Shown here piece by piece: positions 1 to 30,320 of a stretch of 30,320 bases of DNA. The stretch is from a virus (Duplodnaviria > Heunggongvirae > Uroviricota > Caudoviricetes). How positions within the stretch are numbered: the first letter of the stretch is position 1; each line of letters begins with the position of its first letter. Where the stretch lies: IMG/VR virus record IMGVR_UViG_2663762810_000003; one strand, given 5' to 3'. The notes under the pieces are model-generated. The model had not been told where the DNA came from and made no database searches. It was given only the letters and a program-made list of their open reading frames with translations. A program made the translations under genes and the position numbers.

Positions 1-1002
1 TTACCCTCTATTGTCAAAAGGATTCAATTCAACAGCAGCCTCTAAATGACCTGGAGCAAAATGCGCATAACGCATAGTCATTTTTATATCGCTATGCCCC
101 AGTATTTTTTGCAACACAAGAATATTTCCGCCCCGCATCATAAAATGACTGGCAAACGTGTGACGTAGCACATGAGTTAATTGCCCATCAGGAAGCTCGA
201 TCTTCGCTCTCTTAATTGCAGCGTCAAAAGCCTCATAACATGGTGAAAATAGCGCTCCTCGTTTTTTGGGAAGCATAGCCTGCAATTGAGGTGAAATCGG
301 TACAGTGCGGTTCTTCTTTCCTTTAGTTTTAACAAATGTGATTCGACCGGGCAGTACTTGAGATTGCTTTAATCCTTCTGCTTCACTCCACCGAGCACCA
401 GTCGCAAGCCCAATACGGACAACAACCCCCAAATCTTTATTCCGTGACTCATCACACGCAATCAGAAGGCGTTCAATCTCATCTACATACAGAAACGCCA
501 GTTCCTTTTCTTCCTCACGAAACTTGCGAATACCAGTCAGGGGGTTTTCACCAGACCACTCCCCAAGGCGCTTCAGTTCGGCAAAAACAGCATGTAGATA
601 TGACTGCTCGCGATTAACGGTTGCTTCACTAAGTTTTTTCTTCCCCTTGGGATTCCATTCTCCTGATAGCCTTCTTTCCCGATAAGTGGCAAACATATTT
701 TTGTCAAACTGAGAAGCAAATGGATCTCCCAGCCTGGAACAAATCGCCTCAAGTTTGACTTTGCGCTCTGCACCAGAGGACAAGGTTTTACCGTACATCT
801 CAAACCAACGAGCAATCAACTCAGAAAGACGAGGACCAGAACCATCTTGAAACTCGTCTCCAACTCTACTATTCATTAAACGGCGCTCATAAGAGAGCGC
901 CTCACTTTTTGTCGCAAACTGTTTACGAATGCGTTTTCCCGATGCCCCGTAGGGATAACATTCGCAAAGCCATTTACCTGATGGAATCTTACGAACCGAC
1001 AT
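1..1002 (-). CDS. int: P2-family tyrosine integrase
   Basis: 333 aa; C-terminal catalytic signature HVLRHTFASHFMMRGG...LGHSDIKMTMRYAHFAP and N-terminal GKRIRKQF...KSEA match the P2 Int pattern; stop codon is at window position 1-3. Confidence 0.9.
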   Translation of the reverse strand: MSVRKIPSGKWLCECYPYGASGKRIRKQFATKSEALSYERRLMNSRVGDEFQDGSGPRLSELIARWFEMYGKTLSSGAERKVKLEAICSRLGDPFASQFDKNMFATYRERRLSGEWNPKGKKKLSEATVNREQSYLHAVFAELKRLGEWSGENPLTGIRKFREEEKELAFLYVDEIERLLIACDESRNKDLGVVVRIGLATGARWSEAEGLKQSQVLPGRITFVKTKGKKNRTVPISPQLQAMLPKKRGALFSPCYEAFDAAIKRAKIELPDGQLTHVLRHTFASHFMMRGGNILVLQKILGHSDIKMTMRYAHFAPGHLEAAVELNPFDNRG

Positions 1003-1007
1003 TTTAG

Positions 1008-1355
1008 TTACTTATCACATAAATCAAATGCAGCCTTAGTGACATCCCCCAGACTCTTTTTTAACCCTGGGGCGGCATCATTATCTAGCCAAAATGGATT
1101 ATTGTTATCTAACGGTAACGCACCAAATGTTTTACCTTTTATTCGAGCCAAACCTGTAAGTGCATATAACTTATTATCGTCAAAATTCATCACATAAGGA
1201 TTACCATCAAGACACTGTAATTGAACCTCATCAGTATTAAATGGCCATACCCCATTGAAACTCTCACGTTCAATAGTTTTAAAAGGCATTGCGACGGCGG
1301 AAAAAGAAAACATAGATAAAAAAGTAACTAATAGTTGAACCTTTTTTACTTTCAT
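1008..1355 (-). CDS. small secreted/periplasmic protein (signal peptide, two Cys), cargo gene between int and repressor
   Basis: 115 aa; N-terminal hydrophobic signal-like segment LLVTFLSMFSFSAVA; GAGGT Shine-Dalgarno 7 nt upstream; stop is 5 nt from the int start; locally AT-rich. Confidence 0.55.
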   Translation of the reverse strand: MKVKKVQLLVTFLSMFSFSAVAMPFKTIERESFNGVWPFNTDEVQLQCLDGNPYVMNFDDNKLYALTGLARIKGKTFGALPLDNNNPFWLDNDAAPGLKKSLGDVTKAAFDLCDK

Positions 1356-1384
1356 ATCATTACCTCAATTTAGCTCAAGTAAGA

Positions 1385-2035
1385 TTACAAATTAAAAAAC
1401 GCCCTAGAAATGACACCGCCTACCAAAACCCCTACGCAGATAAAGAATATTATTTCTTTTGGATAAAGTCGGATTAATTCTGAAGCACGAAGTCGGACCT
1501 CTGGTAAGGTCGAACTCTCTGTGTGGCTTGATGCCGATTGTTGCTCTAACCACGACAATGCAGACTGTAACTGAGAACGAGTAAGATCGTTTAAACGTCC
1601 TGTACCGAAATTGATATGGCAATACCGCAGAAGTTTTTGTCGAAGTCCACAGTCTTCACTGTTACGTAGTAATAAACTTACAAGAGCCTTACAGGCATCA
1701 TGATCTTTACATCGCTCAAGCATTGCATGCAGAAAACTCTCCGCTGTTTTATATTGATTTACTGTCATATCATCAATACCAGCTACACCAATCTCCGCAT
1801 GTACTTTTTGCCAAATAATAAACGCTTCAGTATTGCTAGCTTCTGCAATAGCAGCAACCAAGCTATTTAGCTCCTTACGCTGAGCCTTAAGCAAAGGGCG
1901 ATCGTCATCATCATTATTCGAAGGGATTGCGATATTGACAGTATGAGAACCATCATATCGCTCTATCTGAATATTCTTTTCGTGAAAATCACGCCCAGCA
2001 ACGCGATTGTTTGAACCGTTTGAGTTGACGGCCAT
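1385..2035 (-). CDS. hypothetical protein with C-terminal transmembrane anchor; N-terminus shares a motif with the repressor C-terminus
   Basis: 216 aa; strong SD (GGAGGTGA) before the ATG; C-terminal hydrophobic segment IIFFICVGVLVGGVISRAFF; N-terminal NGSNNRVAGRDFHE resembles SGGNNRIAGRDYNE at the end of the upstream repressor. Confidence 0.55.
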   Translation of the reverse strand: MAVNSNGSNNRVAGRDFHEKNIQIERYDGSHTVNIAIPSNNDDDDRPLLKAQRKELNSLVAAIAEASNTEAFIIWQKVHAEIGVAGIDDMTVNQYKTAESFLHAMLERCKDHDACKALVSLLLRNSEDCGLRQKLLRYCHINFGTGRLNDLTRSQLQSALSWLEQQSASSHTESSTLPEVRLRASELIRLYPKEIIFFICVGVLVGGVISRAFFNL

Positions 2036-2050
2036 GTCACCTCCCTACTA

Positions 2051-2455
2051 TCACCTACCCTTAGTTTCGTTATAGTCACGACCAGCGATACGGTTATTAC
2101 CACCAGAAATATTTAACTCACGTCCTGATGGCTGAGTTTCCTTTTCACTGATCGCACCTTTTAAAGCCCCAATCACCGCGTTTTTCACATCTAACGAAGC
2201 TGCTCGAAAGCGAGTAATCAACTCCTGCTCATCATCGTTATAAGTTTCAGGTGAGTGAATTCCCAACACAACATACTGAACATCAAGGCCAAAACGAGAC
2301 AGCGCTGCCAAATACGCAGCATCAGGAAAGCTATCTCCTTTCTCATATCTAAGCTGAGTTAGCTTTTTGACTCCACCAATGTCGCTCATGGCAACTTGAC
2401 TAAGTCCCAATCTTTCCCTTTCCTCACGCAACCGCTGACCAATATCATTTTTCAT
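2051..2455 (-). CDS. HTH (XRE/CI-like) immunity repressor
   Basis: 134 aa; N-terminal helix-turn-helix QRLREERERLGLSQVAMSDIGGVKKLTQLRYEKG; divergent from the rightward early operon, as for P2 C / 186 CI. Confidence 0.8.
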   Translation of the reverse strand: MKNDIGQRLREERERLGLSQVAMSDIGGVKKLTQLRYEKGDSFPDAAYLAALSRFGLDVQYVVLGIHSPETYNDDEQELITRFRAASLDVKNAVIGALKGAISEKETQPSGRELNISGGNNRIAGRDYNETKGR

Positions 2456-2464
2456 ACAAAAACC

Positions 2465-2493
2465 TTGACAGGTATCTTTTTTGATACCAAAAT
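2465..2493 (+). promoter_or_regulatory. candidate rightward early promoter (TTGACA, 17-nt spacer, CAAAAT) with embedded perfect palindrome GGTATC-N6-GATACC (2471-2488), a likely repressor operator
   Basis: Read directly in the 75-bp divergent intergenic region between the repressor and the first early gene. Confidence 0.35.
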
Positions 2494-2530
2494 GATTTCA
2501 CGAGCTATTAGATGATCACAATATACCACT

Positions 2531-2737
2531 ATGAAACAAGTTCTTCACGATACCAGATCACGCATTCCGCGTAACACCGCCACAGGTCCAAGACTGGCAC
2601 TTCGGCTGTCCCTCGAGGAGCGAGCCGTCATTGATGAAATGGCAGCTAAAGAACAACGCTCATCCTCTAACATGGCGCGCATGATCTTCCTTCGCGGCCT
2701 AGAGCTAACCCAGAAAGAACAAAACAAATCTTCCTGA
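2531..2737 (+). CDS. small ribbon-helix-helix-like DNA-binding protein, first gene of rightward early operon (Cox/Cro position)
   Basis: 68 aa; LALRLSLEERAVIDEMAAKEQRSSSNMARMIFLRGLE resembles a strand-helix-helix fold; no obvious SD, consistent with a promoter-proximal first gene. Confidence 0.5.
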   Translation: MKQVLHDTRSRIPRNTATGPRLALRLSLEERAVIDEMAAKEQRSSSNMARMIFLRGLELTQKEQNKSS

Positions 2738-2753
2738 TCAGGAGGCTAGTGGG

Positions 2754-2957
2754 ATGTCAGGTATAACCATCAATATCAATGTGAATGCCCCCTATGTATC
2801 CCTGCAGAAATATGCAGAGATAACAGGTATCCCTCTTAATACGTGCAAAAAGATGTTGGCTGACGGTCGAATTATTATCCGCCCCAAACGCGCCAAAATG
2901 GAAAAGCCTGAAGTAAACCTTGTGGCGATGTTAAAAGACGCTTTGGCTAACAGCTAA
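2754..2957 (+). CDS. Cox/Apl-like excisionase-type HTH regulator
   Basis: 67 aa; strong SD AGGAGG; HTH-like VSLQKYAEITGIPLNTCKKMLADGRI. Confidence 0.5.
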   Translation: MSGITININVNAPYVSLQKYAEITGIPLNTCKKMLADGRIIIRPKRAKMEKPEVNLVAMLKDALANS

Positions 2958-2978
2958 AACAATGAACAGAGCACCATC

Positions 2979-3329
2979 ATGAAAAAAAACGCTAATAATC
3001 CATACTCCAAATTTCGTAATGGCGTAGAACGCCATGTACACCACGTCGCTACCAGTGCATCACGTAGTAACAGTCGCTATAACCTGAACGAGACGCACGC
3101 AACACCGGATGGCCACGCTGTAAAACAAATCGGCGAGCATGCCTGGCTGATTGAGAAAGCTGGAATCGTGGTCCACAAATGCCCACGCAATCCGTTTACC
3201 GGAAACCGCATTTTTGCATTGAACTGCGGCGACAATCACTTCGGGCAGGATTTCACATTATACGAAGCACTTCGCACGGTTGATCGTCTGCTTCGCGGGC
3301 AAAGTTTTATTAAACAGGCTGATTTATAA
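2979..3329 (+). CDS. hypothetical early protein
   Basis: 116 aa ORF, co-oriented and tightly packed in the early operon. Confidence 0.45.
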   Translation: MKKNANNPYSKFRNGVERHVHHVATSASRSNSRYNLNETHATPDGHAVKQIGEHAWLIEKAGIVVHKCPRNPFTGNRIFALNCGDNHFGQDFTLYEALRTVDRLLRGQSFIKQADL

Positions 3330-3339
3330 CAGGTGCTTT

Positions 3340-3618
3340 ATGACCAAAGAGCATGCACAAGGTGTATTTATCCGTTTTATTGATTTTCGCGGTGAACTGT
3401 TATTACGCGCATCAGCCATTGACGGAGTTGTTCCATCCGAAAAAAACGCAGCTACTTACGTTTATCTGAACGGTACGCGCCTGACTGTGGAGCTTCCGTA
3501 CCAAACCGTACGAGAAATCATTAGCGAAGCTGAAAAGGCACGTCAGGTTAATGGCGATGAACCCTATATCGAAATTATTTGTATGGATTCAGAAGCTGAA
3601 ATTCAGAAAGCAGATTAA
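3340..3618 (+). CDS. hypothetical early protein
   Basis: ATG at 3340 preceded by AGGTG; the track ORF from 3280 probably over-extends the N-terminus. Confidence 0.45.
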   Translation: MTKEHAQGVFIRFIDFRGELLLRASAIDGVVPSEKNAATYVYLNGTRLTVELPYQTVREIISEAEKARQVNGDEPYIEIICMDSEAEIQKAD

Positions 3619-3629
3619 AGGGCGTTGCG

Positions 3630-3872
3630 ATGGGCAAAGAATATAAAACTCTCATTAACAAAGCACTTGAACGATTTTATTTTCGCTTAAGTGCATCAGG
3701 CGCTCATGCTGAACATGCAGCCCGTGACTCATTGACCAGGGCAATCCGGAGTTTGTATGACGTTGCTTTTTACGCTGATGATCTGGATGCACTTAACGAA
3801 CTTTCCGAGCTGATCTGTGCCGCAGAATGCGGGGAACACATTGAACCGTATAAGCTGGGGAATATCGCATGA
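3630..3872 (+). CDS. hypothetical early protein
   Basis: 80 aa ORF with AAAGGG upstream. Confidence 0.45.
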   Translation: MGKEYKTLINKALERFYFRLSASGAHAEHAARDSLTRAIRSLYDVAFYADDLDALNELSELICAAECGEHIEPYKLGNIA

Positions 3873-3982
3873 GTATATTTATCTCATGGCTTGTTCTGAT
3901 TATTTCGGTGGCCTGCGCCATTGGGATTATGCGAATTATTCATTCAGTAAAAAAGATTGAACGCTTTTTCACTGACAAATAA
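3869..3982 (+). CDS. small predicted membrane peptide (37 aa), start overlaps the upstream stop (ATGA)
   Basis: MSIFISWLVLIISVACAIGIMRIIHSVKKIERFFTDK; single hydrophobic helix; below the ORF-track length cut-off. Confidence 0.3.
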   Translation: MSIFISWLVLIISVACAIGIMRIIHSVKKIERFFTDK

Positions 3983-4074
3983 CAGCTTAAACAAAACACC
4001 AGATTAAACCCGAAAACCTGAAAACTATCCGCATTCGCGGAGGTATTCGCACACGTAAATAACGGAGATATAAA

Positions 4075-4491
4075 ATGAACGCAAAAGAAAAAAATATTAT
4101 CAATACATTAAAAATAGTGTCAGCAGAGCAAGACAAGCTGTCCAGGGCAGCCCAGAAAGATAATCAACATATGGCAGCGCTTTACGCACTGACCATCGCA
4201 ATAGCCACCTCTGAAGCAGCCAAAGTTATTGAGGAACAGAGCAAAGAAATCGACACTCTTAAAACACAGTCAACAGTTGCAGCCATGAATCCGTCCAGCA
4301 TTGGACGCTGCATTTATATTCTTGGTTCAGCAATGATGCTGCAATACACCATTATTGCCGAACTGCACGGCAAATACCTGATAACGCCTTACCACACAAA
4401 AGAGTCTGAGCTTCTGACAAATCTCCGCCTGATAGAACGCTCTCAAGCTGTATTCATTGATGACGCGCAACGTGCCGTATTTAACGCATAG
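4075..4491 (+). CDS. hypothetical protein (138 aa), locally AT-richer, possible moron
   Basis: GGAG SD; composition differs from neighbouring early genes. Confidence 0.5.
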   Translation: MNAKEKNIINTLKIVSAEQDKLSRAAQKDNQHMAALYALTIAIATSEAAKVIEEQSKEIDTLKTQSTVAAMNPSSIGRCIYILGSAMMLQYTIIAELHGKYLITPYHTKESELLTNLRLIERSQAVFIDDAQRAVFNA

Positions 4492-4514
4492 GGTTACTGG
4501 ACAAAGGGGGCGCA

Positions 4515-4718
4515 ATGGCAATTAAGCATTTTTCCGTCGTTCGCTTTACCTCCAGAGGGCGCGAATACGAGGTCGACGAACGCCTGATTACCACTATCGA
4601 CAAACATCGTTCGGAAAAGGATGCGCACCACATCTACCTCACTGACGGCACTTATTTCTGCGCCACCAACGTGGCGCGGGTGAATCTTATCCGACAAGTA
4701 CAGGAGCCACGCAGATGA
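4515..4718 (+). CDS. hypothetical early protein (67 aa)
   Basis: SD AAGGGGG 6 nt upstream; overlaps the next ORF start (ATGA). Confidence 0.4.
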   Translation: MAIKHFSVVRFTSRGREYEVDERLITTIDKHRSEKDAHHIYLTDGTYFCATNVARVNLIRQVQEPRR

Positions 4719-4981
4719 CCATTCTGGACTACATCGCTACTCATCCGGGGTGTAGCGGCGGAGAGATCGCCGCAGCACTGAATACTCCAACCACAGCCAT
4801 TAATGCTGAGTTACGCCAACTTTGGCGCGGCGGCTTAGTCATCAGAACAAACCGCAGCACAGGTGGTCGCGCTCGCAAAACTGGAGGCCAGGCTTCTTAC
4901 CACGTAAACCCGATGCCGTTCGGGTGTAGCAATCCACTTACTCACATGTTTAACCAGCTACTGAAGGAAGCCAGAACATGA
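4715..4981 (+). CDS. hypothetical small protein, possible winged-helix DNA binder
   Basis: 88 aa; AGGAG SD; translationally coupled to its neighbours. Confidence 0.45.
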   Translation: MTILDYIATHPGCSGGEIAAALNTPTTAINAELRQLWRGGLVIRTNRSTGGRARKTGGQASYHVNPMPFGCSNPLTHMFNQLLKEART

Positions 4982-5277
4982 GCACCATCAACCACCAGAA
5001 GCTACGCGAACTGGCATTTGCCCTGCAACGAATGGCAACGCCTCAAAAATTACTGGCATTTCGCGCAATGCTCTCGCCGTCTGCTGTGCTGGCACTGCTG
5101 GATCAGCTGGAGCACGCCAGAACCACGGCTCCTGCCATTCGCCTCACGCTCCATCATGAAATCGCTGATTTCTGCGCAACGCTGGGGGCACCTGGCGAAC
5201 CGGAAACGCCGGAAGCAATGCAGCAAGAGCTGCTGCAACGCATCGATAACGTTTTTGATTTTTTTCTGAACCAGTAA
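4978..5277 (+). CDS. hypothetical early protein (99 aa)
   Basis: AAGGAAG SD; ORF ends before the structured intergenic region. Confidence 0.45.
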   Translation: MSTINHQKLRELAFALQRMATPQKLLAFRAMLSPSAVLALLDQLEHARTTAPAIRLTLHHEIADFCATLGAPGEPETPEAMQQELLQRIDNVFDFFLNQ

Positions 5278-5298
5278 GAAACCAGAACATGCACACAC

Positions 5299-5560
5299 AA
5301 AAAAACCGCTTGCCATGCCTCAATCGGTCAGGTTACATTTCCGCTGCACCTCATAAAACGGGTGCCGGGATTCTCAACCCGATACAGAGCAAAGCGCATA
5401 ACCGCGCAAGCGGTTTTTTTGTGCGTACTGTATTGCCACGTCTTTTTCGCGTCAGAATTATGGCGGGGCGTACGGGGCCGACTTCGGTCGGGCCGGATTC
5501 TTTGCTCTCCGGTGTTGAGAACCCTGTACGTCTCGCCACCCCGAGATTCTCAACTCTGGA
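5299..5560. repeat. structured non-coding region: 15-bp perfect inverted repeat (5299-5313 / 5406-5420), imperfect 25-28 bp inverted repeat (5367-5394 / 5500-5524), GATTCTCAAC copies at 5369 and 5545 plus an inverted variant at 5512-5521, and a UUCG-loop hairpin (5476-5494)
   Basis: Read directly in the sequence; no ORF with an SD spans it. Confidence 0.5.
5400..5420 (+). terminator. candidate rho-independent terminator (AACCGC-GCAA-GCGGTT followed by a T run)
   Basis: GNRA-type loop, short stem, seven T; may instead be one arm of the long-range inverted repeat. Confidence 0.4.
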
Positions 5561-5599
5561 TGGTGAGTTATTTCTATCACCGAGCAAAGAGGCCACACC

Positions 5600-5830
5600 A
5601 TGGCAGACCGCAAACAGCACCGCGCTATCGCGGAGCGTCGTCACATCCAGACTGAAATCAACCACAGACTTTCCCGCGCATCACGCGTCGCGCAAATCAT
5701 GCACATCAATATGCTGCATGAGCGCAGCCACGCACTATCAAACATTTATTCCGCCTCTGTTTTCAGCTATCTGGCGGATGATCTGCACGAGCTTCAACAG
5801 CTCATCCAGCAGCAAAACAAACTCCATTAA
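5600..5830 (+). CDS. hypothetical protein (76 aa)
   Basis: SD AGAGG 8 nt upstream of the ATG. Confidence 0.45.
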   Translation: MADRKQHRAIAERRHIQTEINHRLSRASRVAQIMHINMLHERSHALSNIYSASVFSYLADDLHELQQLIQQQNKLH

Positions 5831-5902
5831 TTCCTGTTCCGGGCCTTTCCTGCACCTTGCTGCGGGAGGCCTTCGCACATCTGTAACAAGAGGATTGCCG
5901 CA

Positions 5903-6268
5903 ATGATTCTCGCCAACGACTTTCTTGAATACCTGCTCAACACAGAACGTGATCTTGCCGCTCGCGTGCGTGATCGTTATGACATGTACCTGAAATCCCT
6001 GCCTGTACCGCAGCTCGCTGACGGAAAGATTGTTATTGATGGTCGCTACATGATTGACAGCCACGAGGGAAATTACAGGCTTTACCGCATTGAAGGTGGC
6101 ACCCCGTCCGTTATTGGCATTTACCAGCGCCCATCCTCTGCAATCGTCGATGTGATTGCCGACAGCATCCGCATCACACATCGCCATGCCGACACAGAAG
6201 ACACCGTGCTGGAAATTCAGCGGCTGGCTACAGTCTGCCGCGACACCCTGAATGGCATGACGAAGTAA
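5903..6268 (+). CDS. hypothetical protein immediately upstream of the replication gene
   Basis: 121 aa; SD AGAGGA; co-oriented with gpA. Confidence 0.5.
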   Translation: MILANDFLEYLLNTERDLAARVRDRYDMYLKSLPVPQLADGKIVIDGRYMIDSHEGNYRLYRIEGGTPSVIGIYQRPSSAIVDVIADSIRITHRHADTEDTVLEIQRLATVCRDTLNGMTK

Positions 6269-6274
6269 ATCACT

Positions 6275-9037
6275 ATGACGGCAGAGTACATCAGGGACTG
6301 GCAACAACCGCGCCACGCAGTGGGGCGTGAAGGAACGGGGATCCCCGCTCCTGAATCCGCGCTTTCCTCCTGGCTGGATGCCTACCGGGTAGAGAACGAG
6401 CGCCGCCAGGAAATGGCTGATGCGGCGTTCTCCGCCACGCCGCTGGGCAACCTGATTAATAAAAGCCTGGACGCACAGGAAAAACAGGACAAAACCATCA
6501 CACTGGCAGGAGACGCCAGAAAACAGGCACGCGGCGCGGTGGATGAAGCCATGGCCTCGCTGCGCCTGCTGCCGTCCTATCTGCGCGATCCGCTTATTCG
6601 CCACCTCTCCTTCCTGCGCAAAAAACAGGAAGCCGATCGCCGGAAAGGCAAAAAGAGCTGGCAGGCGGAACGCTATGCACGCGGAACCCTGCGCAAAATA
6701 TTCGAACGTCTGGATAGCACTGACGGACGCTGGCTGACACCGGGTTATCGCTCCCTTGCCGGACGCGAACGCCTGGACGATTTGCTTTACCTGCCGCAGC
6801 TCAACAAACACCAGATACAGACGCTGGCCACCATGACGGCGGCGATGTTCAGCAGCACCTTCGAAAAACTCTGCGATGGCTTTGGCGCGACCGATGGCGA
6901 GCTGACCATGGATGTAACCCTGAAGGCGTATCAGATGCTGGCCCGCATGGCGTTACACCTGCACGCCATGCCTCCACATTATGACGCACTGACAACAGAC
7001 AAAGACCGGAGGAACGAACCGGACACGGAGCTGCTGCCGGGCGCAATCCTTCGCCTGACCTGTGCGGAATGGTGGAAACGCAAACTGTGGCTGTTACGTT
7101 GCGAGTGGAGAGAAGAACAACTCCGCGCCGCCTGTCTGGTTTCCAGAAAAACATCACCCTATCTGAGCCAGGACGCGTTAAGCGAGTTTCGCGCACAGCG
7201 CGAGAAAACACGCGATTTCCTGAAAAGTTTCATGCTGGAAAATGAAGACGGGTTCACGATTGATCTCGAGACAGTGTATTACGCGGGAGTAAGTAACCCG
7301 GTTCACCGTAAGGCAGAAATGATGGCCACCATGAAGGGGTTGGAACTTCTGGCCGAAGCCCGTGGCGACAAAGCGGTGTTTCTGACTGTCACCTGCCCGT
7401 CAAAATACCACGCCACAACGGAGAACGGTCATCCGAATCCCAAATGGAACGGGGCCACAATGCGCGACTCCAGCGATTACCTGGTTAACACGTTTTTTGC
7501 GGCGGTCCGCAAAAAACTGAACCGCGACGGCCTGCGCTGGTATGGCATCCGCACGGTGGAGCCTCATCATGACGGCACCGTGCACTGGCATATGATGGTC
7601 TTTGCACATCCGGAAGAAATCGACACCATTGTGTCCCATACCCGCGATATTGCCATTCAGGAAGACCGCCACGAGCTGGGCAATGATATTACTCCGCGCT
7701 TTAAGGTGGAGTATGTCGACGGCTCAAAAGGCACGCCAACCAGCTACATCGCCACCTACATCGGAAAGAACCTGGACAGCCGCGCCGTGGATGGCATCGA
7801 CCCGAAAACGGGCAAGCCACGCGTGGACCACGAAACCGGAAAATCAATGGCCGAGAGCGTGGAGCGCGCCATCGGCTGGGCGCGCCTTCACCGGGTCCGT
7901 CAGTTCCAGTTCTTTGGCATCCCCTCCCGTCAGGTGTGGCGTGAACTGCGCCGCCTTGCCAGCCAGATGGCACGCAATCCGGAAGGCCCGCAACGGCTGA
8001 AAGATGATGCAATGGATGCGGTACTCGCTGCCGCCGATGCCGGGTGTTTTGCCACCTACATTAAAAAACAGGGTGGCGTGCTTGTTCCACGCAAGGACTA
8101 CCTGATTCGCACCGCCTACGACCTCGCAGATGAGCTGAACGATTACGGCGAACAGAGCGTACAGATTTACGGAATCTGGTCACCACTCATCGGGGAATCC
8201 TCCCGTGTGTGCACGCATCCGGATAACTGGAAGCTGGTAAGACGTAAACCGGAAGCGGAAGACAGCGCCCGCGAAAATGGTTTTGACCTTCAGGGCGGCC
8301 CTGCCGCCCCTTGGACTCGTGGCAATAACTGTCCCCGTGTACAGGAAACAGACAACAACGGGACAGAACAGCCGGAAGAACGGCCAGCACTGTGGCCGCA
8401 GCTTCCTGACGGCGTTGATGTGGATGAATGGATGCGCTCACTGAAACGGCACGAACGCCGGGCGCTGATGCGTTCGCTGCGTGACAAACAGGCAAAAAAC
8501 AGCAGTGATGAAATGCAGAGCTGGACACAGAGCCGCAAACAGCAGCGGCCTTTGCCTGATAACCACGAATTACTCGCTAAAGAATGGCGGGAATCTGCCG
8601 AATCTCTCGGCCTGCATATCGGTGAACAGCAGATGCAGCACCTGTTACGGGGCGGCAGCCTGTACGTTGACGGCAGCATCATTGCACCACAGGGATTTGA
8701 AATTGTACGCAAACCGGATACCCGCCCGGACAGCCGAATCACGCAGCTCTGGCAGCGCCTGAGCCGTAATCACGGCGTAAGCAGCACGGAGATCCGCCAT
8801 AACCCGGTCGCCAGCTATCTGGAACAGCTGGGGGCATCAGACCCCAAAGCCGCCGCACGCCTGGCATCCACACTTCAGCAGGACCAGAACACCATGAAAA
8901 CCCCCGTTACTGTGCTTTCTGACATGCTGCGCGCCATTCACGACACAGAGCACACACAAAGAATCTGTGAAACAACCGAACGCGCCTGCCACAAAGCTGA
9001 CCTACTGCGAAGAGGAGTAAAGAGTGGGAACAAATAA
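6275..9037 (+). CDS. A: replication initiation protein gpA (HUH rolling-circle endonuclease) with a long C-terminal extension
   Basis: 920 aa; HUH motif GTVHWHMMVFAH and paired tyrosines YIATYIGK as in P2 A. Confidence 0.9.
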   Translation: MTAEYIRDWQQPRHAVGREGTGIPAPESALSSWLDAYRVENERRQEMADAAFSATPLGNLINKSLDAQEKQDKTITLAGDARKQARGAVDEAMASLRLLPSYLRDPLIRHLSFLRKKQEADRRKGKKSWQAERYARGTLRKIFERLDSTDGRWLTPGYRSLAGRERLDDLLYLPQLNKHQIQTLATMTAAMFSSTFEKLCDGFGATDGELTMDVTLKAYQMLARMALHLHAMPPHYDALTTDKDRRNEPDTELLPGAILRLTCAEWWKRKLWLLRCEWREEQLRAACLVSRKTSPYLSQDALSEFRAQREKTRDFLKSFMLENEDGFTIDLETVYYAGVSNPVHRKAEMMATMKGLELLAEARGDKAVFLTVTCPSKYHATTENGHPNPKWNGATMRDSSDYLVNTFFAAVRKKLNRDGLRWYGIRTVEPHHDGTVHWHMMVFAHPEEIDTIVSHTRDIAIQEDRHELGNDITPRFKVEYVDGSKGTPTSYIATYIGKNLDSRAVDGIDPKTGKPRVDHETGKSMAESVERAIGWARLHRVRQFQFFGIPSRQVWRELRRLASQMARNPEGPQRLKDDAMDAVLAAADAGCFATYIKKQGGVLVPRKDYLIRTAYDLADELNDYGEQSVQIYGIWSPLIGESSRVCTHPDNWKLVRRKPEAEDSARENGFDLQGGPAAPWTRGNNCPRVQETDNNGTEQPEERPALWPQLPDGVDVDEWMRSLKRHERRALMRSLRDKQAKNSSDEMQSWTQSRKQQRPLPDNHELLAKEWRESAESLGLHIGEQQMQHLLRGGSLYVDGSIIAPQGFEIVRKPDTRPDSRITQLWQRLSRNHGVSSTEIRHNPVASYLEQLGASDPKAAARLASTLQQDQNTMKTPVTVLSDMLRAIHDTEHTQRICETTERACHKADLLRRGVKSGNK

Positions 9038-9257
9038 TCAAAAGAAACGGAGTTTGAAAATCAAATGATAAATAAAAGAAGGATATTCACACAGAACATG
9101 TGTATCTATGAAATGCCAATAAAATTAAATTGGTATGGACCACAAACTATGTAACATAGTGGGCTTAAACAACTTCAAATAATAAAAATAAGTAAAGCCC
9201 TAAGTCCAATCATTTAAGGCTTCAATTATCTTAGTGATTAAATATGACTCACAGTTC

Positions 9258-10622
9258 TTATTTTATAGTCATATTAGCTATTGATGTGGAAATATTAAAG
9301 ATATGGTTATATTCAAACGCAAAATCACCTTCTATACGCTGAACATAACTTCCCTTTTCATTACGTAATAGTTTTAATGTTTCTTTATCGATGTAATAAT
9401 AATCCAATAGTTCTTTAAGCAATTTAATTTCCGTCTTTGATGAAAAATAATCAGATTTTATATTAAGTAATTCTAATATCTCTTCAGAAGACATTTCCTT
9501 CTTAAGTAGTCGATTTAACATATCTGGAGAAGTTACTTTCAAGAAACAAACCAATGCTAATGCAATCATATAATAATTATCATCATTATTCGCTATACAC
9601 GTATGATTATCCACTACAAGCATAGTTGAAATACATCGTTCAACTTCTCGCAGCGAGCAATTATTGGTTTCAATCAAGCATGATAAGACTCTTACAAAAG
9701 CACCATCTGTATTAATACCTAGAGAGTGATTCTGTTGTAGAGTTTTTTTAATATACGTTGTAATCGTTGTTTTGTTAGATGCTTGTAACACCATAGAGTC
9801 ATACACATTTATTTTGGGCAAAGAAAACCAATAATGAATAAATTTATTCAAGTACAGACCAGTATTGATATCACCATATTTATATGCAATTCCCTTTTCA
9901 AATTGCTCTCGATTCATTACCAATAAGAAAACCATACCTTTCACAGAAAAAAGATGCTTAATTTTTTCCAATAGCTCTAGAGAATAATCTGGGCGGGCTC
10001 GATCAAGTTCATCAATAATAATCAAGGTTTTTCTCTTTGTATTTGTATATATTTCTTCTAAAGCTTTTTTAAAGTCAGCAATTGAGTTTTTTTCCTGCTC
10101 CATGGATTTTATTTTCTCTTCAACAAAAGACTCTAACTCACTATTAATGGAATCGCTAACTGTTTTTCCTGCCTCATCAAGAGCAGAACCATTCACAACA
10201 CCTGCTGTCAGGGTTGTAATAGCTACCTTTGCACCTCCGATTAATATTTTTGCACCTATTTTCTTACCAGTTTTAATAATGCGATCAGCTACATCTTCGG
10301 CCTCTACTCCTCTGTGTTTTAGTAAATTATATAGTTCAGATGATATTGAAATAAATGGATCTGATTGATAATCATTTTCAAATGCATCGAAATAAACAAC
10401 ATCTATATATTCACTATTAGTTAATTCTAATTCTGATTTTAACATCTTAACAAATGATGTTTTACCGCTACCCCATATATCATCTAACGCAAAAACCAAA
10501 TTTGAGTCAGGAGCATTAATAATAAGCCGTATCATTTGATCATATAATGTCTTACGATTAAATATGTCAGATGTAATATCAAAACCATTCTCAAAACCAT
10601 TCTGATTAGTAGTTATATTCAT
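9258..10622 (-). CDS. KAP-family P-loop NTPase, solitary cargo in the accessory locus between A and portal Q
   Basis: 454 aa; modified Walker A ALDDIWGSGKTSF; hydrophobic insert AKILIGGAKVAITTLTAGVV; Walker B LIIIDELDRARPDY; gene and flanks are markedly AT-rich. Confidence 0.8.
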   Translation of the reverse strand: MNITTNQNGFENGFDITSDIFNRKTLYDQMIRLIINAPDSNLVFALDDIWGSGKTSFVKMLKSELELTNSEYIDVVYFDAFENDYQSDPFISISSELYNLLKHRGVEAEDVADRIIKTGKKIGAKILIGGAKVAITTLTAGVVNGSALDEAGKTVSDSINSELESFVEEKIKSMEQEKNSIADFKKALEEIYTNTKRKTLIIIDELDRARPDYSLELLEKIKHLFSVKGMVFLLVMNREQFEKGIAYKYGDINTGLYLNKFIHYWFSLPKINVYDSMVLQASNKTTITTYIKKTLQQNHSLGINTDGAFVRVLSCLIETNNCSLREVERCISTMLVVDNHTCIANNDDNYYMIALALVCFLKVTSPDMLNRLLKKEMSSEEILELLNIKSDYFSSKTEIKLLKELLDYYYIDKETLKLLRNEKGSYVQRIEGDFAFEYNHIFNISTSIANMTIK

Positions 10623-11475
10623 AGTAACTCCATTTTTTCCTTATTGAAATTAAATTAGCATTATAAACAAACACTCTCATTAAAAAAGCAAACGAATAAT
10701 AATGATTTATGATATCTTGCTATTTATCTAAAAAATTTGCAATCACAAAAAATCATATAATTAATTAAAGGTTCTTCATGCTGAAAAATAGTTATCAAAT
10801 AGTATATAGTATTGTTTTTAATTGAATGCCATAATAATTACCTTAGTCCTTTAAAACTTCCAACGATGTGGCCCCAGTTATACAGTCACATATCAAGTCC
10901 TGAAACAGTATGCACATCAAATAGGGTTATGAATCTTTTTTCATATCTTGCGATCATTAAAATCTTCTCTGCTACGAGCAAATTTACCATCCGTTCTTTA
11001 CGTAGAAAACAGCACGATACACACTGCACAATAGTGCACAAATTTGCACAATTTTTTTGAACGACTTTTTGCCCTTCCGGCCCGCGTGGCGGCTGGATCC
11101 GTCAGGGATCCGTGCGTGCACAAAAAAACGCGCTTTTTCTGCGCGCAGGTGACGGGGGAACAGCCCGCGTTTCAGGGGGTAAATAGCGTTCCCTTAACGA
11201 TGTCGCAGCGACACGACAGAATGGCCGTATTTCTCACGCTGAGCGTGAAAAATACGTGAGGGATTCTGATTTGATGGGATGAAAGGTAAGGCCGTCAAAA
11301 TCGCACTGAGGCGGCGAGAACATGCAGTCAACGCGGTGGGATTGCGTAAGAGTCTGACCGTCGATGGTGGCGATAAACTGGAAGGCGTCGTGAAATTATC
11401 TGACTGATACAGGAGCTGGAGAGTCGGGGCATAAATTTTTTATGCCCCGGCGAAGCAGCAGACAAGCGAAGCGCG

Positions 11476-12522
11476 TCAGGATGTGGGCTGGATGTCTAAC
11501 AGTGCGTAAGGGTTAAAGCGGATCACCTCTTCGCCAAGCCAGTCATTGATGTGCTTCATGGCCTCCATGACGGGCATCAGCTCGTTAATTGCGTAAACCC
11601 GCGCGGCCTTCTCCACATCACCAAACGCACTTTTTTCACCCGGCATCGCCCCCATCAGTTGCGGCGGAACGCGGTGCGCAGCCAGCACATCATCACGGGA
11701 TGCCGCCTTAACATTCATGAACTCATCCTTTGCGGTGATCTGCTGGAACGGCAAAATTTGCACCCCCTCTTTGCCCCCGTTGGGCGCATGAATGAGCACG
11801 TTTTTAAACGCACCGCCACCACGTGCACCCTGTAGCGTTTCTTTCAGGGAGTCCATGCTTTCGCGGTTTACCTGCGCTGCACCGATGTAGATGATGCACC
11901 CGGCGTGGGATCCGTTGTCGTAATACAGTTTTCTGAACATGTCCGCCGAATGAGACAGGCTGGCCGAGAGTAATGCGCCGAGATATTCCGGCATGCCGTA
12001 GATTTCCTGGTTAATGTCAGGATTCATCAGGTGGCACACTTTGCCAGGGCGAAACTGAAACGCGTCCTTACCATCCTGCACATACCACCATGATTCAAGA
12101 TCGCTTCCGCGTCGCATGTATTTCGCCAGGGCGTGCCGTAATTTAAGCGGTTCGCCGAGCATATTGCTTCGAAGCTCAAGGAATGCGTTACCGAACACAA
12201 ACCAGTCCAGCGCCAGCGCCGAGAAATCCTGCCGGGAAAGCAGCGGGTGCGGAATATAGCAACCGAGCAATACATTGCGCTTAAAGTAAAGCGCAGACTG
12301 ATGCCAGGACGTTTGCCGGGCAGCTCTTGCCAGACCGTACCAGTCCACCGGGGTTTCATACCACCGCCCGTTATCAGCACAGTACATATTGTCCAGCAAA
12401 TCATGCCCGGTCAGGCGATAAGGACCATCAAATGTGAATGCACTGAGCGACGATTCTTTCCTGAGCGCATCAGCGAGATCAATGCGTGAACTCATGCGCA
12501 CTTTTTTATTTTTTCTGCTCAT
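11476..12522 (-). CDS. Q: portal protein gpQ
   Basis: 348 aa, recognised as P2 Q-like; immediately downstream of P on the same strand. Confidence 0.9.
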   Translation of the reverse strand: MSRKNKKVRMSSRIDLADALRKESSLSAFTFDGPYRLTGHDLLDNMYCADNGRWYETPVDWYGLARAARQTSWHQSALYFKRNVLLGCYIPHPLLSRQDFSALALDWFVFGNAFLELRSNMLGEPLKLRHALAKYMRRGSDLESWWYVQDGKDAFQFRPGKVCHLMNPDINQEIYGMPEYLGALLSASLSHSADMFRKLYYDNGSHAGCIIYIGAAQVNRESMDSLKETLQGARGGGAFKNVLIHAPNGGKEGVQILPFQQITAKDEFMNVKAASRDDVLAAHRVPPQLMGAMPGEKSAFGDVEKAARVYAINELMPVMEAMKHINDWLGEEVIRFNPYALLDIQPTS

Positions 12523-14192
12523 CAGAACTCCATAACCGTGAAACGCTCGTTTTCTCCTTCGCCGCCAATCGGTTCGTTAATGACAGCAAGCATGGTTGCC
12601 CACGCAAGGTCGCCGTGGCTGATCCCCCTCGCGCGGTCCGTTTCGTAAGTGATAAAGCCGCCCGGTGTTTTCACCTTACGCACGGCGTTAAAGGCCGCGA
12701 CCAGCTCGCGTTCGGCGCGATCGTATTCCCACCGCCCGGCACGCATTATTTGCAGCATTTTCAGTACCAGCGACCGTTTTGATGACAGCGTGAAGGTGTA
12801 CGGAATAGCAGCAGGGAAAAACCGTTTCACTATCTGATAAACAGCCTCCCCGTTCCCGCCCGTCACATCAATGCCGATGTGTTCCACGTTGTAGCGATAC
12901 GTGAACTCTTCAATGACTCTGGCCTGTTCTTCAAACTCCAGCCCCTGAACGCGTCGCGTCTCCACCGTTCGAAAACGGCCACCAGGAACAGCCGGAGGAA
13001 CCACCACGGACACTGCGCCGCTGTCGCCGTTTCCACTGCTGCCGTTTGCGTCATACCCAATCCATACCGGACGATTCCCCATCGGGCGGGGAGCAAAAGG
13101 TTTCCAGTCTTTCCAGTCGTCGTATCCGTCAACACCGCAGCCAATCAGGATATTCAGGTTAAATGCCGATTCCCCTTCGCGGACAAACTCACACATATAG
13201 AGATTGAGGAACTCGTCTTCGGTGTTTTCATCACGAATTTCGTCGATATCGGTGTGTTTCCAGCCGTGATTAACCACATCTTCCAGCGTGACAATTTGCC
13301 GCCACGTCCGGTCAGGGCAGATAAGCCCGTTATGCAGCGTTTTCCAGTCCACAGAAAAACGCTGGCGTTTATGCGAGGCCTTTTTCTCGTTCCAGCGGTC
13401 GCCGTTCCAGTAGGCGTATGCCTCGTGCGTTTCGGTGGATGGCGTGGAGAAGTAGGTGCGCCGCAGTCCGCTGAGGGTTGCCATAGCGCCAGCCACCTTG
13501 CGCAGTTCAGCAAAGCGACTGACCCAGAAAAATTCATCAAAATAAAAATTGCCCGTATAGGACTGTGCCGACGCAGCAGAAGTGCCGAGAAAATGCAGCT
13601 CTGCGCCGTTGGAGAGGATGATTTTATCGCCCCCTTTCAGCTCCACATCAACTTCAGCCGCGGCCTTCTGAATAATGCTTTTAAACTGGAACGCCTGACG
13701 ACGCGACGCAGACAAAAAAATCTGGTTACGCTGGTAAGGTTGCGCCACATCGTCACGCAGCGCCATCAGCAGTGCTTCCTGTGCAAAATACCAGGTCGCC
13801 CCAATCTGTCGGGATTTCAGGATCATCCTGTTACGTATCCCGGCTTCCCTGCAAAGGGTCAGGGAGTCAAACCAGCCCCGCTGATGCCACTCCAGCCTGC
13901 TGATGATTTTTTCCCGCAGTGCGGCAATCTGTTCCGGCGTGAAATGATTTTTGAGTTTTTTCGCCCGGCCTTTCTTTCCTGCGGCCATCACATCCGGCTG
14001 ACCATCATGCAGCTTTTTAAGCTGCCGGGTCAGCAGGTCTATTTCCTTAAAGTCACCGCCTGTTTTATTCTGTTTTTCAGTAAGCTGGATGAGGCGCGCA
14101 TCGATGGACTGCGTGACACGCTGCACGGGTGGCGTTTCATCCCACTGGTCACGTTTTTTCCACGCATAAATCGTGTTCGGGTTTATTCCCAT
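12522..14192 (-). CDS. P: terminase ATPase (large) subunit gpP, probably 5'-truncated at a rearrangement junction
   Basis: 556 aa against about 590 aa recalled for P2 P; no SD before the first ATG; in-frame stop 12 codons upstream; F-plasmid-like DNA begins within about 10 bp. Confidence 0.85.
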   Translation of the reverse strand: MGINPNTIYAWKKRDQWDETPPVQRVTQSIDARLIQLTEKQNKTGGDFKEIDLLTRQLKKLHDGQPDVMAAGKKGRAKKLKNHFTPEQIAALREKIISRLEWHQRGWFDSLTLCREAGIRNRMILKSRQIGATWYFAQEALLMALRDDVAQPYQRNQIFLSASRRQAFQFKSIIQKAAAEVDVELKGGDKIILSNGAELHFLGTSAASAQSYTGNFYFDEFFWVSRFAELRKVAGAMATLSGLRRTYFSTPSTETHEAYAYWNGDRWNEKKASHKRQRFSVDWKTLHNGLICPDRTWRQIVTLEDVVNHGWKHTDIDEIRDENTEDEFLNLYMCEFVREGESAFNLNILIGCGVDGYDDWKDWKPFAPRPMGNRPVWIGYDANGSSGNGDSGAVSVVVPPAVPGGRFRTVETRRVQGLEFEEQARVIEEFTYRYNVEHIGIDVTGGNGEAVYQIVKRFFPAAIPYTFTLSSKRSLVLKMLQIMRAGRWEYDRAERELVAAFNAVRKVKTPGGFITYETDRARGISHGDLAWATMLAVINEPIGGEGENERFTVMEF

Positions 14193-14201
14193 CAGACGTG
14201 A

Positions 14202-14399
14202 TATTTCTGCGGGCGGATAGAAGCGCAGTCAAAAGCCCTTTCAGCGCGTTTTAACACGGCACTGGAAGCCAGCCTGCAGGCGTGGCAGCAGAAACACCAC
14301 GCAGTCATTCTGGTGTCGCCTGCTGTGGTACAGGGGGCACCGGATATCACCCGGGAAATCCAGCAGGATATTGCCCGGCGAATGAGGGCGGAGCCATGA
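14202..14399 (+). pseudogene. trbI: 3' fragment of an F-type conjugation gene, consistent with trbI (reading frame opens at the junction)
   Basis: Open frame ending ...DITREIQQDIARRMRAEP, with its TGA overlapping the traW ATG (ATGA) as in the F tra operon; identity from memory. Confidence 0.5.
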
Positions 14400-15028
14400 G
14401 ATGCCGGGGGCTGATTGCCCTGCTGATATGGGGGCAGAGTGTGGCCGCCGCCGATCTTGGTACCTGGGGCGATCTGTGGCCGGTAAAGGAGCCGGACATG
14501 CTGACGGTGATCATGCAGCGCCTGACGGCACTGGAGCAGTCCGGTGAGATGGGCCGGAAAATGGATGCCTTTAAGGAGCGGGTGATCCGCAACAGTCTGC
14601 GGCCCCCTGCCGTGCCCGGTATCGGACGCACGGAGAAATACGGCAGCCGGTTGTTTGACCCGTCCGTCAGACTGGCTGCGGATATCCGGGATAACGAAGG
14701 GCGGGTGTTTGCCCGTCAGGGAGAAGTGATGAATCCGCTGCAGTATGTTCCTTTTAACCAGACGCTGTATTTCATCAATGGCGATGATCCGGCGCAGGTG
14801 GCCTGGATGAAACGCCAGACGCCGCCCACACTGGAGAGCAAAATTATCCTCGTGCAGGGCAGTATCCCGGAGATGCAGAAGTCTCTGGACAGCCGTGTTT
14901 ACTTTGACCAGAACGGTGTGCTCTGCCAGCGCCTCGGCATTGATCAGGTCCCGGCACGGGTGAGCGCCGTTCCCGGCGATCGCTTCCTGAAGGTGGAATT
15001 TATTCCGGCAGAGGAGGGCAGAAAATGA
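14396..15028 (+). CDS. traW: F-type conjugative transfer protein TraW (full length)
   Basis: 210 aa starting MRCRGLIALLIWGQSVAAADLGTWGDLWPVKEPDMLTVIMQRL, recognised as F TraW; the track ORF from 14282 is an upstream over-extension. Confidence 0.75.
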   Translation: MRCRGLIALLIWGQSVAAADLGTWGDLWPVKEPDMLTVIMQRLTALEQSGEMGRKMDAFKERVIRNSLRPPAVPGIGRTEKYGSRLFDPSVRLAADIRDNEGRVFARQGEVMNPLQYVPFNQTLYFINGDDPAQVAWMKRQTPPTLESKIILVQGSIPEMQKSLDSRVYFDQNGVLCQRLGIDQVPARVSAVPGDRFLKVEFIPAEEGRK

Positions 15029-15192
15029 AGCGAAGCCTGTGGCTGCTGATGTTATTCCTTCTCGCCGGTCATGTCCCTGCAGCGTCTGCGGATTCTGCCT
15101 GTGAGGGGCGTTTTGTAAACCCGATCACGGATATCTGCTGGAGCTGTATTTTCCCGCTCTCGCTGGGCAGTATCAAAGTCAGTCAGGGTAAC
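15025..15192 (+). pseudogene. traU: 5' fragment of F-type traU (about 56 codons), truncated at the junction back into phage DNA
   Basis: MKRSLWLLMLFLLAGHVPAASADSACEGRFVNPITDICWSCIFPLSLGSIKVSQG matches the recalled TraU N-terminus, then diverges and stops at 15243. Confidence 0.65.
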
Positions 15193-15272
15193 CGAACCCA
15201 CACAGAATATGGCCATCAGCGACATACAGGCGGCGCGCTGTGAGTCGTTCACCATCAGCGAAGGTGGGCGCA

Positions 15273-15803
15273 ATGAGTAATTCACTGTTACCACCATCAG
15301 CCAGCAGTTTCATGCGTTGTGCCGAAGCTGTCGGAACGCGCATTACAGACATCCCGGTAGACCTCAACACGCTGTGGTCGCCGGACACCTGCCCGGTGCA
15401 CCTGCTGCCTTATCTCGCCTGGGCATTTTCCGTTGACCGTTGGGATCGCAACTGGCCGGAAGAGGCAAAACGACAGGTGATTCGTGATGCATGGCTGATA
15501 CACCGACACAAAGGGACCATCAGCGCACTGCGCAGGGCCATTGAGCCGCTGGGATACCTCATTCGCGTGTCTGAGTGGTGGGAGTTCGGCGGAGAACCGG
15601 GAACATTTACCGTTGAAGTCGGCACACTGGACAGTGGCGTGACGGAGGAAATGTATCTGGAAATGGAGCGGTTGATTGCTGATGCCCGTCCGGTCAGCCG
15701 CCACATGACAGGGCTGAATATCATTCAGGAAATTCCGGGGGATATTTTTGCAGCGGCGGCAACTTATGACGGTGAAGTTATTACCATTTATCCGGACGAT
15801 TAA
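15273..15803 (+). CDS. I: baseplate assembly protein gpI
   Basis: 176 aa from the ATG at 15273 (MSNSLLPP...), same length as P2 I; conserved WSPDTCPVHLLPYLAWAFSVDRWD; stop abuts the H start. Confidence 0.85.
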   Translation: MSNSLLPPSASSFMRCAEAVGTRITDIPVDLNTLWSPDTCPVHLLPYLAWAFSVDRWDRNWPEEAKRQVIRDAWLIHRHKGTISALRRAIEPLGYLIRVSEWWEFGGEPGTFTVEVGTLDSGVTEEMYLEMERLIADARPVSRHMTGLNIIQEIPGDIFAAAATYDGEVITIYPDD

Positions 15804-15805
15804 GC

Positions 15806-18034
15806 ATGAGTACCACAACACGAAAATTTAAAACCGTTATCACCGATACAGGTGCCAAAAAATTAGCTCAGGCAGCCGCGCCAGATGGTAAGCCTGTTCG
15901 CCTGACTCATATGTCCGTGGGCGACGGTGGCGGCACGTTGCCCACACCAGACAGTAAGCAGACCCGTCTGGTGCATGAGGTGTGGCGACACACAGTTAAT
16001 CGCGTCATCCTGGACGCAACACATCAGAACCGCATTATTGCGGAGCTGGTTATTCCTCCTGAAACGGGCGGATTCTGGATCCGGGAAATTGGTGTATTTG
16101 ATGAGCACGGCGATTTAATCGCGGTGGGCAATACTGCCGAAAGTTACAAGCCAGCCGTTGCTGAAGGGTCCGGTCGTGCACAAACATTTCGCACCATTCT
16201 GACCGTATCCAGCACGGCCACCGTGGCGCTTACCGTGGATAACACCATGGTGATGGCCACAGTGGATTACGTGGATGACAAACTGAAAGAGCATGAACAG
16301 TCACGACGTCACCCGGACGCCTCGCTGACCGCAAAAGGCTTTGTTCAACTCAGTAGCGCCACTAACAGCGTGTCTGAAACGCAGGCTGCAACGCCGAAAG
16401 CGGTTAAGGCCGCATATGACCTGGCTAACGGAAAATATACCGCTCAGGACGCCACGACGGCACGAAAAGGCCTTGTCCAGCTCAGTAGCGCCACCAACAG
16501 CACGTCTGAAACGCAGGCTGCAACGCCGAAAGCAGTAAAGGCCGCGTATGACCTTGCTAACGCAAAATATACCGCTCAGGACGCCACGACGGCACAAAAA
16601 GGGATAGTCCAGCTCAGTAGTGCCACCAACAGCACGTCTGAAACACTGGCCGCGACATCGAAAGCGGTTAAGGCGGTAATGGATGAAACGAACAAGAAAG
16701 CGCCCTTAAACAGTCCTGCGTTGACCGGAACGCCAACAACGCCAACTGCGCGACAGGGAACGAATAATACCCAAATCGCAAGCACGGCTTTCGTTATGGC
16801 TGCGATTGCCGCCCTTGTAGATTCGTCACCTGACGCACTGAATACGCTGAACGAGTTAGCGGCGGCGCTGGGAAACGACCCGAATTTTGCGACCACCATG
16901 ACTAACGCGCTTGCGGGTAAGCAACCGAAAGATGCCACCCTGACGGCGCTGGCCGGGCTTGCTACTGCGGCAGACAAGTTTCCGTATTTTACGGGGAATG
17001 ATGTCGCCAGCCTGGCAACCCTGACAAAAGTCGGGCGGGATATTCTTGCGAAATCGACCGTTGCCGCCGTTATCGAATACCTCGGTTTACAAGAAACGGT
17101 AAATCAGGCTTCTGGCGCATTACAGAAAAACCAGAACGGCGCAGATATTCCAGGAAAAGATACCTTCACAAAAAATATTGGTGCATGTCGCGCTTTTCAC
17201 AGTGCTATTAGTACAGGGGCAGGGAACTGGACAACGGCACAATTGATTGAATGGCTGGATTCTCAAGGGGCATTCAATCACCCATACTGGATGTGCAAAT
17301 GTTCATGGTCATACGGCAATAATAAAATTATTACCGATACTGGCTGTGGAACTATTCATCTTGCAGGTTGCGTTATTGAGGTTATGGGTAATAAAGGTGC
17401 CATGACCATCCGTGTAACAACACCAAGCACTTCCACCGGAGGCGGCACCACTAACGCTCAATTCACTTATATTAATCATGGTGATGCTTATGCTCCTGGC
17501 TGGCGAAGAGACTACAACACGAAAAACCAGCAGCCTGCATTTGCTTTAGGGCAAACAGGAAGCAGGGTTGCAAATGATAAAGCTGTTGGCTGGAACTGGA
17601 ATAGCGGCGTTTATGATGCAGATATCAGTGGCGCATCGACATTAATCCTCCACTTTAATATGAATGCGGGGAGTTGCCCTGCTGTACAGTTCCGCGTGAA
17701 TTATAAAAACGGCGGTATCTTTTATCGTTCAGCGCGTGATGGTTATGGCTTTGAAGCTAACTGGTCAGAGTTTTACACCACAACCCGCAAACCCTCTGCG
17801 GGGGATGTTGGTGCATATACGCAGGCAGAATGTAACTCAAGGTTTATTACAGGTATTCGCCTGGGCGGTCTGTCATCTGTTCAGACATGGAATGGTCCCG
17901 GCTGGTCTGACAGGTCAGGTTATGTCGTTACAGGTTCAGTTAACGGAAACCGTGATGAATTAATTGATACAACACAGGCAAGGCCAATTCAGTATTGCAT
18001 TAATGGAACGTGGTATAACGCGGGGAGTATTTAA
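15806..18034 (+). CDS. H: tail fibre protein gpH (constant N-terminus plus invertible C-terminal variable part)
   Basis: 742 aa; N-terminus matches the P2 H pattern ([16 protein letters not shown]...HEVWRH...IAELVIPPE); crossover site lies inside the gene at 17070-17095. Confidence 0.9.
16346..16690 (+). repeat. tandem 132-bp (44-aa) repeats, about 2.6 copies, inside H
   Basis: Unit starts at 16346, 16478 and 16610, encoding [44 protein letters not shown]. Confidence 0.8.
17070..17095. other. left 26-bp invertase crossover site (gix/hix-like), TTATCGAATACC-TC-GGTTTACAAGAA
   Basis: Inverted match to the right site at 20129-20154; inverted homology continues inward to about 17152. Confidence 0.6.
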
Positions 18035-18036
18035 TC

Positions 18037-18570
18037 ATGATGCACTTAAAAAACATTACTGCTGGCAATCCTAAAACGAAAGAACAATACCAGCTAACAA
18101 AGCAATTTAACATCAAATGGCTTTATTCAGATGATGGAAAAAACTGGTATGAGGAACAAAAGAACTTTCAGCCTGATACGTTGAAAATGGTCTATGACCG
18201 TAACGGCGTTATTATTTGTATTGAAAAGGATGTTTCAGCAATTAATCCAGAAGGCGCAAGCGTCGTTGAGGTTCCTGATATTACAGCAAATCGCCGGGCT
18301 GATATTTCGGGTAAATGGATGTTCAAAGATGGCGTAGTGGTAAAGCGAACTTATACCGAGGAAGAGCAGAGGCAGCAGGCGGAAAATGAAAAGCAAAGCC
18401 TGCTACAGCTCGTCAGGGATAAAACCCAGCTATGGGACTCACAGCTACGGCTGGGCATCATTTCCGACGAGAATAAACAAAAATTAACCGAGTGGATGCT
18501 CTATGCGCAGAAAGTCGAATCTACAGACACTTCCAGCCTGCCAGTAACGTTTCCCGAACAACCAGAATGA
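18037..18570 (+). CDS. G: tail fibre assembly chaperone gpG
   Basis: 177 aa; immediately after H; homologous to the minus-strand 18598..19125 product. Confidence 0.85.
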
Positions 18571-18597
18571 GGCAAGGCCCGCTATCGGGCCTTAATT

Positions 18598-19125
18598 TTA
18601 CTCTGGTTTTTGTGGCCATTCTGGCTTTGCCGTATCCACACGGCTGACCAGAACACTGTAGCGTTCCCATGCTTCCAGTCGTGTGCGCTCCTCGTCTGTT
18701 GCCATATTCAGCCTGACAGCGCGTTCCAGCGGCTGGATGACTGATTCAGCTTCGGAAAGCAATGCGGCCTTTTGTAATTCGGCCTGTTGTTGCTGTTCGT
18801 CTGCCGTATAAATCCGTTTAACTACAGCTCCATCCTTAAACATCCACTTACCGGAATCATCAGCGCGGCGGTTGGCTGTAATATCGGGAACCTCAACGAC
18901 GCTAAAACCTTCAGGGTTAAGCGTGGAGGCATCTCTAGTGATGGCGACAATAATATTATTTGCATCGTAAACAATCTTTATTGTGTCTGGCTGAAAGTTT
19001 TTCACTTCCTCATACCAGTTTTTTTCGTCCTCGGAGTAAAGCCAGATGACTCCGTGCTTCTTTGTTAACTCATACTGTTCCAGTGTTTTAGCGTTACCCG
19101 CTTTTATGTTCTTTAAGTGCATCAT
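18598..19125 (-). CDS. alternative tail fibre assembly chaperone (G')
   Basis: 175 aa; same MMHLKNI...NWYEE...[13 protein letters not shown]...GKWMFKDG pattern as G with a divergent C-terminus. Confidence 0.85.
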
Positions 19126-19126
19126 A

Positions 19127-20104
19127 TTAAACGCTCGCTACATTATACCAAGTGCCATTTATATACTTTTGAACGGGTCTGTAATAAACGCCCGCTATAT
19201 TATCGGCAGAATTGGACCCTGTATCCTGAACATTAATACCAGACAATACATGACCTGACGGGCACTGGAAATTCCATGTTTGCCAGTTGTTCACTCCATA
19301 ATATTGCTGTGAACCAAGTCGAACATCTTTCACATAACGGGAATCAAAGTTACCGTAATCTGAGGGATTAACACGACCTGTAATATTTATGGTTTTATTA
19401 CTTTGAATACTGCCGGAGACAAAGCGCATAACATGGACGTTATTAGCATAAACATCCAGATACCCGTCGCCATTTTGTTTAAATCCCGTGTCATTATCAC
19501 CCAAAACAATCGAGTTACCACCAAGAGCACTGGATGTTCCGATGCCCAGTGCACCATTCAATTGACCGCCAGATAATGACAACGCCCCAACCTCAGCAGC
19601 AGTCGGTTTAATGTGCGAACTGTAAATTACATATACAGTTCCATCTGTCAGGCCTGTTGGTTTATTCGCTGTATAAGTTGGTGATGTATGAATCGTTACG
19701 CTGGCGTTACTGGTATAATCCCACTGAATATTAACACCTGTGGCGTAATTACCTATTTCAACATAAACATCATAGGTATCACCGGATGTATTCACCCATG
19801 CAAAATTAGTAAATCCAACCGAGGTCCGTCGCCATAATGCACCAGTAATACCTTTTGGATTTCCATTTCCGGCACGCAGAACCAGCTCAGAGATGCCTGC
19901 TTGATGCGGGGAGCCAACGTTAAACCCTGCGCCACCAATCAGGCTTATGTAAACCACGGAACTGGCTTGTGGCATTGTTACAGTTGCCAGTTTGAACCAT
20001 CCTGCACCACCATTAAAAGACATGGTTGTTGAATTTGTTGCTCCAATATTGCGCAGGAATAATCTTTTATCAGGAATATCTGCGCCATTCTGGTTTTTCT
20101 GCAA
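19127..20104 (-). CDS. alternative tail-fibre C-terminal variable segment (Sv'), without its own start; would be expressed after inversion
   Basis: Begins [10 protein letters not shown], the same residues as H around 17130; the frame continues upstream into the inverted repeat. Confidence 0.75.
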
Positions 20105-20128
20105 CGCACCAGAAGCCTGATTTACCGT

Positions 20129-20154
20129 TTCCTGTAAACCGAGGTTTTAGATAA
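20129..20154. other. right 26-bp invertase crossover site, TTCCTGTAAACC-GA-GGTTTTAGATAA
   Basis: Near-identical to the Mu gix-type site as recalled; inverted match to 17070-17095. Confidence 0.6.
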
Positions 20155-20208
20155 TGGCCGTTTCTGACCTGCATGGCATGATTTACGCTTTTGGACGGGA
20201 GATTCAGC

Positions 20209-20796
20209 GTGCTGATTGGCTATGTAAGGGTATCAACAAATGACCAGAATACAGACCTGCAACGAAACGCTCTTGTTTGTGCAGGATGTGAACAAATATT
20301 TGAAGATAAATTAAGCGGGACAAAGACAGACCGACCGGGATTAAAACGCGCTTTAAAGCGTCTTCAAAAAGGTGACACGCTGGTTGTCTGGAAACTGGAT
20401 CGCCTCGGGCGAAGCATGAAACATCTGATTTCTCTCGTCGGGGAACTACGGGAGCGAGGGATTAATTTTCGCAGTCTGACCGACAGCATAGATACATCTT
20501 CTCCAATGGGGCGTTTTTTCTTCCACGTGATGGGTGCCCTGGCTGAAATGGAACGTGAATTAATTGTTGAACGTACACTGGCCGGACTGGCAGCAGCGCG
20601 CGCACGGGGGCGCACAGGCGGACGTCGCCCGAAGCTGACAAAAGAACAGCATGAGCAAATAGCAAGGCTGATTAAAAACGGTCACGACAGAAAACAACTG
20701 GCAATAATTTACGGCATTGGTACATCGACGATTTATCGTTACCACCCCGCAGGAGAATCAAGCGGAACAATAGAGAAGAGTCAGAAAACAAAATAA
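20209..20796 (+). CDS. DNA invertase, serine recombinase of the Gin/Pin/Cin/Hin family
   Basis: Probable GTG start at 20209 (MLIGYVRVSTNDQ); in-frame ATG at 20191 is an alternative; catalytic-Ser N-terminus and C-terminal HTH (GTSTIYRY). Confidence 0.9.
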   Translation: MLIGYVRVSTNDQNTDLQRNALVCAGCEQIFEDKLSGTKTDRPGLKRALKRLQKGDTLVVWKLDRLGRSMKHLISLVGELRERGINFRSLTDSIDTSSPMGRFFFHVMGALAEMERELIVERTLAGLAAARARGRTGGRRPKLTKEQHEQIARLIKNGHDRKQLAIIYGIGTSTIYRYHPAGESSGTIEKSQKTK

Positions 20797-20826
20797 CCGC
20801 TAATCTGACCATTAGCGGTTTTTGTG
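20796..20826 (+). terminator. rho-independent terminator after the invertase (ACCGCTAAT loop ATTAGCGGT, then TTTTTGT)
   Basis: Perfect 9-bp stem followed by a T run, directly after the stop codon. Confidence 0.5.
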
Positions 20827-20831
20827 TTAAA

Positions 20832-21326
20832 TCAGAACAGCCCTTTAACTGAACTGGCCGCGCTGTTAAGAGATGATGTCACCTTATCTTTGAAGCCGGA
20901 CAGCATATCGCTGAACGATGAGGATTGCAGGCGCTCCCGCAAATCCTCATCACAGCGTTCAAGGGTCAGTGAAAATTCTATCTTTTTCGCCTTACCGTAG
21001 CGATCAAACTCGGAACGGGTCGTATTCGTTCCGGTCAGGACATACATGCCGTAAATCTGCCCGACACCATCAATCAGAGGCCAGGGGCGTCCTGTATATG
21101 CCTGCGTGGTCAGCAACGAAAGCGACACTTCGCCACCTGTAATTTCAGGATAAAGCACACCAGAAAGAACGATGCGATCATCGCCTGCCCCGATATACTG
21201 CCAGCTTGCTGAACGGTTAACGCGTTCATTTTTCACATGCCGCCAGCTTTTGTTTTGCTGTAACTGCTGATGCGGCAACGTGCGCAGCTCAAAAACAAAC
21301 ATGCCGTAGATCATCATCATGGCCAT
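20832..21326 (-). CDS. U: tail protein gpU
   Basis: 164 aa, recognised as P2 U-like; immediately downstream of T on the minus strand. Confidence 0.85.
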   Translation of the reverse strand: MAMMMIYGMFVFELRTLPHQQLQQNKSWRHVKNERVNRSASWQYIGAGDDRIVLSGVLYPEITGGEVSLSLLTTQAYTGRPWPLIDGVGQIYGMYVLTGTNTTRSEFDRYGKAKKIEFSLTLERCDEDLRERLQSSSFSDMLSGFKDKVTSSLNSAASSVKGLF

Positions 21327-21332
21327 GACTCC

Positions 21333-24176
21333 TCAATCTTTATCGTAAAAACTGCCACGCCCGGCACGGGCGCGCCGTTCCATTTCTGCCCTGACCATTT
21401 CACCGACCAGTTTCGCCAGTTCGCGGGGATTCTGCGTAACAACGTTATGCAGATGAACATGAATTTCACCACCAAATCCGGAGGCAACAGGCTCCCGGTT
21501 ACGGGAAGTTACAGGAACTGATGCCACTGGAGATCGTATGGCCTCCGCCACCGGGCGGGAGCTGGCCGCAACAACAGGGACCAGCGCCGGAGGCAGCGGA
21601 GCCGGGACCACGGGGGTGATATTAATTGCGGGGGCAGGCTTACTGACCTGCGCAATCTTCCGCTCCTGCCACTCCCCACGAACAGCAAGTGCGCGGGGCA
21701 GGTTCTTAAAGACAATATCGCCGGGGCCAATGCGTTTTTTCGTCTCATCAACCAGCTTACCTGTGTTATCAGCAATTTTGCTGAGTCTGCGCAGCGTACC
21801 GGTATTGCTGTCTGTGAGCGGTTTATTGTCTTTGGGGTTATCACCTCCGGTGCCATTGCCATTTTCCACAGGCTTCGGCGGATTGATTTTCGCCAGGTCC
21901 CCCTGAAGCAAGGCAACCTTGTCCTGAAGAATGGCCGCACGCTGTGCGTCTTCGATTTTCTTGCGCGCCCTTTCCGCTTCATCCGGAAGGACGCCAAGTT
22001 TTTCAAGTATCCACGCCAGCGTATCCAGCAGCATTTTTGCAGGTGTCAGAACAAGCTGTAACGCACCGCCAAGAACGTTACCGAATATCTCGCCAGCACT
22101 GGTACATTTATCCAGCGTTTCCTTGCTGGACTCCATCGGTGACAGCAGCGATTTAAACCAGTTAAACACCTGGCTGATCCCGCTCCCAATTGCGTCAAAA
22201 ACAGGACCAAACCGTTCAAAGGTTTCGCGCAACGGGGTCAGCCTTTCCATAATCCCGCTGAACACCCCGGCAAAAAATGCCCTGATGGGATCCCAGTATT
22301 TCCAGATAAGAACGGCAGCTCCGGCAAGCGCAGCCACGATAAGACCAACCGGACTGAACAGCGCCCCGATAGTGCCTCCCAGCAAAGAAACAGAACCCGT
22401 CACCATTCCCCACAGCGCAGGCAACACCCTGATGACATTCATTGACCGGGTAAGAATGTCGAAACCAAGACGCAAGGTGGCCAGCTTCCCGTAAAGCACC
22501 CCAATAACCAGCGACAACGAGCCAATCGTTGCAGTCATTGCCAGCAACGCACCGCCTGCTATCAGTAGCTGGCGCGTCAGTACCGGATGGGCCTGCGCCA
22601 GCGAGGTGATTTTTTCAAGCACCCGCGTGAGCCACTGCGTGACAGAACGCAGCGGACCGTCAACCAGATCACTGATGCGAATACGAAGACCTTCCCATGC
22701 GCTGTCGAGATTTTTCAGGTCCCCATCAAGATTATCGGCCATTACTTTTGCAACGCGATCGGCCTCTCCCCTTGCCCCCTGCAATTCTCTGGTCAGTTTT
22801 TGCAGCTCTCCTGAACCAGCCGCCGCAACAAGCGTCTGCAAACCAACGAACGCCTCTTCTCCGGCGATGTCCTTGAAGAAGGAGACCTGGTCCACCTGTC
22901 CGTATTTTTGTGTCGCCTTATAGAGATCAAGCAGCACATCCTCCATCGGGCGCATTTTGCCTCTGGCGTCAGCAACTGACACCCCCAGCTCTTTCAGCGC
23001 ATCAGCCGCAGCTTTTGGCGGTGATGCAAGGCGGGACAGACTTGCGCGCATGGCCGTACCAGCATCGCTTCCACGAAGGCCATTATTGGCAAGCATCCCG
23101 GCCATGGCCGCCGCTTCTTCAAGACTGATACCAAGTTTTGCGGCAACCGGACCGGTATACTTCATGGTTTCGCCCAGCGCGCGTAAATCAGTATTGGTCC
23201 GGGTGAATGCCGCTGTCAGCGTATCGCCAACCCGGTCCATTTGATCGGCTGTCAGGTTGAACTGTGTGAGGATATTGGAGCCTATATCCGCCGTCTCGCC
23301 GAGTTCGACGCCACCTGCCAGCGCCATATTAAGAACACCGGGCAATGCGGCCTGAATGGCCTGCGGAGTAAAACCAGCCATTGCCAGAAAGCTCTGCCCA
23401 CTGGCGGCATCACTCGCAGTAAACTGTGTTTCAGAGCCAAGTTTTAACGCCTGCTCACGCAGCGCCTTAAACTGCGGGCTGTTTTTGTCGATTCGCGTCA
23501 GTGCCTGAACACGGGACATCTCTTTGCCGAACCCGATCGCAGGCTGCAAAAAACGCCCGGCAGCATAGCCGCCAGCCGCTGCAGCACCAATTGCCAGCGC
23601 ACCACCTGTTTTCAGTTTTCCCGCGGTTTCCTGCGCGCGCGAATACCGCTCACGCGCCCGCGTTACACGCGCAAGCGCCTGCCGTTCGCGTTCAAGCTGG
23701 TTGTTGTACTGTTCGGTGCGTCTGATGGCCTGCTGGATGGTGTTATCGCTGCCTGTCAGGGAAATGCCGTGGCGTTTCAGCTCTCCGCCAAGTTCCCGCA
23801 TTTTCTGAATTTCCCGTGTGCGCGATTCATTCAGGCGTTCAAGCCGGGTGCTTAACTGCTGCATCAGCTTTTGTTGTTTTTCGCTGAGCACTGTACCCGT
23901 GCGTTGTAACTGATTAAGGGCGTTAAGCTGGCGTCGTGCTTTCACGATACCCGCATCCGCTTTACTGACAGCGTCGCGGGCGAGCTCAAATGAACGCGCC
24001 TGACGCTCGAGATTTTTGATCGCCCCCTGCGTTCGCTGGATGGAGTCACCAAACTGCCCCATCAGGCGGCGGGCGTTTTCGGCAGGCCGGGTCAGCCTGT
24101 CAACGGCGCTGAAAGCGACCCGGATATCAAGAGTCTTCATTGTCTGCACTCCCGCTGCGAAGTGCCGCCCGCTCAC
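21333..24176 (-). CDS. T: tail tape measure protein gpT
   Basis: 947 aa; coiled-coil-rich N-terminus, Gly/Ala-rich hydrophobic middle; follows E/E'. Confidence 0.85.
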   Translation of the reverse strand: MSGRHFAAGVQTMKTLDIRVAFSAVDRLTRPAENARRLMGQFGDSIQRTQGAIKNLERQARSFELARDAVSKADAGIVKARRQLNALNQLQRTGTVLSEKQQKLMQQLSTRLERLNESRTREIQKMRELGGELKRHGISLTGSDNTIQQAIRRTEQYNNQLERERQALARVTRARERYSRAQETAGKLKTGGALAIGAAAAGGYAAGRFLQPAIGFGKEMSRVQALTRIDKNSPQFKALREQALKLGSETQFTASDAASGQSFLAMAGFTPQAIQAALPGVLNMALAGGVELGETADIGSNILTQFNLTADQMDRVGDTLTAAFTRTNTDLRALGETMKYTGPVAAKLGISLEEAAAMAGMLANNGLRGSDAGTAMRASLSRLASPPKAAADALKELGVSVADARGKMRPMEDVLLDLYKATQKYGQVDQVSFFKDIAGEEAFVGLQTLVAAAGSGELQKLTRELQGARGEADRVAKVMADNLDGDLKNLDSAWEGLRIRISDLVDGPLRSVTQWLTRVLEKITSLAQAHPVLTRQLLIAGGALLAMTATIGSLSLVIGVLYGKLATLRLGFDILTRSMNVIRVLPALWGMVTGSVSLLGGTIGALFSPVGLIVAALAGAAVLIWKYWDPIRAFFAGVFSGIMERLTPLRETFERFGPVFDAIGSGISQVFNWFKSLLSPMESSKETLDKCTSAGEIFGNVLGGALQLVLTPAKMLLDTLAWILEKLGVLPDEAERARKKIEDAQRAAILQDKVALLQGDLAKINPPKPVENGNGTGGDNPKDNKPLTDSNTGTLRRLSKIADNTGKLVDETKKRIGPGDIVFKNLPRALAVRGEWQERKIAQVSKPAPAINITPVVPAPLPPALVPVVAASSRPVAEAIRSPVASVPVTSRNREPVASGFGGEIHVHLHNVVTQNPRELAKLVGEMVRAEMERRARAGRGSFYDKD

Positions 24177-24656
24177 GCCAGCTAACCACTTCGCCGGGCG
24201 TCATCATGAAGATTTCGGCGGGCGACCAGTTAAAAATAACGGCAATATCTGCCACAAAGTCTTCTATGTGCTCAAAGCACACAACCGTGATCAGGCTTCC
24301 GTCGCCTGTTCGTTCTTCCCGCCAGAGTCCGCACCGCTCAAAAAATTTACGGCAACCACACATAACTGAATAAAGTCACAGGATGCCATTTTTTTGATCG
24401 TCACTTCATCCAGTCGCGGTGATGTCACGCGTGACAGCAGCGTAAACATGGATTCCGCTTTCAGATTCAGCACATCAGACAGCGACAAATCTCGCAGAGA
24501 TCCAGCCTGCTCAATAGCTCCGGTGATCTCCACATACGTGATTTTTTCGCCGCCTCGCTCAATTGGTTGGGTAAGTTTTACGCCACGCTCACTGGTTTCT
24601 TTCACAGTGTCAGCAACGACCGTGTTTTCGTTATCGATGTTTTTCGTCTCTTTCAT
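24127..24656 (-). CDS. gpE+E' fusion made by programmed -1 frameshift at T-TTT-TTG (plus-strand 24329-24335)
   Basis: E frame reads AAT TTT TTG (N F L); the -1 frame continues K F F E R C G L W..., the 24127..24363 ORF. Confidence 0.6.
24291..24656 (-). CDS. E: tail assembly chaperone gpE
   Basis: 121 aa upstream of T; contains the slippery heptamer near its 3' end. Confidence 0.8.
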   Translation of the reverse strand: MKETKNIDNENTVVADTVKETSERGVKLTQPIERGGEKITYVEITGAIEQAGSLRDLSLSDVLNLKAESMFTLLSRVTSPRLDEVTIKKMASCDFIQLCVVAVNFLSGADSGGKNEQATEA

Positions 24657-24710
24657 CAGGAAACTCCTTTCAGTCAGAGGCGACGCACTGCGCCGCCTGC
24701 ATATTACTTA

Positions 24711-25223
24711 TCAGCCAAGCCCAAGCGCGGAACGGATGCGATCGGGCACAATGTCCTTGCCGTCCTTCCGGTAAATGAAGTTCAGCAGGTCAATCTCCCA
24801 CAACGGGCGATCGTTAACACTCAGCTTGTAGTAGGTGTTTTTAATGGCGTAAGTGTGTGATGTGGCTTCGCCCTGTTTGGCTTCCCCCATATCAATTTCC
24901 GTCACACGTCCGCGCATTTCGACTTCATACAGGTCGCTTTCTGCATCGGTGTAGTATTCACCCGCAAAACGCAGCAGCGTGCCGTCAATCGTGCCGCCAT
25001 ACTTAAGGAACAGCTCACGAACTGCGCCCCCCATGACAAAGCTCGCATCAAGCGCGGAGTCGTCCAGACCGAGATCAATACTTACCGCACCCATCATGCC
25101 GCCCCCCCGGTAGCTGTCGGTTTTGCGCGTCAGTTTGGGCAGAGTGACGGACGTCACCTTACCCACTTCGTTTTCACCATCCACAAACAGCGTAAAAAAG
25201 CGAAGATGTTTTGGCACAGCCAT
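24711..25223 (-). CDS. FII: tail tube protein gpFII
   Basis: 170 aa, P2 FII-like size and position after FI. Confidence 0.85.
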   Translation of the reverse strand: MAVPKHLRFFTLFVDGENEVGKVTSVTLPKLTRKTDSYRGGGMMGAVSIDLGLDDSALDASFVMGGAVRELFLKYGGTIDGTLLRFAGEYYTDAESDLYEVEMRGRVTEIDMGEAKQGEATSHTYAIKNTYYKLSVNDRPLWEIDLLNFIYRKDGKDIVPDRIRSALGLG

Positions 25224-26407
25224 CAGGCACCTCCCAGCACCGCAAATGCGGGTTCAAAGTATTCATCAGTAAACGTCTGGTAAAGCTCCATGTCTTCCAG
25301 TGGCGGAACGGGCGTATATTTGTAGCGAATACGCACACGCCCCTGACGTAAATCCGTGGTGCTGTTATCCACCACGTCATACCAGCACTCCGCACCAATC
25401 AGTTTCCCGGCAGTAACCAGTGAATCCAGTTTTGCCCTGATGGCACTGATAACATCCTTCACGTTCGCAGGCGTCAGTGGACTGTCGATGGTTTCAAACT
25501 GCGCTTCCGCAATTGAATCAGCCAGCACCTGTGCGGTTCGGGTATACACCTCAAAGATGTAGGCGTTCGTTTCCGGTGTGCGGTTGCCCCAGAAGCGGAA
25601 CCCGTTGCGACGAATAATGGTCGTGATTTCTTTGTTGTTGAGGCTGTTGGCATCGCTGTCTTCGGCCTGCAACGACCAGAACACATGCCTCGACATCCCC
25701 AGCACATTTTTAACCGGAACGTTGGACAGTGATTTGTGCCACCCCTGCTCATGGTCAATGTACGCACGAAGGCCGCACGCATAGGCAGGCGCGGGGAACG
25801 TTTCGTTTTTGCCAGTTTTCGGGTTGTAGGCGATGAAGTCCGGCCATAAGAGCATCACCTCACGTTCGTTGAATTTCTGGCGGTAGGTAATCGCCTCTGC
25901 CATCGTGTTACAGCCGTGACATGAGGCATACACAAACGCGCGCAGTTTACCCGCAATCACGCACAGGGATTTTGTTACCGCCTCCGTGTCCAGCTCCGGC
26001 GCGGCCAGAATACGCGGACGGTATCCGATGCTTTCATCCTGCTCTGCAACAAGCAGCGCATACATCCCCGTATAGCTGCCGTCAGATTCAGAACCACCGA
26101 TAACCAGTTGATCCTGCGTTTTTCCGTCTTCTTCTTTGTGTTCAGCCACGCGAACGACGATCACCTTTGTGCTCACCTGGTCTGCGATGGCCTTAAGCGC
26201 ACGATAAAGCGTCCCCGTTGTCCCGCATTTTCCCAGCACGTCATTGACGCGGGTCAGCAGTGTGGGCTTGTTCAGCGGGAACAGCTTCGCGTCCGCATCA
26301 TCCGCCGTTGCCACGATACCGATAACACTGGAATCAACATCGTTAATCGCTGTTACCAGGTCGGTATTTTCCGTAACACGGGCACCATGAAAACGAGTTT
26401 CACTCAT
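25223..26407 (-). CDS. FI: tail sheath protein gpFI
   Basis: 394 aa; conserved LRAF.YASCHGC, PDF.A, GWHK.LSNV, RRNGFRFWGNRT and YTPVPPLE blocks as in P2 FI. Confidence 0.9.
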   Translation of the reverse strand: MSETRFHGARVTENTDLVTAINDVDSSVIGIVATADDADAKLFPLNKPTLLTRVNDVLGKCGTTGTLYRALKAIADQVSTKVIVVRVAEHKEEDGKTQDQLVIGGSESDGSYTGMYALLVAEQDESIGYRPRILAAPELDTEAVTKSLCVIAGKLRAFVYASCHGCNTMAEAITYRQKFNEREVMLLWPDFIAYNPKTGKNETFPAPAYACGLRAYIDHEQGWHKSLSNVPVKNVLGMSRHVFWSLQAEDSDANSLNNKEITTIIRRNGFRFWGNRTPETNAYIFEVYTRTAQVLADSIAEAQFETIDSPLTPANVKDVISAIRAKLDSLVTAGKLIGAECWYDVVDNSTTDLRQGRVRIRYKYTPVPPLEDMELYQTFTDEYFEPAFAVLGGA

Positions 26408-26564
26408 AGCTTCAGCCCCTTGTATCCGTTAAATGATTCGGCAACAATCATCACCCACCACGCGCGTAATCTCACCCCTGCGCCGTTCTCCCGCCACGGC
26501 GACAACAAAAAGCAGTAACCCCCTCCGCACGCACATGCGACCATGCCGCACAGGGAGGGAACAG

Positions 26565-27674
26565 ATGACCGACACCACCATGCAATTGCTCAGTCAGGGC
26601 ACAGACCCCGTGAAAATGCCGGATTTTGATATTCTCGCGGAGGGTAAAACGCTGTCAGGCGTGGCAGAGCGCCTGATGAGCCTGTCACTGACCGACAACC
26701 GGGGATTTGAAGCGGACCAGCTCACCATCACGCTGGATGATGCGGATGGTCAGTTGCAGCTACCGCCACGGGGCGCGCGCCTGACGGTTCTCATTGGCTG
26801 GAAAGGAGAACCGCTGACAGAAAAAGGCACTTACATTGTTGATGAAATCGCTCACGAAGGACCGCCGGACAGGCTGACTGTTTCAGCCAGAAGCGCAGAT
26901 TTCCGGGATGAATTTAACGTTAAACGTGAGGTGTCCTGGCATGATGTGACCGTTGAGCGTGTGGTATCCGCCATCGCTCATCGGTATGGTCTGAAACCGC
27001 AAATCAGCGAAATGCTGATGGATATCGAAATCGACCACGCCGACCAGACCGAAGAAAGCGACATGTCCTTCCTTACGCGCATGGCGGAAATGCTGGGCGC
27101 AATCACCACGGTAAAAAGCGGTAATCTGTTATTCATCATGCCCGGCGGTGGCGTGAACGCACAGGGCCAGCCGTTGCCATCGTTCGCCATCACACGCAGT
27201 AGCGGCGATCGCCATCAGTTCCGCATTGCTGACCGCGAGGCGTATACGGGGGTACGCGCTTACTGGCTTGATCTTAATTACGGGAAAAAGAAAAAAGTCA
27301 GCGTGAAACGCCGCAAACCGCCACAACCGAAAAAAGAGAAAAGCAGCAGCCGTGAAGGTGATTATATGGAAGGCGCGGAAGGCAATGTGTTTGTGTTACG
27401 CAAGACTTATCAGAACGAGCAGGCAGCAAGACGCGCAGCGGCGGCAAAGTGGCAACAACTACAACGCGGAGCCGCATCATTCTCCATCACGCTGGCACGT
27501 GGACGAGCAGAACTCTACCCCGAAATGCATGGCACGGTAACAGGATTTAAAAGCGAGATTGATAATCAGGACTGGATTATTGCAAAAGCCGAGCACACCA
27601 TTGATAACAGCGGCTTTACCACGCAGCTTGAGCTTGAGGCAAAAATCCCGGAATGGATAGCGGAAACAGAGTGA
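26565..27674 (+). CDS. D: tail protein gpD
   Basis: 369 aa from the ATG at 26565 with GGGAGGGAA SD; the track ORF from 26433 over-extends; P2 D-like. Confidence 0.85.
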   Translation: MTDTTMQLLSQGTDPVKMPDFDILAEGKTLSGVAERLMSLSLTDNRGFEADQLTITLDDADGQLQLPPRGARLTVLIGWKGEPLTEKGTYIVDEIAHEGPPDRLTVSARSADFRDEFNVKREVSWHDVTVERVVSAIAHRYGLKPQISEMLMDIEIDHADQTEESDMSFLTRMAEMLGAITTVKSGNLLFIMPGGGVNAQGQPLPSFAITRSSGDRHQFRIADREAYTGVRAYWLDLNYGKKKKVSVKRRKPPQPKKEKSSSREGDYMEGAEGNVFVLRKTYQNEQAARRAAAAKWQQLQRGAASFSITLARGRAELYPEMHGTVTGFKSEIDNQDWIIAKAEHTIDNSGFTTQLELEAKIPEWIAETE

Positions 27675-27716
27675 GCAACTTAGAATAGCGGCAGCACCAC
27701 GTTAAAGGAGGTCGCT

Positions 27717-27977
27717 ATGTTCCGTTGTCCGCTTTGTGGCGCATCTGCCCGTATCCGCACCAGTCGTCCGGAAAATGATTCAAACACCGTGCGGCAAAAG
27801 TATTACCAGTGTAACAACCTGGAATGCGGCGTATGCTTCTCAACACTGGAAGCTTTCCATAAATTCACATCGAAACACGCCTCCGGCGTTCACTCATCAG
27901 AAGGTATCCCGTGGCATGAGCTGCCAGCTTCACACAGGGGAAACAATCAGATGAGTTTGCCTTTACCTCAGAATTAA
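27717..27977 (+). CDS. ogr: Ogr-family zinc-finger late-gene activator
   Basis: MFRCPLCGASARIRTSR...YYQCNNLEC resembles P2 Ogr (MFHCPLC...RTSR...QCQNVNC); 86 aa, longer than P2 Ogr. Confidence 0.7.
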   Translation: MFRCPLCGASARIRTSRPENDSNTVRQKYYQCNNLECGVCFSTLEAFHKFTSKHASGVHSSEGIPWHELPASHRGNNQMSLPLPQN

Positions 27978-28166
27978 CAGGCAGAATTGCCGGAGTAACA
28001 AAAAAGCGATAGATTACGTGCGGGTGCCTTTCGGCTGATGGTCGGAGGGAATACCCGAAGGCCGGATGTGGAAAGGCCCCGGAAAACATTTCTGTTTAAC
28101 CGAGGCCCTAACCCGTCAACCTAGCAAGTGATAGGTTAGCGCCTCTCCAACAAAGGAGCAAGCGCT

Positions 28167-28307
28167 ATGTCGCAAAAATCGCTTACGGCCATCACGTTCT
28201 GCGTGACGGTAATCCTCATCATCTGGATGCTGCACGGTTCGCTGTGTGAAATACGGATGAGCTTCTGGGGAGCGGAGTTTGCGGCGTTCTTACAGTGTAA
28301 GCAGTAA
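28167..28307 (+). CDS. Hok/Gef-family type I toxin (46 aa)
   Basis: MSQKSLTAITFCVTVILIIWMLHGSLCEIRMSFWGAEFAAFLQCKQ; hydrophobic helix then SLCEIR and AAF as in Hok/Gef; AAAGGAG SD; below the ORF-track cut-off. Confidence 0.6.
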   Translation: MSQKSLTAITFCVTVILIIWMLHGSLCEIRMSFWGAEFAAFLQCKQ

Positions 28308-28395
28308 GGAAACCGCGACGGGGAGGCAACTCCCCGTCAATCGGTTGCTAGGGTAAGGCCGATAAGGCACCCTATCTCATAGGCATGAATAACAA

Positions 28396-28428
28396 CCCCG
28401 CAGCGTAAAAACTGCGGGGTTTCTTTTT
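28396..28428. terminator. stem-loop terminator (CCCCGCAG / CTGCGGGG, then TTTCTTTTT) between the convergent hok-like gene and 28497..28778
   Basis: 8-bp GC-rich stem followed by a T run on the plus strand. Confidence 0.55.
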
Positions 28429-28496
28429 GGAACTCTCACTAGCTAGTGAGCCGTTAACTGCACATAATGCTCGCACAACAAATCAGTTAAAAGAGA

Positions 28497-28778
28497 TTAC
28501 TCAGCATTCTCCTGCTTCCATTGCCGGATCATTTCATCGGTAACATCACTTTCATAACATACCACGTCATACCCTCCAGTACGGCTATATGCACTGCGTC
28601 CACCACATCTACTACCATTCCTTGCATGATTATACGGACACGCACAATTGCCTGGATAAGATTCAATGGATTCTTTAATTATTTCTTTCTTGATCTGAGC
28701 ATCTGACTTTCCTGTTGCTGCATACCCACTAAAAGATACCAAACAAAGGCAGATTGCCATTAATAAACCACATCGCAT
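28497..28778 (-). CDS. small Cys-rich secreted protein (start at MRCGLL; upstream in-frame ATG at 28892 is an alternative)
   Basis: Signal-like MRCGLLMAICLCLVSFSGYAATG, then GNCACPY...RCGG...VVCYE; AT-rich; no clear SD. Confidence 0.4.
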   Translation of the reverse strand: MRCGLLMAICLCLVSFSGYAATGKSDAQIKKEIIKESIESYPGNCACPYNHARNGSRCGGRSAYSRTGGYDVVCYESDVTDEMIRQWKQENAE

Positions 28779-29251
28779 ACCGATACACTCTATTACTAAC
28801 CAATCATAGCCCACATCATAAAATCGAGATGAGGAGTACAACACCTTTAACAAGAAGGTGCCATCACGATAATATGCCGTGCAATTCATCAAAAAAAAGA
28901 TCTATATCAAAGAGATAGAGTTATTATCAGTGCTGCAGACATCAGCATTCGAGGCAGCAGAAAGACAGTAAATCTAACGAATTTGTCTTTTTCTCAGGAT
29001 GTTGTCAGATTAAAAAAGATAGAGTAGCGCAGACACCTTTTGGTGGATGGTAGGAGGAAAAATGAAGTTGAGTGGGAAGATCCCAGAAAAAACTTTGGTT
29101 TAACCAAGGCCCTAGTTCAATATGCGAAATGCAGATGAGTTGCAGGAGAGTTTTGCTTCACCCTTAGAGTTTAAACAGACGTGTACTATCATTATTTCTG
29201 CATATCGCCACACCATCGCCACTTTACCGCCATTTAACAAAATACAAATAC

Positions 29252-29274
29252 AAAAAACCACCCGAAGGTGGTTT
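29252..29274 (-). terminator. rho-independent terminator of the glyW-cysT-leuZ operon
   Basis: On the minus strand: CCACC-TTCG-GGTGG followed by a T run, about 45 nt past the leuZ 3' end. Confidence 0.5.
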
Positions 29275-29317
29275 CACGACACTGCTTATTGCTTTGATTT
29301 TATTCTTATCTTTCCCA

Positions 29318-29404
29318 TGGTACCCGGAGCGGGACTTGAACCCGCACAGCGCGAACGCCGAGGGATTTTAAATCCCTTGTGTCTACCGATTCCACCATCC
29401 GGGC
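29318..29404 (-). tRNA. leuZ: tRNA-Leu (anticodon UAA), 87 nt with long variable arm
   Basis: Reverse complement reads GCCCGGATGGTGGAATCGGTAGACACAAGGGATTTAAAATCCCTCGGCGTTCGCGCTGTGCGGGTTCAAGTCCCGCTCCGGGTACCA. Confidence 0.95.
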
Positions 29405-29416
29405 TCGGGAAGAAAG

Positions 29417-29490
29417 TGGAGGCGCGTTCCGGAGTCGAACCGGACTAGACGGATTTGCAATCCGCTACATAACCGCTTTGTTAACGCGCC
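29417..29490 (-). tRNA. cysT: tRNA-Cys (anticodon GCA), 74 nt
   Basis: Reverse complement reads GGCGCGTTAACAAAGCGGTTATGTAGCGGATTGCAAATCCGTCTAGTCCGGTTCGACTCCGGAACGCGCCTCCA. Confidence 0.95.
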
Positions 29491-29544
29491 AAATTCTTCA
29501 GGCCTTTCAGCCAGACATCCGCTTGAGGCCGATGTCTTTTAAAC

Positions 29545-29620
<76 letters not shown>

Positions 29621-29693
29621 ATTCATCAAGCAATCAGTTAATCACTTGATTTTATTATCGTCTGGCAATCAGTGCCGCCGTTCGATGCGTTGC

Positions 29694-29720
29694 ATTCTAC
29701 TTACCTGGCGCGATGAGTCA
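29694..29720 (-). promoter_or_regulatory. candidate sigma70 promoter of the tRNA operon (TTGACT, 16-17 nt, TAGAAT on the minus strand)
   Basis: Hexamers read on the reverse complement between pgsA and glyW. Confidence 0.4.
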
Positions 29721-29771
29721 ACGATATTTTTCACCACTTTTGATCGTTTGCTGAAAATTGCGCCGAAACGA

Positions 29772-30320
29772 TCACTGATCAAGCAAATCTGCACGCGCAG
29801 CGCTCAAATATTGCAACATTGACCACAGAGTGAGTACCGCAGCCACAAAGAAAAGTGCAATACCGGCGTACTCAACCCAAATGTTCGGACGCCACAGCAG
29901 CCAGGCCAACGCCACCATCTGGGCAGTGGTTTTCACTTTCCCAATCCAGGAGACAGCCACGCTACTGCGTTTACCCAACTCCGCCATCCATTCGCGTAGC
30001 GCAGAAATAATAATTTCACGGGCAATCATCGTTGCCGCCGGTAAGGTCACCCACCAGCTGTGGTAATGCTCGGTTACCAGCACCATGGCGATAGCCACGA
30101 GAACTTTATCTGCTACAGGGTCAAGGAAAGCACCAAACCGGGTACTCTGGTTCCAGCGGCGTGCCAGAAAACCATCGAACCAGTCAGTCACCGCCGCGAC
30201 GCAGAAAATGAGCGCGGCGGCAAACGGCGACCAGGTGACAGGCAGATAAAAGACCAATACAAAGAATGGGATAAGGATGACACGGAACAGTGTAAGCAAC
30301 GTAGGGATATTAAATTGCAT
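29772..30320 (-). CDS. pgsA: CDP-diacylglycerol--glycerol-3-phosphate 3-phosphatidyltransferase
   Basis: 182 aa recognised as E. coli PgsA ([20 protein letters not shown]...[30 protein letters not shown]); conserved pgsA-glyW-cysT-leuZ synteny; start codon is at the window end. Confidence 0.95.

Follow-up and report, generated by a model that had tools for sequence, protein, structure and literature searches.

In phage lambda the accessory genes rexA and rexB are transcribed together with the repressor gene cI in the lysogen; RexA is cytoplasmic, RexB spans the membrane several times, and the Rex proteins are not known to have a peptide in common with CI. In P2 the repressor gene C, whose product lacks a tail of the kind described below, adjoins int, and both are carried on one leftward transcript opposite the Cox-like early operon. 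The order repressor, co-transcribed repressor regulator and integrase is found in the immR-immA-int module of ICEBs1 and many Gram-positive phages, where ImmA, a soluble zinc metalloprotease, acts post-translationally on the repressor. In other systems a terminal tail decides the fate of a lysogeny regulator. The C-terminal tail of the Mu repressor governs degradation by ClpXP, and lambda CIII sets the stability of CII at FtsH, where the competition of another phage protein for one site takes place at the membrane. A host protein is also relevant here: Flk (Fluke/RflH), known from Salmonella and E. coli, is cited among the tail-anchored membrane proteins of E. coli (PMC6794478; PMC13344023) and is a membrane-tethered inhibitor that keeps its partner machine in one state (PMC13344023).

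The window analysed in this study, i.e., the whole stretch of 30,320 nucleotides, is a prophage of the Sp13/CP-933T type, and a match to this segment was present in 521 of 5426 complete E. coli genomes. Four minus-strand ORFs follow each other in the order repressor, 216-aa gene, 115-aa gene and integrase, with spacers of 15, 29 and 5 nt (Table 1). As in P2, the repressor and int would be transcribed together leftwards, in the direction opposite to a Cox-like early operon (the repressor gene is divergent from the Arc-like and Cox-like genes). However, in P2 the two genes are neighbours, whereas here they are separated by the fixed partner gene and the cargo slot. The GGGAGG sequence is located 4 nt from the ATG of the 216-aa gene, in a spacer that also contains three in-frame stops in succession (TGA TAG TAG), and the ATG of the 115-aa gene is preceded by GAGG. 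The two co-oriented ORFs between repressor and int, their 15-nt and 5-nt spacings and the Shine-Dalgarno sites in front of both were as the earlier note had described them. The operon-like packing it proposed also agrees with the layout, since the co-oriented, close-set genes leave no space for a terminator and the scan of positions 1-3000 found no terminator-like sites on the minus strand. RNA families were not detected in the same interval either, and no DNA repeats or inverted repeats connect the two motif sites discussed below. The consensus scan did not locate a leftward promoter of the repressor operon.

Table 1. Features of the repressor-integrase region and the adjoining early genes.
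Feature	Position	Strand	Basis or remark
Tyrosine integrase, 333 aa	1..1002	(-)	Pfam Int_N and Phage_integrase; end of the presumed lysogenic operon
Secreted DUF2511/YebY-like protein, 115 aa	1008..1355	(-)	Pfam DUF2511, 28.4 bits vs cutoff 21
Signal peptide of the 115-aa protein, residues 1-22, MKVKKVQLLVTFLSMFSFSAVA/MP	1290-1355	(-)	Inspection and hydropathy
Tail-anchored Flk_N-domain protein, 216 aa	1385..2035	(-)	phrog_5825, E 4e-103
C-terminal transmembrane anchor, residues 194-210, EIIFFICVGVLVGGVIS	1406..1456	(-)	Hydropathy; AlphaFold2 terminal helix
Helical Flk_N domain, ~residues 46-175	1511..1900	(-)	
N-terminal peptide copy, residues 5-19, SNGSNNRVAGRDFHE	1979..2023	(-)	Alignment of homologues
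GGGAGG Shine-Dalgarno of the 216-aa gene	2040..2045	(-)	Within the 15-nt spacer; sequence reading
XRE-family helix-turn-helix repressor, 134 aa	2051..2455	(-)	Pfam HTH_31/HTH_3; PHROG repressor families
Repressor C-terminal peptide copy, residues 116-130, ISGGNNRIAGRDYNE	2066..2110	(-)	Alignment and shuffle test
Promoter-like site TTGACA-17-CAAAAT, towards the early genes	2465..2493	(+)	Consensus scan, 10/12 matches
Arc-like early gene	2531-2737	opposite repressor operon	PHROG name
Cox-like early gene	2754-2957	opposite repressor operon	PHROG name

The repressor consists of an HTH domain (residues 5-64), two more helices (74-102) and a disordered tail (103-134). In its AlphaFold2 model (m149abde76d11) the pLDDT is above 90 across the HTH and falls below 50 from residue 103. 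The HTH domain and the divergence of the gene from the early operon identify it as an XRE-family phage repressor, and its homologue in Sakai Sp13 is annotated as 'phage repressor protein'. Among close homologues the tail is conserved as [IV]SGxG[NHQ]R[IV]AGRD[FY][NH]E.KK, distant homologues carry other G/N/Q-rich versions, and the repressor tails terminate in Lys-rich stretches.

The 216-aa protein gave a partial match to NCBIfam Flk (PRK10715) at residues 37-166 (E 8.6e-16), and PF27202 (Flk_N in gene tables) was precomputed on 119 of 120 homologues among those listed. It resembles Flk in the homologous helical N-domain (PF27202), the C-terminal tail anchor and the mostly cytoplasmic architecture. 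However, Flk is a chromosomally encoded protein of ~330 aa that has a long Pro/Gln-rich linker, no adjoining repressor gene and no repressor-like N-terminal peptide. We rejected the identification of the 216-aa protein as Flk proper on the basis of its score (58 bits vs the cutoff of 353), its length and the absence of the long linker; the Flk-type proteins, which are 320-420 aa long, group separately, begin with MQP... and lack the motif. The C-terminal transmembrane anchor that had been predicted from the sequence was supported by hydropathy (17-residue Kyte-Doolittle mean 2.4) and by the AlphaFold2 terminal helix, which spans residues 192-215. Only 6 residues remain after this anchor, and the hydrophobic C-terminus is kept across the Flk_N family. 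The protein thus has a single hydrophobic segment at its extreme C-terminus and no signal peptide, which is the architecture of a tail-anchored protein with predicted membrane insertion. The dN/dS of the gene is 0.25-0.30.

The Flk_N domain may consist of two related three-helix units, although this is only weakly suggested by hhalign (probability 66%). Its model resembles the bundles of the Red-beta C-terminal domain (8tfu, solved with the SSB C-terminal peptide), NinB, DnaD and ORF6C; sequence identity is only 9-19%, and helical bundles of this small size do not allow a function to be assigned to Flk_N. The sequence search for solved structures of Flk_N returned none. An ImmR/ImmA-type pair, in which the partner is a COG2856/M78 zinc peptidase, was ruled out, as the protein matched no peptidase family in Pfam or NCBIfam and HExxH was absent by eye. 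ImmA would be comparable in gene order and in acting post-translationally on the repressor, as proposed below for the Flk_N protein; the latter, unlike the soluble ImmA, is membrane-anchored and contains a copy of the repressor tail.

This copy had been recognised in the earlier note as a ~14-residue motif common to the repressor C-terminus and the N-terminus of the 216-aa protein. Of the 15 residues in the two peptides, ISGGNNRIAGRDYNE and SNGSNNRVAGRDFHE, 9 are identical, as are 27 of the 45 nucleotides; five of the nine identical residues are encoded by different codons. The Smith-Waterman score of the pair was 62 in comparison to 29.0±4.6 in 5000 shuffles, none of which exceeded 59, and no further ORF of the 30-kb window contained the motif. 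In the 216-aa protein the copy falls in the best-conserved region, residues 1-40 (1916-2035), where identity is 85-90% as compared to 57-68% elsewhere; S5, G7, N10, R11, G14, D16 and E19 are invariant across 24 Flk_N homologues. When cognate pairs were considered together, the same codon was used at 86 of 186 identical residues of the two copies (67 expected). Synonymous sites between the copies are thus near random, which argues for selection on the peptide, and the same count implies that there was no recent gene conversion; gene conversion as the source of the likeness is ruled out by the codon evidence. The conservation of the motif in homologous gene pairs, where the earlier note had named its absence as refuting, was also observed, and together with the codon use it upholds the proposal that selection acts on the peptide and that the likeness is not a recent duplication.

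The pairing of the two genes was followed over a set of 182 Flk_N loci, in scans that were seeded from smaller groups because the 23-protein diverse alignment was too divergent. The ORF ending next upstream of the Flk_N start matched the repressor profile in 173 of the 182 loci. In nearly all pairs the gap from the repressor end to the Flk_N start was between -4 and +32 nt, and in several lineages the start and stop codons overlap or are 3 nt apart. Six loci with a non-repressor adjacent ORF, and one more (L108), carry a tail-bearing repressor farther upstream, past one gene or a short gap, so that a repressor of the same family is found directly or one gene before the Flk_N gene in ~180 of the 182 loci. 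The integrase is downstream in P2-like loci, and divergent rve and AAA_22 genes are present in Mu-like loci. As a negative control, a tail-less repressor homologue (P0224) had no Flk_N gene downstream.

The peptide occurs in about six divergent versions, which match inside each repressor/Flk_N pair: NNRIAGRDYNE and NNRVAGRDFHE in E. coli, VVVQGNNNRTAGRDL and VDVQGERNRVAGRDL in a marine type, QQFNGPVGTVTSGDVVN and QQFHGxVEQVAAGDIKN in a Pseudomonas type, IFNGDISGQFAGNQIIN and EFNGTAQGQFSSRDIIN in Pectobacterium, GQIAGGNIY and EQIAGRDIY in Gilliamella, and QTFHGSVGQSVAGSITN..GVTFNV and QDFHGEVGQAAGGDINN.GVNISF in another type (repressor first in each case). Over 19 clusters the cognate score sum was 981, as compared to 630±63 for permuted partners, and was reached in none of 20000 permutations, although ~six independent motif versions carry this signal and in the large NR.AGRD class the cognate partner is not always the best-ranked match. 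Pectobacterium carries two motif versions, and the presence of both within one host genus points to a receptor that is encoded by the phage and not by the host. The 43-residue N-terminal peptide, used as a query in a large protein collection, returned only four fragments, and when named phages were searched by tblastn with four different Flk_N proteins, the predicted prophage record 'Escherichia phage 520873' was matched and, apart from one weak Ralstonia match, nothing else. Judging from gene order and sequence across these phage groups, the 216-aa gene is not cargo but accompanies this type of repressor as its fixed partner.

What is observed is the synteny, the matching and co-diverging peptides, the selection at the peptide level, the architecture of a tail-anchored protein and the variability of the third slot. 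As the reading that we consider somewhat better than even (a probability of about 55%), we propose that the Flk_N protein, tethered to the membrane, modulates the repressor by binding to it or competing with it through the shared motif. The repressor, the Flk_N protein, a variable cargo gene and the integrase would form a leftward operon, in which the first two would be one functional unit, co-inherited in P2-like and Mu-like temperate phages. The last ~17-20 residues would fix the Flk_N protein in the inner membrane, leaving the remainder in the cytoplasm, and its free N-terminus would display the same short peptide as the free C-terminal tail of the repressor. In the AlphaFold2 monomer the motif segment of the Flk_N protein is disordered (pLDDT < 50), as is the repressor tail, and disorder of both peptides on their own is as expected for short interaction motifs that fold upon binding. 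The like peptides might pair together or, in a second variant, both might compete for a single binding site, for which the three-helix units of the Flk_N domain would be the best candidate, their fold being like that of small peptide- or protein-binding bundles. A partner made in a fixed ratio to the repressor could hold, release or buffer it at the membrane and in this way tune immunity and induction. What we infer is that the two proteins are in contact, where binding takes place and which way the effect goes (sequestration or anti-repression as opposed to stabilisation or decoy). Sp13 is inducible by mitomycin C, by a mechanism that was left open (PMC2669165), and the Sp13 repressor has no self-cleavage domain. 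However, the phage also encodes a conventional antirepressor gene with C4/isrK RNAs, and this antirepressor alone could explain the reported induction (PMC2669165), which speaks against the modulator model.

A more specific form of the model, which we regard as doubtful, is that the Flk_N protein is a co-made membrane-tethered anti-repressor or buffer whose built-in copy of the tail acts as a pseudo-ligand and closes the binding domain; a signal at the membrane or close to it would open the domain, and the repressor tail would then be captured. If this were true, the state of the envelope would be coupled to induction or immunity in P2-like and Mu-like phages, and a peptide-binding role would be suggested for the host Flk.

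Both copies of the peptide are located at free disordered termini, the usual position of degrons. The peptide could thus be a tag for one host machine (a protease such as FtsH, Lon or ClpXP), with the membrane protein determining how stable the repressor is, either as an adaptor or by competing as a substrate; a membrane-bound partner, FtsH being membrane-bound as well, and the Lys-rich ends of the repressor tails would fit this explanation. However, a host receptor should keep the motif constant, whereas ~six versions exist, two of them in one genus, and the motif changes jointly inside the pairs, which makes a host tag unlikely. The CII/CIII/FtsH and Mu systems, in which proteolysis is known, have no homology to the repressor/Flk_N pair.

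The second inserted gene encodes a protein with a typical Sec-type signal, the cut being written between MKVKKVQLLVTFLSMFSFSAVA and MP; inspection and hydropathy agree with the signal peptide claimed previously. The profile score, the secretion signal and two conserved cysteines place the protein with DUF2511/YebY. It shares these features with YebY of the E. coli yobA-yebZ-yebY operon, and both cysteines were aligned in the comparison with PDB 7n0j (YebY). However, the similarity is distant (E 0.003), and the gene is phage-borne and has no yobA or yebZ neighbours. The GC content is 35% over the 115-aa gene and 41-46% in the flanks, and about 30 unrelated gene families occupy the slot after the Flk_N gene among the 182 loci. 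Unrelated occupants, conserved flanks and deviant composition characterise it as a variable cargo (moron) slot, and the 115-aa gene is exchangeable cargo with a predicted periplasmic product, unrelated to the pair, that would be carried on the same transcript. The earlier note had counted both inserted genes as cargo, which holds for the 115-aa gene in its variable slot; the 216-aa gene, in contrast, is the fixed partner of the repressor. Its suggestion that the genes are expressed in the lysogen was supported for the distal product: the DUF2511 protein of EDL933 (EDL933_RS14105) was detected by proteomics and was down 5.4-fold 12 h after ciprofloxacin (PMC11125564 S1 table).

The position of both genes in the presumed repressor operon and the production of the third-slot protein in the lysogen raise the question of whether they are lysogen-expressed accessories for host protection (superinfection exclusion or abortive infection, RexAB-like), the motif tying the system to the repressor. 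The int-primase interval is a known minor defence hotspot of P2-like phages (PMC13586616), and other occupants of the third slot resemble the candidate defence proteins PDC-S48 and BRCT. However, the two genes are not inherited together, their co-occurrence in the 182 loci being confined to the Sp13 type; PADLOC returned no match for either protein; and the 216-aa gene, which equals the repressor in conservation, is never exchanged. Its product also differs in architecture from RexA and RexB, the two inserted genes encoding one tail-anchored and one secreted protein. We therefore consider host protection decidedly unlikely and reject a RexA/RexB-type exclusion pair. Since nothing connects either protein to RexA/RexB in sequence or architecture, the parallel with lambda cI-rexAB drawn in the earlier note is limited to the operon layout, with accessory genes proposed to be transcribed with the repressor in the lysogen.

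Homology to the cytoplasmic N-domain of Flk and the same tail anchor could also mean that in the Flk_N protein the phage has its own copy of Flk, acting on the flagellar export gate, which would alter motility or block flagellum-dependent phages, with the motif serving only for self-association; Flk located at the membrane inhibits the flagellar secretion switch (PMC13344023). The score far below the Flk family cutoff, the missing linker and the absence of the N-terminal motif from true Flk proteins argue against this, and it would leave the strict coupling to a repressor with the same peptide unexplained, so that we find this explanation very unlikely. We consider it just as improbable that the peptide is a self-association element used by each protein separately, in repressor oligomerisation on DNA and in clustering of the membrane protein, without cross-talk. 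The G/N/Q-rich, strand-like pattern fits like-with-like pairing, but separate use would not hold the copies alike over ~six divergent versions, and a self-pairing motif would also pair between the two proteins. Chance similarity or a functionless relic of a local duplication, for which a match of merely ~15 residues might speak, is almost certainly wrong because of the conservation data: none of the 5000 shuffles reached the score, the motif is kept in every examined pair, and near-random synonymous sites accompany a location in the best-conserved part of the protein.

Our literature search did not find a functional study of ECs2618-2620, of CP-933T, or of Flk in connection with phage. Although lysis-lysogeny switches are textbook systems, the repressor/Flk_N pair appears to be without a description in papers or among named phages, and it has the look of a lysogeny control element that is new to the literature. 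A fixed regulatory gene can now be distinguished from the neighbouring true cargo slot, which is relevant to surveys that class the whole repressor-int interval as accessory or defence cargo. A repressor class that is present in about one in ten complete E. coli genomes, O157:H7 included, has a fixed membrane partner, and the co-evolving terminal peptide of the repressor and this partner may reveal a membrane-state input to prophage induction.

Four co-oriented minus-strand ORFs occupy the leftmost 2.5 kb of the window. From the repressor to the integrase they are separated by 15, 29 and 5 nt, and no terminator-like sites were found on the minus strand of this segment. The 216-aa and 115-aa genes are each preceded by a good ribosome-binding site, and Arc-like and Cox-like genes lie divergent from the repressor. 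Three in-frame stops in succession (TGA TAG TAG) end the repressor, and the frame is unchanged at the start of the 216-aa gene, 15 nt further on. Sequence identity to Sp13, a prophage of E. coli O157:H7 Sakai with CP-933T as its EDL933 counterpart, is 99.7% over the segment; the annotations there read integrase, hypothetical protein, membrane protein and phage repressor protein. The segment was matched in 521 of 5426 complete E. coli genomes, with at least 80% of it present in 504. The sole record with the segment in the phage collection was 'Escherichia phage 520873' (Peduoviridae; NC_049344.1), in which the counterpart of the 216-aa gene (2459-3065) carries no annotation and aligns as three fragments, and the integrase is divided into two CDS, probably owing to frameshift errors or decay of the record. 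At the other end of the window, the 182-aa ORF resembles a pgsA-type gene flanking another P2-like prophage (L184), which places the right end of the prophage near 29.2 kb and makes the last kilobase host DNA.

Positions of the features discussed, in window coordinates
Feature	Position	Strand	Type
Tyrosine integrase, 333 aa	1-1002	-	ORF
DUF2511 protein, 115 aa	1008-1355	-	ORF
Flk_N-type protein, 216 aa	1385-2035	-	ORF
Triple stop of the repressor and spacer up to the 216-aa gene	2036-2053	-	
Helix-turn-helix repressor, 134 aa	2051-2455	-	ORF
isrK (63 bits) and C4 antisense RNA (78.5 bits), in ORF 5289-5906	5346-5543	+	Rfam matches
Three tRNA genes, then 182-aa ORF	29321-29620 and 29772-30320	-	

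The 115-aa protein matched DUF2511 above the Pfam cutoff, carries an N-terminal signal peptide of typical Sec form (by inspection and hydropathy) and retains both cysteines when aligned to the solved YebY structure 7n0j. The 216-aa protein is a member of phrog_5825, a PHROG family without known function, and over the N-terminal 130 residues it matched the flagellar regulator Flk (E 8.6e-16, far under the family cutoff); both proteins are tail-anchored, and the recent Pfam domain PF27202 (Flk_N) is present in homologues of the 216-aa protein. In an AlphaFold2 model built on a 24-sequence alignment, residues 1-45 are disordered, residues 50-173 form a confident helical domain (pLDDT mostly 80-90) and a hydrophobic helix lies at the C-terminal end. 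In the repressor model, two further helices accompany a confidently predicted HTH domain, and the tail is disordered from residue 103 on.

Residues 116-130 in this tail (ISGGNNRIAGRDYNE) and residues 5-19 of the Flk_N protein (SNGSNNRVAGRDFHE) have 9 of 15 residues in common, and at the DNA level just 27 of 45 nucleotides are identical. The local alignment score of 62 was reached in none of 5000 shuffles (29±4.6), which confirmed the shared motif described in the earlier note; no copy was found elsewhere in the 30-kb window. Only 135 clusters were recovered when 1.84 billion representative proteins were searched with a Flk_N profile. One group is phage-type, 185-225 aa long, and combines the N-terminal motif with a C-terminal anchor; a second consists of true Flk proteins (320-420 aa), which lack the motif; the third takes in a few other architectures. 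One relative from the representative search (P0282, 290 aa) has two tandem N-terminal motif copies (GSKNRTAGRNYYE...NNVAGRDVIH), and several others have an extension of about 45 residues ahead of the motif.

The three-part layout of the window recurs at nine loci in other Enterobacterales genera, where the repressor ends in ...SGxGNR[IV]AGRDFNENKK, the Flk_N gene follows 8-11 nt later and starts M.VNSTGxxNRxAGRDFNEN, and a different third gene precedes the integrase. Moreover, by walking out from more distant repressor homologues we found the pair in Mu-like transposable prophages of Pectobacterium, Gilliamella, Pseudomonas aeruginosa and metagenomic hosts, with a divergent transposase and a MuB-like ATPase instead of the integrase. 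The total set, reached via three IMG/VR scans, held 182 loci with a Flk_N gene; in 173 of them the ORF ending just upstream matches the repressor profile, and almost every pair has a distance to the Flk_N start between -4 and +32 nt. Since these spacers in other lineages are commonly no multiple of three, a general read-through fusion of repressor and Flk_N is unlikely. At the six loci where the adjacent upstream ORF is no repressor, and at L108, a repressor with the tail is found further upstream, beyond a single inserted gene or a short gap. At the locus of a tail-less repressor homologue (P0224, P2/186-like E. coli prophage) there was no Flk_N gene, and two small unrelated genes lie ahead of int; the tail is also missing from the repressor of a related P2/186-like E. 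coli prophage (L184, region 3357-4132).

The motif is present in the homologous pairs, the tail and the N-terminus occurring in about six versions that match within each pair.

Versions of the shared peptide in repressor and partner
Type	Repressor tail	Partner N-terminus
Enteric P2-like	NR[IV]AGRD[FY].E	same pattern
Marine Mu-like	VVVQGNNNRTAGRDL	VDVQGERNRVAGRDL
Pseudomonas type	QQFNGPVGTVTSGDVVN	QQFHGxVEQVAAGDIKN
Pectobacterium	IFNGDISGQFAGNQIIN	EFNGTAQGQFSSRDIIN
Gilliamella	GQIAGGNIY	EQIAGRDIY
L186 type	QTFHGSVGQSVAGSITN..GVTFNV	QDFHGEVGQAAGGDINN.GVNISF

The N-terminus matches even in the partner at locus L188 (QVFHGAVSGGVAARDIIN vs QEFQGNVDGGVAGRDIVN), a 270-aa protein with no Pfam match whose membrane segment, about 50 residues from the C-terminus, is not a tail anchor. 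Nineteen clusters with Flk_N cores below 55% identity gave a summed cognate score of 981; permuted partners gave 630±63, and 0 of 20000 permutations reached the cognate value. This signal mostly reflects how the classes differ from one another; inside the large NR.AGRD class, the single best match is often not the cognate partner. The same codon was used at 86 of the 186 residues identical between copies, with about 67 expected from pooled codon usage. This rules out recent gene conversion as what keeps the copies alike and upholds the earlier proposal, based on divergent codons, that selection on the peptide, and not recent duplication, maintains the motif. Among E. coli variants of the 216-aa protein, the N-terminal 40 residues are 85-90% identical, compared with 57-68% for the rest, and the overall dN/dS is 0.25-0.30.

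The gene after Flk_N, in what we call the third slot, belongs to 30 unrelated families, many with signal peptides, lipoprotein boxes or membrane segments. Thus, of the two genes previously regarded as cargo, the 115-aa gene is cargo, whereas the 216-aa gene is a fixed partner of the repressor. GC content falls to 35% over the DUF2511 gene. Two third-slot families are similar to PDC-S48, a candidate defence protein; the genes concerned, in Enterobacter and Kosakonia prophages (L006, 6647-7513; L008, 6663-7538), may be defence genes, and that of L006 also has an N-terminal BRCT domain. A 117-aa family noted with L184 also occupies the third slot of L080. In a 2026 survey, the int-primase interval is counted among the minor defence hotspots that P2-like phages have, and a term search of the paper found neither Flk_N nor any phage-repressor link (PMC13586616).

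The DUF2511 gene of CP-933T is EDL933_RS14105, whose product was seen by mass spectrometry in EDL933; after ciprofloxacin its level was up 1.4-fold at 3 h and down 5.4-fold at 12 h (PMC11125564, S1 table). This detection shows that the lysogen expresses the distal gene, as had been proposed; such expression fits read-through from the repressor promoter, and an internal promoter is a possible alternative source. In addition, Sp13 is mitomycin C-inducible though its repressor lacks a peptidase domain, by a mechanism that the authors left open (PMC2669165). The isrK/C4 matches lie at the start of a 205-aa ORF whose Sakai homologue is annotated antirepressor, an arrangement like the c4/ant of P1 immI, here inside a P2-like prophage, and this module may be the route of Sp13 induction. 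At its place in the early region of CP-933T lies a 'derepression protein' gene (L190, EDL933, 43190-43420); induction modules differ between otherwise near-identical prophages.

The repressor and its Flk_N partner, we conclude, constitute a two-gene unit joined by a putative short terminal interaction motif; we give four other explanations lower weight. That the shared peptide is a shared host degron is unlikely; a phage-encoded receptor for the motif is favoured over a host one, as there are several motif versions, two of them in one host genus, Pectobacterium. A role in exclusion or defence seems slightly less likely still, and action of the Flk-like protein on the flagellar export gate and independent self-association are both improbable. 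A chance match or duplication relic can be dismissed.

Operons of a repressor and a co-transcribed regulator are known, e.g. immR-immA-int, as are repressor tails that decide repressor fate (Mu Rep, lambda CII/CIII); the literature searched contained no account of a tail-anchored partner in which the repressor tail is repeated and which both P2-like and Mu-like phages conserve. Within the proposed two-gene unit, binding of the repressor by the membrane-tethered Flk_N protein, or competition of that protein with the repressor tail for one site, is the most likely mode of action, and either would modulate the availability of the repressor.

What the first reader, a model, noticed from the sequence alone, without database searches (positions are those of the whole stretch)
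5278..5599. Structured 320-bp non-coding region inside the early operon with nested inverted repeats and repeated GATTCTCAAC motifs
No credible ORF spans this gap. It contains a perfect 15-bp inverted repeat 94 bp apart (5299-5313 / 5406-5420), an imperfect 25-28 bp inverted repeat whose arms interleave with the first (5367-5394 / 5500-5524), the decamer GATTCTCAAC at 5369 and 5545 with an inverted variant at 5512-5521, and a UUCG-loop hairpin (5476-5494). Interleaved arms argue against one simple hairpin. It could be a phage sRNA ending at the terminator-like hairpin near 5400-5420, an iteron/operator array, or an origin-like element.
Basis: seen in the sequence. Interest (0 to 1): 0.5.

Follow-up and report, generated by a model that had tools for sequence, protein, structure and literature searches.

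The report
Antisense-RNA immunity cassette in P2-like prophage
The "structured gap" is a known kind of phage antisense-RNA switch (an IsrK-like decoy RNA plus a C4/CI-type antisense RNA) that most likely blocks translation of a small anti-repressor gene just downstream, so it is real and functional but largely ordinary.

Summary
The repeats are real and are explained. Window 5278-5599 holds two Rfam families above their curated thresholds. One is an IsrK-type sRNA (5346-5420, 63.1 bits). The other is a C4/CI-type antisense RNA (5456-5543, 78.5 bits). Targets a1/b1 lie inside IsrK. Targets b2/a2 lie downstream, and a2 covers the Shine-Dalgarno sequence of ORF 5600-5830. That ORF is a homologue of the phage P4 epsilon "derepression" protein. 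Across 25 related P88-like prophages, variation is concentrated in these six patches. It is compensatory for both target sets (0/500 shuffles). Phage P4 carries the same isrK-C4-epsilon order. The element is therefore a P1/P4/Gifsy-1-type immunity cassette, here in a P2-family (Xuanwuvirus-like) E. coli prophage upstream of replication gene A. Origin, iteron and coding readings are rejected. One feature has no precedent that I found: the 15-21 bp long-range repeat (5293-5313/5406-5426) enclosing IsrK. It occurs only in this phage lineage. It shows two compensatory pairs in a divergent sub-lineage. Its role is unknown.

The parts
5293..5313 (+). Left arm of the long-range inverted repeat I1. 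It consists of an A7 tract plus CCGCTTGC, lies 16 nt after the stop codon of the upstream ORF, and overlaps the -35 hexamer of the IsrK promoter.
   Evidence: I1, 21 nt, 95%; the MFE fold of 5285-5430 uses this helix (-54.4 kcal/mol, z -5.4); compensatory changes at pairs 5297-5422 and 5298-5421; absent from P4-type loci.
5310..5339 (+). Putative sigma-70 promoter of the IsrK-like RNA: TTGCCA, 18-nt spacer, TACATT. The predicted start is about 5346.
   Evidence: 9/12 match. Both hexamers are invariant while the spacer varies in 25 homologues. The predicted start coincides with position 1 of the isrK model. The start site itself is inferred.
5346..5420 (+). IsrK-type sRNA, equivalent to P4 seqA plus terminator t1. 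It has hairpin 1 (5346-5365), hairpin 2 (5366-5381) and the terminator.
   Evidence: Rfam RF01394, 63.1 bits against a gathering score of 50, E 1.8e-11. Hairpin 1 covaries (A-U to C-G).
5367..5378 (+). b1, the upstream target or decoy for C4 segment b'. It contains GATTCTCAAC.
   Evidence: Covariation with b' (helix 1: 4 pairs changed on both sides).
5386..5394 (+). a1, the upstream target or decoy for C4 loop a' (AGAGCAAAG).
   Evidence: I11, 9/9. (helix 2: 7 pairs changed on both sides).
5400..5420 (+). Rho-independent terminator of IsrK (t1-like): AACCGC-GCAA-GCGGTT followed by a U tract.
   Evidence: terminator scan. (3' hairpin of the isrK model). 100% of cells paired.
5406..5426 (+). Right arm of the long-range repeat I1. 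It covers the terminator loop and 3' half, the U tract, and 6 nt beyond.
5456..5543 (+). C4/CI-type antisense RNA. A 17-bp closing stem (5461-5477/5522-5538) encloses a UUCG hairpin (5478-5491) and a second hairpin (5492-5513).
   Evidence: Rfam RF01695, 78.5 bits against a gathering score of 45, E 5.3e-14. Folding it alone reproduces the model structure (-47.5 kcal/mol, z -5.2).
5497..5508 (+). a', the hypervariable loop of C4 hairpin 2. It is complementary to a1 and a2.
5514..5524 (+). b', the hypervariable single-stranded junction of C4. It is complementary to b1 and b2.
5543..5560 (+). b2, the downstream target of b'. It contains the second GATTCTCAAC. The pairing extends into the 3' arm of C4 hairpin 2.
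   Evidence: I2: 5508-5521/5547-5560. (helix 2).
5582..5592 (+). a2, the downstream target of a' (GAGCAAAGAGG). It overlaps the Shine-Dalgarno sequence AGAGG (5588-5592), which lies 7 nt before ATG 5600.
   Evidence: I12, 9/9. (helix 1: 7 pairs changed on both sides); in the read-through transcript the MFE fold pairs a'/b' with a2/b2.
5600..5830 (+). Regulated gene: a 76-aa homologue of the P4 epsilon 'derepression' protein, a putative anti-repressor.
   Evidence: Pfam PF25738, 33.8 bits against a cut-off of 27. 34% identity to P4 epsilon, E 4e-10. It starts about 56 nt after C4 in all 27 gpA-type loci and in the divergent sub-lineage.

Best explanation
The region is an RNA-based secondary immunity cassette of the P1 c4 / P4 CI / Gifsy-1 IsrK type. 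It sits in the early operon of a P88-like (P2-family) E. coli prophage.

Proposed mechanism:
1. A promoter at 5310-5339 starts transcription near 5346.
2. Most transcripts stop at the terminator (5400-5420). This yields a ~75-nt IsrK-like sRNA that carries target mimics b1 and a1.
3. Read-through transcripts, and transcripts arriving from the upstream early promoter, contain the C4 element (5456-5543). By homology this element is cut out as a stable tRNA-like RNA.
4. Its two exposed segments, a' and b', pair with b2 and a2 just downstream.
5. Because a2 covers the Shine-Dalgarno sequence of ORF 5600, pairing blocks translation of the epsilon-like anti-repressor. By polarity it probably also lowers expression of the downstream 121-aa ORF and replication gene A.
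6. The IsrK-like RNA carries the same target sequences. It can therefore titrate C4, or open the self-inhibited read-through mRNA, and so switch the anti-repressor on.
7. The hypervariable a'/b' segments and their co-varying targets define immunity specificity.

What is shown here:
- family membership;
- RNA structure;
- complementarity of the segments;
- covariation with both target sets;
- overlap of a2 with the ribosome-binding site;
- conserved promoter hexamers and terminator;
- a conserved gene order.

What is inferred from homologous systems:
- RNase P processing;
- the translational block and polarity;
- the decoy role of IsrK;
- the anti-repressor activity of the 76-aa protein.
For: - Rfam hits above gathering score for both RNAs. 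The same pair of hits occurs in the same order in phage P4, ahead of epsilon, and in a Stx-type lambdoid phage.
- The C4 sequence alone folds into the family structure.
- The loops-only duplex (5496-5526) gives -32.5 kcal/mol with IsrK and -29.1 kcal/mol with the downstream leader.
- In 25 distinct P88-like homologues, 73% of all variation lies in the six pairing patches, which make up 30% of columns.
- C4 segments versus a1/b1: 11 pairs changed on both sides, 91 such cells against 24.4 in shuffles, 0/500.
- C4 segments versus a2/b2: 11 pairs changed on both sides, 85 cells against 24.1, 0/500. Sliding controls collapse in both cases.
- Across 96 non-redundant C4 loci there are 36 different a' and 21 different b' sequences. 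A locus's own targets are the best match in 82/96 (a', upstream) and 75/96 (a', downstream).
- a2 overlaps the SD of ORF 5600.
- ORF 5600 belongs to the Derepression family and resembles P4 epsilon.
- The read-through RNA folds with a'/b' paired to a2/b2 in cis. This matches the translationally inactive 'structure A' shown experimentally for Gifsy-1 (PMC4825925).
- The literature equates Rfam isrK/C4 with P4 seqA/CI (PMC10111431; PMC3632133). It also states that C4 is needed to repress the P1 anti-repressor operon (PMC8198154).
Against: - There are no expression data for this prophage. The start site, processing and RNA half-lives are all inferred.
- The c4-a1b1 Rfam model scores only 15.9 bits against a threshold of 46.7.
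- In P4 the CI RNA acts mainly through transcription termination, not ribosome-binding-site occlusion. The dominant mode here is therefore uncertain.
- In Gifsy-1 the experimentally shown effect of IsrK is activation. A repressive role for the C4-like STnc1160 was not demonstrated there.
- The repressor of this prophage is a 134-aa HTH protein. It differs from the P88 repressor, so it is untested whether the epsilon-like protein acts on the phage's own repressor.
- The long-range repeat I1 is not accounted for by the classical model.
Confidence: 0.85

Rival explanations
1. P4-style mode. The C4 RNA works mainly by promoting premature transcription termination rather than by blocking the ribosome-binding site. 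Termination would occur at the IsrK terminator through a1/b1 pairing, and at sites downstream through a2/b2. The main output would be silencing of replication gene A.
For: The order isrK-terminator-C4-target-epsilon is the same as in P4. Gene A lies downstream in the same operon. From my own knowledge of the P4 literature (Briani et al. 2000; Sabbattini et al. 1995, the latter cited), CI pairing with seqA enhances termination at t1.
Against: Here a2 sits directly on the SD, 7 nt before the ATG, as in P1, and epsilon starts 56 nt after C4. In P4-type loci epsilon starts about 315 nt after the C4 pattern start. No further + strand terminator was detected between C4 and ORF 5600. The two modes are not mutually exclusive.
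Confidence: 0.35
2. The long-range inverted repeat I1 (5293-5313/5406-5426) is itself a functional RNA helix. It can form only in transcripts that start upstream, at the early promoter, and read through the IsrK terminator. It would mark those transcripts for a different fate. Possibilities include RNase III cleavage that excises the IsrK decoy or separates upstream from downstream mRNA, or replacement of the local terminator hairpin.
For: - The helix dominates the predicted fold of 5285-5430 and replaces the local terminator hairpin.
- It is present in every P88-like locus, whatever the upstream flank.
- It is retained in a divergent sub-lineage (gpA 30-59% identical) with compensatory changes at two pairs beyond the U tract: A-U to G-C in 8 sequences and C-G to U-A in 6 sequences.
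- U-G wobbles occur at a third pair.
Against: - All the compensatory changes trace to a single phylogenetic split.
- Within the close group there is no covariation. The only variable internal pair (5311-5408) is mismatched in 23 of 25 sequences.
- The left arm overlaps the promoter (A tract as a possible UP element, plus the -35 hexamer) and the right arm overlaps the terminator. Each arm is therefore conserved for other reasons.
- The left arm competes for the 3' arm of the terminator, which is kinetically unfavourable for antitermination.
- There is no counterpart in P4-type or Stx-type loci.
Confidence: 0.3
3. The repeats are DNA-level elements (iterons, an operator array or a replication origin) bound by neighbouring small DNA-binding proteins.
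For: Direct and inverted copies of a 10-14 nt motif lie within 190 bp, next to a replication gene and to winged-helix/MarR-like ORFs.
Against: - The copies change in concert as Watson-Crick and G-U partners of the C4 segments (G-C to G-U at two pairs). This is an RNA signature.
- The motif sequence itself is hypervariable between otherwise near-identical phages. That would require the binding protein to change each time.
- There are only two direct copies, 176 bp apart.
- From established knowledge, the P2-type origin lies inside gene A.
Confidence: 0.03
4. The region is protein-coding. Candidates are the 205-aa ORF 5289-5906, the minus-strand ORF annotated as gp13 in phage P88, or an orf45-like leader peptide starting at ATG 5460.
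For: Mechanical ORFs exist. P88 annotates a minus-strand CDS over the equivalent of 5351-5539. Gifsy-1 has a translated orf45 that overlaps its C4-like RNA.
Against: Homologues carry 1-2 nt indels at six places. Variation is confined to the pairing patches rather than to codon third positions. There is no Shine-Dalgarno sequence before ATG 5460. The ORF from 5460 would overlap the epsilon-like gene out of frame.
Confidence: 0.04

Closest known systems
Satellite phage P4 immunity region (seqA / terminator t1, CI RNA, seqC, then epsilon)
   Same: The same two Rfam families hit at similar scores and in the same order (isrK 60.8 bits, C4 74.9 bits), followed by the epsilon derepression gene. The window's 76-aa protein is 34% identical to P4 epsilon. 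The scaffold is conserved, and the a'/b' segments are hypervariable with matching targets on both sides.
   Different: The host element is a full-size P2-family phage with a gpA rolling-circle replication protein, not a satellite with alpha primase. Epsilon follows C4 after 56 nt with its SD inside target a2, whereas in P4-type loci epsilon starts about 315 nt after the C4 pattern start. No a' or b' sequence is shared between the 27 gpA-type and 54 alpha-type loci sampled. The long-range repeat I1 is absent from P4-type loci.
Phage P1/P7 immI: c4 antisense RNA, icd, ant
   Same: The antisense RNA is co-transcribed with its own targets. One set lies upstream (a1/b1) and one downstream (a2/b2). 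The downstream set overlaps the ribosome-binding site of the first gene, and the operon encodes an anti-repressor (PMC8198154; target layout from my own knowledge of Citron & Schuster 1990 and Biere et al. 1992).
   Different: The regulated gene is an epsilon-type 76-aa protein, not icd/ant. The upstream target region here is a terminated IsrK-type sRNA. It scores only 15.9 bits on the c4-a1b1 model.
Salmonella Gifsy-1 isrK / STnc1160 (orf45) / anrP locus
   Same: An IsrK sRNA has its own promoter and a leaky terminator. The read-through mRNA is self-inhibited by pairing between the IsrK-like and downstream segments. A C4-like stable RNA is processed from the read-through transcript, and an anti-repressor lies downstream (PMC4825925). 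The window's read-through RNA is predicted to fold in the same self-inhibited way.
   Different: Gifsy-1 is lambdoid. Its regulated anti-repressor AnrP is unrelated to epsilon and is translated by coupling to orf45. No conserved orf45-like frame exists here.

Membership tests
Rfam RF01695 C4 antisense RNA (P1 c4 / P4 CI) | Covariance-model score at or above the curated gathering score | tested here: met
   78.5 bits against 45, full-length match to model positions 1-87, at 5456-5543.
Rfam RF01695 C4 antisense RNA (P1 c4 / P4 CI) | Long closing stem enclosing two hairpins, with an exposed loop (a') and junction (b') | tested here: met
   The MFE and centroid folds of 5461-5541 reproduce this structure (-47.5 kcal/mol, z -5.2).
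Rfam RF01695 C4 antisense RNA (P1 c4 / P4 CI) | a'/b' complementary to target sets both upstream and downstream on the same transcript, and co-varying with them | tested here: met
   For each target set, 11 pairs are changed on both sides, with 0/500 shuffles reaching the observed values.
Rfam RF01695 C4 antisense RNA (P1 c4 / P4 CI) | Maturation from a longer transcript by RNase P (5' end) | not testable with these tools
   Requires RNA end mapping in wild-type and rnpA(ts) cells.
Rfam RF01394 isrK (P4 seqA/t1 equivalent) | Covariance-model score at or above the gathering score; two 5' hairpins plus a Rho-independent terminator | tested here: met
   63.1 bits against 50 at 5346-5420. The terminator is detected independently. 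Hairpin 1 shows an A-U to C-G change.
Rfam RF01394 isrK (P4 seqA/t1 equivalent) | Own promoter giving a discrete sRNA; Hfq binding | tested here: inconclusive
   The promoter-like site 5310-5339 has invariant hexamers and a variable spacer. No transcript or Hfq data are available.
Rfam RF03163 c4-a1b1 | Covariance-model score at or above the gathering score | tested here: not met
   15.9 bits against 46.7 at 5333-5385. P4 itself is also just below threshold at 44.1 bits. Functional equivalence of a1/b1 rests on complementarity and covariation, not on this model.
P1-type translational control (target over the RBS of the first downstream gene) | The downstream target overlaps the Shine-Dalgarno sequence or start codon | tested here: met
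   a2 at 5582-5592 includes AGAGG at 5588-5592, 7 nt before ATG 5600. The actual repression was not tested.
P4-like satellite | Alpha primase-helicase, sid/delta/psu genes, dependence on a helper phage | tested here: not met
   The replication gene is P2 gpA-type (PF05840, 437 bits). The window carries P2-type portal, terminase, capsid and tail genes.
Pfam PF25738 Derepression (P4 epsilon) family, for ORF 5600-5830 | HMM score above the curated cut-off; similarity to P4 epsilon | tested here: met
   33.8 bits against 27. BLASTP against P4 epsilon gives E 4e-10 and 34% identity over 50 aa. Binding to a repressor was not tested.
Iteron array / replication origin | Several regularly spaced direct repeats bound by the replication initiator | tested here: not met
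   There are two direct copies 176 bp apart plus one inverted copy. The copies covary as RNA pairs, including G-U.

The most novel reading that the evidence does not exclude
The lineage-specific long-range helix I1 (5293-5313 with 5406-5426) may be a functional RNA device that tells transcripts apart by their promoter of origin. Only early-promoter transcripts carry the left arm. In those transcripts the helix would swallow the IsrK terminator hairpin and U tract, creating a ~20-bp duplex. That duplex could be an RNase III site or an insulator. It would change how the decoy, the C4 RNA and the epsilon/gene A message are produced in lytic growth versus lysogeny. This would add a layer not described for P1, P4 or Gifsy-1.
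Probability: 0.25. Interest if true: 0.5.

Novelty: new member of a known kind. Interest (0 to 1): 0.3.

Why it matters
The cassette is unannotated in RefSeq and GenBank records of these prophages. One record even carries a probably spurious CDS over it. A match to window 5200-5700 is present in 1181 of 5426 complete E. coli genomes.

It shows that helper-type P2-family phages carry the same RNA immunity and epsilon module as the P4 satellites that parasitise them. This bears on the evolutionary origin of the P4 immunity/derepression region. It also bears on how these non-SOS prophages may be induced, through an IsrK-to-C4-to-anti-repressor cascade as in Gifsy-1.

The many a'/b' specificity types make this a natural system for studying how RNA-based immunity diversifies. 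Eleven a' and seven b' variants were found in the P88-like sample, and none is shared with P4-type elements. Practically, the result is mostly an annotation fix rather than a discovery.

Tried and rejected
- An all-against-all RNAduplex computation on 96 loci timed out. I replaced it with an ungapped complementarity score.
- A genome-contig scan with an epsilon alignment returned only 3 loci, all close relatives. One is a probable contaminant in a Vagococcus assembly. It gave too little diversity, so I used DNA-pattern scans of viral contigs instead.
- NCBIfam gave no hit for the 76-aa, 121-aa, 99-aa or gpA proteins.
- The second promoter-like site (5433-5461) was rejected. Its -35 hexamer is changed (T5434C) in many homologues, and its predicted start would fall inside the C4 stem.
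- I considered whether the helper phage's C4 gives cross-immunity against P4-type satellites. No a' or b' sequence is shared between gpA-type and alpha-type loci.
- Classical antitermination by I1 was considered and judged unlikely. The left arm has the same sense as the terminator's 5' arm, so it can only compete for the 3' arm.
- The weak sub-threshold Rfam hits (STnc410, manA-II, CRISPR-DR33) were taken as chance.
- The P1 genome paper (PMC523184) is not held. Details of the P1 target layout rest on my own knowledge.
- Several literature calls failed on the 3-character term limit.

Full report
**Observation.** The region lies between ORF 4978-5277 (+, 99 aa) and ORF 5600-5830 (+, 76 aa).
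These are:
  - the perfect 15-bp inverted repeat 5299-5313/5406-5420, which extends to 21 nt at 95%;
  - the split imperfect repeat 5368-5378/5514-5524 plus 5386-5394/5500-5508;
  - the decamer GATTCTCAAC, exact only at 5369 and 5545 in the whole 30 kb;
  - a one-mismatch inverted copy at 5514-5523, 2 nt from the stated coordinates;
  - the UUCG hairpin.
- Mechanical ORFs cross the gap but are not credible. Homologues carry 1-2 nt indels at six positions, and variation is not codon-like.

**Identity.**
- An Rfam scan at curated thresholds finds two RNAs on the + strand. One is IsrK (RF01394, 5346-5420, 63.1 bits, threshold 50). The other is the C4 antisense RNA (RF01695, 5456-5543, 78.5 bits, threshold 45).
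- The UUCG hairpin is the first internal hairpin of C4. The "terminator-like hairpin" is the IsrK terminator, which a consensus scan also finds.
- C4 alone folds into the family structure (-47.5 kcal/mol, z -5.2).
The segments are a' (5497-5508) and b' (5514-5524). Targets b1 (5367-5378) and a1 (5386-5394) lie inside IsrK. Targets b2 (5543-5560) and a2 (5582-5592) lie downstream.
- a2 contains the Shine-Dalgarno sequence AGAGG (5588-5592), 7 nt before ATG 5600.

**Context.**
- The window is a P88-like (Xuanwuvirus, Peduoviridae) prophage of E. coli. Window 5200-5700 is 100% identical to a stretch of strain TUM9812. A match is present in 1181 of 5426 complete genomes, and it is 88-89% identical to phage P88 and relatives.
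- Upstream lie an integrase, a 134-aa HTH repressor and a rightward early operon.
- Downstream lie a 121-aa ORF and a 920-aa P2 gpA-type replication endonuclease (PF05840, 437 bits).
- ORF 5600-5830 belongs to Pfam 'Derepression' (PF25738, 33.8 bits). It is 34% identical to the P4 epsilon helper-derepression protein.
- RefSeq and GenBank annotate no RNA gene here. P88 even carries a minus-strand hypothetical CDS over the RNAs.

**Comparison with the characterised systems.**
- Phage P4 gives the same two Rfam hits in the same order, followed by epsilon.
- A Stx-type lambdoid phage gives the same pair ahead of a putative regulator gene.
- Published work equates Rfam isrK/C4 with P4 seqA/CI (PMC10111431; PMC3632133).
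- It describes the Gifsy-1 IsrK / STnc1160 / AnrP cascade (PMC4825925).
- It states that C4 is required to keep the P1 anti-repressor operon off (PMC8198154).

**Comparative test of the mechanism.**
- A pattern scan of viral contigs for the conserved C4 hairpin returned 120 loci.
- Among 96 non-redundant loci the scaffold is conserved, but there are 36 different a' loops and 21 different b' segments. A locus's own upstream and downstream targets match its own loops far better than those of other loci. For a', the own target is best in 82/96 upstream and 75/96 downstream.
- In an alignment of 25 distinct P88-like sequences (A2), 73% of all variation falls in the six pairing patches, which make up 30% of columns.
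- Explicit pair counts show 11 pairs changed on both sides for C4 versus a1/b1 (91 cells against 24.4 in shuffles). They show 11 such pairs for C4 versus a2/b2 (85 cells against 24.1). No shuffle in 500 reached either value, and the signal collapses when partners are slid by 1-3 columns.
- G-C to G-U changes occur, as expected for RNA pairing and not for protein-binding DNA repeats.
- The read-through transcript 5346-5610 is predicted to pair a'/b' with a2/b2 in cis and bury the ribosome-binding site. This resembles the inactive conformer shown for Gifsy-1.

**Promoter.** TTGCCA (5310), an 18-nt spacer, then TACATT (ending 5339) predicts a start near 5346, which is position 1 of the isrK model. 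Both hexamers are invariant while the spacer varies. A second promoter-like site at 5433-5461 is not conserved and was discarded.

**Distribution.**
- Of the sampled loci, 27 are gpA-type phages. All of them have an epsilon-like gene starting about 56 nt after C4. Another 54 are P4-type satellites (alpha primase), where epsilon, when found, lies about 190 nt further away.
- The two groups share no a' or b' sequence.
- A second scan anchored on the IsrK promoter and hairpin found a divergent sub-lineage. Its gpA is 30-59% identical and its epsilon-like protein 31-47% identical. It has the same order isrK-C4-epsilon-gpA. One contig carries two tandem cassettes.

**The unexplained part.**
- The long-range repeat I1 (5293-5313/5406-5426) encloses the whole IsrK unit. 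Its right arm covers the terminator's loop and 3' half, the U tract and 6 nt beyond. Its left arm is an A7 tract plus CCGCTTGC, which overlaps the -35 hexamer.
- I1 occurs only in the gpA-type lineage.
- Within close relatives it does not covary. The window's perfect 15 bp is a minority state, because pair 5311-5408 is mismatched in 23 of 25 sequences.
- In the divergent sub-lineage, however, the part of the helix beyond the U tract is kept through two compensatory changes. Pair 5297-5422 is A-U in 14 sequences and G-C in 8. Pair 5298-5421 is C-G in 14 and U-A in 6. Pair 5311-5408 becomes U-A or U-G.
- All of this traces to one phylogenetic split, so the evidence is suggestive and not conclusive.
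- Thermodynamically the helix replaces the local terminator hairpin. It can exist only in transcripts that start upstream of the IsrK promoter and pass the terminator.
- An RNase III processing site, or an insulating helix specific to early-promoter transcripts, is the most attractive reading. This is inference only.

**Verdict.**
- The finding is real. It is a P1/P4/Gifsy-1-type antisense-RNA immunity cassette, meaning an IsrK decoy, a C4 antisense RNA and targets over the RBS of an epsilon-like anti-repressor gene. It sits in a P2-family prophage.
The iteron and origin options are rejected.
- It is a new, unannotated member of a known kind. Interest is modest, and is raised slightly by the conserved long-range helix and by the link between helper-phage and satellite immunity modules.

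Noticed in passing
window 9258-10622 (-): A 454-aa KAP-family P-loop NTPase lies just after replication gene A. It matches the PADLOC candidate defence family PDC-S20 (254 bits) and, more weakly, PifA and QatA. In phage P88 this position carries ParM/partition genes instead, so it looks like a variable cargo or defence slot.
   Followed up: partly
L187 3638-4804 (IMG/VR contig): A divergent P2-like phage carries two tandem isrK-C4-epsilon cassettes about 680 bp apart. Each has its own long-range repeat arms and a different epsilon-like protein (47% and 37% identical to the window's).
   Followed up: partly
L002 (phage P88 NC_026014) 5033-5221 (-), equivalent to window ~5351-5539: The annotated hypothetical protein gp13 lies antisense over the IsrK and C4 RNAs and is probably a spurious CDS. 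RefSeq E. coli records annotate nothing in the gap.
   Followed up: partly
window 1385-2455 (-) versus L001 and L002: The repressor next to the integrase differs between phages that share the same RNA cassette. It is a 134-aa HTH protein plus a 216-aa ORF of no known family here, a ~106-aa HTH protein in strain Z0117EC0133, and a 93-aa C protein in P88. This raises the question of which repressor the epsilon-like protein targets.
   Followed up: no
window 29318-29620 (-): Three tRNA genes (Leu-TAA, Cys-GCA, Gly-GCC) lie at the far end of the window. They are probably host genes flanking the prophage end.
   Followed up: no
L006 (Vagococcus sp. WN89Y contig): An 87%-identical epsilon-like gene with the same flanks appears in a Vagococcus (Firmicutes) draft assembly. 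This most likely reflects enterobacterial contamination of that assembly.
   Followed up: no
window 1-25000 versus E. coli genomes: No complete E. coli genome matches the first 25 kb contiguously. The best hits cover 83% in 7 pieces at ~94% identity, so this prophage is a mosaic relative to sequenced relatives.
   Followed up: no
window 5310-5320 and 5433-5443: The direct repeat TTGCCAYGYCT occurs at the IsrK promoter -35 hexamer and again between IsrK and C4 (D9). The second copy is not conserved as a promoter, and its meaning is unknown.
   Followed up: partly

Follow-up and report, generated by a model that had tools for sequence, protein, structure and literature searches.

A stand-alone KAP-family P-loop NTPase gene of the PDC-S20 candidate type as cargo in the gpA-cos-portal locus of a defective P2-like Escherichia coli prophage

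What might a lone AT-rich ATPase gene do between the replication and packaging genes of a prophage? The question is raised by the window, that is, the whole 30,320-nt stretch of DNA that was analysed, in which a 454-aa gene on the minus strand (9258..10622) had been singled out in a preliminary description as a candidate anti-phage or exclusion gene. The host element is a defective P2-like (P88/Xuanwuvirus-type) prophage of E. coli. We propose that the gene most likely shields the lysogen from other phages, acting as a stand-alone phage-sensing ATPase switch, and we put the probability of this reading at roughly 60%.

The left border of the locus is the gpA replication endonuclease gene (6275..9037, plus strand; annotation of homologous loci, with a Phage_GPA Pfam match on identical loci), and the right border is the portal protein gene, gpQ (11476..12522, minus strand; annotation of homologous loci). 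The cos site falls at about 11070, the window position at which the record of phage P884B11 begins. Downstream of portal lies a terminator-like site (11128..11146, minus strand), which sets the KAP cassette apart from the P-Q (terminase-portal) operon. The proposed placement of the gene in the variable interval between gpA and portal is thus confirmed, with the added detail that it adjoins cos; this gpA-cos-portal interval is where P2 keeps old and tin. Variable cargo between conserved gpA and portal/cos fits the P2-like prophage defence hotspot. KAP_NTPase cargo in P2 loci is already entered in Table S5A of Rousset et al. 2022 (PMC9122126), and WP_021546060 was not found among the rows covered of Table S5 of that paper. 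The locus is one more case of this already described hotspot.

To judge from sequence, the KAP gene is horizontally acquired cargo of this locus, as had been suggested from its composition. Homology to other P88-like prophages (blastn) ends at 9050 and is back at 11018-11025, and in prophages that carry a remnant gene it returns already at 10900 (the junction with L028). These junctions delimit a cassette of about 9051-10899 rather than the 9038-11040 first given, while the AT-rich island itself stands, at a GC content of 0.294 (29% against 53-57%; 0.303 for the KAP coding sequence, 0.574 for gpA and 0.536 for portal). The right-hand recombination scar is marked by what is left of another hotspot cargo gene, 34 aa from its 5' end (10886..10990, minus strand, recognised in translations), and window positions 10900-11040 show 89% identity to 967 E. 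coli genomes. Just one of 5426 complete E. coli genomes carries the KAP cassette; the flanks are found in 1443, with other cargo, most often ParM/StbA plus a stability protein. Because the hotspot also holds non-defence cargo such as these partition genes, location alone is weak evidence of function.

The open reading frame spans 1365 nt from an ATG to a stop codon at 9258-9260, and such a length at 30% GC, together with full-length conservation in hundreds of relatives, means that it is not a chance ORF. The Pfam profile KAP_NTPase (PF07693), the check proposed at the outset, matches the protein at 132.2 bits (cutoff 20; E=2.9e-38), aligning residues 27-337 with profile positions 5-289 of 293. 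A PADLOC search gave seven matches at E<=1. Its PDC-S20 model PDLC04959 matched at E=8.2e-76, over residues 17-417 of 454 and profile positions 17-404 of 464 (388 positions), and a second PDC-S20 model, PDLC04956, at E=1.4e-60; PHROG 8614 also matched, at E=1.8e-102. RefSeq labels a 99.5%-identical gene as 'KAP family P-loop NTPase fold protein'. By these similarities the protein is a stand-alone KAP-family P-loop NTPase of the PDC-S20 candidate family. The wider family comprises 851 clusters (50% identity) at E<=1e-30, and in the best 150 of these 851 the lengths are mostly about 450 aa, within a tight range of 425-470 aa. Close homologues were found neither in INPHARED phages (best match 31.6% identical) nor in 72,556 plasmids searched by tblastn (sole full-length match 40.6%).

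The preliminary description had not placed the gene in a named defence family and took it as possibly uncharacterised. It is indeed uncharacterised, but it is already catalogued, under the PADLOC candidate label PDC-S20 and among the P2 cargo of Table S5A, and represents no new kind of system. The likeness to PDC-S20 extends to size class and single-gene organisation, with no structural difference, and the label denotes a bioinformatic candidate for which no mechanism is given; PDC families owe their candidate status to association. Literature searches found no publication naming PDC-S20, and the literature on KAP NTPases in defence yielded Tmn, Qat and a 2025 Enterococcus KAP preprint, none of them on this subfamily. 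Where candidate systems of the PDC-S, PDC-M and HEC series have been tested elsewhere, four of eight were active.

Signals for expression of the gene are partly recognisable. A Shine-Dalgarno GGAG lies at 10628-10631, five nt upstream of the ATG. The AT-rich 5' region of the cassette (10623..10899, minus strand, 25% GC) is presumed to be the gene's own promoter region; it holds a perfect -10 hexamer, TATAAT, found by eye at 10660-10665 and lacking a good -35, and a sigma-70 consensus scan upstream of the gene returned no 9/12 promoter. On the other side, RNA folding predicts a terminator-like hairpin with an 11-bp stem (9193..9224, minus strand; -19.6 kcal/mol, z=-2.2) that lies 34 nt past the stop codon and is followed by a U-rich tract (9178-9192); a consensus-based scan for terminators did not pick it up. 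An Rfam scan for small RNAs (E<=1) gave only two miR-430 matches, both within the coding sequence and judged to be chance.

A possible objection to a protective role is that the gene rides along as a passenger with no present function, decaying or silent although its ORF looks intact, in a defective prophage whose AT-rich DNA is silenced, for example by H-NS. Some 7.85 kb of morphogenesis genes have been lost from the resident prophage, which has acquired a piece of the F plasmid, so that selection for the KAP gene in this strain is unproven; the weak upstream sigma-70 signal and the great rarity of the gene in E. coli fit this objection as well. Yet the ORF is full length and has kept all catalytic residues, the very same protein turns up in four assemblies or read sets that are independent of one another, the nucleotide sequence matches that of a copy in an otherwise intact prophage at 99.5% identity, and full-length conservation holds over the 851 clusters. 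We regard the passenger explanation as very unlikely.

The catalytic core of the protein is that of a KAP NTPase. The Walker A motif (P-loop) WGSGKTSF, called correctly in the preliminary description, occupies residues 50-57 (10452..10475, minus strand, by translation) with catalytic K54 and T55, and Walker B, LIIIDELDR, occupies residues 200-208 (9999..10025, minus strand, by translation and alignment); the two fit the KAP pattern xWGxGK[ST] plus hhhhDExDR. In an alignment of 49 relatives, whose numbering runs one lower than the protein residue numbering, Walker A and Walker B, N237/Q240, R325 and R329 are invariant; within Walker A this applies to W, both G, K and F, with T nearly so (at least 90%), and within Walker B to D204, E205, D207 and R208. 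The best-conserved block is residues 195-270, with a mean pairwise identity of 0.75.

In the stretch that links helix alpha2 to the Walker B strand, the AF2 model places a helical hairpin of about 90 residues (~106-195; 10038..10307, minus strand) with helices at 105-139 and 151-194 in model numbering and a tip with pLDDT <50. The Gly/Ala-rich tip (~122-146) is the 'hydrophobic insert' noticed earlier. It is weakly hydrophobic, and in the AF2 model this segment falls, with low confidence, in a long helix; the idea of a transmembrane helix at 115-145 did not survive. The Kyte-Doolittle peak is 1.49 (19-residue window) with a near-invariant Lys inside, and among 258 relatives the median maximum is 1.15 and none reaches 2.0, and we therefore reject a transmembrane insert. 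An AAA+-type helical lid follows (residues ~285-365; 9528..9770, minus strand), with the invariant R325 and R329 in the motif SLREvER as sensor-2 candidates. The last ~90 residues (366-454; 9261..9527, minus strand) form a C-terminal helical bundle, the most variable part of the protein (mean identity 0.25 against 0.75 in the core). When the C-terminal part was modelled alone and used in a fold search, the AAA+ lid alone found matches and the last ~90 residues matched nothing. This bundle is a putative specificity or sensor module, and its variability fits a sensor role. No effector (nuclease, deaminase, TIR, SIR2 or TM), fused or linked to the KAP protein, was detected.

The closest structure is RdrA of RADAR (PDB 8fnt, 8fnu, 8hr8), and the KAP protein is RdrA-like in fold, with a modest TM-score of 0.48 and an identity of 12-14%; RdrA has about 800-900 aa, against 454. 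The RdrA 'crown' insertion occupies the same topological site as the KAP hairpin, and is a four-helix bundle where the KAP protein has a two-helix hairpin; in RdrA this insertion contacts the effector, and sensing has been proposed for the C-terminal helical domain (PMC9994260). We reject membership in RADAR, as the PADLOC matches (E<=1) include no RdrA model and the window contains no RdrB adenosine deaminase gene. A PDB sequence search with the family profile gave only insignificant matches to calcium-channel beta subunits.

The nearest named sequence relatives are PifA and QatA. PifA of the F plasmid is, like the KAP protein, a mobile-element-borne single protein and a KAP NTPase free of TM helices; since PifA does without them, TM helices are not obligatory for the KAP family, though many members carry them. 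The PADLOC PifA model matches residues 39-275 at E=1.5e-16, but of its 720 positions 38-260 alone align, the C-terminal two thirds of PifA being missing from the KAP protein, and membership is rejected on this ground. F-plasmid pifA was not among the matches listed in the plasmid search (tblastn, 72,556 plasmids, E<=1e-3). According to the summary given in PMC13001434, PifA aborts T7 infection via membrane depolarisation. QatA, the KAP-type ATPase of the validated defence system QatABCD, is larger (~630 aa against ~450 aa) and only weakly similar by HMM (E=1e-13); the NCBIfam QatA score is 50.9 bits, far under the cutoff of 600, and none of QatB, QatC (QueC-like) and QatD (TatD) neighbours the gene, which is flanked by gpA and portal only. 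QatABCD is thus rejected too.

Three further comparisons concern architecture and position. Tmn / YobI transmembrane NTPases insert two TM helices into the P-loop domain, which the KAP protein lacks, and with no PADLOC Tmn match and no TM-grade segment we set this class aside. EF_KAP and other KAP-effector fusions of Enterococcus and gut metagenomes are likewise single-protein KAP NTPases, and KAP-domain proteins defend in E. faecalis in a manner that requires Walker B; these proteins carry TM helices at the N-terminus and, at the C-terminus, an 'effector' region some 320 aa long (PMC12632615), unlike the KAP protein, in which hydropathy reveals no TM-grade segment and only ~90 aa lie beyond the lid. 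Old and Tin show no sequence relation to the KAP protein and were rejected, the seven PADLOC matches (E<=1) including a model of neither. Old combines an ABC-type ATPase with a fused TOPRIM nuclease, and the target of Tin is the ssDNA-binding protein of T-even phages. At the same gpA-cos/portal position, the P2 genes are likewise single-gene AT-rich exclusion cargo (PMC9122126).

Comparison of the interval across P2-like prophages, as had been proposed, shows that KAP homologues recur there. In all six lineages examined, from E. coli, Enterobacter, Klebsiella (two), Salmonella and Pantoea and with identities of 43-100%, the KAP gene sits in a P2-like prophage, with portal on one side and gpA on the other, and is co-oriented with portal, and its neighbours vary or are missing. 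For a domain-by-domain dN/dS, the DNA pairs available are either almost without differences or saturated. The KAP genes of all hosts examined are AT-rich, with a GC content of 0.30-0.37, and remoter family members reside on other mobile elements and islands as well, beyond P2-like phages. Three lineages have defence genes beside the KAP relative, namely an RmrA-like gene (E=5e-33), AbiU (7e-33) and ApeA (3e-74).

These neighbourhoods bear on whether the protein belongs to a two-component system, as an ATPase that only senses and then activates an effector encoded elsewhere or lost on recombination. The models for this would be RdrA with RdrB and QatA with QatBCD, the effector being on the chromosome or in the prophage backbone. 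RdrA, the closest structure, does not act without RdrB and engages it via the insertion that corresponds in position to the hairpin; QatA is one of the two nearest named relatives, alongside PifA; the KAP gene is bordered by a recombination scar and the remains of another gene; and its 454 aa contain no recognisable effector domain. Against this, no partner gene is conserved across ten contexts in nine genera, where the neighbours are of unrelated kinds and mainly lie on the other strand, and the gene is the sole cargo both in the Klebsiella prophage L014 and in the window, where, in agreement with the preliminary description, neither flank holds a partner ORF of at least 20 aa with a credible start, the 34-aa remnant excepted. 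The narrow length range of the best 150 of the 851 clusters suggests a self-contained unit, and the PADLOC class is single-gene. We consider a missing partner unlikely.

Alternatively, the gene may not be anti-phage at all and may be a cargo ATPase with some other prophage or host role. Interference with P4-like satellites or plasmids, ParM-like maintenance or partition, and a selfish addiction-type module are options of this kind. That the commonest E. coli cargo at the exact site is ParM/StbA with its stability protein speaks for such a role, as do the adjacent cos and packaging genes and the reported proposal of Aravind and colleagues that KAP NTPases regulate the assembly of membrane-associated complexes in general. 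Profile searches, on the other hand, showed no similarity to ParA/ParM or to toxin-antitoxin proteins, and the best matches (PDC-S20, PifA, QatA, RdrA) are all defence-linked; the defence-gene neighbours in three lineages count against a non-defence role, and the occurrence of remoter members on other mobile elements and islands counts against a P2-specific housekeeping role. This reading, too, strikes us as improbable. Defence of the lysogen is the reading strengthened by the PDC-S20 match, by recurrence in the same hotspot and by the defence-gene neighbours.

If the gene does protect the lysogen, its action might proceed as follows. First, a phage product would be recognised by the variable C-terminal helical bundle. 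Second, recognition would license an RdrA/Cdc6-like ring to be assembled or remodelled at the expense of ATP, by way of the Walker A, Walker B, sensor and Arg residues, all of them intact; that the protein may form a ring is suggested by fold similarity alone. Third, the conserved helical hairpin between Walker A and B would act as a 'crown' that delivers the output. With no effector fused or linked, the output must be intrinsic or pass through a host protein, and with no detectable effector domain any output mechanism is speculative; intrinsic options would include runaway hydrolysis of ATP, a phage complex being trapped or taken apart, and a PifA-like perturbation of the membrane by the weakly hydrophobic hairpin tip. 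A stronger form of this proposal, which we offer tentatively and hold to be rather doubtful, is an effector-less 'minimal' immune ATPase, in which the 454-aa KAP ring alone would stop infection after C-terminal sensing, whether by ATP-driven trapping or disassembly, by runaway hydrolysis or by entry of the Gly/Ala-rich crown into the membrane.

Were this minimal form true, the more than 850 clusters would constitute a large family of self-sufficient NTPase defences, which might clarify how PifA acts. If the KAP gene defends at all, the PDC-S20 label would become a validated single-gene system, and the protein would offer a compact, tractable model for the old question of how KAP NTPases with no recognisable effector, such as PifA, block phages. 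The family is large and resides in P2-like prophages of clinically important Enterobacterales, among them Klebsiella, Enterobacter, Salmonella and E. coli, and could thus affect the host range of therapeutic phages.

Four PADLOC models of PDC-S20, a single-gene phage defence candidate, matched the KAP protein with near full-length coverage (best E=8.2e-76), so that a family which the preliminary description thought possibly uncharacterised or unnamed is already catalogued as a candidate. The ORF call and translation recovered the 454-aa minus-strand gene as described (9258..10622 (-), ATG start), with Walker A (WGSGKTSF, residues 50-57, 10452-10475 (-)) and Walker B (LIIIDELDR, residues 200-208, 9999-10025 (-)); residues are counted from Met1, which the reference behind alignment A1 and the first model lacks, so that numbers from those two run one lower. 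A Pfam search bore out the KAP assignment (KAP_NTPase, E=2.9e-38, 132 bits vs a cutoff of 20). PADLOC matches to PifA (1.5e-16) and QatA (1e-13) were N-terminal and far weaker than those to PDC-S20, and the NCBIfam QatA score of 50.9 bits was below the cutoff of 600. PHROG 8614 ('unknown function') also matched (E=1.8e-102). The literature searched yielded no mention of 'PDC-S20' and no experimental work on this compact KAP subfamily.

A word-indexed protein search returned 283 relatives, nearly all of 425-470 aa; those with named sources were from Enterobacterales, plus one Vibrio. An exhaustive search, covering 1.84 billion cluster representatives, gave 6687 clusters at E<=1e-10, of which 851 reached E<=1e-30; the best 150 are mostly ~450 aa. 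These counts and uniform lengths place the KAP gene within a large, compact, length-conserved family.

The gene carries GGAG five nt 5' of its ATG, a perfect TATAAT at 10660-10665 upstream, with a good -35 absent, and an 11-bp hairpin (9193-9224) followed by a U-tract, 34 nt past the stop codon. A silent passenger within a decaying prophage is the least likely of the alternatives that we weighed. ORF and Rfam searches of the flanks found no further credible ORF and no Rfam match, upholding the claim that the gene stands alone. In 500-bp windows GC is 0.28-0.32 over 9001-11000 vs 0.53-0.60 on both sides, and 0.294 for 9051-10899 vs 0.574 for gpA and 0.536 for the portal gene, in agreement with the AT-richness first reported.

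Island limits were mapped with blastn, comparing 8700-11700 with four further P88-like E. coli prophages whose cargo differs. Backbone homology stops at 9050, 13 nt past the gpA stop codon, and restarts at 11018-11025, or at 10900 in the E. coli M8 prophage. The segment 10900-11040, which matches 967 E. coli genomes at 89% identity, represents the 5' end of a different gene of this variable locus, of which a 34-aa remnant ORF, 10886-10990 (-), is left here. The junctions and the remnant together delimit an acquired cassette of ~9051-10899; thus the island originally drawn at 9038-11040 stands as AT-rich and acquired, with its right limit off by ~120-140 bp. The remnant (MVNLLVAEKIL...) marks the right-hand recombination scar; its parent gene encodes a hydrophobic protein and is frameshifted in E. 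coli M8 (L028 2516-3091).

The linear phage P884B11 genome begins at window ~11070, which puts the cassette beside cos, where the packaged genome ends, the site at which P2 carries old. A terminator-like site lies 3' of the portal gene (11146-11128 (-)). Beside the predicted cos region (~11070), within conserved backbone, the minus strand of 11021-11050 has three TGTGCA hexamers in exact 10-bp phasing (tgtgcaaatt tgtgcactat tgtgcagtgt), which may be a protein-binding array, e.g. a packaging or regulatory site.

Four E. coli assemblies or read sets encode an identical KAP protein, all in the same prophage, and even at blastn 'distant' sensitivity the cassette was found in only one of 5426 complete E. 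coli genomes (APEC E12053, 99.5% identical). Homologues from Enterobacter hormaechei (69% identity), Klebsiella (63% and 47%), Salmonella (45%) and Pantoea (45%) all lie between portal and gpA in P2-like prophages, on the portal side and in the same orientation as portal. Members of <=39% identity were found beside a terminase-fragment gene in Serratia (likely a prophage remnant), in a Vibrio islet adjoining ApeA, in a Pectobacterium element with a relaxase gene and, in Cedecea, at the edge of a different prophage. KAP homologue genes were AT-rich in every host examined (0.30-0.37 GC). No sequenced phage searched had a full-length relative, and among the matches listed in the plasmid search only one plasmid did.

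Comparison across P2-like prophages substantiated the A-to-Q interval as a variable cargo site: the genes beside the homologues differ by lineage, being RmrA-like HTH-M78 plus DUF3368, AIPR/AbiU, an Exo_endo_phos pair, or none. As no partner is conserved across the contexts examined, the KAP gene is a self-contained cassette. PADLOC matched three neighbours (RmrA 5e-33, AbiU 7e-33, ApeA 3e-74). By host, the co-residents are the RmrA-like HTH-M78 peptidase and DUF3368 in Enterobacter, AbiU/AIPR in Klebsiella, ApeA in Vibrio, and an Exo_endo_phos protein with a 167-aa companion in Pantoea (co-resident loci: L005 9637-11290; L010 8550-10238; L031 9566-10982; L022 8849-10657). PADLOC matched neither Pantoea protein, and the two may form a further candidate system of this hotspot. 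The commonest cargo at the KAP site is ParM partition genes, which speaks for a cargo function other than defence, a reading that we nonetheless consider unlikely. In Table S5A of Rousset et al. 2022, the KAP_NTPase cargo listed for P2 loci always has accompanying genes; such cargo is absent from their tested systems.

The window prophage is defective, missing ~7.85 kb relative to the intact APEC E12053 relative (absent segment L001 17421-25268; window 14219-15191) and with it the terminase 5' end, scaffold, capsid, small terminase, head completion, lysis, tail completion and baseplate V/W/J genes. In their place are ~970 bp that match trbI-traW-traU of F-type plasmids at 100% identity, a junction also present in two independent assemblies (L002, L003). 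The APEC E12053 sister prophage, otherwise intact, has its cox gene split by an IS3-family element (L001 5404-6617); excision of that copy is probably impaired as well. Another AT-rich patch of cargo (1008-2035 (-), GC 0.35-0.42), between the integrase (1-1002) and HTH repressor (2051-2455) genes, encodes two proteins that PADLOC did not match: one of 115 aa, DUF2511/YebY-like, and one of 216 aa without a confident family. In an invertible tail-fibre region (18037-20796), two tail-fibre assembly genes in opposite orientation (18037-18570 (+) and 18598-19125 (-)) and an alternative C-terminus of the fibre (19127-20104 (-)) adjoin a Cin/Gin-type resolvase-invertase (20191-20796 (+)), a layout typical of host-range switching.

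The AlphaFold2 model, built with 49 homologues (pLDDT 81, pTM 0.77), predicts a P-loop alpha/beta core preceded by a conserved N-terminal motif (GF..x..DxFxR). A two-helix hairpin of ~90 residues (tip pLDDT <50) lies between alpha2 and the Walker B strand; further on come a helical lid bearing invariant R325 and R329 and, last, a C-terminal helical bundle. Pairwise identity averages 0.75 in the Walker B/sensor block, 0.57 in the Walker A half, 0.39 in the hairpin, 0.37 in the lid and 0.25 in the C-terminus. The hydrophobic insert, whose residues 115-145 the preliminary description put forward for TM-helix prediction, did not hold up as a TM segment: Kyte-Doolittle hydropathy over 19 residues peaks at 1.49, in a stretch with a nearly invariant Lys (ILIGGAKVAITTLTAGVVN, residues 126-144), and the Walker A-B spacer of 258 relatives (~145 residues) has a median maximum of 1.15 and never reaches 2.0. 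The subfamily is therefore TM-less, like PifA, a KAP protein that, as summarized in PMC13001434, depolarises the membrane and makes infection by T7 abortive. The hairpin sits at the same topological position as the crown insertion of RdrA, the RADAR ATPase; RdrA contacts its effector, RdrB, almost entirely through that crown, and the helical RdrA C-terminus is the proposed sensing domain (PMC9994260).

The observation made in the preliminary description is thus confirmed and its interpretation supported; the best-supported reading is candidate anti-phage cargo of a P2-like prophage, a stand-alone KAP/AAA+-like switch ATPase. If it works like RdrA and STAND proteins, a phage product would be sensed by the variable C-terminal bundle, the binding and hydrolysis of ATP would next drive a ring to assemble or remodel, and the 'crown' formed by the hairpin would pass on the output. 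In E. faecalis, KAP NTPase-effector fusions give protection that depends on Walker B (2025 preprint, PMC12632615). No fused or linked effector was found in the KAP protein or its locus, so the output would have to be intrinsic or pass through a host factor; that the protein is only a sensor for an effector encoded elsewhere seems improbable, about as much so as non-defence cargo. Working intrinsically, the switch ATPase could deplete ATP, trap or take apart a phage complex, or perturb the membrane in a PifA-like way. The interest of the system lies in this mechanism, that is, in how a KAP ATPase without an effector could defend.

Follow-up and report, generated by a model that had tools for sequence, protein, structure and literature searches.

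MMBIR, or fork stalling and template switching, the model that Hastings et al. reportedly set out in 2009, has been documented mainly in eukaryotes and, for E. coli, in amplification assays. The locus described here, a piece of IncF plasmid DNA inside a P2-like prophage, resembles the products of MMBIR in that a deletion is combined with an apparently templated insertion from elsewhere, with very short homology at each switch. A defined 3′ end priming on microhomology would also suit the fixed endpoint in traU and the TA rule described below. In a 2018 article in Nucleic Acids Res, Dupuy et al. are said to have found that heterologous DNA is captured at double-strand breaks by bacterial end-joining. 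Foreign fragments inserted at a repaired chromosomal break are common to that work and to our locus, but the former concerned Ku/LigD NHEJ in Sinorhizobium, and to our knowledge E. coli is without Ku and LigD.

Plasmid DNA in the chromosome is also familiar from Hfr strains and sex-factor-affinity loci, where F DNA stays behind after F′ excision; integration there is IS-mediated and the remnants are IS-flanked. A chromosomal piece of F that offers homology for later plasmid integration is common to these loci and to ours. In contrast to them, the window (the whole stretch of DNA that we analysed, 30,320 nucleotides) contains no IS, and its plasmid DNA is limited to 973 bp of the central tra operon.

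Defective P2-like prophages come closest with respect to the phage. In CREC-591 and eight other genomes, N′ is joined to ′I with the overlap TTA; in EC130, P′ is joined to ′J with the overlap AA; and in FORC_031, O′ is joined to ′J over an imperfect overlap of ∼19 nt. Because these related prophages carry independent P/O/N-to-J/I deletions, loss of the late module by microhomology deletion is recurrent. The phage family and the loss of this module by short homology are the same in the window, whereas the junctions in these relatives are direct, without foreign DNA, and their endpoints differ in each case. The event in the window is of the same class, but with filler DNA.

In E. coli, alternative end-joining (A-EJ) is RecA-independent and needs RecBCD and probably LigA; as summarized for Chayot et al. 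2010, non-homologous ends are joined, the flanks are lost and 1–9 nt (often 1–3 nt) of microhomology are used, and in one study every repair of a Cas9 break showed 1–3 nt of microhomology (bioRxiv 10.1101/605246; PMC11297215). The joints of 1 and 3 nt and the 8-kb loss in the window agree with this, whereas the ectopic 0.97-kb piece of another replicon between the ends does not; a role of RecBCD/LigA in the window would be by analogy. Finally, deletions promoted by the IS-excision enhancer (IEE) in pathogenic E. coli keep one endpoint at the end of an IS while the second varies, and are joined by microhomology (PMC9943667). This is similar to the fixed-left, variable-right pattern that we observed at traU nt 166 (traU+166), but no IS is present at traU+166 in the examined junctions or in the chimeric ORFs. 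The structure in the window adds a new case to a familiar type of event, deletion by microhomology with filler DNA. It is a natural example of a bacterial deletion joint filled with DNA of another replicon, which is mostly known from laboratory end-joining assays.

The prophage and its IncF-derived segment

The window is E. coli chromosome, its end carrying ogr, a hok-like gene, the tRNA cluster leuZ-cysT-glyW and pgsA. The prophage lies at leuZ and is P2-like, as judged from Pfam matches on called genes and from synteny with annotated P2-like prophages (97–99% with those of E. coli O145 RM8843 and IHE3034). It keeps the P2 order of integrase, repressor, replication gene A, portal, terminase, the sheath, tube and tape measure of the tail, gpU, gpD and ogr. 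Around the inserted segment we distinguished the following features:

12522..14219, minus strand: terminase large subunit gpP, 5′-truncated (100% identity to the IHE3034 prophage; Pfam Terminase_5/6N/6C)
14219, no strand: left joint, 1 nt (A) common to phage and plasmid
14219..15191, plus strand: IncF tra operon segment, 973 bp, colinear with the phage late-gene direction (plasmid identity)
14219..14399, plus strand: 3′ fragment of trbI, its final 181 nt (∼60 codons), without a start codon (mapped to annotated trbI)
14396..15028, plus strand: intact traW, 210 aa and stop (ORF list, plasmid annotation, Pfam)
15025..15243, plus strand: chimeric ORF of 72 aa, TraU residues 1–55 followed by 17 codons from the 3′ end of gpJ
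15189..15191, no strand: right joint, 3 nt (TAA) common to plasmid and phage
15192..15280, plus strand: 3′ remnant of gpJ (baseplate), its last 28 residues (...EPTQNMAISDIQAARCESFTISEGGRNE*), overlapping the start of gpI
15273..15803, plus strand: intact gpI, tail protein I (Pfam Tail_P2_I on the called gene; ORF list)

The segment 14219..15191 is identical to DNA of the IncF plasmid pRHB09-C20_2 (CP057933.1) at 973 of 973 positions in a local alignment. When 14100–15400 was compared by megablast with 72,556 plasmids, 3,743 records matched (the best with 100.0% identity), nearly all of them conjugative IncF plasmids from Escherichia, Klebsiella, Salmonella and Shigella, and the match always covered query 120–1092, i.e. 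14219..15191 of the window. More than 3,400 IncF plasmids had at least 95% identity to the 973-bp segment. The gene borders inside it were set by mapping onto the annotation of pRHB09-C20_2. The Pfam profile TrbI_Ftype matched the trbI fragment with 68 bits at profile positions 52–106 of 106, i.e. its C-terminal half only, and TraW_N matched traW with 43.3 bits (cut-off 22.7). The native stretch of traU comprises nt 1–167 counted from 15025 (55 codons and 2 nt); the tail derived from gpJ is read out-of-frame and stops at the TGA at 15241–15243. The order trbI-traW-traU is that of the IncF tra operon, and the traW start overlaps the trbI stop, as the traU start does the traW stop, in an ATGA as in F. 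The genes of the segment are therefore already known ones, F trbI, traW and traU. A complete transfer operon was not found in the window: the plasmid DNA amounts to 973 bp, trbI and traU are truncated and no further tra gene is present.

On the phage side, the DNA missing from the window amounts to 8,059 bp when compared to the IHE3034 prophage (its coordinates 15021–23079) and to 7,850 bp when compared to the prophage of O145 RM8843 (17425–25274). The lost stretch extends from codon 18 of gpP through O-N-M-L-X-lysis-R-S-V-W to all of J except its final ∼90 nt. The module for head, lysis and baseplate (O N M L X Y K, lysis, R S V W J) is missing from the prophage: it lacks the genes for the GPO scaffold, the major capsid protein, the small terminase and head completion, as well as gene X, the lysis genes (holin, endolysin and Rz-like), R, S, V, W and the greater part of J. 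Judging by this gene content, the prophage should be defective, with heads, baseplates and lysis all impossible, and the scar shows how one P2-like prophage got disarmed. gpP has lost its first 54 nt (18 codons) together with the upstream P/O intergenic region, as identity of the IHE3034 prophage to the window stops at 15020 while its full terminase gene extends to 15074. The longest ATG-initiated terminase ORF that remains is 12522..14192 (556 aa), and the ATG at 14192 corresponds to the internal Met28; the exact 556-aa terminase in other assemblies is an alternative start call in intact phages and not the same truncation. The first complete phage gene past the scar is gpI. In P2, the late promoters of P and O, which point away from each other, and that of V lie in the stretch that is deleted here, so that P-Q and I-H-G would be left without late promoters.

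An earlier note on this DNA, made from its sequence, had recognized the 3′ end of trbI, a 210-aa TraW, the 5′ end of traU with a 17-codon tail and the F-like stop/start overlaps, and had concluded that the segment replaces O through J in a cryptic prophage unable to make capsids or lyse; the comparisons above bear this out, the last point by gene content. Its borders, 14193..15272, needed revision: the tra core stands, but the left 26 nt (14193–14218) are terminase DNA and the right 81 nt are phage DNA. Similarly, the segment does lie in the region between terminase and gpI, but the terminase start itself (18 codons) is lost and the ∼90-nt remnant of gpJ precedes gpI.

The note had also called the arrangement unusual, and the genome collections agree. 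Across 5,426 complete genomes of E. coli, 2,858 plasmid sites and 35 chromosomal sites carried the tra segment, and phage and tra DNA were adjacent in none of the genomes. The exact patterns of both joints had no matches in IMG/VR, GTDB species representatives or JGI metagenomes, and a literature search for these accession numbers or for a hot spot in traU found nothing.

Joints and likely origin of the insert

The joints were read from a three-way alignment of the window, the intact phage and the plasmid. At the left joint, phage sequence ...GCGGATA is followed by GAAGCGCAG... of the plasmid (trbI nt 207); the parents read GCGGATA/ACCCTG (phage) and CTGTCA/GAAGCG (plasmid) and the window reads GCGGATAGAAGCG. 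At the right joint, plasmid sequence ...CAGGGTAA, which breaks at traU nt 166/167, is followed by CCGAACCC... of phage gpJ; here the parents read GAGATAA/CCGAACCC (phage) and CAGGGTAA/GGTCC (plasmid) and the window reads CAGGGTAACCGAACCC. Both transitions are sharp, as phage identity (97–100%) ends at 14219 and resumes at 15189. The C at 15192 is unlike the four reference phages, yet it is a natural variant found in 5 of 120 P2-like contigs of IMG/VR, two of which have 99.9% identity to the right flank of the window and an intact gpJ.

Unrelated partners, 1 and 3 nt of microhomology and a loss of ∼8 kb are what an end-joining or template-switch scar consists of. Microhomology of at least 3 nt is expected in ∼5% of random joints, according to our own calculation with the standard formula (k+1)(1/4)^k(3/4)^2, and 1 nt is at the level of chance; because these lengths are near chance, the joints fit end-joining and template switching alike. 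A transposable element or IS insertion is unsupported, as there are no terminal inverted repeats at 14219/15191, no target duplication and no IS or transposase ORF in the window. Chi-guided RecBCD trimming is likewise unsupported, Chi sites being absent from the segment, its plasmid flanks and the deleted phage interval.

Two further sequence matches were noticed near the joints. Both phage breakpoints have the 7-nt sequence GATAACC in common, in register; the observation is post hoc, and the chance of at least 7 nt was ∼0.003 among random site pairs given equal register freedom. A site-specific nuclease acting at GATAACC was rejected, as the motif is present also in retained parts of the prophage. 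The ancestor that a simple deletion via GATAACC would leave (GCGGATAACCGAACCC) had no matches in IMG/VR, GTDB species representatives or JGI metagenomes, and no two-piece match of this type was found among the complete E. coli genomes. In addition, terminase DNA at 14130–14142 forms a perfect 13-nt inverted repeat with traW DNA at 14805–14817 (rough chance ∼0.01). The single-event model that we favour makes use of neither match.

We consider it likely that illegitimate recombination in a P2-like prophage at leuZ left this structure as a real scar, specific to the strain, and that it is not a functional module; on the best reading the plasmid DNA was copied or captured during the repair of a break or fork. 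The trigger would have been a break or a collapsed replication fork in the late region of the prophage. At codon 18 of gpP, a 3′ end of the chromosomal DNA (...GCGGATA) would then have been joined to IncF trbI nt 207 via 1 nt, ∼971 nt of the plasmid would have been copied or carried along as far as traU nt 166/167, and the plasmid 3′ end (...CAGGGTA[A]) would have been joined to TA(A) within the 3′ end of gpJ. The net change, ∼8 kb (O to J) out and 0.97 kb of trbI′-traW-traU′ in, is seen directly, as are the parents, the joints and the microhomologies. As to the class of mechanism, an MMBIR-type replicative double template switch could have acted, or alternative end-joining of the RecBCD/LigA type with capture of a linear piece of plasmid; both would give the same product, and the sequence is equally compatible with copying and with capture. 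Because the same traU nucleotide is the fixed left endpoint of ∼24 plasmid deletions (see below), the right plasmid breakpoint is probably non-random: a defined 3′ end at this site, arising from a nick, run-off or pause, would prime on the 2-nt TA homology.

Could the segment instead be what is left of a whole IncF plasmid that integrated in the late region of the prophage, as in an Hfr or cointegrate, after several deletions had reduced it to 973 bp and removed O-J? F-type DNA is known in E. coli chromosomes (the 35 chromosomal sites mentioned above), the tra operon and P2-like prophages are both eroded by repeated microhomology deletions, and a deletion from traU+166 out of the plasmid into gpJ would resemble the plasmid-internal ones; such a remnant would be analogous to a classical sex-factor-affinity locus. 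Against this, at least three independent rare events would be needed in place of one complex event, the window contains no IS, no plasmid backbone and no second plasmid–chromosome joint, and complete E. coli genomes, IMG/VR, GTDB representatives and JGI metagenomes yielded no relative of intermediate structure. We therefore regard stepwise reduction as unlikely, and favour a single complex event because it takes fewer rare steps and because neither an intermediate nor any plasmid backbone is left.

The source is a draft short-read assembly and the structure occurs in one isolate only, which raises the question whether the contig is a chimera of plasmid and prophage reads, the true prophage being intact or simply deleted. 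Among 153 billion gene positions, the chimeric 72-aa TraU′-J′ protein had an exact match on two records only: GenBank JXWI01000001.1 (GCA_000948905.1), a 536-kb contig, and a contig of 16.5 kb from the Logan re-assembly of SRR1783866. Both are base-identical to the window through both joints, so that the joints are reproduced in an independent assembly. The records represent either one isolate passed through two assembly programs or two isolates, and either case argues against a chimera made by an assembler; if both assemblies share one read set, an assembler artefact is excluded while an oddity of the library or culture remains. Moreover, a contig of a k-mer graph crosses the joints only if the junction k-mers are the dominant path; an artefact would have had to create two exact false joints at a distance of 973 bp, equally oriented and with an overlap of at most 3 nt at each; and it would not be expected to place its right joint on a breakpoint that is seen independently in complete plasmids. 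An artefact thus appears very improbable, and the concern about misassembly raised in the earlier note seems, from the agreement of the contigs, largely answered. Because both contigs continue uninterrupted across the 973 bp, the sequenced culture would have held no second identical copy, which would normally break such contigs; this suggests that the donor plasmid is probably gone.

That traW is selected cargo, kept because TraW or the signal-peptide fragment of TraU helps the host by interfering with or complementing incoming F-like plasmids, is hardly credible, for although traW is intact, 100% identical to plasmid alleles and oriented like the phage late genes, no sigma-70-like promoter was found upstream of it on the plus strand, the phage late promoters able to read into it are deleted (according to the joint alignment and to the operon structure of P2), 100% identity speaks for recent arrival rather than conservation, the structure is restricted to one isolate, and TraW depends on its F partners for action. 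traW is probably silent. Incoming IncF plasmids could recombine through RecA with the 973 bp of perfect homology. On present evidence, the structure is neither a transposon nor an integrated plasmid, nor a functional traW module. The scar deserves no more than a brief mention in a genome paper; the breakpoint in traU is the part that would repay further work.

A probable recurrent breakpoint in traU of F-like plasmids

This breakpoint came to notice when the 90%-identity cluster of the chimeric protein was found to contain two more TraU fragments that diverge after residue 55. Approximately 24 independent deletions of the tra operon in F-like plasmids begin at traU nt 166/167, and all of them extend downstream. 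Three plasmid families, mutually unrelated and with direct junctions, document this at the DNA level:

traU+166 to traD+1280: 91 blocks of the collection, including the complete plasmid CP020496.1
traU+166 to traX+219: 158 blocks
traU+166 to traN+1577: 9 contigs

Two further traU junctions are indicated only by the gene calls of their contigs, one running into the RepFII region and the other into trbF. Among short proteins with an F-type TraU N-terminus, 24–25 distinct cluster representatives break at codon 55/56, a second peak of 7–8 representatives lies at codon 102/103 (GGTGA/AC), and each remaining break position has at most 2 representatives. These counts are of distinct representatives among ORF-level hits of two database searches, the sampling of which is imperfectly known; with the second query, TraU 1–120, breaks at residue 55 are disfavoured in the ranking, but the peak is still present. 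One protein (P0003), which has the TraU55-NRT start in common with the window, was considered as a second case of the joint in the window and rejected: its tail is out-of-frame traI, and it reflects a plasmid-internal deletion at the same traU site.

For 18 chimeric proteins the tail could be placed in the tra operon; every one lies downstream and is oriented alike, and among the targets are traU+694, several sites in traN, trbB, traQ, traG, traT, traD, traI, traX and the region past finO. At 14 of these 18 partners, TA lies in register with T165-A166 of traU, and the acceptor site in phage gpJ likewise has TA(A) in register. When the 14 partner sites were aligned, the only other feature was a preference for C after TA. 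A fixed left end, variable downstream partners and 2 nt of homology are what is expected from a defined 3′ end at ...CAGGGTA, which these data suggest. The recurrent hot spot at traU+166 is probably real, although not established. Tentatively, and as a possibility that we would not yet call likely, we propose that traU nt 166 (CAGGGTA/AGG) and, more weakly, nt ∼307 (GGTGA/AC) are site-specific fragile points of F-like plasmids, at which a defined 3′-OH primes on TA and drives one-sided distal tra deletions. The 3′-OH might come from a nick, from template run-off or from a replication pause, and might be tied to the relaxase or to conjugative DNA processing.

If this proposal is correct, the breakpoint would explain the tra deletions of many IncF plasmids from one base, and the fragile point would account for widespread lineages such as the pAA-like and the traU–traD deletion plasmids. 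Such deletions mean that self-transmissibility is lost, which is relevant to the epidemiology of resistance and virulence plasmids. The traU end would also occasionally seed the transfer of plasmid DNA into the chromosome, as in the window, and a specific and testable DNA end would then tie plasmid decay to plasmid-to-chromosome gene flow.

We considered several causes of the breakpoint. An IS at traU+166 is improbable: none of ∼25 chimeric ORFs has an IS-derived tail and the examined junctions are direct, although some contigs do end at traU+164/165. An unusual hairpin at the site was rejected (folding z-scores of +0.8 and −0.6). For a serine recombinase such as the Hin/Cin-type invertase of the prophage itself, acting at pseudo-sites, a central dinucleotide TA is seen at the right joint and at the 14 of 18 plasmid deletions, while the left joint has A only, and the alignment of the 14 partner sites revealed no dyad-symmetric recognition sequence common to them. 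Finally, the site resembles the nic site of TraI at 8 of 11 positions (GGGTAA|GGTCC versus GGGTGT|GGTGC); 74 plus-strand sites in the 35-kb tra region score equally, and the nic-like register lies 1 nt off the inferred 3′ end at traU+166.

A recurrent breakpoint in traU

On its plasmid side, the right breakpoint of the scar (traU nt 166; window 15189-15191) falls on a site where deletions in F-like plasmids have repeatedly had one of their ends. The same site is the break point of ~24 independent chimeric TraU ORFs, and the plasmid loci concerned are L140-L148, L152 and L153. Direct junctions at the DNA level were confirmed for three plasmid families, and two further junctions were inferred from gene calls. 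Every mapped partner of these breaks lies downstream in the same orientation, and TA is present at the joint in 14 of the 18 mapped partners. A second, weaker peak of TraU breaks was found at codon 102/103 (GGTGA|AC). One of the contigs, L145, which is pAA-like and has a traU+166 to traX deletion, also carries, in its traK region (L145 12-1286), the reverse transcriptase of a group II intron (RVT_1, GIIM, HNH).

Repeats around the joints and deletions in relatives

Both parental phage breakpoints share the 7-nt motif GATAACC in register (window 14213-14219 and 15186-15195), which simulation would yield by chance with a probability of ~0.003. A simple-deletion ancestor formed via this repeat was found neither in IMG/VR, GTDB representatives and JGI metagenomes nor in complete E. 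coli genomes. We also observed a perfect 13-nt inverted repeat, TGGCGTTTCATCC / GGATGAAACGCCA, with one arm in the terminase DNA a short way left of the joint (window 14130-14142) and the other in mid-traW (14805-14817). It is unlikely to have arisen by chance; the favoured model, a single repair event combining deletion with plasmid filler DNA, assigns it no role.

The head-lysis-baseplate module was also deleted, independently, in related P2-like prophages of other E. coli strains, with overlaps of 2-3 nt or an imperfect ~19 nt:

CREC-591 (L001): N'-'I, a form present in at least nine complete genomes
EC130 (L007): P'-'J
FORC_031 (L008): O'-'J

Genes altered or carried by the prophage

12522-14228, minus strand: truncated terminase, GenBank gene call, 568 aa
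9258-10622 (within 9010-11024), minus strand: KAP-family P-loop NTPase, 454 aa, Pfam 132 bits
1008-2035, minus strand: two small genes in the integrase-repressor interval, one for a DUF2511 protein of 115 aa, the other for a protein of 216 aa

As the GenBank terminase call starts at a CTG within plasmid-derived DNA, the N-terminus of the annotated protein is chimeric. Relative to the prophage of the O145 strain RM8843, the tail-fibre/assembly segment is inverted, and it adjoins a Hin/Cin-type serine invertase gene (window 17066-19186 and 20191-20796). The segment is an invertible host-range switch, here in the opposite orientation to RM8843.

The KAP-family NTPase occupies the cargo slot that separates replication gene A from portal gene Q. 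In relatives its place is taken by ParM/StbB or other genes, and in P2-like phages the slot has been reported as a hot spot for anti-phage systems (bioRxiv 10.1101/2021.01.21.427644). A family search with the 216-aa protein gave no significant match. Both small genes are kept in the RM8843 prophage and are possibly lysogenic-conversion genes.

Follow-up and report, generated by a model that had tools for sequence, protein, structure and literature searches.

Does a tail-fibre inversion switch still amount to a host-range switch when the prophage that carries it has lost the means to build a virion? This question is raised by a 30,320-nucleotide stretch of DNA (hereafter the window) held as IMG/VR virus record IMGVR_UViG_2663762810_000003. 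The Gin, Cin, Pin and Hin inversion systems are textbook material, and switches of this sort have been known since the 1980s. Inversion systems have also been demonstrated experimentally in P2-like prophages of E. coli (PMC4272514). A preliminary description, made from the letters of the window, had proposed an invertible tail-fibre cassette of the Gin/Pin type that acts as a host-range switch. We are confident that the locus is a canonical two-state Gin/gix-type tail-fibre cassette, and that it sits in a virion-incompetent prophage of the P2 family (Xuanwuvirus-like) from an E. coli-type host.

The invertible segment measures 3,061 bp from core to core and 3,085 bp between the outer edges of its two sites. 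Its genes, together with the constant part of the fibre gene that lies outside it, are the following.

15806-17082, plus strand: Hc, the constant N-terminal part of tail-fibre gene H, outside the segment; it joins either variable end
17083-18034, plus strand: Hv(+), the variable C-terminal end now fused to Hc; 95% amino acid identity to P1 Sv' and 88% to Mu S'
18037-18570, plus strand: G, the tail-fibre assembly chaperone paired with Hv(+); Pfam Caudo_TAP, E = 6e-37
18598-19125, minus strand: G', the alternative chaperone paired with Hv(-); Pfam Caudo_TAP, E = 3e-37
19127-20141, minus strand: Hv(-), the start-less alternative C-terminal fibre end, silent in the present orientation

This content, an H end and G on the plus strand facing G' and a start-less end on the minus strand across about 3.06 kb, is just as first described. 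As it stands, the H open reading frame (15806-18034) encodes 742 amino acids and matches PHROG tail-fibre families (E = 5e-208). When inversion of the segment was simulated, Hv(-) joined Hc in frame to give an intact alternative fibre of 763 amino acids, and the fibres of the two simulated states are identical over their first 449 residues. The earlier proposal that either tail-fibre variant could be made by inversion is thus borne out by this in-frame junction, and also by the occurrence of both states in the same lineage elsewhere. The variable ends Hv(+) and Hv(-) have their first ~47 amino acids in common and are then unrelated except near the C-terminus; among phages, Hv(-) is most closely related to the Mu-like Yersinia phages vB_YpM_5/6/39 (85% amino acid identity). 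The amino acid identity of G is 97% with Mu U' and 95% with P1 U'; that of G' is 91% with P1 U, 89% with Mu U and 58% with G. Both chaperones, and indeed all five cassette genes, are intact. Judging from their sequences, the two states may recognise different receptors. The fibre lengths of 742 and 763 amino acids represent two states of one gene and not strain differences, and the start-less 'partial' tail-fibre gene, a pseudogene to annotation pipelines, is the silent half of the switch.

Inversion takes place between two crossover sites, which lie in inverted orientation at the ends of the segment.

17070-17095, plus strand: left crossover site, gix-like, inside the H coding sequence, with its core TC at 17082-17083
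20129-20154, minus strand: right crossover site, gix-like, with the core read on the plus strand as GA at 20141-20142

The left site reads TTATCGAATACCTCGGTTTACAAGAA and the right site TTCCTGTAAACCGAGGTTTTAGATAA; compared as an inverted pair, they agree at 23 of 26 positions. Every coordinate given for the sites in the preliminary description is correct, and its quoted right-site sequence is exact. It had also recommended aligning the sites to the gix/hix/cix/pix consensus. Against Mu gix the left site is identical at 23/26 positions, with the TC core common to both, and the right site at 25/26. We searched the whole window with the authentic Mu 26-mer from NC_000929, allowing up to three mismatches, and found exactly two matches, namely the left and right sites in inverted orientation; the same search of 100 shuffled versions of the window returned no match. 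The sites are enclosed by a 93-nt inverted repeat (17066-17158 and 20066-20158; 88% complementary) that runs inward from the crossover point. We also looked for a third, cryptic site, which would make the locus a multi-state system of the shufflon-like kind known from EPEC or p15B, and rejected it, as only two sites lie within three mismatches of gix. A search with the 13-mer core gave one extra match, at 29090, which is at chance level and lies outside the prophage. The left site differs from Mu gix at three positions. Relatives recombine with the same outer half-site, which is present in relatives captured in both orientations.

The enzyme expected to act on these sites is encoded just beyond the right one, where four features follow one another.

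20155-20208, plus strand: 54-nt spacer from the right site to the invertase start, with a putative invertase promoter and ribosome-binding site
20209-20796, plus strand: serine DNA invertase of the Din family, 195 amino acids, intact, with a GTG start at 20209
20227-20298, plus strand: predicted Fis-dependent recombinational enhancer within the 5' end of the invertase gene
20795-20820: bidirectional terminator-like hairpin (an inverted repeat) between the invertase gene and a convergent gpU-like tail gene

The GTG codon, 54 nt beyond the right site, agrees with the first estimate of about 55 bp. The preliminary description had made its reading depend on an invertase that is not inactivated, and the enzyme is indeed intact and Gin-like. 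It contains the Pfam domains Resolvase (E = 1e-50) and HTH_7 (E = 9e-14) and matches the Gin crystal-structure chains 4m6f/3uj3 over residues 1-183 (E = 1e-100). Both S9 and the wild-type M114 are present, whereas the crystallised Gin mutant has V at position 114; S9 is the nucleophile of Gin and M114V is a Fis-independent mutant (PMC3575834). Overall amino acid identity is 83% to Gin, 78% to Pin and 73% to Cin, with a single difference from Gin across residues 1-120 (the catalytic domain). The DNA-binding domain is closest to that of Hin, and in an alignment to 1hcr its helix-1 residues Q-I-A-R-L lie opposite Q-I-S-R-L of Hin. Hin Q151/R154/L155, in helix 1 of this domain, are invertase-specific residues for Fis contact or enhancer control (PMC3798978).

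Over its first 90 nt the invertase gene is a 100% match to Mu gin, and the predicted enhancer is homologous, without gaps, to nt 19-90 of P1 cin, which is the annotated enhancer in the P1 record. Its start lies about 85 bp away from the right site's centre. A relaxed scan of the 5' end of the invertase gene for Fis motifs gave two shared matches 72 bp apart (nt 22-36 and 94-108) and no clean two-site pattern, so the enhancer call rests on identity to gin and cin, and 20227-20298 may be taken as a candidate enhancer on the strength of that homology. The spacer equals the gix-gin spacer of Mu in length and is about 75% identical to it, with GCATGGCATGATT and GGAGAT in common; it presumably carries the promoter and ribosome-binding site of the invertase. 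The preliminary description had suggested a promoter overlapping the right site, but a sigma-70 consensus scan of 20000-20900 found no promoter match for the invertase. A TGgCATGAT-like element conserved with Mu was also noted by eye in the spacer; we attach no claim to it.

If the system works like the rest of its family, invertase dimers would bind both inverted 26-bp sites, host Fis would be bound at the enhancer inside the invertase gene, and the sites would synapse on supercoiled DNA. Cutting at the TC/GA core, followed by rotation and religation, would then flip the 3,061 bp. By analogy, Fis dependence of the switch and invertase expression would be expected here too. In the present (+) state, Hc runs into a variable end of the Mu-S'/P1-Sv' type, and the U'-like chaperone G comes next; after inversion, Hc would be in frame with a different receptor-binding end, nearest to that of Mu-like Yersinia phages, followed by the U-like G'.

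Evidence that the segment does invert comes from L019-L024, loci of this prophage lineage in other public genomes, each of which ends within gene I. Their tape-measure protein is identical, their invertase is 100% identical and their sites are identical. L020, L022, L023 and L024 are in the (+) state, with the 742-amino-acid fibre, and L019 and L021 are in the (-) state, with the 763-amino-acid fibre. The fibre annotated in L019 matches the predicted 763-residue fibre at 759/763 positions, and the inner half-sites are swapped in the (-) copies. Simulated inversion at the core reduced the mismatches between paired loci from 2,182 to 8 and from 2,179 to 8 over 14,808 bp; the L022 cassette differs from that of the window at 27 of 4,991 nt. 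Independent assemblies of one strain, ATCC 25922, differ by an exact inversion with 0 mismatches over 10,100 bp. There the cassette, 92% identical to that of the window, lies on a 48.5-kb plasmid-prophage; unlike the element studied here, that one replicates as a plasmid, and its invertase is another member of the Din family. The isolate's own NCBI assembly holds the (+) state only, and its Logan contig ends before the cassette. The preliminary description would have given way had only one orientation ever been observed and the sites failed to match the invertase consensus: the sites match gix, both states exist in the lineage elsewhere, and in the isolate's own assembly there is one. Because the same lineage is found in both states, with precise inversion at the predicted core, the cassette is a genuine, recombination-competent switch of the Gin/gix type. 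The Gin/Pin-type assignment made at the outset therefore stands, on the gix match, the intact Gin-like invertase, the in-frame inversion and the presence of both states in the lineage.

The prophage around the cassette is in a different condition. Just upstream of I-H-G, phage DNA has been replaced by plasmid DNA.

14220-15188, plus strand: F-plasmid trbI'-traW-traU' fragment, in place of 7,844 bp

This tra fragment of 969 bp is 99.6-99.9% identical to IncF plasmids, carries matches to Pfam TraW_N and TraU, and has junctions at which the overlap is just 1-3 nt. Endpoints of the deletion were mapped against VCSW5, relative to which the missing 7,844 bp begin at codon 1 of the terminase gene and stop 92 nt short of the end of J. 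The genes lost are those for the scaffold, capsid, small terminase, head completion, X, holin, endolysin and lysB/C, as well as R, S, V, W and most of J. The terminase gene is left without codons 1-18 and its promoter region, and I-H-G has lost all native upstream operon DNA. Among the open reading frames of at least 100 amino acids in the window, there was none for capsid, lysis or V/W/J baseplate functions, and a sigma-70 promoter scan of 14100-15900 gave no plus-strand candidate for I-H-G downstream of the tra fragment. The P2-type genes that are present comprise the integrase, gpA, portal, truncated terminase, I, H, G, U, T, E-region genes, tube, sheath, D and ogr, with the central morphogenesis block missing, and the best phage match is Xuanwuvirus 503458. 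The element is therefore P2-family (Peduoviridae, Xuanwuvirus-like) by descent, though incomplete.

It follows that this prophage alone cannot make a virion. Since the virion genes are absent, flipping has no host-range consequence for the element by itself, and host-range switching is vestigial here, as it is in e14. 'Host-range switch' is thus apt for the kind of element and not for this copy; the preliminary description had overlooked the loss of the virion genes. That a viable temperate phage nevertheless uses the cassette as a working host-range switch, its progeny carrying either fibre, is in our view very unlikely. The cassette is complete and intact, and in VCSW5 and GPT24-02, which are intact chromosomal relatives, the same cassette is held in full prophages that keep their baseplate genes upstream of I. 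In the window, however, the head and lysis genes, V, W and most of J are gone, the terminase is truncated, and two assemblies agree on this defective structure.

GCA_000948905.1 and the Logan assembly of SRR1783866 both contain this chimera of phage and plasmid DNA, a point that bears on whether the structure was produced by misassembly, of the inverted repeats or of the tra insertion. The tra junction is absent from all 5,426 complete E. coli genomes, and the left tra junction had no exact match among GTDB representative genomes, as might be expected of an artefact. However, the independent Logan assembly is 100% identical across both tra junctions, over 11,880 bp, and we rejected misassembly of the tra fragment on this agreement; the cassette architecture, for its part, recurs in hundreds of complete genomes. 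We give an assembly artefact almost no credence. An exact-protein look-up found the TraU-J fusion open reading frame in one isolate only. The deletion is private to that isolate and hence probably recent.

Could the switch have frozen along with the phage? Its parts would then look intact although inversion has ceased in this isolate, for instance because the invertase is unexpressed, a reading that suits the single (+) state in the isolate's assembly and the lack of a consensus promoter in the spacer. We think this unlikely. Lineage members, among which both states occur, carry an identical invertase, identical sites and an identical enhancer region. Conservation of the spacer with Mu and a private, probably recent deletion also speak against freezing. 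Moreover e14, though defective, has still been seen flipping in culture (PMC4272514).

A further reading has the surviving genes at work in trans, the fibre and chaperone genes or the invertase serving a co-resident P2-family or Mu-like phage, by phenotypic mixing or by cross-inversion of other Din-type segments, or the cassette acting as a recombination reservoir of receptor-binding ends. All five genes are intact despite the loss of the virion genes, and E. coli genomes often carry several such cassettes (the median number of matching places per genome is 2 and the maximum 17). Din-family invertases can replace one another on each other's sites, which would also suit such a role. However, a recent deletion explains the intactness equally well, and I-H-G stands without any native upstream DNA; we regard use in trans as improbable. 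The bolder proposal that the switch has been kept for such action, supplying fibre ends and chaperones or invertase to co-resident P2-, Mu- and P1-type elements, seems to us no less doubtful. We hold just as tentatively the separate idea that the tra swap records an unusual illegitimate recombination between plasmid and prophage.

Among known systems, the G segment of Mu (Gin, gix and the sis enhancer) resembles the cassette in its size of ~3 kb, its Sv-U / U'-Sv' layout, an invertase just outside the segment, the 54-nt spacer, the start of the invertase gene and the catalytic domain. Unlike Mu, the host element here is a P2-family prophage and not transposable, the constant fibre part is P2 H-like, and the second variable end is related to Mu S only over its last ~80 amino acids; the invertase DNA-binding domain is Hin-like and not Gin-like, with nt 361-540 of the gene just 53% identical to gin. 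The C segment of P1 (Cin, cix) follows the same logic and has its enhancer annotated at the equivalent position in cin, but the cix core is TT and not TC, the sites match at 19-21/26 positions, the segment is 4.2 kb long and its inverted repeats are much longer. In P2-like prophages of EPEC E2348/69, coexisting orientations were detected from sequencing-read patterns (Goldberg et al. 2014, PMC4272514). By description, these loci likewise combine an invertase with inverted repeats within a fibre gene; one of them, however, has three repeats and four states, whereas the window has exactly two sites. The P segment and pin of e14 in E. coli K-12 also pair an invertible fibre cassette with a Din-family invertase in a virion-incompetent prophage. 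In contrast to the present element, e14 is a remnant of lambdoid type whose fibre genes are different and shorter, and a pattern search found one pix-like site only.

To conclude, the Gin/gix-type switch itself is already known, and as cassettes with identical invertase and sites occur in many public genomes, in both orientations, it has little discovery value. The new point is its stranding in a prophage cut by F-plasmid traW DNA. The prophage deserves annotation as defective, and its stranded switch is another e14-like case of an inversion system outliving its phage.

The cassette is bounded by two inverted sites, TTATCGAATACCTCGGTTTACAAGAA at 17070-17095 on the left and TTCCTGTAAACCGAGGTTTTAGATAA at 20129-20154 on the right, and the sequence at these coordinates agrees with the preliminary description. 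Compared as an inverted pair, they share 23 of their 26 positions, and their core dinucleotides are complementary (TC at 17082-83, GA at 20141-42). To search the window for gix, we took as query the authentic sequence at the annotated G-segment boundaries of the Mu reference record; with up to 3 mismatches allowed, exactly two sites were recovered, 17070-17095 and 20129-20154, and none in 100 shuffles. Read from outside the segment inwards, the right site matches Mu gix at 25/26 positions and the left at 23/26, with a TC core in Mu and in both window sites, bearing out the earlier view of them as recognisable crossover sites of a Gin/Pin-type invertase. In contrast, P1 cix matches at only 19-21/26 positions and has a TT core. 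A search of the window for a third site with the 13-nt core gave only one chance-level match, outside the prophage. Since neither the gix nor the 13-nt core search revealed a third site, this is a two-site, two-state system. The genes concerned are as follows.

Features of the cassette and its surroundings
14220-15188: F-type plasmid fragment (trbI 3' end, whole traW, first ~30 traU codons)
15240-15803, plus strand: gene I (ORF), first in the order I-H-G
15806-18034, plus strand: H, tail fibre of 742 aa
18037-18570, plus strand: G, Caudo_TAP chaperone
18598-19125, minus strand: G', Caudo_TAP chaperone
19127-20141, minus strand: start-less fibre end
Between the right site and the invertase start: 54-nt spacer
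20209-20796, plus strand: invertase, 195 aa, GTG start at 20209
Directly after the invertase gene, before the convergent tail genes: bidirectional hairpin terminator
Beyond the hairpin, convergent to the invertase: P2-type tail genes U, T, E, tube and sheath
29318-29620, minus strand: host tRNA-Leu(taa)/Cys/Gly cluster, followed by pgsA

It had been proposed that inversion could express an alternative fibre. Indeed, when the segment between the cores was inverted in silico, H residues 1-449 were unaltered and the silent end was fused to them in frame, giving an uninterrupted fibre of 763 aa. Both sites lie inside a 93-nt inverted repeat (17066-17158 and 20066-20158, 88% complementary) that runs inward from the crossover point, and the first ~22 residues are therefore common to both variable ends. 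The end now in the expressed position, Hv(+), shares 95% identity with P1 Sv' and 88% with Mu S'. Of the two chaperones, G, which belongs to this end, is 97% identical to Mu U', and G' is 89-91% identical to the U proteins of Mu and P1. The silent end, Hv(-), resembles Mu S and P1 Sv in the last ~80 residues only, its closest counterpart (85%) being the alternative end of the fibre in Mu-like Yersinia phages vB_YpM_5/6/39. Further inverted repeats between 18037-18393 and 18769-19125 (I1, I3 and I4, 73-76% complementary) are not extra recombination sites but simply reflect the convergent layout of the two chaperone paralogues, G and G'. The constant part of H contains a 132-nt tandem repeat (16333-16674, plus strand; 2.6 copies, 88% matches) encoding a repeated 44-aa motif, and a Logan short-read contig ends inside it.

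The serine invertase gene does lie just outside the right site, the measured spacer being one nucleotide shorter than the approximately 55 bp first estimated; Mu has a spacer of equal length, with blocks in common. Two domains, Resolvase and HTH_7, were recognised in the protein. Its identity is 83% with Gin, 78% with Pin and 73% with Cin, and a single residue within positions 1-120 differs from Gin; crystallised Gin could be aligned along its whole length (E = 1e-100). S9 and M114 are both present; in the Gin structure S9 is the linking serine, and M114V is a Fis-independent mutation (PMC3575834). The gene is, however, a mosaic: nucleotide identity to Mu gin is 100% over nt 1-90, falls to 96% and then 92%, and is 53% over nt 361-540, and the C-terminal DNA-binding domain encoded in the 3' part is closer to Salmonella Hin, for which its score is slightly higher than for Gin. 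Its helix-1 residues Q-I-A-R-L align with Hin Q151-I-S-R154-L155, of which Q151, R154 and L155 are reported to be uniquely conserved among Fis/enhancer-dependent invertases (PMC3798978). Nucleotides 19-90 of the gene are homologous to the recombinational enhancer annotated in the P1 record. We infer that this predicted enhancer is functional and that recombination would be Fis-dependent. Identical copies of the protein occur widely, E. coli TUM14668 being one example.

Public data speak to the question of inversion in three ways. Among 5,426 complete E. coli genomes, searched at a coverage of at least 80%, the junction in the window's orientation, (+), was found in 125 and the simulated inverted junction, (-), in 19, with full-length matches for both. 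E. coli ATCC 25922 carries a 92%-identical cassette, with a different Din-family invertase, on a 48.5-kb plasmid-prophage that is in opposite states in independent assemblies; CP009073.1 inverted in silico at the TC/GA cores equals CP158444.1 with 0 mismatches over 10,100 bp. A further ATCC 25922 record, NZ_CP032086.1 (94,204 bp, about twice the element; loci L007/L008), contains both junctions, suggesting a dimeric assembly that caught both states, and among the remaining assemblies the inversion is the sole difference. Most relevant are loci of the window's own lineage in other genomes, gathered by exact look-up of its tape-measure protein, which have the same integration site, a 100% identical invertase and identical crossover sites. 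L020, L022, L023 and L024 are in the (+) state with the 742-aa fibre, the window cassette differing from L022 at 27 of 4,991 nt. L019 and L021 encode the 763-aa fibre, that of L019 being identical to the predicted (-) product at 759 of 763 residues, and L025 also appears to be in the (-) state. In L019 and L021 the A/G difference at position 23 of the sites is found at the other site, which is what recombination at the core should produce, and simulated inversion of paired lineage loci reduced mismatches over 14,808 bp from 2,182 to 8 and from 2,179 to 8. In experimental work, both orientations have been reported to coexist at invertible fibre loci in P2-like prophages of EPEC E2348/69, and likewise in e14, a defective prophage (PMC4272514).

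The window corresponds to contig JXWI01000001.1 (GCA_000948905.1) from position 405922 onward, and its host flank, pgsA and the tRNA cluster, is 99.7% identical to E. coli. The prophage belongs to the P2 family, with Xuanwuvirus 503458 as closest phage record. Its right end (27600-30320) carries ogr/delta-like and hok/gef-like genes before the tRNA cluster and pgsA, and the tRNA-Leu(taa)/Cys/Gly-pgsA integration site is common to L019, L022 and L023. Between gpA and the portal gene, an interval known as a cargo hotspot in P2, lies a gene for a 454-aa KAP-family P-loop NTPase (9258-10622, minus strand). This is likely an anti-phage cargo gene, given its similarity to PDC-S20, a candidate defence family of PADLOC (E = 8e-76), and its weaker similarity to PifA and QatA.

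The interval from terminase to gene I is 1.0 kb in the window versus about 8 kb in intact relatives. Mapped against the intact prophage of E. coli VCSW5, the missing DNA amounts to 7,844 bp. It extends from large-terminase codon 1 to a point 92 nt short of the J end, and with it have gone the divergent late-promoter region, scaffold, major capsid, small terminase, head completion, X, holin, endolysin, lysB/C, R, S, V and W. The gap is filled by a 969-bp stretch (14220-15188) whose identity to IncF plasmids, in their trbI-traW-traU region, is 99.6-99.9%. Each junction has an overlap of only 1-3 nt, and a TraU-J fusion ORF (15025-15243) has been created. Such a patch might be an assembly quirk; we reject this because a Logan assembly of SRR1783866, made independently, reproduces 11,880 bp across both junctions with 100% identity. 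The tra-prophage chimera was found in one isolate only (GCA_000948905.1 / SRR1783866), with none in the 5,426 complete E. coli genomes and none found in GTDB representatives. The large terminase gene (12522-14219, minus strand) has been shortened by 18 codons at its 5' end and has also lost the promoter region upstream, so that its ORF, of 556 aa, starts at an internal Met. Gene callers choose the identical product in some intact prophages too, and the truncation can therefore not be recognised from the protein sequence by itself. E. coli FORC_031 (locus L003, NZ_CP013190.1 2021115-2022708) holds a related P2-family prophage with an independent, comparable deletion, in which a scaffold (gpO) pseudogene is joined directly to a J pseudogene with no tra DNA; this prophage family has thus lost the head, lysis and baseplate block more than once. 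Where the window has its cassette, FORC_031 has a non-invertible fibre and a serine acetyltransferase.

On its own, the window prophage would be unable to build a capsid, baseplate or lysis system. All native upstream operon DNA of I-H-G is gone, and a scan of the tra replacement DNA upstream gave no promoter-like site on the plus strand. Flipping of the switch itself is probably still possible, as the invertase, the sites and the predicted enhancer have all been spared. Thus, of the original reading as a Gin/Pin-type host-range switch, the structure and mechanism stand, whereas the host-range function fits elements of this kind and not this copy, whose head, baseplate and lysis genes are lost; flipping would leave the host range of the element by itself unaltered.

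To conclude, on every feature tested in silico the cassette belongs fully to the invertible fibre cassettes of the Din family (Gin/Cin/Pin/Hin), and all that it lacks is carriage by a particle-forming phage. The inversion mechanism of such fibre cassettes is textbook, and this cassette is already known, with identical copies in many public genomes. What the window adds are minor curiosities: an invertase with a gin 5' part and a Hin-like 3' part, an odd F-plasmid patch, and a switch that survives in a dead prophage, as it likewise does in e14.

Follow-up and report, generated by a model that had tools for sequence, protein, structure and literature searches.

The window analyzed here is a 30,320-nt stretch of viral DNA (IMG/VR record IMGVR_UViG_2663762810_000003). 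We assigned the identity and strand of the genes in its tail block and of their neighbors from Pfam profile matches and a program-made list of open reading frames (ORFs). The plus strand carries gpI (15240–15803), H (15806–18034), and G (18037–18570), as well as a serine DNA invertase of the Gin/Hin/Cin family (20209–20796; Pfam Resolvase, 1.5e-50, and HTH_7). The invertase ORF (20191–20796) opens at a TTG codon at 20191, and comparison with phage P88 makes the GTG at 20209 the probable start. Beyond a gap of 35 nt (20797–20831), five tail genes lie on the minus strand. Read in their own direction, these are gpFI, the tail sheath protein and first gene of the inverted operon (25223–26407; Pfam Phage_sheath_1, Gp18_domIII_N, and Phage_sheath_1C; 46% identical to P2 FI); gpFII, the tail tube protein (24711–25223; Phage_tube, 7.5e-47); gpE (24291–24656) with its E' extension frame (24127–24363); gpT, the tape-measure protein (ORF maximum 21333–24176; PhageMin_Tail, 1.6e-56), which has a probable start at about 24140 as judged against P88 and is 33% identical to P2 T; and gpU, a tail protein and the last gene of the operon (20832–21326; Phage_P2_GpU, 1.5e-38; 46% identical to P2 U). 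The Pfam search gave no match for gpE, which was recognized by tblastn from its 96% identity to P88 E and 32% identity to P2 E. The E' frame, taken from the ORF list, overlaps gpE, and a P2-type slippery heptamer, TTTTTTG, lies within the overlap (24345–24339, minus strand). From the heptamer and the overlapping frame, E and E' are a predicted programmed −1 frameshift pair encoding the tail chaperones.

On the other side of FI, a spacer of 157 nt (26408–26564) that contains no gene separates the sheath gene from gpD, the late control D or baseplate hub protein, which is divergently encoded on the plus strand (26565–27674; Phage_GPD). gpD is 48% identical to P2 D and 53% identical to Fels-2 D, and its N-terminal 12–18 residues could not be aligned among relatives. 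An ogr-type zinc-finger late activator follows (27717–27977, plus strand; Ogr_Delta, 5.1e-14). The window thus has the P2-type contractile-tail late module, with orthologs of FI, FII, E/E', T, U, D, and Ogr at 33–48% identity to P2 overall.

The first-pass annotation had described this block as inverted relative to the canonical gene order, and we confirmed this point: in P2, 186, and Fels-2, FI-FII-E-T-U-D share a single strand, and the end of U overlaps D. The window lacks the canonical single operon, in which FI through U and D are co-oriented with V-W-J-I-H-G; FI through U run on the other strand, and D diverges from them. gpD has been split off from the ancestral F operon. The strand layout given earlier, with I, H, G, D, and ogr on the plus strand and U through FI on the minus strand (20832–26407), also held, whereas the gap between the invertase and U stops (given as 36 nt) and the FI–D spacer (given as 158 nt) had each been counted one nucleotide too long.

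Distribution of the inverted layout

The nearest named phage, P88 (Xuanwuvirus, Peduoviridae), has the same order and strands as the window from the invertase to ogr: invertase on the plus strand, U, T, E', E, FII, and FI on the minus strand, and D on the plus strand. Window positions 20062–28428 and P88 positions 26831–35188 form a single 8,369-bp alignment of 95.7% identity that spans both boundaries of the block. At the protein level, identity is 100% for U, FII, and the invertase, 99% for FI, and 97% for D, and the P88 FI–D spacer is nearly base-for-base equal to that of the window. Elsewhere, the late and replication regions are 85–98% identical, whereas the lysogeny region and cargo differ: the integrase and immunity region is not the same (39% identity for Int), A and Q enclose a KAP NTPase as cargo in the window but parM-like genes in P88, and the tail-fiber segment lies in the other orientation. 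The ICTV genus criterion is 70% whole-genome nucleotide identity. The window also lacks 7.8 kb of head, lysis, and baseplate genes (P88 14098–21944), in place of which stands a 973-bp fragment of the F-plasmid tra region (14220–15188); the 31-mer across the insert junction had no match in IMG/VR or JGI metagenomes.

Other close relatives in the P88 group are Citrobacter phage phiSM (Shae_phiSM), P884B11, 500465-2, and PhiR44_2. Window positions 20134–28200 matched Shae_phiSM and P884B11 in one piece each, and the FI–D spacer is about 155–190 bp long across the group, into which the order and spacer of the window fit. P88 is a plaque-forming phage with a contractile tail and a burst size of about 65 (PMC5285337), and phiSM is an active phage (PMC6456863). 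We then searched 5,426 complete E. coli genomes for the two possible junctions, at least one half of which was matched in 1,414. The native FI–D junction was present at 80% coverage or more in 1,301 genomes, about a quarter of the whole set. By contrast, a synthetic canonical U-to-D junction built from the same genes was found in 0 of the 1,414 genomes matching either half. The same prophage does hold one unique, odd rearrangement, the F-plasmid fragment at 14220–15188, showing that its history or assembly is not clean; nevertheless, we rejected the reading of the inversion as private to this prophage or as an assembly artifact, to which we give practically no credence, given the single colinear alignments of both boundaries with P88, phiSM, and P884B11 and the junction in 1,301 complete genomes.

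A wider survey used loci fetched by their similarity to the D protein of the window, and therefore samples one clade by design. The inverted layout was present in all 42 genome loci having both FI and D, from about 25 enterobacterial genera (D 64–99% identical), and in 80 of 80 IMG/VR loci (D 62–100% identical). It is shared by SEN4 (Senquatrovirus; D 63%) and 3LV2017 (Reginaelenavirus; D 70%), and the departure from canonical operon order is common to the whole P88/SEN4/3LV2017 clade. Canonical order is kept in Kapieceevirus (D 52%), Fels-2, P2, 186, Pseudomonas phage Dobby, and Burkholderia phage KL3, and the layout changes just where D identity drops from 62.7% to 51.8% with no value in between. 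Because these phages are canonical, the canonical order is ancestral; because the clade is uniform while P2, 186, Fels-2, and the Pseudomonas and Burkholderia relatives are canonical, one old, fixed inversion is indicated. That it was a single event is suggested by the clean gap in D identity and by the outgroups.

These results overturn the idea of a local or recent inversion, as the orientation is shared by the intact and viable phages P88, phiSM, SEN4, and 3LV2017 and by more than 1,300 E. coli genomes. Intact related prophages in the same orientation had been named beforehand as the observation that would speak against a rearrangement, and the P88-type relatives are all inverted. The inverted tail block is the ordinary gene order of P88-type phages, and the apparent inversion is a clade character. 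A gene order unlike that of textbook P2 or 186 should be compared with the closest relatives before it is taken for a rearrangement in the sample. FI divergent from D also provides a simple marker: among the Peduoviridae examined, it sets Xuanwuvirus, Reginaelenavirus, and Senquatrovirus apart from the rest. The P88, phiSM, and SEN4 papers, and the literature searched on Xuanwuvirus and late promoters, do not explicitly describe the inverted block.

Invertase, tail-fiber segment, and block boundaries

The window contains an invertible tail-fiber segment of the Mu G-segment type (17066–20158, with genes on both strands). Its arms are 93-nt inverted repeats (17066–17158 and 20066–20158) holding gix-like 26-bp crossover sites at 17070–17095 (minus strand) and 20129–20154 (plus strand), and it contains the variable end of H, G, and alternative G' and H' genes on the minus strand. 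The segment is flipped relative to P88, with window positions 17066–19171 aligning to P88 26926–24812 in reverse, and is an internal positive control for what a real invertase substrate looks like. In a survey of phase variation in E. coli, the inversions reported in P2-like prophages were those of tail fibers only.

We scanned the window for crossover sites, allowing up to three mismatches to the gix-like 26-mer and up to one in the AAACCNNGGTTT core. Gin/Hin-type sites were found only at the ends of the tail-fiber segment and once more at 29090; none lay at 20797–20831 or 26408–26564. No inverted repeat brackets 20797–26564, where only a terminator hairpin and chance pairs were found. The hairpin (20795–20820) is an intrinsic terminator for both directions, placed where the invertase and U genes converge; its 10-bp stem is preceded by an A-tract and followed by a T-tract. 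The terminator scan detected it on both strands, and it also appears in the list of inverted repeats (20787–20804/20811–20828). Only about half of the relatives have a recognizable terminator downstream of U, and these show no sequence relationship, indicating that the left-edge sequence is not a conserved element.

The earlier description had also placed a common motif at both edges of the block, as a possible recombination or late-promoter element. The motif, TTANNGNTTTTTGT, is present at both, at 20812–20825 on the plus strand and at 26505–26518 on the minus strand, 13–18 nt away from the right-hand coordinates given before; the two copies share 11 of 14 bases. Its low expectation in shuffled sequence (0.02) is circular, since the pattern was derived from these same two copies. 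A fair test compares the 35-nt and 157-nt boundary regions with each other and scores their best 14-nt match in inverted orientation. A score of 11 of 14 bases or higher came up in 31 of 500 shuffles, and in 53 of 500 pairs of pieces drawn at random from the window (p ≈ 0.06–0.11), a frequency at which the motif does not exceed chance. The motif was accordingly rejected as a shared recombination element, being a chance-level match with no crossover site or bracketing repeat. As a late-promoter element, only the right copy retains a case: it is the A-rich flank immediately beside a conserved Ogr-type dyad (see below), whereas the left copy is the 3' arm and T-tail of the terminator.

These observations bear on whether the FI–U block is a second, larger invertible segment, flipped within the population by the adjacent Gin-like invertase. 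The invertase gene does adjoin the left edge of the block, and the 11/14 motif is inverted at both edges, with a GGTTTTTG core that resembles a hix/gix half-site. Nevertheless, it is very improbable: crossover sites and bracketing repeats are missing from the boundaries, the motif is no better than chance, and the opposite orientation occurred in 0 of 1,414 E. coli genomes and 0 of 122 loci, whereas the tail-fiber segment is already flipped between the window and P88. Flipping the block would also take the promoter of D away, and the invertase is missing from most relatives that have the inverted layout. The gene is carried by only 7 of 42 genome loci and 16 of 80 IMG/VR loci, so that the layout occurs without it in 35 and 64 loci, respectively (some of the IMG/VR loci are truncated).

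A one-off ancestral inversion by a Gin-family invertase acting at weak "quasi" sites, and later fixed, is unlikely as well, although less so. Cin is documented to use quasi-sites. Where the invertase is present, it always lies directly beside the U end (7/7 genome loci and 16/16 IMG/VR loci), and in canonical Fels-2 it is directly upstream of FI, which would put one breakpoint at the end of the invertase gene. However, neither boundary in the window retains a recognizable remnant of a site, the second breakpoint would hit the point at which U and D overlap in canonical phages, with no spacer between them, and most members of the clade lack the invertase.

The layout could also have arisen by replacement, if the sheath–tube–tape-measure module of another phage had been taken in in reversed orientation. 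Phage genomes are mosaic, E has no Pfam match, and T is only 31–33% identical to P2 and Fels-2 T. By contrast, FI, FII, and U are 44–48% identical to their P2 and Fels-2 counterparts, in line with the flanking D (48–53%) and with the head and baseplate genes Q, P, and I. FI, FII, U, and D as a set show 44–48% identity to P2, and Q, P, and I 45–55% to Fels-2; with identities in the same range, the FI–U block appears orthologous rather than foreign. The putative activator dyad of the candidate promoter upstream of FI (PF) is as far from the start of FI as its counterparts in Fels-2 and Kapieceevirus, both canonical (about 79–89 bp). From the matching identities and this distance, the block looks like the lineage's own operon, and we regard replacement as improbable.

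Candidate late promoters in the FI–D spacer

The FI–D spacer contains a dyad, TCT-N12-ACA, at 26487–26504 (center 26495.5). On the FI side, a −10-like hexamer, GATGAT, lies at 26452–26447 (minus strand), and on the D side an extended −10 element, TG-n-GACCAT, is formed by TG at 26536–26537 and GACCAT at 26539–26544 (plus strand). Both hexamers are centered 46 bp from the dyad center, and a ribosome-binding site for D, GGGAGGG, follows at 26553–26559. TGT-N12-ACA is the published consensus of P2 late promoters (PMC3931495). The dyad of the window is of this type and is located about 55 bp upstream of the presumed starts; its deviation to TCT is also found in the P88 PP/PO spacer, where hexamers flank TCT-N12-ACAACAAAAG at distances of 46 and 47 bp.

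We made a phylogenetic footprint of 42 distinct FI–D spacers. Between pairs of them the median identity is 56%, and their N12 stretches come in 32 different sequences. The dyad was 18 nt long in all 42, with T3, A16, C17, A18, and A19 invariant, and its left half-site was TGT in 17 and T/CCT, with C in the middle position as in the window, in 25. An nAnnAT hexamer 46 bp from the dyad was present on the FI side in 41 of 42 spacers and on the D side in 39 of 42, and TG preceded the D-side hexamer in 41–42. This 46/46 spacing, exact to the base pair, persists in three or more genera of Peduoviridae and in phages from about 25 genera of hosts. The D side as a whole forms a conserved block, CGCGCGC...TG-n-nAnnAT, whose invariant GC-rich part lies 15–24 bp upstream of the presumed start. 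By analogy with P2, the spacer probably holds one shared putative Ogr site, bound by Ogr and driving divergent promoters for FI (PF) and D (PD). Transcription would start near 26440 (minus strand) and 26551 (plus strand), with a very short PD leader of about 2–3 nt ahead of the Shine–Dalgarno sequence. No description of a PF/PD promoter appears in the P88, phiSM, and SEN4 papers or in the Xuanwuvirus and late-promoter literature searched.

It is possible, though doubtful, that the layout is fixed and D nevertheless has an Ogr-independent or otherwise regulated promoter, the conserved D-side block having another role. The D side has no consensus −35, the invariant GC-rich block is unexplained, and a scan of the spacer for sigma-70 consensus promoters came up empty, although such a scan is uninformative for activator-dependent promoters. 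A weak −35 is, however, expected in promoters of this kind, and a similar GC-rich block precedes the −10 of P88 PP, a known Ogr-type promoter position. Moreover, a 46-bp spacing between the D-side hexamer and the dyad, held in 39 of 42 diverged spacers, would be pointless if the two were unrelated.

Taken together, we put at roughly 85% the probability that the window is a defective P88-type prophage in which FI-FII-E/E'-T-U was inverted once, long ago, giving a fixed and functional arrangement that is neither an invertase substrate nor an artifact, and in which PF and PD share the dyad. The operon would have inverted between the tail-fiber genes and D and kept its Ogr-dependent promoter PF, which moved along and would now point away from D. 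At its far end, transcription would stop at the bidirectional terminator that also closes the convergent invertase gene. D, having lost its upstream operon, would be served by PD as a new divergent promoter, using the same single dyad, T[G/C]T-N12-ACA, as PF, much as P2 PP and PO share one site about 55 bp from each start. Somewhat better than even are the odds that the old inversion, in splitting the seven-gene F operon, was tolerated since the single PF dyad was co-opted in both directions, creating a second bidirectional late promoter in the style of PP/PO. The modest by-product is a testable model for D expression, in which PF and PD point apart and use a single Ogr site; if true, it would be a clean natural case of promoter capture after operon breakage.

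Comparison with known late operons and invertible segments

The tail-fiber segment of the window (17066–20158) resembles the Mu G segment with Gin, the P1 C segment with Cin, and Salmonella Hin: all have inverted 26-bp sites, here within repeats of about 90 nt, alternative tail-fiber C-termini with chaperones, and an invertase beside one site. The FI–U block has none of these features. Fels-2 (Felsduovirus) has the same tail-fiber shufflon and a Gin-family invertase (73% identical) between the tail-fiber genes and the sheath operon. Unlike in the window, the invertase is followed by FI-FII-E-T-U-D-ogr on one strand.

The F operon of P2 (pF-FI-FII-E/E'-T-U-D) and the J operon of 186 contain the same seven orthologs and the same E/E' frameshift pair as the window, and an Ogr/B-type activator site precedes the sheath gene by a similar distance. 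In P2 and 186, however, the operon runs with H-G, and D belongs to it, its start overlapping the last part of U, whereas in the window FI through U are reversed and D is a separate, divergent unit. For the spacer itself, the closest counterpart is P2 pP/pO, where one dyad of the TGT-N12-ACA type lies midway between divergent late genes, about 55 bp from their starts; the P2 record gives a single activator site (3057–3087) for both promoters, with starts at 3016 and 3127. The window is alike in this arrangement, although the gene pair is FI/D rather than P/O and its starts are inferred whereas those of P2 were measured. The second, putative bidirectional unit of this kind, FI/D, occurs only in the inverted-block clade.

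Organisation and spread of the inverted tail block

On the plus strand of the window, gpI (15240-15803), the tail fibre gene H (15806-18034), G (18037-18570) and a resolvase-type invertase gene ending at 20796 are followed by gpD (26565-27674) and ogr (27717-27977). Between the invertase gene and gpD lies a contiguous minus-strand run of U (20832-21326), the tape measure gene T (21333-24176), E (24291-24656), the tube gene FII (24711-25223) and the sheath gene FI (25223-26407), with a TTTTTTG slippery site (24345-24339), found by sequence inspection, linking E to an E' frame (24127-24363). E and E' were taken from the ORF list and the other genes from the ORF list and Pfam, which bore out the gene calls of the first-pass annotation. 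The gaps that it had described at the two ends of the block exist, but each was given one base too long; they measure 35 nt between the invertase and U genes (20797-20831) and 157 nt between FI and D (26408-26564). In P2, 186 and Fels-2, D overlaps the end of U and FI-FII-E-T-U-D are co-oriented, whereas in the window FI-U is on the opposite strand from D. Thus, the block is inverted relative to the textbook order, as had been claimed.

The arrangement is no anomaly of the window. Related intact prophages sharing the orientation had been named at first pass as the refuting observation, and such relatives exist (P88, phiSM and P884B11). Phage P88 (NC_026014, Xuanwuvirus) is annotated with the same layout, namely invertase (+), U, T, E', E, FII and FI (-), and D (+). 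Window 20062-28428 aligned to P88 26831-35188 as one 8,369-bp segment of 95.7% identity that crossed both boundaries unbroken, and window 20134-28200 was matched in one piece by Citrobacter phage Shae_phiSM and by Xuanwuvirus P884B11. Because P88 is plaque-forming, with a contractile tail and a burst size near 65 (PMC5285337), and phiSM is an active phage (PMC6456863), the layout belongs to working phages.

Of 5,426 complete E. coli genomes, 1,301 covered at least 80% of a query spanning the native FI-D junction (window 25808-27164), and most of them did so at 95-99% identity. By contrast, a synthetic canonical junction, in which the same U sequence was read forward and joined to the same D sequence, was covered in none of the 1,414 E. 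coli genomes matching one of its halves. Searching with the D protein in one genome per species yielded 47 loci from about 25 enterobacterial genera, including Salmonella, Edwardsiella, Serratia, Erwinia, Pantoea, Enterobacter, Klebsiella, Kosakonia, Pectobacterium, Brenneria and Symbiopectobacterium. Every genome locus holding both FI and D (42 distinct spacers; D 64-99% identical) had the order U- T- E- FII- FI- / D+ ogr+, and all 80 of 80 IMG/VR loci (D 62-100% identical) had the window layout. Since an invertase was seen in just 7 of the genome loci and 16 of the viral ones, the layout is independent of it.

The inverted layout is also found in the named phages SEN4 (Senquatrovirus, D 63%) and 3LV2017 of Klebsiella (Reginaelenavirus, D 70%). 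The next-closest phages, Kapieceevirus ST512-KPC3phi13.2 (D 52%), Fels-2 (53%) and P2 (48%), have the canonical order, as do the distant Pseudomonas phage Dobby and Burkholderia phage KL3, and the switch in order coincides with a gap in D identity, from 62.7% to 51.8%. These results indicate that the canonical order is ancestral and that the clade of the window carries one old, fixed inversion. The inverted block is how P88-type Peduoviridae are normally organised, as many deposited and annotated genomes show; we put the probability of a layout fixed in the lineage above 0.95. As to its source, the identities of FI (46-48%), FII (44-47%) and U (46%) to P2 and Fels-2 are in the same range as those of the neighbouring D (48-53%) and of the head and baseplate genes Q, P and I (45-55%), which speaks for the lineage having inverted an operon of its own and against acquisition of a foreign module.

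Several loci deserve separate mention. Two Firmicutes-labelled contigs, L005 (NZ_JBQPOM010000071.1, 'Vagococcus sp. WN89Y') and L046 ('Planococcaceae bacterium UBA3378'), hold the enterobacterial prophage module with 96-99% protein identity and unchanged gene order, most likely through contamination or mis-binning of those assemblies. The genome of Symbiopectobacterium purcellii (NZ_CP189882.1) has at least three module copies (L009, L010 and L013); in L013, FII and a truncated match to FI are about 1.6 kb apart, suggesting an insertion. L048 (Trabulsiella odontotermitis) has gpI on the opposite strand, and its distance from the spacer dyad to the D start exceeds that of all other loci by about 80 nt. 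These appear to be decaying or rearranged copies.

The invertase and the edges of the block

Within 93-nt inverted repeats (17066-17158 and 20066-20158) lie gix-like 26-mers, at 17070-17095 (-) and 20129-20154 (+). The segment that the repeats delimit, 17066-20158, codes on opposite strands for alternative versions of the H C-terminus and the G chaperone. Its orientation in the window is opposite to that in P88. This is a genuine Mu-G-type invertible tail-fibre segment and the proper substrate of the invertase. The search for crossover sites at both FI-U boundaries, proposed at first pass, was run on the window and returned neither a gix-like 26-mer (up to three mismatches) nor its AAACCNNGGTTT core (up to one mismatch), and no inverted repeat bracketing FI-U was found in the window. 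FI-U as a Gin/Hin-type invertible segment was rejected after crossover sites, dual orientation and invertase dependence had all been tested and none found. In the record of phage 186 (L136, 3963-3988), a 'Mu-like inversion crossover site' is annotated within tail-fibre gene K, and 186 has no invertase. This site is a relic; invertase systems come and go in the family independently of tail-operon orientation.

The motif said to be shared by the two edges, TTANNGNTTTTTGT, is indeed present at both, at 20812-20825 (+) and 26505-26518 (-), but its proposed role as a recombination element did not survive. Between regions of 35 and 157 nt, an inverted match of 11/14 turned up in 6% of shuffles and in 11% of random window-piece pairs, and each copy has its own ordinary explanation. 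The left copy makes up the 3' arm and T-tail of a hairpin with a 10-bp stem (20795-20820). Terminator scoring picks up this hairpin as an intrinsic terminator in both directions, in keeping with the convergence of the invertase and U genes. At this position, relatives carry terminators of unrelated sequence or lack a recognisable one. The right copy is A-rich sequence flanking the putative late-promoter dyad.

Plasmid fragment, cargo gene and host flank

The window prophage is defective. A 973-bp stretch (14220-15188) is F-type conjugative plasmid DNA (3' trbI, whole traW and 5' traU), 99.6-99.9% identical to many E. coli plasmids, and it lies exactly where the 7.8 kb of P88 14098-21944 is missing, comprising the 5' end of P, the PP/PO promoter, O, N, M, L, X, lysis genes, R, S, V, W and most of J. 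Sequence sharing at the two junctions (about 14219/14220 and 15188-15191) is limited to 1 nt and 3 nt. A 1.6-kb query across both junctions was covered to at least 80% in no complete E. coli genome, a left-junction 31-mer had no exact match in IMG/VR or JGI metagenomes, and this part is intact in the closest E. coli prophages, which come from O157:H7 strains. The fragment could reflect real illegitimate recombination or a chimera of assembly or construction.

Between replication gene A and portal gene Q, an AT-rich gene (GC about 0.30; 9258-10622, -) encodes a 454-aa KAP-family P-loop NTPase that matches the PADLOC candidate defence family PDC-S20 (8e-76) and, more weakly, PifA and QatA, making it a candidate defence cargo gene. 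The slot is the counterpart of the old/tin accessory locus in P2; P88 has parM-like genes there instead. The window begins precisely with the integrase stop codon (integrase region, 1-1002), and its integrase is only 39% identical to P88 Int. At the right (28430-30320) it ends in host DNA of the E. coli leuZ-cysT-glyW-pgsA neighbourhood, with tRNA-Leu(taa), tRNA-Cys and tRNA-Gly (29318-29620, -) and a pgsA-like CDP-alcohol phosphatidyltransferase gene (29772-30320, -).

The spacer between FI and D

Alignment of the 42 distinct FI-D spacers (median pairwise identity 56%, minimum 38%) revealed three islands of conservation: a dyad and two hexamers, one on the FI side and one on the D side. The dyad, T(G/C)T-N12-ACA (TCT-N12-ACA in the window, 26487-26504), is 18 nt long in all 42 spacers, with T3 and A16-C17-A18-A19 invariant and 32 different sequences in N12. 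The FI-side hexamer is GAnnAT on the minus strand (GATGAT, 26452-26447), with A2, A5 and T6 invariant. In the D-side TG-n-nAnnAT, the TG (26536-26537) is found in 41-42 of 42 spacers, and A2 and T6 of the hexamer (GACCAT, 26539-26544) in all 42. The hexamer centre is exactly 46 bp from the dyad centre in 41/42 spacers on the FI side and 39/42 on the D side; the dyad lies about 55.5 bp upstream of inferred starts near 26440 (-) and 26551 (+).

A CGCGCGC block (GCACGCAC in the window, 26527-26535) is almost invariant (38-41 of 42 relatives), just upstream of the -10 of PD, the inferred D promoter, and 15-24 bp upstream of its inferred start. P88 (L001, 14183-14191) has a similar CCGCGCGCG ahead of the -10 of its PP promoter. 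This GC-rich block could be a spacer or discriminator-like element, or a site for another factor. The gpD N-terminus is hypervariable (26565-26620, the first ~18 codons): D alignments with relatives, P2 and Fels-2 begin only at residue 13-19, leaving the first 12-18 residues unaligned, and the remainder is 62-99% identical within the clade. Such an N-terminus would be expected if a new start codon had to evolve by the old inversion breakpoint.

TGT-N12-ACA is the consensus of the four P2 late promoters dependent on the late activator Ogr (PMC3931495). In the P2 record, a single activator site (3057-3087) serves the divergent pP and pO, whose mapped starts, 3016 and 3127, are 56 and 55 bp from the site centre. 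Similarly, the P/O spacer of P88 contains TCT-N12-ACAACAAAAG, with half-sites as in its own FI-D spacer and hexamers at 46 and 47 bp. Fels-2 and Kapieceevirus, which are canonical, have the dyad upstream of FI at a similar distance, suggesting that the half belonging to PF, the inferred FI promoter, was inherited. In P2, FI through D are driven by pF; after the inversion, D would have been without an upstream operon and in need of its own promoter. In the best reading, which we hold with moderate confidence on the strength of alignment and analogy, the clade would have turned PF into a two-way promoter region of the PP/PO kind, in which PF and the new PD share a single Ogr site. Against this stand the very short inferred D leader and the invariant CGCGCGC block, which the shared site leaves unexplained. 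Searchable papers on P88, phiSM and SEN4 contain no comment on the inverted block or a D promoter, and the shared-site arrangement may be undescribed. It would represent a small extension of the PP/PO paradigm of P2.

Follow-up and report, generated by a model that had tools for sequence, protein, structure and literature searches.

In this work, the question was what is encoded by a 46-codon open reading frame (ORF) lying between ogr and leuZ near the right end of a 30,320-nucleotide stretch of Caudoviricetes DNA (IMG/VR record IMGVR_UViG_2663762810_000003; this whole stretch is called the window below), and what the partial second copy of its leader, about 1 kb downstream, represents. A preliminary description had proposed a type I toxin locus of the Hok/Gef type with a leader-like element present twice, the second time as a remnant, and this main reading now has the support of family searches, of RNA structure and of homology to hok/sok loci that are already annotated. 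We conclude, with a probability of about 0.88, that the locus is a type I toxin-antitoxin module of the hok/sok family carried as cargo by a P88-like prophage, that its mRNA and its antisense Sok RNA are arranged as mapped below, and that the second leader copy is a relic.

The ORF at 28167–28307 on the plus strand encodes the 46-aa peptide MSQKSLTAITFCVTVILIIWMLHGSLCEIRMSFWGAEFAAFLQCKQ. The peptide matched the Pfam family HOK_GEF (PF01848) over residues 7–44 with 30.1 bits (E 3.7e-7), above the gathering cut-off of 22, and PHROG 251 over its full length (residues 1–46, E 2.5e-23). In the NCBIfam search the HokA model ranked best, although its score of 35.8 was far below the cut-off of 89, and the Hok model was also matched. 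The logo of the Hok family consists of M1, a C..T pair in the helix, L-C-E and a later E (10.1101/2025.08.07.668861), and the window peptide has all of these residues as M1, C12-V-T14, L26-C27-E28 and E37, together with a second C-terminal cysteine, C44. A Shine-Dalgarno (SD) sequence, AAGGAG at 28153–28158, is located 8 nt 5' of the ATG. Both the Hok/Gef hallmarks and the SD reported earlier are therefore present, and the kinship to Hok/Gef, for which an alignment to hok/sok loci had been proposed as a check, is borne out by the family searches and by homology to annotated hok/sok genes. The locus had also been called unannotated; this holds for the ORF track that was used then, but RefSeq contains the identical protein WP_000078920.1 at the same position under the name "Hok/Gef family protein".

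The peptide also has a place in the 2026 Hok catalogue of Escalera-Maurer et al. (bioRxiv 10.1101/2025.08.07.668861), where the abundant cluster 72 includes the peptides 72_1621 and 72_1589. The window Hok differs from 72_1621 by a single residue (V15A), and 72_1589 comes from Stx2 phages, in which the locus has 83% DNA identity to that of the window; all are 46 aa long with MSQKSL...LQCKQ ends. By arabinose induction, 42 of the 45 homologs tested in that work were toxic. The only non-toxic homologs named in its text are 19_179, 60_1482 and 69_1540, none of which belongs to cluster 72, whereas 72_1621 and 72_1589 are both among the toxicity-assay constructs of Table S2 and neither is named as non-toxic (10.1101/2025.08.07.668861). 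Thus, these data directly support the ORF as a Hok/Gef peptide of a catalogued subfamily, cluster 72, whose members kill E. coli upon induction. Of 5426 complete E. coli genomes, 1549 (~29%) have the 431-bp hok locus, at 2014 places in total and with up to 7 copies per genome, and it carried a Hok/Gef label in 29 of 30 cases among the matches listed. The locus is thus already annotated and catalogued, and a one-residue variant of the window peptide is among the homologs that the catalogue reports as toxic. The earlier observation is correct but ordinary, as the module is real, catalogued and of the Hok/Sok type.

The transcript can be delimited by prediction. By consensus reading, the hok promoter would lie at 27987–28015 on the plus strand, with a -35 box TTGCCG (27987–27992), a 17-nt spacer and a -10 box TAGATT (28010–28015) that aligns with the TATAAT upstream of K-12 hokC, and the +1 was placed at about 28022. 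At the other end, the strong terminator described earlier after the ORF was recovered as an intrinsic terminator at 28394–28428, with a stem at 28394–28421 and a T-run to 28428; the terminator scan gave 4 terminator-like sites against 0.9 expected. The predicted full-length hok mRNA of about 407 nt (28022–28428, plus strand) rests on an Rfam leader match and on the minimum free energy (MFE) fold. The Rfam model RF01794 (sok / hok leader) covers 28022–28177 on the plus strand with its entire length (model positions 1–157), and its score of 47.3 bits (E 8e-9) does not reach the gathering score of 59 bits. RF01794 describes the hok leader and not the antisense strand, because its consensus resembles the hokC sense strand of K-12 at its start and reaches its end next to the hok ATG.

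The fold of 28022–28428 has an MFE of -182.5 kcal/mol and a z of -8.15 relative to shuffles. In this fold a tac-like element at the 5' end (28022–28036) forms 15 bp with an fbi-like fold-back element (28357–28372), which is complementary to the mRNA 5' end and sits just before the terminator, as in R1. The helices were evaluated in 64 distinct relatives, gathered from IMG/VR and from fetched genomes by an invariant 5' 20-mer. The tac/fbi fold-back is 96% paired in these sequences versus 37–50% with slid partners, so the fold-back known from R1 is predicted here as well; two-sided covariation is impossible for this helix, its 5' arm (tac) being the fixed search pattern. A second long-range helix of 12 bp in the MFE fold joins 28120–28132 to 28340–28352, its 5' arm overlapping the 5' end of the Sok-complementary stretch 28066–28125. 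It is 82% paired among the relatives (13–51% when slid) and shows two-sided changes in 6 of its 12 pairs, versus 0–3 in the slid controls. The hok SD (28153–28158) is opposed by an anti-SD (28145–28148) in a hairpin at 28137–28167, 93% paired with compensatory double changes in 2 of 11 pairs. A 3' stem-loop at 28316–28338 is 100% paired in the family, with compensatory changes in 4 of 9 pairs; on the model it is probably the protective 3' end of the processed hok mRNA. Taking all helices together, pairing is 82–100% in the 64 relatives versus 13–70% with the 3' partners slid by 1–3 columns. When the RNA was trimmed from its 3' end in silico, the mRNA 5' end was predicted thermodynamically to pair locally with 28040–28056 or 28068–28080, depending on the cut position. 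The folds and the alignment of relatives directly support a model in which the hok mRNA has the closed architecture of its family, with its 5' and 3' ends paired, the Sok-target 5' end paired to 28340–28352 and the SD held in a hairpin.

On the minus strand, both annotated ends of K-12 sokC align with the window, the 5' end to 28125 and the 3' end to 28066, which delimits a predicted Sok antisense RNA of about 60 nt from 28125 to about 28066. This RNA would have a single-stranded 5' tail of 12–16 nt, a hairpin (the complement of 28075–28107) and a UUUCC tail, and its predicted fold has -24 kcal/mol and a z of -3.1. From consensus reading and from the position relative to sokC, the putative sok promoter occupies 28133–28161 (minus strand), with a -35 box TTGCTC (28161–28156) overlapping the hok SD, a 17-nt spacer, a -10 box TAACCT (28138–28133) and a +1 G at 28125. 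The strict promoter scan reported neither this predicted promoter nor that of hok. As in R1, a cis-encoded antisense Sok with its own promoter was thus found in the hok leader in silico, and the alignment directly supports a putative antisense gene of roughly 60 nt where K-12 sokC lies. Alignment to known hok/sok loci had been proposed as a way to find mok, the sok promoter and the fold-back elements; a predicted sok promoter and predicted fold-back elements were located, whereas the mok frame is absent.

The missing mok frame raises the question of whether the toxin is translated at all. In R1, Hok is synthesised only if mok is translated as far as the hok SD, and mok stop codons upstream of hok abolish Hok translation (PMC9841398). 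By annotation, K-12 mokC starts 57 nt upstream of hokC and has its stop codon in common with it; the mokC ATG aligns to a non-start codon in the window. With ATG, GTG, TTG and CTG starts in the leader and all three frames considered, no upstream ORF reaches the hok SD and all of them end by 28139, and a mok ORF in the window leader was therefore rejected. What the ORF scan and the comparison with relatives did reveal is a leader ORF of 21 codons, MWKGPGKHFCLTEALTRQPSK, at 28066–28131 on the plus strand, which is frameshifted and ends 22 nt 5' of the hok SD. Its ATG at 28066 (+45 of the mRNA) is also the start of a mok-like ORF of 61–78 codons in related loci. Where the leader of a relative differs by 1–2 nt, as in strain C21, an ORF of 61–87 codons overlapping hok begins at this ATG or at one at +17; in C21 itself, with a leader of 147 nt versus 145 nt in the window, the ATG equivalent to 28066 opens an overlapping ORF of 78 codons. 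Among 79 sampled loci, 32 have a mok-like ORF and 46 lack one; the Hok peptides of the two kinds are often identical, and the loci that lack the ORF span several independent leader-length variants. In the same sample, one locus has a frameshifted hok ORF and another has no detectable hok ORF.

It follows from the missing frame that Hok translation in the window would be either independent of mok or weak, and the window toxin may be poorly expressed, every upstream ORF stopping at least 22 nt before the SD. Carried to its end, this reasoning gives a locus in which the toxin ORF is intact, the coupling frame of the mok type has been frameshifted, no Hok is ever produced and the module is carried along as a passenger. 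The effect of mok stop codons in R1 (PMC9841398) would agree with this, as would the frame from the ATG at +45, which stops at 28131 in the window and runs on into hok in C21. Nevertheless, we consider a silent hok unlikely. Almost all of the 46 loci without a mok-like ORF have an intact 46-aa Hok; between lineages the hok coding sequence is 98.6–100% identical, whereas the adjoining leader segment (28111–28166) is only 79–84% identical; and compensatory changes maintain the SD-sequestering hairpin and the long-range helices. The intact Hok, the conservation of its coding sequence and the compensated helices argue for continued selection on an expressed toxin, and from these comparisons Hok is read as being under continued selection irrespective of mok.

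How Hok could be translated without mok can be formulated, although the odds are against this proposal. We tentatively suggest that toxin translation in cluster 72 needs no mok leader peptide and that an RNA-only relay replaces translational coupling. Trimming of the 3' end would let the mRNA 5' end capture 28068–28080; the GAGGC at 28102–28106 would thereby be freed to pair with the anti-SD GCCUC at 28142–28146, and the hok SD would be released. In the thermodynamic prediction, an mRNA cut at 28340 folds in exactly this manner, the 5' end with 28068–28080 and GAGGC with the anti-SD; with cuts at 28345 and 28350 the relay fold was not seen. Such a relay would account for the gain and loss of mok-like frames through leader indels in loci whose Hok remains intact.

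The second leader copy was examined by local alignment, in which the best match pairs 28000–28110 with 29012–29114 at 79 of 103 aligned positions (77%). Its score of 55 compares with 18.1 ± 2.2 (maximum 29) for 500 dinucleotide shuffles, a z of about 17. The repeat reported earlier is thus real, but its boundaries had to be moved: it starts about 68 nt further 5' and stops at 28110/29114, 28111–28135 being unrepeated. The repeated part takes in the hok -10 box, the mRNA 5' end and the Sok terminator hairpin. The toxin ORF, the SD, the sok promoter and the Sok 5' tail are all missing from the second copy, and no hok ORF is found among the ORFs that follow it, in agreement with the preliminary description. 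On either strand it folds no better than shuffles (z -0.5 and -0.8), its antisense fold having -11.6 kcal/mol and a z of -0.5, compared with -24 kcal/mol and -3.1 for the first copy, and Rfam gave no match within it. Moreover, within the right arm no segment varies more among the four lineages compared, with 24% variable columns versus 11.5% in the segment directly before it and 1.4% within the att core, whereas the equivalent stretch of the first copy is 95–96% conserved in the same genome pairs. By BLAST against E. coli genomes and against about 120 IMG/VR loci, no intact hok was found behind a leader of the second type; the matches to this copy were all in the same relic context.

Could the second copy nevertheless serve a function, as an orphan Sok-like antitoxin (anti-addiction), as a promoter or as a site within the attP arm used in recombination or binding? 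It is kept beside attP in every leuZ-type right end sampled, at 84–100% identity, and it retains a TAGAGT box resembling a -10 element. This speaks for some use. We nevertheless regard such a function as highly unlikely: the homology ends at 29114, before the equivalents of the Sok 5' tail and the sok promoter; a reading of the sequence gives no -35 box at a workable spacing; and the shuffle-level antisense fold, the excess of variable columns over both the upstream segment and the first copy, and the Rfam result all point the other way. As a second sok gene in particular, the copy was rejected for its missing promoter and 5' tail, its lost structure and its fast divergence. On its 77% identity, shuffle-level folds and fastest divergence, the segment at 29012–29114 (plus strand) represents the degenerate remains of a hok promoter with its 5' leader. 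From its sequence, it is taken to be a decaying, non-functional relic, either of a second hok locus or of a joint formed by recombination between two phages that both carried hok. The missing parts, the lost structure and the fast divergence thus agree with the part of the preliminary description that saw a leader remnant here. The other suggestion, that direct repeats bracket an insertion of about 1 kb, fails for a transposon as well as for a target duplication, since it does not fit a repeat of about 105 nt that is 77% identical and of which the second copy is a decaying pseudo-leader.

On the genomic context, the preliminary description had left two possibilities, that the hok locus marks the right boundary of the prophage or that it forms a separate islet, and neither agrees with the position of the attachment site. 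A 121-bp attR core at 29252–29372 comprises a terminator, 3'ETS-leuZ and the 3' part of tRNA-Leu(UAA), extending to the anticodon loop. Strain 2011C-4315 has a right end with 99.9% identity to the window; in it, 29252–29372 is duplicated with 100% identity between int and yecA, which is attL; the window itself begins at the stop codon of the integrase (ORF 1–1002). Homology of the empty K-12 site (yecA, 3'ETS-leuZ, leuZ) to the window is confined to the part from 29252 to the right. Comparison with an unoccupied leuZ site had been proposed earlier, and it places the join exactly at 29252, to the right of the hok region. Since the att core is duplicated at attL, ogr, hok/sok, the 93-aa ORF described below and the second leader copy are all inside the prophage.

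From left to right, the region starts with an ogr/Delta-type zinc-finger late-gene activator (27717–27977, plus strand; Pfam Ogr_Delta, 52.4 bits; also RefSeq), the last conserved phage gene before the cargo. After the hok terminator follows an ORF of 93 aa (28497–28778, minus strand) without an assigned function, with a hydrophobic N-terminus and several cysteines. It is a hypothetical protein in RefSeq and matches PHROG 27544 (E 1.5e-59), the only Pfam/NCBIfam match being a sub-threshold one to Sclerostin that was taken as noise, and it belongs to the variable cargo between hok and attP. The phage arm (P') lies between the relic and the att core, at 29115–29251 (plus strand); it has no K-12 counterpart and travels with the att core in prophages. 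The block formed by the 93-aa ORF, the second leader copy and the P' arm is always linked to the leuZ att core.

The free phages P88, Chuche, P884B11 and 500465-2 match the window from 27978 to about 28380–28430 with 94–96% identity. This match takes in the hok locus together with about 190 nt of upstream flank, and it lies in the same part of the genome in P88 and Chuche; in Chuche, the homology starts exactly at the end of an annotated ogr-type regulator. Right after the hok terminator the phage sequences diverge, Chuche having a com/methyltransferase pair and P88 another small ORF. Over the first 25 kb, the window is 92–96% identical to P88-like Peduoviridae over 43–63% of the length. A separate islet between the prophage and leuZ, with the leader copies as direct repeats bracketing an inserted element, could appeal to the position of the region behind ogr, the last recognisable phage gene, and to the direct orientation of repeats about 1 kb apart. 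It is extremely improbable given the 121-bp att core to the right of the whole region with its twin beyond int at attL, the exact joining of the K-12 empty site at 29252 and the hok locus held by the P88 and Chuche genomes, in Chuche directly after the ogr-type regulator. The repeats themselves, 77% identical over about 105 nt and with the hok coding sequence between them, are unlike target-site duplications. The hok/sok locus, present both between attL and attR and in free phages, is thus part of the accessory cargo that a P88-like (Xuanwuvirus, P2-family) prophage, inserted in the 3' end of leuZ, carries between its ogr and attP.

By analogy with R1, we hypothesize that the module would work as follows. 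The full-length hok mRNA would be stable and inert. Slow 3' trimming would remove 28357–28372, upon which the mRNA 5' end would refold, and the short-lived Sok could then pair with 28066–28125 and trigger decay of the mRNA. If sok transcription stopped, because of prophage loss, induction or infection, Hok would be made and the inner membrane would be depolarised. The likely role is retention of the prophage segment (addiction). The position beside attP fits this role, as does survival of the locus in strains C21 and MSHS133, in which gutted remnants keep little beyond ogr, hok, the ORF and attR. In O157:H7, hok has been lost at the same site through an IS-associated deletion, which means that loss is tolerated. 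The alternatives are phage exclusion and assistance in lysis, as shown for hokW/sokW, with which lysis and phage release after induction are faster (Takada et al. 2021, PMC8621323).

For annotation, the result means that the ORF track passed over a real and probably lethal small-peptide gene together with a predicted antisense RNA, which matters little beyond annotation itself. The map can be carried over to those E. coli genomes, roughly 29%, that contain the locus, the true right end of the prophage is fixed at the leuZ att core, and the stretch from the hok terminator to attP proves to be a slot whose cargo varies among P88-like phages. A point of wider interest is that loci with the same Hok are polymorphic for the mok-like frame, which bears on the generality of the R1 coupling model.

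By comparing the locus with known systems, its closest counterparts are the catalogued peptides of cluster 72. The catalogue assayed 72_1621 and 72_1589, and the exact V15 peptide of the window is outside the tested set; it treats peptides, with the Sok, mok, mRNA structure and phage context of cluster 72 outside its scope (10.1101/2025.08.07.668861). The R1 hok/sok system (PMC9841398) differs in that its Hok has 52 aa instead of 46, in that it is carried by a plasmid instead of a prophage, and in its mok, as the window copy has no mok ORF reaching hok. Shared with R1 are a toxin of the Hok family and, by prediction, an antisense Sok in the leader, a sok -35 box overlapping the hok SD, the tac/fbi fold-back before the terminator, the GAGG box in the Sok hairpin and the 3' protective stem-loop (PMC9841398). 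The alignment of the leader to the K-12 hokC/mokC/sokC (gef) locus runs from the -10 box up to and including the Sok hairpin; however, at 60% clustering HokA, HokC and HokD fall in clusters 93, 38 and 35, and the window peptide in 72. In phage records the ORF also bears the label "MokW-like", which is a PHROG family name only. Orthology to HokW was rejected, because the primers and Table S2 give HokW as a 51-aa toxin of the HokD cluster. HokW begins with MKQQKAM... and falls together with HokD in the 60% cluster 35, in contrast to the 46-aa peptide of the window; what the two have in common is their setting, since hokW/sokW of the Stx2 prophage Sp5 is likewise a prophage-borne hok/sok module.

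The fastest-evolving part of the active hok locus is the segment that runs from the 3′ edge of the Sok hairpin to the ATG of hok (window 28111–28166), where identity is 79–84%, as against 95–100% in its neighbours. This segment spans the complement of the 5′ tail of Sok, the predicted antisense RNA, together with the predicted sok promoter. The pairing partner in the 3′-UTR (28340–28352) varies in step with it, and up to seven copies of the hok locus are co-resident in one genome. The divergence of 28111–28166 looks like a diversification of antisense specificity among co-resident hok copies.

Downstream of hok, in the interval before attP, a 93-aa ORF is encoded on the minus strand (window 28497–28778) and belongs to PHROG 27544, a family of unknown function. 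Its product has a hydrophobic N-terminus and several cysteines, and no match to it was found in Pfam or NCBIfam; at the DNA level, the ORF is 93–100% conserved. In O157:H7 strains, the prophage is represented at the leuZ site by a remnant (900–3330 of L007, the locus from E. coli O157:H7 EC4115), adjoined by elements of the IS3/IS30 families, in which only the 93-aa ORF, the degenerate second hok leader (copy 2) and attR are left and the hok locus is absent. The toxin has been outlived in O157:H7 by the copy-2 relic and the 93-aa ORF, which is still present where hok was lost.

The phage att core was located at window 29252–29372, corresponding to 2260–2380 of the comparison locus L006. At 121 bp, it is unusually long for a phage att core. 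It holds the 3′ part of tRNA-Leu(UAA), the entire 3′ETS-leuZ, a small regulatory RNA according to the K-12 annotation, and the terminator of the latter. Because the whole 3′ETS-leuZ is included in the core, lysogens carry a second copy of its sequence at attL. This extra copy adjoins yecA and is separated from the promoter of the tRNA operon.

Elsewhere in the window, a 742-aa ORF (15806–18034), whose length and place within a P2-family genome suggest a putative tail-fibre gene, contains three tandem 132-nt repeats (16315–16710) with 100%, 86% and 67% identity to the reference copy. Two small minus-strand genes (1008–2035) lie between the integrase and the adjacent annotated helix-turn-helix gene, one for a DUF2511 protein (1008–1355, PHROG 2950) and the other for a 216-aa hypothetical protein (1385–2035); together they may form another cargo slot, located at the prophage's left end.

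A cluster-72 hok locus with 83% identity to that of the window occurs in Stx2-converting phages, including many Stx2a phages; in Stx2 phage Lyz12581Vzw it occupies 770–910 of the comparison locus L010. In many records this hok carries no annotation. The peptide that it encodes differs from the characterised HokW.
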